The notes under the pieces are model-generated. The model was not told the origin of the DNA. It saw only the letters and a program-made list of their open reading frames with translations, and ran no database searches. The position numbers and the translations under genes were made by a program. A DNA stretch of 64,000 nt, from NCBI RefSeq assembly GCF_022045235.1, contig NW_027266266.1, forward strand, positions 46,128,001-46,192,000. The letters are read 5' to 3'. Source of the stretch: Haliotis cracherodii. Lineage: Eukaryota. The stretch's first letter is position 1. Each line of letters opens with the position of its first letter. This document shows positions 1-64,000 of the stretch, one piece after another.

Positions 1-434
1 CATTGACTTTGTTACCTGAATATTCACAAGACTTGTGTCAAACCACACGTGAAAACACACTCTCTCCTCCCCTCACCCACTCTCTCACCCACCCATATAC
101 ATTCACTCACACAGAGTGTGATACAATGCGATATTACACGCGTCAGCCTCCAGTTTTATGATATGTAGCTCCAATGGTATTCAGATGGCTTACTTTTTAT
201 CATTTATCTTAACCTGACCGACGTTAACATACTCTACTTCCTGTTACCCTGCCTTGCGCATTGCATTAACAGGGTAAAACATTGCTGTCACACATTGTGA
301 TACAGATAGAAGCTCATTGTTCATAGTATTATTTGCCATCATGTCAATTATCAGAATGAAATGCACGGTCCTGAATACTGGGTAATCGTTTTAAGTCCTG
401 TTCTAGTCCTGTTCTCTTCTCTTCTCGTGTGTAG

Positions 435-560
435 TTGCACATAGATGGCCACAATGAAGCTGCCAGCCCAGTGCATTGGAGGAAGATGCCACTATTTCAG
501 TTTCCAAAACACCAGAAGGAGTTGAACCAAATGATGGAGAAAAGCCATGCTTTTGTGCAC
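435..560 (+). CDS. UPF0489/C5orf22-like protein, penultimate coding exon (not in ORF track)
   Basis: AG at 433-434, GT at 561; 126 nt, phase 0/0; translates LHIDGHNEAASPVHWRKMPLFQFPKHQKELNQMMEKSHAFVH, resembling the HxDxHxD motif of UPF0489; joins in frame to the 902 exon. Confidence 0.75.
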
Positions 561-901
561 GTAATTAATCAAAATTATTGTTGGTGTGAGTGAGTGGCGA
601 CGAGTAACATGAGTGAACATGGGTGAATAGGTAAGCGTGTGTGAGTTAGTGAGTGAATGTCTGAGTGACCTGAATTCAGTTAAATATATGGTCAAGCTAA
701 ATATTAATTTCCTGCAAATGATCAAAAATTTATAAACGGTATGTGCTCATCTGAAAAAATATAATTTTGAGTGAATGACTTAATTTGGTTAAACTTTTCT
801 TTCATCTATGTCTTAAATGTCAGTAATGTGAAATAGATCAGTGTAAGTTTTAATTAATAACGTTTACTCTTCTGTCTAATAAATCTTCAATATATTGCCA
901 G

Positions 902-2053
902 GTGGCTGCCGTCACGGGGTTGATCAACCGTTTCATATGGGTGTGGCCACCGTATGATTCTGGCGGATATCAGCACGAAAACAGCGAGCCCTACGTGTCT
1001 CTGCGACTGAAAGTTGGGGTCATGTTTAAGCCAAGAGATAGACGTGATGTACTAGTACACTGTGCTTGCGCAGAATCTGACCAGCTGAAGATGGAGAAGA
1101 CGTGTGTCTGGATTGATGCTCATCGAGATGGGTCGGAGGAATATTTTGAAATACCGGAATCAACATGTGTTGATATGTCTCTTAGTGGCACGGTGGAGTT
1201 CGTAAGTACAAGCAAGGCTATAGAGCTGGCTAAGTCAGGCACCTGGATCACGGCGAATGACAGCATCATCCTGGACATTGATGAGGACTACTACGGCAGT
1301 GAAGCTGCATCATCTCCTCTGTATGAATCTGGCATGAGCAAGACTCAAATCAACGAGATATCATCAAGTGTTGGGATGCTATTGTGTGTTGACAATGCAC
1401 AAGATGAAATGATGGCTGACAAATTCTTCCATGACCTTTTAAAGATCACACTCAAACACATCAAACCCTGCGATAATAATGCAGCCGGGGGTAACAGCAT
1501 ATGCTCTGACCATCTTGCAATGACGAATGCAGTTATCGGTGATATATACGATATACTGGAAAAAGCTAGGCATGTTATGTGCGTGCCAAACCAATCTACA
1601 CAATATATACTCAACCGTCTTCTCGACGATCTACTCTACCTCAATGAGCGTCAGTTGGAGGAACTGACAACCGTAGGCGTGTGTATGAACCAGTCCCCAA
1701 GAAGCACATTCTTCAACCGAAATGATGGTGTGGTGTTATGCCAGGGGTACAATGCCCCAAAGACAACGCTCATCCAATACCAGAGCGTGGATAAGGAGGA
1801 GATTGACCAGACCACAAACCATCTCCAAACCATCCTTTCCCACTCATTTCCTCCCGGAGTGGTGACTCTCGCCCGCTCTGTGCGAGATGGCTTTACTCCG
1901 AGGAAACATGCCCACACCATTGAGTATAAAGTTATCAATGTTTTGAAAACAGTGTTCCCAAGCAGTATAGGTGACAGTAGCATACACTATGACTCGGAGC
2001 TGCTTGGAGGTAGAGACGGGTGGTATTTTCGACACAAGACCATTAAGGCTTAA
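902..2053 (+). CDS. UPF0489/C5orf22-like protein (arginase/deacetylase-like fold), last coding exon
   Basis: Pyrimidine tract and CAG acceptor ending at 901 (GTG is not a start codon); 383-codon frame with AAVTGLINRFIWVWP, ILDIDEDYY and TLARSVRDGFTP motifs; AATAAA at 2068 and 2168. Confidence 0.8.
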   Translation: MAAVTGLINRFIWVWPPYDSGGYQHENSEPYVSLRLKVGVMFKPRDRRDVLVHCACAESDQLKMEKTCVWIDAHRDGSEEYFEIPESTCVDMSLSGTVEFVSTSKAIELAKSGTWITANDSIILDIDEDYYGSEAASSPLYESGMSKTQINEISSSVGMLLCVDNAQDEMMADKFFHDLLKITLKHIKPCDNNAAGGNSICSDHLAMTNAVIGDIYDILEKARHVMCVPNQSTQYILNRLLDDLLYLNERQLEELTTVGVCMNQSPRSTFFNRNDGVVLCQGYNAPKTTLIQYQSVDKEEIDQTTNHLQTILSHSFPPGVVTLARSVRDGFTPRKHAHTIEYKVINVLKTVFPSSIGDSSIHYDSELLGGRDGWYFRHKTIKA

Positions 2054-2449
2054 TAATTCATGTTGGAAATAAAACTTGTGTTTTGTTTTTAAAACTGTGT
2101 CTTTCTGAAATTCAATATTAATACGGATAAAAATATACAAAAACTCATTTTTATCCAAACTGATTGAAATAAAGGAGCGACCATTTGATATTTTGTGTGT
2201 CTAGATTTTATTTTTTTAAAAATAAATTGTCCCAGAAAATTTGTGTAAAAAGGTAATTATGCCTCAGACTGTTGTACAATAATTGTCTGCCACACAAAAA
2301 AATAAGTTGTTGCAATGTGTTATTATATTGAAGAAATTCAATATCATAGCTTAAAAAGTATGAGCTGCAACTGAAAAATATCTAATCTCCAGACACAGCG
2401 GTTATGGAAATATCTGCACATGACACGTTATCTTTTAGTTCACTCTCGT

Positions 2450-2850
2450 CCTGTTGACAATGTCCAACAACTTGGTAATACATTCAGGTCTTGATGACAT
2501 TGGTCCACAGGTGGGTAATGCATCCTGGTCATGTTTACATTTGTCCACAACTGGGTCTTGTTGACAGTGATCCACAAAAATCATGTTGACAATGGTCCTC
2601 GGCTGGGTTATACATTCAGGCTATGCTGACAATGGTCCACAGGTGGGTAATACGCATCCTGTGTCAGGTACACTCAGGTCACGTTGACAATGGTCCACAA
2701 GAGGGTAATACATTCCGGCTGTGCTGACAATGGTCCACAGGCGGGTAATACGCATCCTGGTCAGATACACTCAGGTCATGTTGACAATGGTCCACAACAG
2801 GGTAATACATTCAGGTTATGCTGGCAATGGTCCACAGCTGGGCAATACAC
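2450..2850. repeat. Degenerate minisatellite, core GTTGACAATGGTCCACAnnnGGGTAATAC(ATTCAGG)
   Basis: About 9-10 diverged units of roughly 36-53 nt. Confidence 0.8.
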
Positions 2851-3563
2851 ATCATATGTCGATTTTTAATTCGAACCCACAATCACAGCTTCCTGACTTG
2901 GCCAGCGAACTGCGTCGCCTTACAATTAAACGGCTGGACTCCCCATACTCCCGTAGAAGTGTGTGTTATAATCATGCTCCTCTGTGTTCAGAGTGGATGC
3001 TTCTTTTTTTGTACATACTTTCTGATTTTGTTGAGTCTATTTTTTCTGATACTAGTATGTATGCAAAATGTACAGATACAATGACGAAATGACAGACAAA
3101 TGATCACACAACCTTTTGTCCGCTCATAGTATAAGTCTGATTCGGGCACAGTTTACAAATCCGTATCACAATTTAAATCTCAATTTGTCCAGCAAAAGAG
3201 AAGAAATCAAGCTTCAGCGATGGTCATACGCACGAAAGACACATAATTGTGAGCACTGTCTTCGCATGTGAGTAGTATAAACAACATGAGATTTCATGAT
3301 CAGTAGATTTCATCATACGTGTGACATTGGTACAAACTGAAAACATAAATTTTGAGGCGTTTGAATAATGTTTCTCAAGAGTAATTCTGTACTGGTGGCA
3401 GTGGTATTAAGGTAGCGAGGCTGGAGCGCCAGGTGGTGACATTGCGAAAGAGACGCTTTATTCTCCGCAATGCTGATGAGACCATCCCTGGTCAATCCAT
3501 TCCGTAAATTAGGCCGAATACAATAGCGGAAATGCTGACAGCAAAATACGGCCAACGCTGGAG

Positions 3564-3653
3564 TATAAATAGATCTCGATTTGACCCACATAGCGAGTGT
3601 TTGGGCACATGGGAAAGAGAAGAGTCAGATGCTAAGACAGTGCCAAGGTAGGT
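3564..3653 (+). promoter_or_regulatory. Putative TATA box and non-coding first exon donor of SULT-1
   Basis: TATAAAT at 3564 and AAG|GTAGGT donor at 3648; the region is homologous to 15050-15365 upstream of SULT-2. Confidence 0.45.
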
Positions 3654-4119
3654 TACTTTTACTCTTTGTAAACTGTTCCTTGAAATGCAACGCTGGTGCT
3701 GGCGACAGCCAAATTAGAGAGAGAGTAGGGTTGAGTAATTAAGAAGCAGCTGTTGTTAGCATACAAGTGAGATGACTCAGGGCATGCACGCACTGAACAG
3801 TTTATTAGGCAGCTCATGAGTCTGGAGGGGTCAGTCACATTCTTGTGATATGGAGCGCCGAATAATGATTAAAGGCATTGTGTATTTCTACGATCTGGGT
3901 CATAGGAGCTACATTGCCAAACCATTTTTATTAATATGTTTATTATATGTTTTGTAATACTGAGAAATAGGGAATAAAGTCTGATACGCAGTAATTTGAA
4001 TTCAAAGTTGCTTGTGGTATAAGTTTCCGAAGGAGGGGAATGCAATTGTAGACCATCGATTGAGGTTTTCTGGAGGCTACATTGGTCTATGCTAAGTTGA
4101 GGCCCCAACCCATCTTCCA

Positions 4120-5525
4120 TGTCAAAGTAGCAGCATGTCATTTCCATGATAGCAAAGTAGCAGCACACCACCCATGATAGAGAAGTAGCATCACCCTACC
4201 CATGATAGCAAAGTAGCATCATCCCACCCATGATAGCAAAGTAGCATCACGCCACCCATGATAGCAAATTAGCATCACGCCACCCATGATAGCAAAGTAG
4301 CATCATCCCACCCATGATAGCAAAGTAGCATCATCCCACCCATGATAGCAAAGTAGCATCATCCCACCCATGATAGCAATGTAGCATCACCCCACCCATG
4401 ATAGCAAAGTAGCATCACCCCATCCATGATAGCAAAGTAGCATCACGCCACCCATGAAAGCAAAGTAGCATCACCCCACCCATGATAGAAAAGTAGCATC
4501 ACCCCACCCATAATAGCAAAGTAGCATCACCCCACCCATGATAGCAAAGTAGCATCACCCCACCCATGATAGCAAAGTAGCATCACCCCACCCATGATAG
4601 CAAAGTAGCATCACCCCACCCATGATAGCAAAGTAGCATCACGCCACCCATGAAAGCAAAGTAGCATCACCCCACCCATGATAGAAAAGTAGCATCACCC
4701 CACCCATAATAGCAAAGTAGCATCACCCCACCCATGATAGCAAAGTAGCATCACCCCACCCATGATAGCAAAGTAGCATCACCCCACCCATGATAGCAAA
4801 GTAGCATCACCCCACCCATGATAGCAAAGTAGCATCACCCCACCCATGATAGCAAAGTAGCATCATGCCACCCATGATAGCAAAGTAGCATCACCACACC
4901 CATGATAGCAAAGTAGCATCACCCCACCCATGATAGAAAAGTAGCATCACCCCACCCATGATAGCAAAGTGGCATCACCCCACCCATGATAGCAAAGTAG
5001 CATCACCCCACCCATGATAGCAAAGTAGCATCACCCCACCCATGATAGCAAAGTAGCATCATCCCACCCATGATAGCAAAGAAGCATCACCCCATCCATG
5101 ATAACAAAGTAGCATCACCCCACCCATGATAGCAAAGTAGCATCACCCCACCCATGATAGCAAAGTAGCATCACCCCATCCATGATAGCAAAGTAGCATC
5201 ACCCCACCCATGATAGCAAAGTAGCATCACGCCACCCATGATAGCAAAGTAGCATCACCCCACCCATGATAGCAAAGTAGCATCACCTCACTCATGATAG
5301 CAAAGTAGCATCACCCTACGCATGATAGCAAAGTAGCATCATCCCACCCATGATAGCAAAGTAGCATCACCTCACCCATGATAGCAAAGTAGCATCAAAG
5401 TAGCATCACCCCACCCATGATAGCAAAGTAGCATCACCCCACCCATGATAGCAAAGTAGCAGCACCCCACCCATGATAGCAAAGTAGCAGCACACCACCA
5501 ATGATAGCAAAGTAGCAGCACGTCA
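4120..5525. repeat. 28-bp minisatellite (ATAGCAAAGTAGCATCACCCCACCCATG)n, about 50 copies
   Basis: Near-perfect 28-nt period. Confidence 0.97.
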
Positions 5526-5574
5526 CCAACGTCGAAGTTGCAGTTTATCGAGATATTTATAGTTCACATTTAGC

Positions 5575-6930
5575 GGTCTGTGGGATTTGAATCTAGTAGC
5601 ACGTCATACCTTCCAGACTATAGGATTTCAATGTTGTAACACGTCTCATCATTAAGGCGGTAGGACCTCAATGTTGTGACACTTCAAATAATACAGACTG
5701 TGGGGTCGCTATGTTGTAACACGTCAAATCATGCAGAATGTACATGTAGGATCTCATTGTTGTAATACGTCACATCATGTGGACGATAGGACCTCAGTGT
5801 TGAAACACGTCACATCATGCAGAGTGTAGGATCTCTATGTTGTAACACGTCACATCATGTAGACTGTAGGATCTCTATGTTGGAGTATGTCACATCATGC
5901 AGACTGTAGGATATCTATGTTGTAACACGTCACATCATGTAGACTGTAGGATCTCTATATTGTAACACGTCACATCATGTAGACTGTAGGATCTCTATAT
6001 TGTAACACGTCACATCATGTAGACTGTAGGATATCTATGTTGTAACACGTCACATCATGTAGACTGTAGGATCTCTATGTTGTAACACGTCACATCATGC
6101 AGACTGGAGGATCTCTATGTTGTAACACGTCACATCATGCAGACTGTAGGACCTCAATGTTGTAACAATTCAAATAATGCAGACTGTACGACAACAGTGT
6201 TGTTACACGTCACATGCGGACGATAGGATCTCTATGTTGTAACACGTCACATCATGTAGACTGTAGGACCTCAATGTTGTAACAGTCACATCATACAGAC
6301 TGTAGGATATCAATGTTGTAACAGTCACATCATGCAGAATGTAGGATCTCTATGTTGTAACACGTCACAACATGCAGACTGTAGGATCTCTATGTTGTAA
6401 CACGTCACATCATGCAGACTGTAGGATCTCTATGTTGTAACAGTCACATCATACAGACTGTAGGATATCAATGTTGTAACAGTCACATCATGCAGAATGT
6501 AGGATCTCTATGTTGTAACACGTCACAACATGCAGACTGTAGGATCTCTATGTTGTAACACGTCACATCATGCAGACTGTAGGATCTCTATGTTGTAACT
6601 GTCACATCATGCAGACTTTAGGACCTCAATGTTGTAGTATGTCACATCATTCAGAATGTAGGATCTCATTGTTGTAATACGTCACAACATGCGGACGATA
6701 GGACCTCACTGTTGAAACAGGTCACATCATGCAGAATGTATGATCTATATGTTGTAGTATGTCTCATCATGCAGACTGTGGGGTCGCTATCCTGTAATAC
6801 GTCGCATCATGCGGACTGTAGGACCTTTATTCTGAAACACGTCACATCATGCAGGCTGTAGGATCTCAACGTAGCAGCTCGATATACTTTGAGGCCTTGT
6901 GGTCACAGAGTTGTAGCACGTCACATCGTA
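5575..6930. repeat. 40-bp minisatellite (TGTAACACGTCACATCATGYAGACTGTAGGATCTCTATGT)n, about 33 copies
   Basis: 40-nt period, degenerate at both edges. Confidence 0.95.
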
Positions 6931-7226
6931 TCAAGGTGATAACTCATCACAGTTTGCAGGCTATCAGTTCAATAAGTAGTTAGGGCGTCAATAAGTAGCA
7001 GCCAAATGATGTCAGTGCATTGTCACAAATAGCTGAAGACTTCTGAAGAGCTTGTTCCCATTTCCCTATTCACACAAATTCCAACAAAAATATTGTTTTA
7101 CAGCAGTTTTTCTTACCATTCAGTATCTGACATTTTTCATTTGAGATTCAAGTCTTGTATGACAATTTTCAGACTCGTCAGACACTCCGCTCAAGGCTTT
7201 GACGAATACGACAACCGCCGTCCGAC

Positions 7227-7395
7227 ATGGAGATACGTGTAGCTGATGATGGTGGAGATGAGATGACGCTGCTCAGCTACAATGGCCGCAAGTATTCGTT
7301 TTGGCCGGAAGCTCTCCAGTCCAACCCATTGGAGAGATTACCATCTGTTGAAATACGCCCTGACGACATTATAATATGTGCTTTCCCTAAGTCAG
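7227..7395 (+). CDS. Cytosolic sulfotransferase SULT-1 (SULT1-like), coding exon 1 of 5; join 7227-7395,8392-8715,9021-9121,10107-10251,10972-11087 = 284 aa
   Basis: ATG...MEIRVADDGGDEMTL...RPDDIIICAFPKS-G|GTAGGT; 5'-PSB loop split by a phase-1 intron. Confidence 0.93.
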
Positions 7396-7527
7396 GTAGG
7401 TAAACGAATACATGTTTCTTATCAATACAACAGTCATGATGTCAGTTCAATTGGTTAGCCTATGTCAGGCTATATTGATGACAAGATTGTGACATTATAA
7501 AGGAACTCATTTAAGTCATATCAACAA

Positions 7528-7700
7528 GTGAGTGAGTGAGTGAAACCCACGAGCACGGGTCTGGTGCTAACAAACATAGAAATATCATCGGAGCGAACCG
7601 GGATTCGAATCCCACAATCATAGGTTTCTGGCGTGCCCAAGGGACGCAATTCTGCACAGCGAATTGCGGCACCTTAGACGACTGGGCCACCCGTGCCCCC
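7528..7700 (-). mobile_element. tRNA-derived SINE (family D) in SULT-1 intron 1
   Basis: Minus strand reads GGTGGCCCAGTCGTCTAAGG...GATTCGAATCCC, with a (TCAC)n tail and TATCAACAA flanking duplication. Confidence 0.7.
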
Positions 7701-7881
7701 TATCAACAATGACGTTATGCATACAGTGACGTTATACGAGATATGCAGTGACGTGCCAGAAAGTATGCAGTTGAGTTTTACAAGAACAATGTAACTTAGT
7801 GTATGAATAACGTGACGTACATATAGAACGTCAACGTCGGAGAGCATGAAGTCTCGAATATCTGCCGAATTAGATTTTATT

Positions 7882-8111
7882 GTGCTTGTACTAGTCCGGA
7901 CTGATGCCGATTTTTAGTGTTAGCCCATGCCGCAGTTTAACATGAATACCCTACTCAGACATAGTATACTGACTCCAAGCCGACCAGTCCGTGTTTTAGC
8001 CCCTTAATGCCGGGCGCCAGACAGGGCATTAACAAGTACCATCTTTTAACGTTTTTTCGTATGACGCAGCCGGGGAGCGGACGTTCTTCCACTAGACCAC
8101 CGGCGGCGGTC
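7882..8111 (-). mobile_element. SINE family B (partial)
   Basis: Homologous to the full copy at 14005-14420. Confidence 0.8.
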
Positions 8112-8391
8112 TGTGTATACAAGAAGTCACGTAAACCATGTGAAACAATGTCCTAGCAGATCATTCCATCGTTACATATTTGTTTTATTTCAGCCACAAT
8201 CAGACAATGTGTTGCGTGGCTTTGACCTAATCTAATGCTCGTCATTATTAGTTCCACATTTTAATACATTATATTAAATGACGACCGCCAGTGGCGTCCT
8301 TATGAGTAACAGAAGTAGCAAGTAGTTCACATCCTGGAACGAGACATAACTTTGCCAAAGCCACTAAACTTAATAAGATTTTACTTAACAG

Positions 8392-8715
8392 GTACCCACT
8401 GGGTTTGGGAGATTGTTCGCCTGCTGGTGGCGGGACAACTCGACCGTGATGAAGTCAGCAAAGGGTCTAACATGATGGAATTTGCAAGTGAAGAAGAATA
8501 CAAAGATCTCCCTTCTCCCAGAATTCTTAACACTCATTTGTTGTTCAGCCAACTTCCAGAGCAGGTTAAAGTGAAGAAACCTAAGATACTGTACTTAACT
8601 CGGAACCCCAAGGACATGACTGTGTCTTTTTACAACTTTGTAATGAAACTGCCTATGTACTACAAATACACTGGAGAGTGGAACAACTTCGTCCGACCCT
8701 CACTGGAGGGGAAGT
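8392..8715 (+). CDS. SULT-1 coding exon 2
   Basis: AG|GTHWVWE...PRILNTH...RNPKDMTVSFY (catalytic His, 3'-PB motif)...EGK T|GTGAGT; 324 nt. Confidence 0.95.
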
Positions 8716-9020
8716 GTGAGTGATTTTCTCTCTATTAACACATTGGTGAACACAACTCACACATGGGTTCCTCCATCGGTTGTGTCAAGGTACATTGATC
8801 ACGTATTAGAATCCGAAACACGTCCCGATTATGACCCTTGGTTTATCAGCACAATACGCTTGGTCGTGGGTTTTACCAAGGATGTCGACCTCATCACTTA
8901 AGGCATTCCTCCGTCATTTCTGAAAATGTGATATAACTACAAAACTGTTCAAAACGACGCTAGGCTCAACTCTTTTACCCTTCAACATATTTCTCACCAT
9001 GATTTGTGACCTTATTTCAG

Positions 9021-9121
9021 TTGACTACGGTTCCTGGTTCGACTATGTGAAGGACTGGGAGGAGGTGAAGAAAACCACTGACGTCCCCATAATGACACTC
9101 AACTATGAAGACATGAAAGAG
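9021..9121 (+). CDS. SULT-1 coding exon 3
   Basis: DYGSWFDYVKDWE...YEDMKE; AG/GT flanks, 101 nt. Confidence 0.93.
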
Positions 9122-10106
9122 GTACAGGTCTTCCTTGTTATTCCAGTGTTTACAAGGCACAGGGGCTTATAATACCAGGTTCTTTGTAGGGTCGGTGGGA
9201 TTGATAAAACTCGTTACACTGAGGTCCGGGTTGTAATCAACATATGCCATGCATGAAACCAAAGAGTTCCCGCTTCTGGAATGTCGATAAGAGCGGCGTA
9301 AACCCCACCTCACTCACTCATGCCCATTGCTCTGATCGATGCAAATCATTATATTAGTATTTCATCACGACATTGTATGTTATGGGTGCCACCGGTGGCC
9401 ATGGCACGCTAACCTTTATGCAGACATCTGGTATCATCATTATTTAATGAACACATGCTCATGATATAATCGGTTTTCCTATGGACATTGAAAGGGTTTT
9501 GTCGCTATTCACATTCATTAATTGGTTATTACAGGACGATTATTATATATTATATTATAAGACTTGAAATCATGACTTTTCAATCTGATATGAGCATTAC
9601 TTAGTGGTCTAGTGTTCACGTAACCATTTCTATTTTCATCATGACGTGGGTTCATGTTAATCATTTTAATGTATTTAGGATATTAACGTGTTTATCACAG
9701 TTGCGTTAATGGTAAGTGTTTTATTGTGTTCAAGATATTAATGTTTTTACTACGACGTGTGTTGTTGTTCGTGGTTTTGCTGTGCTCAGGACATTGGTGT
9801 TTTGATCGTGATGTGTGCACATGTTCATTCATTTGGTGTGTTCAGGCACGCGTTCCACAAAGCGATCTTAGCGCTAAGACAGTCAATTCCCATACTCAAA
9901 CAAATCGTTCAACGATCGTCGTAGCGCCCGAACGCTTTATGTAACGGGTCCCTGGATATCAGTGTTTTGATTACGAAATGTGTACATGTTCATTTATTTG
10001 TTGCGTTCAAGATTTTGATATGTTTTTTTTTATTACGGCGTGTATTCTTACTTACTGCTTTGAGTTGTCGAGATATGAATTACGTCGATGTTCTGTTTGT
10101 TCAAAG

Positions 10107-10251
10107 GATGTATTCCGCGAGATGAAGAAAATGCAAGACTTCCTTGGTGTCAAAAGAAGTGATGAGTTTGTGAAGGAAGTGTGTGATCACTGTAGCTTCA
10201 CCTCCATGAAGAAAGTCAAGGCAGACATGGCAAATATTGTGTATAGGAAGG
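10107..10251 (+). CDS. SULT-1 coding exon 4
   Basis: DVFREMKKMQDFLG...CSFTSMKK...YRK-G|GTGAGT; 145 nt. Confidence 0.92.
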
Positions 10252-10971
10252 GTGAGTATTTACCTCACACTCCGCTCTGTGGAAAGGCATATCTAGCAAT
10301 GTGAGCATTAATCACCCGGTAGGCTCTGTGGCATATACAACTAGAAAATATGAGTATTTACTTACATTGCGATCTGTGTAATGGGATATCAACAAAATAT
10401 GAACGTTTATCTGATTGTCAAACGGCCAGTGTACGGGATCTGTGACACTGTCTGTGTCCTGTCATCAATAGTTATGTAGATATGAGATAAGTCTATGCAC
10501 CAAGGTGCAGGCTACTTCACGGAAACATTTCACTGCACTGCCACCATCAGGTACGATAGTCTATGTTGAGATATTGCACTTTGCCAATGATGAAACGATT
10601 CATCATTGAAATATCTAATCATGCATGTGGCGTGGGTGACTCTAAGGCGATCTTTTTCTCCTTTATGAAATCCTCGCATTTCCTCAAGATTTCTACCCTA
10701 TCGTGTAGCATCGTTCAGTGTGCCGTTTGCTTATGCTGTATATTCACTGTCATTCTCCTCGTGTCCACATAAGAAGGTTTGAGATACGAGGTTGTTATCA
10801 CGTCGTAGTTTGTTAAGGAAACCAATGCTAAGCTTATCTGTGTCAACTGCGTCTTTGTGACTAACACCAGAATTATCAGCAATGCTAAGTTTTCAGATCA
10901 TTAATGTCATACACACATCAATGCAATGTTATAAGATTTGATTCATACATTAATTGCTGGTTTTGTTTCAG

Positions 10972-11087
10972 GTGAGGTTGGCGACTGGAAGAACTGGTTC
11001 ACTGTCGCTCAAAATGAGTGGTTTGATCAAATCTACGAGCAGAAGATGAAAGATTGTCCTTTGGAGTTCAGATATACATTGAAATAA
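10972..11087 (+). CDS. SULT-1 coding exon 5
   Basis: [16 protein letters not shown] (RKGxxGDWK and KxxxTVxxxE motifs), TAA stop; AATAAA at 11922. Confidence 0.95.
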
Positions 11088-12715
11088 TGTTCCCAAGGGG
11101 TGGGTAGAGTTAGAGGAAATGGCTAGAGTAGTAAGTAGAAATGGCTAGAGTAAGCAGTGCCGGTGGTAATAAGTAATGAAGATTGCATGTTCGATCCGCG
11201 GAAATATATAGAAAACTTTTAAGATTTGATTTGCATTACATTGTGTTCAAAAGTGACATTACTTTCAAGCGAAAAACATTCATACTTTACAGTTTAAACG
11301 GATGTAAAAGGTTGAACACGAACATCAAAGCTGTATTAATAAAATCCCAGGGATATTATAACATCCCTGTTTATGAGATTTAACCCCACTTGCGAAGAAT
11401 TGGATGACGTCACTGGAGATTTATGAAAGCGTTTGCAGTGAGATGGTGGGGCGGGTGGGTTACTGGGAGAGTGGTTTGAGTTAGTTGAGGGGCTGGATAG
11501 AGTAAAATGGATGGTATGGGTGTAGAGTCGTAAGAACTGCGGAGATGAGTGGAGCGAAAACGATAAAATGATGTGGTGCAAGACGATTGGTGGTGTCGAC
11601 AGAGTGGATGTGTGGCAGCGGGCTCTGTTTTTCAGATTGAGAACGGAAAGAATCATAACACAGGTCATGTGAGCATAGTGCTCTTCATAACACGAACTGT
11701 ATACCATCCAAGTTCGGGAAACCATAATACCGTTTCATTGGCATTTTCTTTCTGCATATCTGCGTGTAATCTGATGACTGACAATTATCGTCAGTGTCAC
11801 CAAAAAGTGACAGCCAAAGATCGCGGGTGTCGCCTTCTATTTAAAAAGAGATCTATATATGTTTGATATCGTTTCAGTGTCAATCATTGTTTATGTGCAC
11901 TGTAAAATGAACTATGACAATAATAAAAGGAATATAACTTTCTGTCTACGCATCACATTCAGGCAACAAAGACAACATATACATTTTTAAATTTGTATAC
12001 AGATCAGTCAAGTGGTGAACTGGTTCCTTTTGATGATTTTGGATGTTGTTTTTAAAAAATTATTTTTTGCTGTTTTCATGACGACACATTGGATTTTACT
12101 GAACACGGGGGTAGTGCTCATTTCCGGAGCAGATGAAACTTGATTAATCGATCACTCTAGGGGTGATTTATTTTTTACCTGTTCATTAAATAGTGTTCTT
12201 CCAATTTGCCGCCATGACGACCCTGACTGCTGCATGAAGCTTATATAACGCGAGTGAGGGGAACCAGCTCGCTTAGCAGAGGCACCACTGTACATGACTA
12301 ACCCACACACCAACACAAGACATGAGTTAATCAGTCAGTTTATTAGACAGCTACAGAATGATTTGTGACTGTCTGTCGTCCGTATTTATACCTATTCTAA
12401 CTACCACATATTACCCCATTTACTGATTTCACAATTTCCAATTCTTAATATGTGGCATGTAAAGTGATCAAATATTTGTAAAACTGGGTCCATTTTCCCA
12501 ATGTTACTAGTACACTCCTGTTCTTCTAACATTTGTCCCGACATTTCCGGAAACAAAATATAATTATAGATATTTACATTATAACAGATGGGTAAAGTGA
12601 CATTACTGGCAGTGACGCTGCAGGTTTAACAGAGACAATTGGCAATAGTACCCATGATGGTTGATGAGAACATGCACAAAATGACTTCTTTTAAAACAGG
12701 GTCCAAACAGTAGGC

Positions 12716-12867
12716 GGGGCGGTCTGGTAGCCTAGTGGTTAAAGCGTTCGCTCGTCACGCCGAAGGCCCGGGTTCGATTCCCGATATGGGTACAATGTGT
12801 GAAACCCATTTCTGGTGTCCCCCGCCGTGATATTGCTGGAATATTGCTAAAACCGGCGTAAAACCAG
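12716..12867 (+). mobile_element. tRNA(Asp-like)-derived SINE family A
   Basis: A box TAGCCTAGTGG, B box GGTTCGATTCC, body identical to many other copies in the window. Confidence 0.85.
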
Positions 12868-12974
12868 GCTGGCTGTATAGAGCAGTGGGGGATGTGTTGA
12901 AGGTAAGGTGACTTCCTTACCTAGAGAAATAAGACAAGGTACCTCAGAGATTCCTCAGAGTAGCTGTGCATTGA

Positions 12975-13107
12975 NNNNNNNNNNNNNNNNNNNNNNNNNN
13001 NNNNNNNNNNNNNNNNNNNNNNNNNNNNNNNNNNNNNNNNNNNNNNNNNNNNNNNNNNNNNNNNNNNNNNNNNNNNNNNNNNNNNNNNNNNNNNNNNNNN
13101 NNNNNNN
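12975..13107. other. Assembly gap (133 N)
   Basis: Run of N. Confidence 1.
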
Positions 13108-13782
13108 TTTTGAGATACATAATTATATATGAATAAATAAATAAGTCTAATTACTATTCAGTAAAATTTAGAATATAAAAATAACGTATGACCATAAACA
13201 TCTGATTGATACTAAACATTTTTGCAATGCAACTGTCGTCTGATTATTTGGTAGAGATACAGCAAAAAATTATAATAAAATGGACATATATAGCCCCCAA
13301 ATCGTCACATTGCAGGAGCATTCAAATCACGTTACTTGACTTTGCGCTTCGGTGGGTCAGTAAACAATAAACATTTGGGACAATCAAATGTACAATTATG
13401 GCGGAAAACATCATGTAATAAAGAAATATAGTCCCTAAGAATTTGGGATAGGGTTCGTTGTGGAGGTTTTAAACTCAAATTCATTCCGATACTGCATGAC
13501 CGTATTAATGCCGATTGCATTGACATTTTCGTTGAAATACGCCACGGAAGAAATGGTACCAAATTGTCAGAGATTGCATGTTAATTCAAGCCTAATGCGG
13601 TGCTTCATCGTTAAAAAGATAACATTATTTCATTGATTTAATGAAAACTTCCTGTGGTCTGAAAAGCATAATGTACCCTTTCGAGTTGAACAGTGTGATT
13701 TAAAAAGTAATGTTTTACGACGCTTTAACAATAGCATGAACGTTTACCAAGTTTGTACCCCACGTTAAATTATTACAAATCC

Positions 13783-13923
13783 ATGTTTTATCCCCTTAAT
13801 GCCGAGCGCCAGGCAGGAAAACAACAAGTACGATATTTTAATGTCTTTTGGTATGACGCGGCTGGGGATCGAACCACCGACCTTCCCTTTTAAGGGCAGA
13901 CGCTATTTCCACAAGACCACGGA
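13783..13923 (-). mobile_element. SINE family B, 5' portion
   Basis: Reverse complement of the head of 14005-14420. Confidence 0.75.
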
Positions 13924-14004
13924 GTTACGAATTCGCGTGACACATATGTGATAGTAGACGTTCGTTGTATGCTACTATATATGGTAAGTATTACTATACT
14001 TTAA

Positions 14005-14271
14005 GACCGCCTCCGTGGTCTAGTGGTAGAGCGTCCGCCCGGAGAGCGGAAGGTCCGGGGTTTCGATCCCTAGCCGCGTCATACCAATAGACGTTAAAAT
14101 ATGGTACTTGTTGTTACCCTGTCTGGCGCTCGGCATTAGGGGCTAAAACAAGGACTGGTTGGCTCGGAGTCAGTATACCGTGTCTGAGTGGGGTATTCAT
14201 GTTAAACTGCGGCATGGTATCTCAGTGGGCTAGCACTATAAAGCGGCATCAGTCGGGACTAGTACAAGCAG

Positions 14272-14348
<77 letters not shown>

Positions 14349-14420
14349 TACACGTGCATGCACGTCGCTATATAAGTGCAATAATCTTGGACGCGACGTT
14401 CAACCCCATTTCACCTCACC
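14005..14420 (+). mobile_element. Full-length tRNA-derived SINE family B (Meta/MESC-like central domain, internal (CA)n)
   Basis: A/B boxes, GCTAGCACTATAAA core, (CACCT)n tail, 11-bp TSD TACTATACTTT. Confidence 0.88.
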
Positions 14421-14749
14421 TACTATACTTTTAGAGTAGGTTCCCAGCATTCTAGTGTTCGCCGAGAGGGCGTTAATTGGATCGCATCGCCAGGCTTGTA
14501 ATATAGCTGGAGTATTGCAGCATGCGACCAACAATAAAGCATAGAAGGTTTGTTTCATCCTGTACCCGTTTCTCTTTCTCCACGCTATAGCTAATTCTCA
14601 ATACAATCCCCTTTCGCATACATTGTATTTTATACATAATGTTGCAGCTTCTACGTTCTTTTTAAAACAGACTTAAACGTCGGTGAAAACTGTACTTATT
14701 GTTAAATCCCATCAACACAATTTCCCCTTGCGAAAAATATTCCAAAATA

Positions 14750-14924
14750 CAGTAAACTACGGTTGTTACGAACTCAAAGGGACCACTTATATTAGTTCGT
14801 CATAACCGTAGTCCGTTATAAGCATATATACAGCATACACGCAACACACAGACGGGACTACAAAATAATTTCGTTATATCGGTCAGTTCGTTATAAGCAT
14901 GTTCTTTATAACCGTAGTTTACTG
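14750..14924. mobile_element. Tc1/mariner(pogo)-type MITE
   Basis: TIR CAGTAAACTACGGTT...AACCGTAGTTTACTG, TA on both sides; second copy at 31350. Confidence 0.88.
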
Positions 14925-15532
14925 TATCTAAATCTTACGCCGAGCGTGGTAAATGTTTGAGGCTGTCATATGTTATGTTTTGTCACAGGGAGGCTATTCC
15001 TATAACACCGGCACACTTTTGAATTGATTTCATTGACGGAGTAGTTCACGTGACATTCTCCTCAATGTTGTTGAGACCATCCCTGCTAAATCCACACCAT
15101 CAGTCGAGACCACTACAACCCTGACCGAATTAACGCGGTGAGTCAAACGGGGTCATACCTATCTCGATTTGACCCACATAACTATTCGTTGGGACCGTGA
15201 CTTGGAGCACATTCCGTGACTTGGAGCACATAAGGTTAAAGTACGATACTCTGTTTTAACCACTTGAACTTGCATAGCTGGTGGCGGGGACTGTGTAAGG
15301 AGAGTGGGCGGAGTACTTTAGACACAGTGGAGCATCGAGCATTGTGCAGACAAGTAAGGTTACTCAGTACACGCACATTATCACAGTCTGGAGCACGGGA
15401 TTATGTAACGAGGCATGAAGGCGTTGTTTATTTGTCTAGTCTGTTTCTACTATCGTCATTGGACAAAATCGGTATAAGAGCTGAGTTGCCTAATCTTTTA
15501 CTAATGTTGCTTATTTGGTTAGAAATGCTGAC

Positions 15533-15863
15533 GACCCGTGACGATCCGGGGCATATTAGGCCTTCAGCAACCCATGCTTGCCGTAAAAGGCGACTGTGCA
15601 TGTCGTACGTTTACCCGTGACGATCCTTGGCAAAATAGATCTTCACCAACCCATTCTTGCTGTAAAAGGCGACTATTCTTGTCGTAAGAGGCGACTAACG
15701 TGATCGGGTGGTCCGGCTCGCTGACTTGGTTGATGCATGTCATCGATCCCAATTGCGTGGATCGATGCTCATGATCTGAATGACTGGACTGTCTGGTCCA
15801 GGCTCAATTATTTACAGACCGCCGATATATAGGTGGAATATTGCTGAGTTAAACAACAAAACA
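15533..15863 (+). mobile_element. SINE-like family C
   Basis: CCCGTGACGATCC...AGGCGACTAAC...GGTGGAATATTGCTGAG-(AAAC)n; many copies in window. Confidence 0.8.
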
Positions 15864-16599
15864 ATAATTTCTGTATTCAGAAATGTACCCCACACATGTT
15901 TCAAATCATGACGTTGCCTGTGGTATATTAATTGTTACATGGGAAAAAGGATGCAGTTGTAGACTTTCGATTCAGTTTGTTCCAAAAAGGCCCATCAGTC
16001 TTTGCCTGAAAAATGACTTAAAATTGTTCCATGTTCCTCAAACCTAAAACATTGCTCCATCCACACACATATACAAACAACAAAGTGAATAAAATATTTA
16101 AAAAAATATTTTATTACGTTTTTAACTGTCATAATGAGCCAAATATTAAAATGTTTTAAAGGCAATGTCTGGGCAGTGTGACGAAAAGTGAGTTTTCTAT
16201 TACACTCACAACCTGCGTCTACATGTGAACAAAAACTTTTCCATTTCATCATATTTTTCCATATTTTCTAAAATCCTATAATTTTATACCATACAGTATG
16301 ACGGGCATCAATTACAGTGAACTAGTTTGTAAAACGTAAACGCCGCTTTTAGAACAGAGTATACGAATATTACAATCGTTACAACCATTTTTCAACATTA
16401 CAAACATTACACCACCATAGCCTCCCTGTGATGCTGCTTCGATTGAAGAGGGACATTATAAAGTCTTCTAAAACAACCGACACTCCAAGGTGTGTTTTTG
16501 ACGTAGTTGGTTCTAAACGTATGATGACGTCACACTATGTAGAATTTAAATATTAAACTACGTCACACGATGCGGATAGTAGGGTATCCATGTACTAAA

Positions 16600-19500
16600 A
16601 CGCCAGTCTTGCAGTCAATGTAGACGTACGTCACACCACGGGGACTGTCGATCTCAGTGCAGCGCTATGTGACTCCGTGCGAACTGTAGGATCACACTAT
16701 ACTGGAACGTCTCACAGTGACGGCTGTAGGATCACATTGTAGTGGTACGTCTCACAGTGACGGCTATAGGATCACACTATACTGGAACGTCTCACAGTGA
16801 CGGCTGTTGGATCACAGTGTACTGGTACGTCTCACAGTGACGGCTGTAGGATCACAGTGTACAAGTATGTCTCACTGTGACGGCTATATGATCACAGTGT
16901 ACTAGTATGTTTCACTGTGATGGCTGTAGGATCACAGTGTACTGGTACGTCTCACAGTGACGGCTGTAGGATCACAGTGTACTGGTACGTCTCACAGTGA
17001 CGGCTGTAGGATCACAGTGTACTGGTACGTCTCACAGTGACGGTTATATGATCACAGTGTACTAGTATGTCTCACAGTGATGGCTGTAGGATCACAGTGT
17101 ACGGGTACGTCTCACAGTGACGGCTATATGATCACAGTGTACTAGTATGTCTCACAGTGATGGCTGTAGGATCACAGTGTACTGGTACGTCTCACAGTGA
17201 CGGCTGTAGGATCACAGTGTACTGGTATGTCTCACAGTGACGGCTATAGGATCACAATGTACTAGTATGTCTCACAGTGACGGCTGTAGGATCACAGTGT
17301 ACTGGAATGTCTCACTATGACGGCTATACGATCACAGTGTACTAGTATGTTTCACTGTGATGGCTGTAGGATCACAGTGTACTGGTACGTCTCACAGTGA
17401 CGGCTGTAGGATCACACTATACTGGAACGTCTCACAGTGACGGCTGTAGGATCACAGTGTACTGGTATGTCTCACTGTGACAGTTATATGATCACAGTGT
17501 ACTAGTATGTCTCACGGTGACGGCTGTAGGATCACAGCATACTGGTACGTCTCACAGTGACGGCTTTAGGATCACAGTGTACTAGTATGTCTCACAGTGA
17601 CGGCTGTAGGATCACAGTGTTCTGGTACGTCTCACAGTGACGGCTGTAGGATCACAATGTACTAGTATGTCTCACAGTGACGGCTATATGATCACAGTGT
17701 ACAAGTATGTCTCACAGTGACGGCTGTAGGATCACAGTGTACTAGTATGTCTCACAGTGACGGCTGTAGGATCACAGTGTACTGGTACGTCTCACAGTGA
17801 CGGCTGTAGGATCACAGTGTACAAGTACGTCTCACAGTGACGACTGTAGGATCACAGTGTACAAGTATGTCTCACAGTGACGGCTGTAGGATCACAGTGT
17901 ACAAGTATGTCTCACAGTGACGGCTGTAGGATCACGGTGTACTAGTATGTCTCACAGTGATGGCTGTAGGATCACAGTGTATTGGCATGTCTCACAGTGA
18001 CGGCTATATGATCACAGTGTACTAGTATGTCTCACAGTGACGGCTGTAGGATCACAGTGTACTAGTATGTCTCACAGTGACGGCTTTAGGATCACAGTGT
18101 ACAAGTATGTCTCACAGTGACGGCTGTAGGATCACGGTGTACTAGTATGTCTCACAGTGATGGCTGTAGGATCACAGTGTACTGGTATGTCTCACAGTGA
18201 CGGCTGTAGGATCACAGTGTACAAGTATGTCTCACAGTGACGGCTTTAGGATCACAGTGTACTGGTATGTCTCACAGTGACGGCTGTAGGATCACAGTGT
18301 ACTAGTATGTCTCACAGTGACGGCTGTAGGATCGCAAAGTAATAAACGTCACACCACGGGGGTTGTAGGATCACAATGTACTGGTACGTCTCACAGTGAC
18401 AGCTGCAGGATCACAGTGTACTAGTATGTCTCACAGTGACGGCTGTAGGATCACAGTATACAAGTATGTCTCACAGTGACAGCTGTAGGATCACAGTGTA
18501 CAAGTATGTCTCACAGTGACGGCTGTAGGATCACAAAGTACTAAACGTCACACCACGGGGATTGTAGGATCACAGTGTATTGGTACGTCTCACAGTGACA
18601 GCTGCAGGATCACAGTGTTCACAAACGTAATACCACATGGGCTATATGATAGCAATGTACTAACACGTCACACCATGTGGCCTGCAAGATCACAGTGTAC
18701 TTAAACATCGCACCATGTGTGCTGTAGGGTCACAGTGTACCAAAACATCACACCATGTGTGCTGTAGGATCACAGTGTACTAAAACATCACACCATGTGT
18801 GCTGTAGGGTTACAGTGTACTTAAACATCACACCATGTGTGCTGTAGGGTTACAGTGTACTAAACCATCACACCATGTGTGCTGTAGAATCACAGTGTAC
18901 TAAAACATCACACCATGTGTGCTGTAGGATCACAGTGTACTAACACATCACACCATGTGTGCTGTAGGGTTACAGTGTACTTAAACATCACACCATGTGT
19001 GCTCTAGGGTCACAGTGTACTAAACCATCACACCATGTGTGCTGTAGAATCACAGTGTACTAAAACATCACACCATGTGTGCTGTAGGATCACAGTGTAC
19101 TAACACATCACACCATGTGTGCTGTAGGGTTACAGTGTACTAAAACATCACACCATGTGTGCTCTAGGGTCACAGTGTACTAAAACATCACACCATGTGT
19201 GCTGTAGGATCACAGTGTACTAAAGCGTAAGACCATGTGGACTGCAAGTTCACAATATTCTAGAACATCACACCATGTGGGCTTTAATATCGCAATGTAC
19301 TAAAACGTCACTCCATGTGGGATGTAAGATCCAATATACTGGTACGTCACACCATGTGGGATATAGGACCAATATGTACTAGAACGTCATATCATGATGG
19401 CTTTAGGATCTGAATGACAAAGAACGTCACTCCATATGCGGACTGGTGGATATCAGTGTTCTGTTAATGTCACACCTGGGGGGCTATAGGATCTCAGAGT
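16600..19500. repeat. 40-bp minisatellite in two subarrays: (ACTRGTAYGTCTCACAGTGACGGCTGTAGGATCACAGTGT)n about 16650-18620 and (TAAAACATCACACCATGTGTGCTGTAGGATCACAGTGTAC)n about 18660-19500
   Basis: 40-nt period throughout, about 70 units. Confidence 0.96.
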
Positions 19501-19861
19501 AGCAGCACGCCACACCATATCAAGGCAGTTTCACGTCAGACCTTGAGGCCTGTGTGGTCACTCAGTAGTAAGTAGCATGGCACATCACATCAAGGTAAAA
19601 GCGCTTTTCAGTATGCAGATGAAGTGGTCAATAAGAAGTAGTACCACACACTATAATAGCAAAGCAGCCCCTTGACGTCAGTGTATTGTCAAAATTTAAG
19701 TCTTTCCGGAAACGTTGTTTGTTCGAAAATACCCATTCTTAGCAAAATGTCACTATTCACTGTATGACATGTTTCGTTTCAGATTCAAATCGCGTGTGAC
19801 CATTTAGACGCTTCATACACTCTGCTCACCAGGTGAACGAACACGACGACCTTCCGTTACC

Positions 19862-20030
19862 ATGGCGACGCGTGTAGCCGATGATGGTGGTGATGAGATG
19901 ACTCTGCAAAGCCACAATGGCCGGAAATATCCTTTCTTTCCCTCCGCTGTTCAGCACAGTACATTAGAGAGATTACCATCTGTTGAAATCCGCTCTGACG
20001 ACATTCTAGTGTGTGCTTTCCCCAAGTCTG
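19862..20030 (+). CDS. Cytosolic sulfotransferase SULT-2, coding exon 1 of 5; join 19862-20030,20972-21295,21627-21727,23458-23602,24331-24446 = 284 aa
   Basis: MATRVADDGGDEMTL...RSDDILVCAFPKS-G|GTATGT; 169 nt. Confidence 0.92.
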
Positions 20031-20331
20031 GTATGTAAAATCATATGAGTTTTTTTTATCAATGAAACAGTACTTCCTCTTTATTTGTTTGTTGTTTAAT
20101 ACCATAATTTGCTCATAATAGAGTCTGGACCAGTAATTGACATCATGAGCATCGATCCACGCAATTAAGATACATGTACGATGACATGCATCAACCAAGT
20201 CAGCGAACCTGGCCACCCGATCCTTCGGGGCCCAACTATCTTCGGACATGATGTATTCTCCTTGCAGTGACGTAGTAAAGTATGAAGTGACATTATACAA
20301 GTACAACGTAACGTAGTGTATGCATGCGGTG

Positions 20332-20695
20332 AGGTCAAACGTCGCGTCAAAGATAATTGCACTTATATAGCGTGTGTGCGTGAGTATGTGTGTGTGTGTG
20401 TGTGTGTGTGTGTCTGTGTGTTTGTGTGTGTGTGTGTGTGTGGCTGTGTGTGTGTGGCTGTGTGGCTGCTTGTACTAGTCCGGACTGATGCCGATTTATA
20501 GTGCTAGCCCACTGAGATACCATGCCGCAGTTTAACATGAATACTTACTCAGACATAGTATACTGACTCCGAGCCGACAGTCCATGTCTTAGTCCCTTAA
20601 AGCCAAGCGCCAGACAGGGTAACAACAAGTACCATCTTTTAACGTTTTTTTGTATGAGGGAGCGGACGTTCTACCGCCAGACCACGGAGGCGGTC
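20332..20695 (-). mobile_element. SINE family B in SULT-2 intron 1
   Basis: Same position and same 3' flank as 7882-8111 in SULT-1. Confidence 0.85.
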
Positions 20696-20971
20696 TGTGT
20701 ATGCATGAAGTCACGTAAACCATGTGAACAATGTCCTAACAGATCATTCCATCGTTACATACTTTTTTTTCAGCCAAAATTAGACAGTGTATTGCAAGGC
20801 TTTGATCTAATGTAATGCTCGTCATTATTAGTTCCACATTTTATTACATTTTATTAAATGACGACCGCCAGTGGCGTCCTTATGAGTAACAGAAGTAGCA
20901 AGTAGTTCACAGCCTGGAACGAGACATTACTCTGCCAAAGCCAGTAAACTTAATAAGATTTTACTTAACAG

Positions 20972-21295
20972 GTACCCACTGGGTTTGGGAGATTGCTCGC
21001 CTGCTGGTGGCGGGACAACTCGACCGTGATGAAGTCAGCAAAGCGTCTGCCATGATGGAATTTGTCAGTGAAGTAGAATACAAAGATCTCCCTTCTCCCA
21101 GGATTCTTAACACTCATGTCATGTTCAACGAACTTCCGGAGCAGGTTAAGTTGAAGAAACCTAGGATAGTGTACGTGACTAGGAACCCCAAGGACGTGAC
21201 TGTGTCTTATTACAACTTTGTGAAGAAACTGACGATGTGCTACAACTACACTGGAGAGTGGAAGAATTTCTTTCGACCCTCATTGGAGGGGAAGT
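20972..21295 (+). CDS. SULT-2 coding exon 2
   Basis: GTHWVWE...PRILNTH...RNPKDVTVSYY; AG/GT; 324 nt. Confidence 0.95.
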
Positions 21296-21626
21296 GTGAG
21301 TGATTTCCATCTTTCCTAGTTGAAACAATAGTGCACACAGCTTAGGCATATATGTACTACAGGCGATAGTCAGTATTTTCCTCTTACAAATCACGGTTCT
21401 ATCCTCGATTGGTTGTGTCAGGGTACTTTTATCACAGGCTCGAATCCCAAATTCCTCGAGGTTGATCATTGATCTATCAGCAAATTCACTTGGGCGTGGT
21501 TTCTACCAAGGCGTCCGATGTCTTCGAACTTTAAAATGTCCAAAGCGTCGTTAACCCAAATTTCTGACTCTTTAACCTTATCCTGACCAGCGTTGTGTGA
21601 CGTCATGAATGTGTACCTTATTTTAG

Positions 21627-21727
21627 TTGACTACGGTTCCTGGTTCGACTATGTGAAGGACTGGGAGGAGGTGAAGAAAACCACTGATGTCCCCATTCTG
21701 ACACTGAACTATGAAGACATGAAAGAG
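21627..21727 (+). CDS. SULT-2 coding exon 3
   Basis: DYGSWFDYVKDW...YEDMKE|GTAAGC. Confidence 0.93.
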
Positions 21728-21905
21728 GTAAGCGTGGCCATTGCAATAAATTCCAGATATGGCCCTTTAATGAATTTAGGGTCATTTCTTAAAGGGATCT
21801 GGCAGGCCTTGTCGTTGTTTATCATTACACGTTAGGATAAACGACGTCAAGGCTTGCCAGATCTCCAGGGGTTTTACGAAGGAAGCGTCGTGTCTTCGTC
21901 CAGGT

Positions 21906-22095
21906 TAGATGAGTTGAAATGGGGTAATGTAAATGGCGTTCGAGATTATTGCACTTATATAGCGACGTGCAACGCCAGGCAGGGTAACAACAAGTAACAT
22001 ATTTTAGCGTCGTTTGGTATGACGCGGCCGGGGATAGAAGCCCCGACTTACCGTTCTCCGGGTGGAAGCTCAACCACTTGACCACAGAGGCGGTC
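21906..22095 (-). mobile_element. SINE family B, internally deleted
   Basis: Head and tail present, central domain missing. Confidence 0.7.
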
Positions 22096-22543
22096 TGTTC
22101 GTCTTGGATAGTGTTCATGATCTTTGTCTTGGTGTGTATAGGGTAAAGCGCGTTCATCACGACGTGTAGCCTTCTTTTATTTTATTAGTAGGGTATTTAC
22201 GAGATATTCGAGAGTTCATCGCGATTTGCTTCCTTGTGTTTGTTTCTTGATACGGTTTTTACGAGACGTTCGTGTGGTCGTGTTCATTATTGTGATGTTT
22301 GCGATTTGCAAACTATTTGCAAAGGCAAGGGCATGAAGCAGTAAAATAAGCAGTCTTTAACCCTGTGTAAATGGACATACTTAATCACTGCACATTCCTA
22401 AAGTTTTCCATTTTCCAAAGGTCTTAGACCGCTGCTAATTATCCCAATTTGATCAACCGACTCAAGTGTCTGTGCAGATACCTCTAAGAATTCATGGAAG
22501 GTCTACAACAAAATATTTCACGTCTTTGAAAGGCATTTAGAAG

Positions 22544-22791
22544 TGTTTGTTTGTTTGTTGCTTAACGCCGCACTAAGCAATATTCCAGCTATATGACGGC
22601 GGTCGGAAAAATAATCGAGTCTGGACCAGAAAATCCAGTGATTAATGTCATGAGCATCGATCCACGCGATCGGCATCGATAACACGCATCAACCAAGTCA
22701 GCGAGCCTGACCTGCCGAACCCAAGTATAGTGGCCTTTTACGGCATGCATGGGTTGCTGAAGACATATGCTACCCCGGATTCTTCACGGGT
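22544..22791 (-). mobile_element. SINE-like family C
   Basis: Reverse complement of 45189-45455. Confidence 0.8.
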
Positions 22792-23457
22792 CGCATTTAG
22801 TGATTCACATAAGGAAAGAGAATATATGGATGTGAACACAACGTTTCGGAGTATATGCTTACTCCTTCATCGGGTGAAGATATTTCACTATTACGGAATT
22901 CCTTCTATCCTATAAAGGGTTCAGTTATCACGAGCTGAGTTTGACAATCCGGCAATGCTTGAGTGTGTGAATTAAGTGGAATATTGCCAAAAGCAGCCAG
23001 TAAAAAAACCCTAGTCACTCATTATTAGTTTAACCTGGTATAGGCCCTAGATGTTGACCTCGTTGTTGAAACCCACGAGCACGGGTATCATACTCCCAAT
23101 TTAGGATTAAAATCAGGGCGAATCTGGAATTCCGATACACCCAGTGATTAACGAATCATGCCAAGCACCAAACGATTTCCCAGGGCGCAATGAAAACAAC
23201 CCACACATCCAAAAGTATTATCTTGTCTTTTCATGTTGGAATCGTTTAAATTGCGGCAGTTACTGTGGACATCGTTGATAATGATGTCATAAATATTAAC
23301 AGAAAGCATTCCGCGAACATGGTCAATACAGAGCTATAGTGTTGATGCAGCAATTTAACTTGTAGGGACATTTCATGTTTTCATAACGACGTATATTTGT
23401 GTTCTTTTTATTGCGTGGATAGAAAATGGGTGTTGATGATTTTCTATATGTTCAAAG

Positions 23458-23602
23458 GATACATTCCGCGAGGTGAAGAAAATTCAAGACTTCCTTGGAA
23501 TTGAGAGAAGTGATGAGTTTGTGAAGGAAGTATGTGATCACTGCAGTTTCGGCTCCATGAAGAAAGTCAAGGCAAACATGGCAGAGGTCGTGTACAGGAA
23601 AG
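23458..23602 (+). CDS. SULT-2 coding exon 4
   Basis: DTFREVKKIQDFLGIER...VYRK-G|GTGAAT; 145 nt. Confidence 0.92.
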
Positions 23603-24263
23603 GTGAATGTGTATTGCCAATGATTAAAATCTCGGTCATGTCATCAAGATAGGGAGAAGCTTATATCGTATCTGTAAGGTGGAAACACTACAGTGTACCG
23701 CTACCAAGGTATGATGGTCCTTGGTAAGTTATTGTAAAGTCTACGTCGACTTATTGGCTATTCAAAGTCCCTCATAAGAAATCCGGATAATCCTCGATTA
23801 TTAAATGTTGATTAAATTATACAAAAAATATTTGGTAAGAGTGGAGTCCAATACTTCGCCAATGATGAATCGACAACCAATGGCATGATTTGAGTATAGA
23901 GTTATGCAGGTAGACTGAATGACATTCTTTGTATCTTGTTTCTCTTTATAAAATTTGCGCATTGTCCATGACACGATCTTACCAATAGTCTCTAATCAGC
24001 ACATTTGACCAATATTGTGTTTGATCACTAATGTTGGACATTCCTATTCCTAACAAGCATATTCAGCTCATGCGAATGTGGTAGAGATTAACAAGGATCT
24101 GGAACTATTATTCTGTGTGCCACTTGCTTGTTTTGATGTTCGCTGCCATTATCCTTGTAACGATTTGGGATTGTTAAACTCTTTCCTGTGTCGAGCGCAG
24201 CGTTAGTGACTCACATAAGTATTACCATTAACTTGAAGTTTTTTTTGTACCGTTTGTTCATAA

Positions 24264-24446
<183 letters not shown>

Positions 24447-25212
24447 CTGTTGTGGGCAGAAGGGGCGAATTTAAGTGCGTGTTTGAGAGAATTGGTAGAG
24501 TTTTAGAGTTGATAGGAGTGTGAGAGAGTTTATGCCTTACGTCACATCGGCAATATTTCAGCCATATCGTGACGATAGAGTTGATAGGATTGGATGGAGT
24601 TTATAGTAAATGAAAGCGGGAAGTGCGGTGTGGAGTAATTGGAAGCGACGAGAACGGGTGATGCGGAAGAAGTGTGTTCAATGGCAAGATGCTGTGGAGT
24701 GGCTGGACTGACTAGAACACCTAGCGTCAGCGAGCAAGGGGAAGGTGTATGTAGAGAGATAGGCTGAGGGTGTGTCATCACCGATTTTCAGTAGTTCATT
24801 CATATAATTTTCACCGCTTGTTTGCCTTATTACCTAGCATTGACGTATCAATCCATATGCGTCTTGTTTGATGGTGTGATATATTTACATATTCTGTTAT
24901 TATATTGCAACTGAAATATTAGTTCTACACATTCAGATAACAATATGATCCTCGCATTACGGTCAGGCAGTCGTCCATGTGTACTCAGCGTATTGTTTTC
25001 GGGACAAAATGATAGCGTGACTGAATGCTGTATGAAAGCAGACACTATATGCTAAGGGTGTTTGTGCGCACAGCCCAGGGCGCAAGCTTGTGTCAATAGG
25101 TGTGTGCGAACATAGCGTGAATGGGTAGCAAAGTTCGACTTTTGTATCTTTATATCAATGATGAGCTGTATACCTGAAATAAAAAAATTAAAGAATTTCC
25201 ATTTGAACCTTG

Positions 25213-25284
25213 GTGACTCAGCATTCTGATGAAACTGCCATGACAACAAAGTATATTTAAGAGGCTGATCCTTCAGTGGTGAGT
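25213..25284 (+). promoter_or_regulatory. Putative SULT-3 promoter: ARE + CARE motifs, TATA-like, Inr-like, donor
   Basis: GTGACTCAGCA-TTC-TGATGAAAC, TATATTTAA at about 25252, TCAGT at 25273, GTGAGT at 25279. Confidence 0.5.
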
Positions 25285-25926
25285 ATCGTAGTGTAACGTT
25301 TGTTGTCTCTCTTGACATGACAACCATGTCATGAACTGAGTGAAGTTTTAAGTAACTGTGAACATAGGTTGTGAACAGCAGCTGGAGTAGGTAATATAAT
25401 TGTGCAAAAAAACATTAGGTTAATAGCATTCAGAGGAGGATGCCCTTACGTTGAAATATAACAATCAGAGCATATTCGGATCCCGGACGCAGTGTCAGTG
25501 TGACTTACCCAAGCTGTGTAAAGAAAGTCAGTCTGGTTTTTTACATATCCTAGACAGCTGACCTAGATTATGTGGATGACCGTAAATTGGTGAATTTATG
25601 TTGTGTTGTCGTATCACCGGTTGTCCCCACCAGCCCCTGACAGCCGTGAGGTAACTACACGCGGACCAGTGAGGAGGCCGCTCCATCCACACGTGCAAGT
25701 ATTCCGATTGAGTCACTGTGTTTGTCAATGTGAATGTCAGGGTAATACTATCTAGTTCACGGTTTGGATAAGGCACATCACGTAACGGCCCGCAGCTGTG
25801 TGATATAAACAAACATCGTACCCTATGAATAGGCTAGATAGAGCAGGACCTGACGGTTGGAAAGGATTGTGGTTAAGAGTAATCTCAAGAACTCACCTTT
25901 ATAGAAAGGTATGGTGCCGTTAGTTT

Positions 25927-25942
25927 ACAACAACAACAACAA

Positions 25943-26013
<71 letters not shown>
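25927..26013. repeat. (CAA)n(CTA)n microsatellite
   Basis: Directly visible. Confidence 0.97.
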
Positions 26014-26190
26014 AATGTCACGCTTGCATCCCAAGTACCAAGTTTTCCGACTCCCCATTGTTCTCGGTGCCTTAGGTTTGGTACTTCCCAATCTGTTGAC
26101 TGACATTGGGATAGTACCCAGGTTGGCTACCAGGAATACTCCCGATACGCCACGGAGGCGGTCCTGTGTCAAGGTGATGTTAGGCGTCAG
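26014..26190 (+). mobile_element. 3' fragment of an RLE-type (R4/Dong/NeSL-like) non-LTR retrotransposon
   Basis: SRLHPKYQVFRLPIVLGALG resembles the PhVhGALG motif at the end of restriction-like endonuclease domains. Confidence 0.45.
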
Positions 26191-26354
26191 GTTTATTCAA
26201 AGTTTGAAATAGTACAATTGTCATTGCCTTTGGTGGTATGCTGGTAACACCACGAGATTGCAAACTGAATATTAGAGTTAGGTTTATGGTCAAAGTTTAT
26301 ACATGTATACATGACATCACCTTAATAACTTCTAAGGTAAAATGAGGTAGGGGT

Positions 26355-27075
26355 ACGTGTTATAATGTGCTACACGTTACAATATTACGTGTTATAATGT
26401 GTTACACGTTACAATATTACGTGTTATAATGTGTTACACGTTACAATATTACGTATTATAATGTGTTACACGTTACAATATTACGTGTTATAATGTGTTA
26501 CACGTTACAATATTACGTGTTATAATGTGCTACACGTTACAATATTACGTGTTATAATGTGTTACACGTTACAATATTACGTGTTATAATGTGCTACACG
26601 TTACAATATTACGTGTTATAATGTGTTACACGTTACAATATTACGTGTTTTAATGTGCTACACGTTACAATATTACGTGTTATAATGTGTTACACGTTAC
26701 AATATTACGTGTTATAATGTGTTACACGTTACAATATTACGTGTTATAATGTGCTACACGTTACAATATTACGTGTTATAATGTGCTACACGTTACAATA
26801 TTACGTGTTATAATGTGTTACACGTTACAATATTACATGTTATAATGTGCTACACGTTACAATATTACGTGTTATAATGTGTTACATGTTACAATATTAC
26901 GTGTTATAATGTGCTACATGTTACAATATTACGTGTTATAATGTGTTACACGTTACAATATTACGTGTTATAATGTGCTACACGTTACAATATTACGTGT
27001 TGTAATGTGTTACACGTTACAATATTACGTGTTATAATGTGCTACACGTTACAATATTACGTGTTATAATGTGCT
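26355..27075. repeat. 32-bp minisatellite (ACGTGTTATAATGTGYTACACGTTACAATATT)n, about 22 copies
   Basis: Near-perfect 32-nt period. Confidence 0.97.
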
Positions 27076-27149
27076 ATCGCAAACCAGTGGACCGTAAAGT
27101 ATATATGACAGTCCTAGTAAAGCAACTCGGAGCACGTTGTATTTGATGT

Positions 27150-27646
27150 GTTTGTTTATTGTTTAACGCTGCACTCAGAAATAAATAAAGTCAGCGAGCC
27201 TGACCGACACCTGATCCACTTTGTTCACCTCGTAGGACCAGCATTTTTGTATGTTGTTTAACGCTGCACTCAGCGATATGCCAGCTATGTCACGGCGGCC
27301 TGCAAGTTATAAAATCTAGACTATATTCAGTCAGCTATATCGAGAGCAAAGAGTCACCTCGCCAGGGTACAATATACGCACTATACCAAGTCACCGAGCC
27401 TGACCTCCTGATTAATTTTGTCGGCTCTTACGATATGCACACGTGTATGTTTTGTTTTTGTTTGTTAGTTGCTTACCGCCGCCCGCAGCAATATTCCAGC
27501 TATGTATTCCGTCTGTAAATAAACGAGTCTGGACCAGACAATCCAGTGTCTGAGATCATGATCATCGATCTACGCAAATGGGTTGAGGTGAGGTGAAATG
27601 GGTTTTAACGTCGCGTCCAAGATTATTGCACTTATATAGCGATGTG

Positions 27647-27687
<41 letters not shown>

Positions 27688-28071
27688 CTGCTTATACTAC
27701 TCCGGACTGATGCCAATTTATAGTGCTAGCCCACTGAGATACCATGTCGCAATTTAACATGAATACCCAACTCAGTCACCGTGTACTGACTCCGAGCCGA
27801 CCAGTCCTGGTTTTAGCCCCTTTATGCCAAGCGCCAGACATGGTAACAACAAGTACCACCTTTAATGTATTTTGGTATGACGCGGTCGGGGATCGTAAGC
27901 TCTACCACTAGACCACAGAGGCGGTTTACGCAATTGGGATACGTGACATGCATCAACCAAGTCAGCGAGTCTGACGACCCGATCCCGTTAGTCGCCTCTT
28001 ACAACAGCATAGTCGCCTTTTACGGCAAGCATGGGTTGCTGAACACCTATTCTACCCCGGATCTTCACCGG
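27150..28071 (-). mobile_element. Cluster of family C copies with a family B SINE (27584-27925) nested inside
   Basis: 12-bp TSD TACGCAAATGGG (27571) / TACGCAATTGGG (27927) flanks the B copy. Confidence 0.82.
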
Positions 28072-28440
28072 TCACACATATATTTTGTTGTAAACATTTT
28101 GTAACCCGGAAACCGCATGGGTAAGTTTTTAAGGTGTTGTCATTTGACCGGAAAAGCATATAACATGGCAAAGTGAGACAATGAATAAACAATAATTTTG
28201 GCAGAGGTTTTAAGTGAAAGGAATTGAATGTTTGAAGCAGTGACAAAACAAATGGTCCATTTCTAGCATGAATCCTAGGTATTTTGATTAGATAAGTATA
28301 TGTATTTCCGGCATAATTATATCGTATCCGGTTTGGGAAAATCTATAATAAAGAATATAACTTTAATCAATCCCCTCGTTATACTTCATTTTCAGACGCT
28401 CTGTTCATAGGATTGACGAATTCGACGACCTGCAGTCGCC

Positions 28441-28612
28441 ATGGAGTTGATACATGTAGCCGATGATGGTGGAGATGAGATGACGCTGGTAAACTACAAT
28501 GGCCGCAAATACCCAAAGTTTCCCGGATCTATGCAGACCAAACCAATAGAGAAATTACCATCTGTTGAAATCCGCTCTGACGATATTCTGGTGTGTACGT
28601 TCCCCAAGTCAG
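28441..28612 (+). CDS. Cytosolic sulfotransferase SULT-3, coding exon 1 of 5; join 28441-28612,29087-29407,29719-29819,30810-30954,31740-31855 = 284 aa
   Basis: GCCATGG Kozak context, MELIHVADDGGDEMTL...VCTFPKS-G|GTAGGT; 172 nt. Confidence 0.93.
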
Positions 28613-29086
28613 GTAGGTAAACTGTTTTTATCAATACAGTAATATAATTATGACAACATCTTCGAGATCAGAAATCACAGCCTTGTTACAATCGCTTGTC
28701 TACATCACGATGTCCGAAGATGGAGAGAATATCAACCTGGTGGCGAATGTCGGGTGTTTTGTCATACAAAAATATTAACATAAATGGGTTTCCCGAAGAA
28801 TCGTAGGAAGAAAGAAGTTGTGATACTGTTATGTAATAATTGTCAAATTTACCCAAACAAAGGCGAGCAGTGACGTAATTCAGATATTACACAGTTCATA
28901 GCTTGTCGTTAACCACAATTGTAATTTCAACCAAAGTGAAACAGTGTAGTCTATGACTTTGGTTTGTTTGCAGGGTACATATCATTATATTACATTACTG
29001 TCCCATTGTGGCCCTACCATTATTAGCAGCAGTAAAACTACGAAAAACATCGAAACCACGAACCTCAATATGGTATTACTATCCAG

Positions 29087-29407
29087 GTACCCACTGGGTC
29101 TGCGAGATGGTTCGCCTGCTGGTGGCGGGACAACTCGACCCTGATGTCGGCAAAGGGTTTCACTTGATGGAAGGTTGCAGTGAAGATGACTATAAAAATC
29201 TCCCTTCTCCAAGAATCCTCAACACTCATGTGTTGTTCAACGACCTTCCGGAACAGGTTAAAGTGATGAAACCTAGGATCCTGTACGTGACAAGGAACCC
29301 CAAGGACGTGACTGTGTCTTATTACAACTTTGTGAAGAAACTGACGATGTGCTACAACTACACTGGAGAGTGGAAGAATTTCTTTCGACCCTCACTGGAG
29401 GGGAAGT
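29087..29407 (+). CDS. SULT-3 coding exon 2
   Basis: GTHWVCE...PRILNTH...RNPKD; AG/GT; 321 nt. Confidence 0.95.
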
Positions 29408-29718
29408 GTGAGTGATTTTCTATCATTCTTAGATTAAACAGTGCACACAACTCATGCAAACATGTACTGTAGGTGATGGTCAGGATCTCCCTCTGACAAA
29501 TCAACACATCAATCATGGTTCTTTACTTGAATGGATGATCAGTATGGTCCTTGGTTTATCAGCACCTTCTCGTTTGAGTTGAGGGCTTTCGTCCGACATT
29601 TCTGAAATGGCATGATGTGAATTATAATCTTTTAAGGTGGTGTTAGACGTACACAACTCTGTAACTCTTCGACGTATACCTGACCATGAATTTGTGACCT
29701 TTGTGTCCAATATTGTAG

Positions 29719-29819
29719 TTGACAACGGTTCCTGGTTCGATTATGTGAAGGACTGGGAGGAGGTGAAGAAAACCACTGATGTCCCCATACTGACGATTAA
29801 CTATGAAGACATGAAAGAG
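29719..29819 (+). CDS. SULT-3 coding exon 3
   Basis: DNGSWFDYVKDW...YEDMKE|GTAAGC. Confidence 0.93.
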
Positions 29820-30809
29820 GTAAGCGAGGCCATTGCAATGATTACCAAAATGTTTTCCCGAAATATCGGCCTGTGAAATTTTGAACTTGAAATGTTAGAT
29901 AATTGTCAGTGATTTATTTATCGTTTCTTATTTTATTCCTAAATATATACGTCCCAGTACTGAAATAAATCTTGGTGTTGCTGGGGCCTTAATTATTCAA
30001 ACACACATGGCAGCCTTTGTTCCATTATGACTATAATTATGATTTAATTGAAATGAGTGTCAAATATTGGCCACTCCAGCTGAAGATGTTGCTTCATATA
30101 CTGTCATGGATAAAGGCCTTTCTTCGTAATGCTCTGGTCGTACTGGGCGATAAGTCACTGTCATACCTTTTCGAATTAATAGTTTCGTGAGTTTTGTACA
30201 ACATTAATCTTGTTTTTCTCAGAAGATGACCTTAGCTGATTGACTTTCTCACTTACTCTTGTAGTTACACCGAAGCAGTATTTACATACAATGTTAACAT
30301 TGCAATCTCTCAGTAAAGAAACATTCAGGACAGCTTAAAGTGTGAGACCTTTGCTTGTCTTTTGACTCCCATTGACAATTTTTCTTTTGTAGAGATTTTT
30401 TTTTCTGTATCCTATCCACATATTCTACAAATAGATGCTTTTGAATTTGGAGACAAATCCAATTTCCAATCAAAAATATTTTTCAGACAATTTTTGCAAG
30501 TTGGCCCTCCAGCTTTCAAAAAACATTGTAAAAAACAAGTTTCAAAATGCGTCTGAAGAAATAGTATTAGGGAATGGAAGGGTTGTGGACCAGGCCACTA
30601 GATGGCATCAGTTATCTGGTTAGACTCCATGGAGTGAGAACAGAGCTTGGGAAAGGACCAATAAGCTTTTTGTTTCCATAAAAAAACCATATATTTTCAG
30701 AGACTAAGCGTCAGTTTAGATATCAGTCTGTTTCTCATGACGTGTGTTCATGCTTATAGTTTCGGTTTGTTCGGGATATGAGTGACGTTTAAGTTTTATC
30801 TGTTAAAAG

Positions 30810-30954
30810 AATCTGTTCCGCGAGATGAAAAAAATACAAGCCTTCCTTGGAATTAGGAGGAGTGATGAGTTTGTGAAGGAAGTGTGTGATCACTGCAGCT
30901 TCGCCTCCATGAAGAAGAGCAAGGCAGCAATGTCCGCGGTCACGTATAGAAAGG
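30810..30954 (+). CDS. SULT-3 coding exon 4
   Basis: NLFREMKKIQAFLG...TYRK-G|GTGGGT; 145 nt. Confidence 0.9.
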
Positions 30955-31349
30955 GTGGGTATTTCTCTCCTAGGACGCTCCGCGGAATGGAACATCTAGG
31001 AACTGTAATTATTGTCTGCCCAGTATGCGCTGTGGAATGATTATCGAGAAAAGGTGAAAATATTTTTCCTTTACGCCCTGTGGAGTGTGATAACTGTAAA
31101 ATGTGGGATAGTGTTGTTTCATGTCAGCTATAGTCATGTAGATATAAGGCAGGTCTATTAATCAAGGTACGGTTACTTTACACCGTAGTAAGTTATGGAA
31201 ACACTGCACAATACTGCTGCATAAGGTAGCACAGGGAGTCCTTTGCAAAAATCACCTCGACTTCTTGACCTTTCATTGAGATGTCTAATCATAATAGGTG
31301 GAGTAGATGACTTTATGGCGATCCTTTTTACCCCCACATTATTTACGTA

Positions 31350-31523
31350 CAGTAAACTACGGTTATAACGAACTCAAAGGACCACATATTTTAGTTCGTA
31401 GTAACCGTAGTTCGCTATAAGCATATATACAGAATATATACAACAAATGGCCGGGACTAAAAAATAAGTTCGTTATATAGGTAAGTTCGTTATAAGCATG
31501 TTCGTTATAAACGTAGTTTACAG
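31350..31523. mobile_element. Tc1/mariner-type MITE, second copy
   Basis: Same TIR and body as 14750-14924, TA flanks. Confidence 0.85.
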
Positions 31524-31739
31524 TATGTTGACATAAGCTGTAACCCACATTTTTTACCAATCATCATATTGTGTTTGATTAGTAATATTGGACATCCCTA
31601 CTCCTGTAACAATTTTAGATAGTTATTTAATGGAAAAGATGATACTCTTACCTGGGTCGAACATTATTTCTCTTACTAACATAAGAATTGAATGCAATAT
31701 TCTAACATGTTATTCATACATAAATTTCTGATATTTCAG

Positions 31740-31855
31740 GTGAAATTGGGGACTGGAAGAATTGGTTCACTATCGCGCAGAATGAGTGGTTTGATCAAAT
31801 CTACAAGGAGAAGATGAAAGATTGTCCTCTGGAGTTCAGATATACATTGAAATAA
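31740..31855 (+). CDS. SULT-3 coding exon 5
   Basis: [16 protein letters not shown]...TLK stop; AATAAA at 32791. Confidence 0.95.
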
Positions 31856-32598
31856 TGGTGTTGTGGAGTGGGGAGAATTGGTATGGCTAGAAAGGATACA
31901 GTAGGCAGAGTAACTAACATCAGCGTTAACGGTGGATGGAACAGAGTGGCTACAGTAATTGGAGCGGGTAGAGACGACTGTGGGAGTGGGTAGAGAGGGT
32001 GGAGTGAAGGGTTGTGAGGTGGCAGAGTGGGTACAATGAAGTCAGAAGGAGAGTTGTTAGGGAGTGGAAGGAGTTGATAGTGTAAGTTGTAAAGGGTTGG
32101 TAGAGGGTGTGTAGTGGTGGGGACGGCGGGAGGGAGTGGAGCGGCGAAAACGAATTACAAGGTGTGGGCTCCTTAGAGTTGGTATTGTGGATGGACTGGA
32201 TGTGCGGGAGCAGGTTATATTATTTGGATTGTGAAGAGTAGATAAAATAATAACATTGGTACCACATTATATGACATAACACTTCAGCAGAGTGCTTGTC
32301 ATTAAAAGTATGCATTACATCCACATTTTATAACTATGTTTTCATTAATATTTTCTTTCAACAAGATGGAGCTGTCTAAAATATAGTCCATGTTTATTCT
32401 GATAAGGGGCAATTGATGACCAGTGTTATCCACACGTGGTGCCTAATACTGCCTGGCGTCGACTTTGATATAAAAAGACATCTCCATTTTACTTTGATTC
32501 ATTATCCATCACTCTCCATATATTTACTGTAATGATACATAATGACTCAATGTAAAGTAGAGATGTCTTGCATCAAGGTCGATCCATCATTCTCCGTA

Positions 32599-32760
32599 GG
32601 GGTCGGTGGGGTAGCCTAATGACTAAAGCGTTCGTTCATCACGCCGAAGCCCCGGGTTCGATTCCCCACATGGGTACAATGTGTGAAGCCCATTTCTTGT
32701 GTCCACTGCGTGATATTGCTGGAATATAGCTAAAAGCGGCGTAAAACTATACTCACTCAC
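32599..32760 (+). mobile_element. SINE family A in presumptive SULT-3 3'UTR
   Basis: tRNA head, body, (ACTC)n tail. Confidence 0.85.
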
Positions 32761-33309
32761 CCCATTTTCTGTTATATGAACTGTGGCCATAATAAAAGGA
32801 ATGAAACTTTTTGTCTGCATTTGTTTGCACATCACACTCCAGCAACAACGACAAAACAGACGCATTTAACTGACGTATGAAGATGTTTTTGACAACAGTG
32901 CATCTGTGTCAACATAGTAAGATAAGTCTGTGTCAAGTGACTCATCTTTTACAAGCCAAACATGGCTTTTGAATACAATCGTCTGAGAAAATGTATATAG
33001 CAGTCATTCAGAAACCTTATGATATCTTTAATAAGCTTTCTACTTGCATAAACCATGTAAAACATAGAGTTTGTCATATATGTCAGTATTCATTCCTCAG
33101 TGAGTGAAAATACGTCATAATCATATTTGTTTTTCAAGAATGACATTTTGTGGATCGCATAATTACTAAAATACGAAAATTCCTCCAACAGTCTCTATTA
33201 ATTTGATTTGATTTTATTTTATGCTTGTATAAACGTGTCAAATGTTTTCTCCACATACCTTTGGTTAGTTTGTACGAGAAGCGTGTGTGTGGGCCGCAAA
33301 GCTCGTCGT

Positions 33310-33332
33310 GTGACTCAGCAGTCTGATGAAAC
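33310..33332 (+). promoter_or_regulatory. ARE + CARE composite motif upstream of SULT-4
   Basis: GTGACTCAGCA-GTC-TGATGAAAC. Confidence 0.5.
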
Positions 33333-34294
33333 ACATTACATAGTTGCCATAATAACAAAATAAGACTACTTTTAGGATATTAGATGCATTATTGTGTGCC
33401 AGTCGTCCCTTTGAACTTAGCAGTCTGTGTTCGGGAAAATTGACAGCCGAATGTTTAGACAACTTGAACGTATATCGTATGAAAGAAGACGCCATGACTT
33501 AATGGTGTACACAGATTCTGCCCTGGAAGTCCCCAGCTTGTGGCATTAAGTATGTATGAGCAGCGTGTGAAAGGCGGGGCCGGGCAATTTAAAGCTGGCC
33601 CTTTTGGTGACACAACAGCCTGCTATACAACTGCTGCGATAACCTAGTATCAGTCAGTCTGAGTATATGTTGTGTTATGGTGCATAGCATTCCGTATGTA
33701 TGCTTTCTTGACCAACTGGTGTCTCACAGACGTATGGTGGGTTAAGGTGGTGGGTCAGTTCAATATTATTTCATCTTTACAGTTACCTTCGGGCTGTATG
33801 TGTGGCTGCTTGTACTAGGCTAGACTTATGCCAGTTTTTGCAGCGCTTGCCCAATGAGACACCATGCCGCAGATTAATATCGATACCCCACGGATATGGA
33901 TACATTATACTGACTGAGAGTCGAACAGACTGGGTAACATTTCATCCCTTATAGTCAATGTATTTTGCCATGACGTGGTTAGAGATCGAACAACCGATTT
34001 TTTCCGCGCTCCGTACATATGCTCTATCCATTCCACCATGGAGACAGTCATGGATTCCTGAGGGAAGAACTCTATGTCCAGTATCGAGAATACATGCATA
34101 CACACATTGCACACATCCGAACTTCCAGTTTATTTATATCGTTTCCGGGTCAGGAACACCATCTCCAATACAGTATTACTACAAACTTCCCCCTCAATAT
34201 ATTTCAGTTGTCCACTCAAGTTAATTATATCCACATTCAGGTGCTCCAGATGCTCTGATTATTGGTGCGAAGAAACTGACGATCTGCAGTTGCC

Positions 34295-34439
34295 ATGGGG
34301 ACTATACATGTAGCCAATGATGGTGGAGATGAGTTGACGCTGATAGACTACAATGATCGCAAATACCCAAATTTCCCCCGATGTATGGGGTCAAAACCAC
34401 TTGGGAGATTACCATCTGTTGAAATTCTTTCTGATGATA
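34295..34439 (+). pseudogene. SULT-4 relic: truncated exon 1 only
   Basis: MGTIHVANDGGDELTL...VEILSDD then Tc1 sequence; FPKSG codons and donor deleted; intron-1 homology resumes at about 34926 and ends at about 35229; no exons 2-5. Confidence 0.88.
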
Positions 34440-34925
34440 CTCTCTTCCTGACCTTGGTCTGTCGTCAACTCTGTGTTGTTGTATCGGGTCCACAGTGCGG
34501 AGATTGTCTGTCTGGATACGCCAAAGTGCCTGGCCACTTCTTGCTGAGTTGCTCCAGCTTGTAATCTCCCAATGGCGTTGTTCCGTTGAGCTGCATTCAG
34601 TCTTGGCATTCTGTCACCGCCTCTACTGTCGTTATAAGGACTGTATAAAAAGCCGTTGATGTGGATTTTTATACCCATTCAGCAGGGGGGCCTGCAAGCC
34701 TAAATGTAGGATCCTGTGCTGCACGTTTTTTACAGGCGGTTGCGTTTGGATGAAGCTGTAAAATTGATCCCAAAAAGCTACGTTTATGTGCTTTGCATGT
34801 GTTTTCGCGAATTATAGACACATCATCTTTCTGTTTGACTTATGTGGTTCTCATTTAAAGTAATTATTTTAGATATTTGGCAAAAAGTGGTTTTACATCT
34901 ATGTCAAGTTTCTTTTTTTCAAGAG
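34440..34925 (-). mobile_element. Tc1 transposon 5' fragment (TIR plus transposase HTH region)
   Basis: MPRLNAAQRNNAIGRLQAGATQQEVARHFGVSRQTISALW...DRPRSGR (ATG at 34609); terminus ACTCTTGAAAAAAAAGAAAC resembles the TIR at 59457. Confidence 0.88.
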
Positions 34926-35229
34926 TATATAATCATGACAAAATCTTCCTCAGGTCAGGAATCACAGCCTGATTACAATCTCCAGTCTTCATCAAGATTA
35001 TCTGAAGATGGTAAAGGCGATAGAACCAACCTGGCGGGATGACAACCATCGTGTGTTCTCGCTTTGTTAAACAACGACGTAACCATAACTTTTTTTGAGG
35101 ATATGGTTGGAAAACAGAAGGTGTAATACAATTATGTTGTAATTGGCAAGGTAACCGAAACAAGGTGATCGTTATTCATTATTTCGTGACGGGGGAGTAA
35201 ATGTTTTACACAATTCATTACTGGTCGTA

Positions 35230-35705
35230 AGGGAGATCAGTGAATCTGCCTCATCTGTTTCATATTTAGATCTATGCATAACGATTCAGATTGACAAAAC
35301 ATTTTTTCCACAAAACTGTATGAGAAGAAGGATGACCTCAACTTTCCAACAGTCCTTGGTGTTTACATTTCACAACTTTTGAGATACAATCGCACATGCT
35401 CTTTCAACCAAGATTTCAAAAAGCGTCATACGACTCTTGCTCAGAAGTTGTTCGATCAAGGTTGCAAAATTCAAGGCCACGGTAAAGCTTTCTAAAAGGT
35501 TTTATGGTGGTAGACATGTGGAGGACATTTCCAAATGTCACGAATCAGTGACAAAAATGATGTTCGACGCACTTCCCTATTTTGACCTGTACCATGTGGT
35601 CCCGTGCTTTTCAGGCGAATCATTGACTTGCCTTTGCATTCATTTGTGGCAGGTGCCACCGATGGGGCAGGATACGCTCACATTTTCGCGAACACCTAGT
35701 ATAAT
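35230..35705 (+). mobile_element. Penelope-like retroelement fragment (RT C-terminal part, decayed)
   Basis: SYLDL...KLYEKKDDLNFP...GVYISQLLRYNRTCS...LAQKLFDQG across frameshifts. Confidence 0.7.
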
Positions 35706-35794
35706 TACTTTTTGATAGTGATTCATAAACACATGCTCATGATATAGTCGGAATCGTACAGTCGACTCTGTTCTATGCAGAAATTGCTATTGGA

Positions 35795-35797
<3 letters not shown>

Positions 35798-35851
<54 letters not shown>
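35798..35851. repeat. (GT)n microsatellite
   Basis: Directly visible. Confidence 0.97.
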
Positions 35852-35852
<1 letters not shown>

Positions 35853-36706
35853 TTCTTTTCATAAAAGGCACATTTTTCCAGGCACATTTTAAAATAATAC
35901 TTATGAGAGAATGTTGAAATTTTCGCACTACCTTCTAAAACAAAATTTAACTGTACAGACGTAGGAAACTGTAAAAAACAATCAACAGATTTCTACGTAA
36001 AAGGTATTTGATTGATTTTGAGGCCCTATTTAGGAGTTGTATCAGACTATCACGCTGTCAGCGCGTTGCGGGTCATGAAATTAATCTAATATCTAAATAA
36101 AAAATATTGAATAGCACATTGCTCTCAATAAACCACGATCTGGAAATAACTGATTGTATTGTAATTTGTTATGTTTGCATTGTCCACAGAATTATTTTGT
36201 TGGTCAACAGATTTAGAGTTAAAGCCGAATACGAGCTCGTCCGAGTTATGAATGACAATGGTATTGGTTATGATGGATGTACTATATGCAGACAAAAGTT
36301 CTAAATGTACACTGTTATGTTTCCCTTAAAAAGTACAGATTGATTAGATATATGTCTTTACCTTAAGTCACATATAAGACTTTTGGGAGCGTCATTAACC
36401 CGTAACCTCATTCCTTGGACAATAGAAATGGAATCCGTCGTAAATATTGTTTAAAAACAACTCGTTTCTTATATTTCCTTTCAATCAAACTCTCTTCGGG
36501 AATTAAATTCAATGCTAATGTGCTTGTAAAATAGAGTTTAACTTTCCCTTCAGGTGAGACGAGATATCCGATTATAGTACAGGCTCTTTGTTCAAGCATG
36601 AATATATTCATATTTTTGTAACAATTTTCTATCTATCAAATTGTATGGTTATCAATTGTGCAATCTGGTGTGAGTTATGTAATTATCTACCGCATATATA
36701 CACAGT

Positions 36707-36707
<1 letters not shown>

Positions 36708-36789
<82 letters not shown>
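36708..36789. repeat. (CA)n microsatellite, about 40 units
   Basis: Directly visible. Confidence 0.97.
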
Positions 36790-36791
<2 letters not shown>

Positions 36792-36983
36792 TGACACACT
36801 ACAAAACTATACTTAAAATATACACAAAATGTAAGAATGACATATGTTACGGATAATCATAGTAATGCACTTCATATTGTTATCAACGTTAACTGAGTGG
36901 CCACACTAATTAGGATATTTCTCCATATGTGTAGTTTACACAAGTACACATATCAACTGTGATAACACCTTTGTCACAGCGAT

Positions 36984-37149
36984 GGGAGCGGTGAGGTAAC
37001 CTAGTGGTTAAAACTTTAGCTCGTCACGCCGAAGACTCAGTTTCAATTCCCCACATGGGTACAATGTGTGAGCCCATTTCTGGTGTTCCCCGCCTTGATA
37101 TTTCTGGAATACTGCTAAAAGCGGCGATAAACCGTACTCACTCACTCAC
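36984..37149 (+). mobile_element. SINE family A
   Basis: Homology to 12716 and 32599. Confidence 0.83.
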
Positions 37150-37457
37150 AGCTGTGTTTATCAAATTACTATTTGCAAGTACATATAAGTTGTACATGTA
37201 GATTTGCTCAAGACAAGAGACACAATACAAGTTGATCATAAATCAAATGTCAAAAAGAATATTTACGGAAAACAGTATCATGGTATTCACACTGTAACAT
37301 CATCATATACTACTCAAAACAAGTAAAAGAACACCCACAAGTATGATATTGTGTTTTACAATACAACCAGATATATTAAACCTGATATATTTTAAGCGTA
37401 TTGCCATGATCCGCGACGCGCTTTCGATGTTATCGTCGCATAAAACTCATGAATAGG

Positions 37458-63947: not shown

Positions 63948-64000
63948 ATCATTATATTGTGACAGGATACATGTATTTTACAGTATATGACTGGTCGTTC

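What the first reader, a model, noticed from the sequence alone, without database searches (positions are those of the whole stretch)
25213..25284. Composite Nrf2-ARE + ATF4/C/EBP-CARE module repeated upstream of phase II genes
Seen: RTGACTCAGCA followed 3 nt later by TGATGAAAC at 25213, 33310, 49426, 57620 and 62011. Knowledge: TGACTCAGCA is the canonical CNC-sMaf ARE and TGATGAAAC is the C/EBP-ATF element of the ASNS promoter (NSRE-1). The SULT-3 copy lies in much more diverged flanks just above a TATA-like box, so the motif pair outlasts its context. Four of the five copies come from recent duplication and are not independent. Inference: a fixed-spacing oxidative plus amino-acid/ER stress switch for an invertebrate SULT cluster.
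Basis: partly seen in the sequence, partly recalled or inferred. Interest (0 to 1): 0.7.

Follow-up and report, generated by a model that had tools for sequence, protein, structure and literature searches.

The report
Paired stress sites before abalone sulfotransferases
Several copies of an abalone detoxification gene carry two textbook stress-response DNA sites side by side upstream, which likely let oxidative and nutrient or ER stress switch them on, but all copies descend from one ancestral sequence and the spacing is not a genome-wide rule.

Summary
In detail: ARE (RTGACTCAGCA) + 3 nt + TGATGAAAC lies at all five places, in an abalone SULT1-like tandem cluster. The genome holds 6 exact copies, all in this cluster, plus a variant before an outlying paralog (GTGACGCAGCA-GTC-TGATGCAAT). 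No copy is independent: each upstream region has two homologous slots from an old internal duplication. The 25213 copy is in the proximal slot, with the distal slot deleted. The other genes keep the distal slot and have a decayed proximal one. Support for selection is moderate: among intact copies 0 of 13 consensus positions vary versus 5 of 10 free ones (p 0.0075), and the two right-hand variants are the two textbook ATF4 elements. Against: no genome-wide excess of 3-nt spacing (p 0.15); a related species breaks the ARE's GC at 25221; two copies are orphans and one precedes a gene fragment; G1 and G2 lack the pair; gene conversion can explain the 25213 copy. CNC, small Maf, ATF4 and C/EBP genes are present. 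Verdict: likely a real two-input bZIP stress element of a known kind (xCT/p62-like); 'fixed-spacing module' is not supported; function is untested.

The parts
25213..25223 (+). ARE / CNC-small Maf site GTGACTCAGCA, proximal slot upstream of SULT gene G3
   Evidence: consensus in PMC3488259; organism B reads T at 25221
25227..25235 (+). C/EBP-ATF element (CARE/AARE) TGATGAAAC, 3 nt after the ARE
   Evidence: identical to the ASNS element; organism B reads C at 25232, giving TGATGCAAC
25252..25261 (+). TATA-like TATATTTAAG; not kept in the G4, G8, G10 or G11 units; role unproven
25272..25284 (+). Conserved TTCAGTG-GTGAGT end of the unit: candidate donor of a non-coding first exon (GT at 25279) or start region; unresolved
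   Evidence: alignment of 8 units; RNA-type contigs read through it unspliced
24863..24911 (+). Decayed distal slot of G3, with an 8-bp gap against the intact ARE; now inside the likely 3' UTR of G2
   Evidence: local alignment score 89.9 versus shuffle maximum 69.1 of 200; RNA-type cover
25178..25183 (+). AATAAA, likely poly(A) signal of G2, 30 bp before the ARE
   Evidence: an organism C RNA-type contig ends 19 nt after 25179
33310..33332 (+). Intact pair, distal slot, upstream of gene fragment G4
33607..33629 (+). Decayed proximal slot of G4 (GTGACACAACA GCC TGCTATACA)
49426..49448 (+). Intact pair, distal slot, upstream of G6
49710..49732 (+). Decayed proximal slot of G6; its ARE half now reads TGATGCAAC, a CARE-type site
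57620..57642 (+). Intact pair in an orphan promoter fragment, no SULT start exon after it
62011..62033 (+). Intact pair, distal slot, upstream of G7
62295..62317 (+). Decayed proximal slot of G7 (GTGACGCAACA GTC AGATATGAA)
28441..31855 (+). SULT gene G3, five coding exons, ATG to stop
51141..54124 (+). SULT gene G6; exons A and B are joined in RNA-type contigs
   Evidence: (records 5 and 16)
63404..64000 (+). Start of SULT gene G7 (runs past the window end)
34295..34456 (+). G4, exon A only (fragment)
41004..42335 (+). G5, exons A and B only; upstream unit disrupted, no pair
7227..11087 (+). SULT gene G1; no pair and no matching upstream unit found
19862..24446 (+). SULT gene G2; no pair and no matching upstream unit found

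Best explanation
This is a side-by-side pair of an antioxidant response element and a C/EBP-ATF element upstream of abalone sulfotransferase genes, inherited from one ancestral unit, that likely works as a two-input stress element. SHOWN: the sequence, its fit to both printed motifs, its place upstream of SULT genes, the two-slot layout, one intact pair per promoter in G3, G4, G6, G7 and G11, and the presence of CNC, small Maf, ATF4 and C/EBP genes. INFERRED: a CNC-small Maf dimer would bind RTGACnnAGCA when electrophiles or oxidants stabilise CNC. An ATF4-C/EBP-type dimer would bind TGATG(A/C)AA(C/T) when eIF2-alpha kinases sense amino-acid or ER stress. Either would raise SULT transcription. 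An old internal duplication made two slots per promoter; selection likely kept one working pair per gene and let the other decay (distal kept in G4, G6, G7, G11; proximal in G3, perhaps refilled from a distal copy by conversion). The 3-bp gap is best read as inherited, not as a required grammar.
For: Among intact copies 0 of 13 consensus positions vary versus 5 of 10 free positions (Fisher p 0.0075). It reads GTGACGCAGCA-GTC-TGATGCAAT. TGATGAAAC and TGATGCAAT are the two printed ATF4 elements. 13 of 13 kept against a four-fold-site baseline of 0.72-0.78: p 0.014-0.04. Five distal copies: 1 of 23 motif columns vary (the purine only) versus 42 of 204 flank columns, p 0.043; three decayed proximal slots show no such dip (8 of 23 versus 55 of 134, p 0.37). 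Reciprocal loss in G3: distal remnant score 89.9 versus shuffle maximum 69.1. GTGACTCAGCAG is inside the oligo crystallised with Nrf2-MafG (PMC9756947). Clam Nfe2l/MafK bind an ARE in EMSA (PMC11591149). Factor genes: CNC E 1.8e-30 to Nrf2, small Maf E 1.1e-33 to MafG, ATF4 E 7.5e-12, C/EBP E 1.8e-14.
Against: In organism B one contig (depth 37.8) over the G3 region has G>T at 25221, which breaks the ARE's GC. It shows 2 changes in the 22-bp motif versus 24 in the other 415 bp (p 0.38), so no footprint. Counting that change weakens the position test to p 0.035. Whole-motif identity to G11 (19-20 of 23) is not above the four-fold baseline (p 0.08-0.41). G3's motif is closer to the distal copies (21-22 of 23) than to its own positional homologues (13-15 of 23; p 0.009 and 0.07 below baseline), as conversion would give. 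The orphan copies 57620 and +68993 are as intact as the genic ones. The invariant block in the recent copies is wider than the motif (about 16 bp up, 9 bp down). G1, G2, G5, G8, G9 and G10 lack the pair. The p values are uncorrected, from several tests on related copies. In the fly gstD enhancer, deleting predicted ATF4 sites did not stop ER-stress induction (PMC8514241).
Confidence: 0.5

Rival explanations
1. The element is functional, but other bZIP factors use it, or only one half matters: AP-1 on the embedded TGACTCA, C/EBP or PAR-bZIP dimers on the right half, for tissue-level (digestive gland) rather than stress-induced expression.
For: Organism B keeps TGACTCA and a CARE but loses the Maf GC. 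The decayed proximal slots of G6 and G7 turn into TGATGCAAC and TGACGCAAC, C/EBP-type sites. The genome has 19 bZIP_2 matches, several PAR-like by eye. The ARE embeds a TRE that AP-1 can bind (PMC3488259). Fly gstD uses Xrp1, not ATF4, at overlapping sites.
Against: G11 changes the TRE (TGACGCA) but keeps the GC, which fits CNC-small Maf better than AP-1. All 7 intact copies in G000 keep both halves.
Confidence: 0.25
2. No selected function: recent tandem duplication copied the distal block, a short conversion put it into G3's proximal slot, and the G11 likeness is ordinary residual homology.
For: All copies are homologous. No genome-wide spacing excess. Whole-motif identity to G11 is within the neutral range. 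Organism B has an ARE-breaking change. Orphans and a fragment carry perfect copies.
Against: Changes avoid all 13 consensus positions in three lineages. The conversion tract would have to coincide with the motif. Each promoter with the unit keeps one intact pair while the sister slot decays at the background rate.
Confidence: 0.2
3. It is an RNA-level element (box C/D-like TGATGA/CTGA, hammerhead-like CTGATGA..GAAAC, or a signal downstream of G2's poly(A) site).
For: The words resemble those motifs (recalled, no call). One RNA-type contig spans 25103-25289, and AATAAA lies at 25178.
Against: No Rfam match over the element among 6 weak hits in 24700-34000. 5 of 5 folds are no better than shuffles (z 0.17 to 1.71). 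The copy at 49426 has no RNA-type cover in 3 runs, which shows no absence.
Confidence: 0.03

Closest known systems
Mammalian xCT/SLC7A11 and p62/SQSTM1 regulatory regions (ARE + AARE, Nrf2 and ATF4)
   Same: Both site types serve one cytoprotective gene. PMC6480217 (passages) calls these the only two genes known in 2019 to hold both elements; PMC7072240 (passages) repeats the xCT case.
   Different: Here the sites are 3 bp apart, in a mollusc SULT cluster, and untested. The xCT spacing could not be read (PMC4135628 not held); from memory the mouse xCT promoter also has them close together, which is unverified.
CNC-sMaf binding element / ARE (RTGACnnnGC; TGACDHDGC)
   Same: All 7 intact copies fit, with a 5' purine and A after GC; 12 nt of the G4 and G7 copies are inside the crystallised CsMBE2 oligo.
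   Different: Binding is not shown; the organism B copy at G3 fails the GC.
C/EBP-ATF response element (ASNS NSRE-1 TGATGAAAC; consensus TGATGCAAT)
   Same: 6 copies equal the ASNS form and 1 equals the consensus form.
   Different: ASNS also uses a second element, NSRE-2, which was not sought here; the partner is an ARE instead.
Drosophila gstD1/gstD2 enhancer (CncC input plus ER-stress bZIP sites in a phase II cluster)
   Same: An invertebrate tandem detoxification cluster with separate oxidative and ER-stress inputs; its predicted ATF4 sites include TGATGAAAT (PMC8514241, passages).
   Different: There the ER input runs through Xrp1, not ATF4, and the passages read describe no abutting pair.

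Membership tests
ARE / CNC-sMaf element | Sequence RTGA(C/G)nnnGC (TGACDHDGC) | tested here: met
   7 of 7 intact copies in G000 (consensus); not met in the organism B contig at G3
ARE / CNC-sMaf element | CNC and small Maf proteins present in the organism | tested here: met
ARE / CNC-sMaf element | Bound by CNC-sMaf and needed for electrophile induction | not testable with these tools
   needs EMSA, ChIP and reporters
CARE / AARE | Sequence TGATG(A/C)AA(C/T) | tested here: met
   printed forms. The general consensus TGATGXAAX is recalled; the one paper listed does not contain it
CARE / AARE | ATF4 and C/EBP proteins present | tested here: met
CARE / AARE | Bound by ATF4-C/EBP and needed for amino-acid or ER-stress induction | not testable with these tools
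   no stress RNA data laid
Functional cis-element | Better conserved than flanks | tested here: inconclusive
   met among paralogs (p 0.0075-0.043); not met against organism B (p 0.38) or for whole-motif identity to G11
Fixed-spacing composite element | One spacing recurs at unrelated loci above other spacings | tested here: not met
   gap 3 in 6 of 47 collapsed loci over gaps 0-12, p 0.15; 10 of 52 over gaps 1-6 (hand count of the first 100 of 109 matches)
Fixed-spacing composite element | Cooperative binding that depends on the spacing | not testable with these tools
   needs spacer-change reporters and EMSA
Promoter-proximal element | Lies just upstream of a mapped transcription start | tested here: inconclusive
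   the ATG exon begins at a conserved acceptor-like AG, so an upstream exon is inferred; no spliced first exon was seen and contigs cannot show a start

The most novel reading that the evidence does not exclude
A true cooperative composite: CNC-small Maf and ATF4-C/EBP dimers butt together across 3 bp and act as a spacing-dependent AND gate on a mollusc sulfotransferase family, so tightly selected that when G3 lost its distal copy the whole 23-bp pair was kept or re-installed in the sister slot. It would be a small natural test system for the Nrf2-ATF4 cooperation known from xCT, and a clean case of binding-site turnover between duplicated slots.
Probability: 0.15. Interest if true: 0.65.

Novelty: new member of a known kind. 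Interest (0 to 1): 0.35.

Why it matters
If functional, it extends joint Nrf2/ATF4 control from a few mammalian genes to a mollusc phase II family, and links abalone sulfation capacity to oxidative, starvation and ER stress. The cluster supplies natural controls: intact copies, decayed sister slots, paralogs without the pair (G1, G2) and a species with a broken ARE. It does not reveal a new genome-wide grammar.

Tried and rejected
Genome-wide spacing rule: tested with two patterns; no excess at 3 nt once duplicate families were collapsed by hand (58 to 47 loci; 100 listed to 52). The tool's reversed-pattern control (14 versus 58; 37 versus 109) was not used, because duplicates inflate the forward count and reversal changes the dinucleotide make-up. 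Other 3-nt loci: 110 of the longer ORFs in 5 of the 12 fetched loci (1048 ORFs in all 12) gave C1q, Ig, zinc-finger, SAP, YqaJ-like and transposase/HTH domains and no detoxification family; short exons could be missed. Homologous promoter elsewhere: a DNA search found only the cluster (2 matches). Metagenome scan: 3 hits without visible flank likeness, 2 of them bacterial-looking; read as chance. RNA structure and Rfam: nothing. Start-site mapping: no RNA holder on record. An apparent 5' end at 49733 is explained by the G3 contig of the same depth laid on G6 (record 5). No spliced first exon was seen; lack of cover is no evidence. Tree of the slots: unresolved, 0 of 8 branches starred, so the order of events is inferred from alignments only. 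The unit profile found no matching unit before G1 or G2. Earlier scan notes: none. Literature: 10 searches listed no paper on this element or cluster; most subscription papers are not held, the xCT primary paper was not held, and no supplements were read.

Full report
Observation. The pair TGACTCAGCA-N3-TGATGAAAC occurs exactly at 25214, 33311, 49427, 57621 and 62012; 0 of 100 shuffles reach five matches. These are the only TGACTCAGCA sites on either strand of the window. In the whole 1.18-Gb genome there are 6 exact copies, all in this cluster; the sixth is 5 kb past the window end.

Setting. The exons are cytosolic sulfotransferases (PF00685) whose best named relatives are Haliotis SULT1A1-like proteins. 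Mapping on the window plus 100 kb each side gives G1 (7227-11087), G2 (19862-24446), G3 (28441-31855), G4 (exon A only), G5 (exons A and B only), G6 (51141-54124) and G7 (63404 onward). Beyond the window lie G8 and G10 (a separate clade), G9 (with stops) and G11 (about +117342). G3, G5, G6, G7 and G9 fall in one starred clade that excludes G1, G2 and G11. RNA-type contigs join G6 exons A and B without a mismatch. Of the five copies, three precede a complete gene, one a fragment and one nothing.

Two slots. The alignment shows that the 25213 copy is not the positional homologue of the other four. Upstream of G4, G6 and G7 there are two related slots about 285-300 bp apart: an intact distal one and a decayed proximal one (33607, 49710, 62295). 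25213 is the proximal slot of G3. G3 also has a distal remnant at about 24863-24911 with an 8-bp gap through the ARE (score 89.9, shuffle maximum 69.1 of 200). G11 has two units 550 bp apart, found with a decayed-slot query: the distal reads GTGACGCAGCA-GTC-TGATGCAAT and the proximal is decayed. So G3, G4, G6, G7 and G11 each keep one intact pair, in different slots. G1, G2, G5, G8, G9 and G10 have no pair, although G8 and G10 share the unit's downstream end. A tree of the slots is unresolved.

Is it selected? For: among intact copies 0 of 13 consensus positions vary against 5 of 10 free positions (p 0.0075). The split uses TGACnnnGC from print and TGATGxAAx, which is recalled but matches the two printed forms. 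Keeping 13 of 13 against four-fold-site identities of 0.78 (G3-G11) and 0.72 (G6-G11) has p 0.04 and 0.014. In the five distal copies 1 of 23 motif columns varies against 42 of 204 flank columns (p 0.043), while decayed slots vary like their flanks (p 0.37). Against: whole-motif identity to G11 is within the neutral range (p 0.08-0.41). The invariant block of the recent copies is wider than the motif, and orphan copies are equally intact. G3's motif is 21-22 of 23 identical to distal copies but 13-15 of 23 to its own slot in G4, G6 and G7, which a short conversion would explain. One organism B contig over G3 has G>T at 25221 (breaks the GC) and A>C at 25232 (allowed), with 26 differences in 437 bp overall, so no footprint (p 0.38); 18 rows of that table were not shown. 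All p values are uncorrected and the copies are related.

Fixed spacing. With TGACnnAGCA-N0..12-TGATGnAAH there are 58 matches; after collapsing duplicate families by hand, gap 3 holds 6 of 47 loci (p 0.15; 0.28 without the SULT locus). With RTGASnnnGCA-N1..6 the first 100 of 109 matches collapse, by hand count, to 12, 4, 10, 8, 5 and 13 loci for gaps 1-6. Five other gap-3 loci show no detoxification domain among 110 ORFs scanned. The spacing is thus inherited, not a genome-wide rule; it may still matter locally.

Promoter position. The ATG exon starts after a conserved acceptor-like AG in the paralogs, so an upstream non-coding exon is inferred. The units end in a conserved G-GTRAGT-like word. 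TATATTTAAG lies only 27 bp before that GT and is absent from the G4, G8, G10 and G11 units, so it is either not a TATA box or the GT is not the donor. RNA-type contigs cover G2's likely 3' UTR up to about 25130-25200; one reads through the element, and one begins at 25272 and runs on unspliced. Contigs cannot show a start, so this stays open.

Mechanism. The genome encodes a CNC protein, a small Maf, an ATF4-like and a C/EBP-like protein. Clam Nfe2l/MafK bind an ARE in vitro (PMC11591149, passages), and a mussel Nrf2 ChIP-seq exists with no mention of sulfotransferase in its main text (PMC10587546, passages). The left site fits TGACDHDGC with a 5' purine (PMC3488259, passages), and GTGACTCAGCAG is part of an oligo crystallised with Nrf2-MafG (PMC9756947, passages). 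The right site equals the ASNS element (PMC8619229, one passage) or the AARE consensus TGATGCAAT (PMC6480217, passages). I infer that CNC-small Maf and an ATF4-C/EBP-type dimer bind next to each other, centres about 14 bp apart, with small Maf beside ATF4 (half-site assignment of the right site recalled), and that each can raise transcription under its stress (confidence 0.5). Other bZIP users (0.25) and neutral descent plus conversion (0.2) are the main rivals. An RNA-level role is disfavoured.

Comparison and novelty. ARE plus AARE control is known for xCT and p62 (passages). The fly gstD enhancer has both stress inputs but uses Xrp1, and deleting its predicted ATF4 sites had no effect (PMC8514241, passages), a warning against naming the factor from the motif. 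Ten searches (listings only, apart from the eight papers read in passages) showed no report of this element. The xCT primary paper was not held and no supplements were read, so a close precedent for the spacing may exist unseen.

Verdict. A real, likely functional pair of well-known sites in one gene family; a new member of a known kind, with reciprocal slot retention as its most interesting feature. Interest 0.35.

Noticed in passing
window 49710-49719 and 62295-62304: In the decayed proximal slots the ARE half has become GTGATGCAAC (G6) and GTGACGCAAC (G7), CARE- or CRE-C/EBP-like sites one or two changes from the ARE; organism B shows GTGACGCAAC too. A possible short path of bZIP site conversion.
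   Followed up: partly
window 24949-25132: Organism A RNA-type runs hold a second version with 17 differences from the window, most of them shared with organisms B and C: an old allele or an unassembled paralog.
   Followed up: no
window 25272-25650: Two RNA-type contigs run unspliced through the presumed first intron of G3 and by their lengths would both end near 25694; one begins at 25272.
   Followed up: no
window 4122-6870 and 16626-19518: Tandem repeat arrays lie directly upstream of the ATG exons of G1 and G2; these two genes share other upstream words (GAGACCATCCCTG, TCTCGATTTGACCCACATA) instead of the ARE-CARE unit.
   Followed up: partly
window 854-2053: 399-codon open frame with no Pfam match, probably the last exon of a neighbouring gene.
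   Followed up: partly
window 60009-60713: Tc1/mariner-type transposase remnant between the orphan copy and G7.
   Followed up: no
G000:C45:15270088-15272864: A tandem array of about 29-bp period whose unit matches ARE-N1-CARE (37 listed matches).
   Followed up: no
L044:401-421: A perfect ARE-GTC-CARE pair lies beside an exon of an intron-containing aldehyde dehydrogenase gene in an unnamed metagenome record; one hit, chance not excluded.
   Followed up: partly
L027 (G000:C8:29567791): A weaker pair with the same GTC spacer (TGACGAAGCA-GTC-TGATGTAAA) lies within a C1q-domain gene cluster, about 600 bp downstream of one C1q exon.
   Followed up: partly
G000:C1:68170991, C10:21878534, C45:60138160: Three unrelated loci have a perfect TGACTCAGCA 8 bp before a CARE; their neighbouring genes were not scanned.
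   Followed up: no
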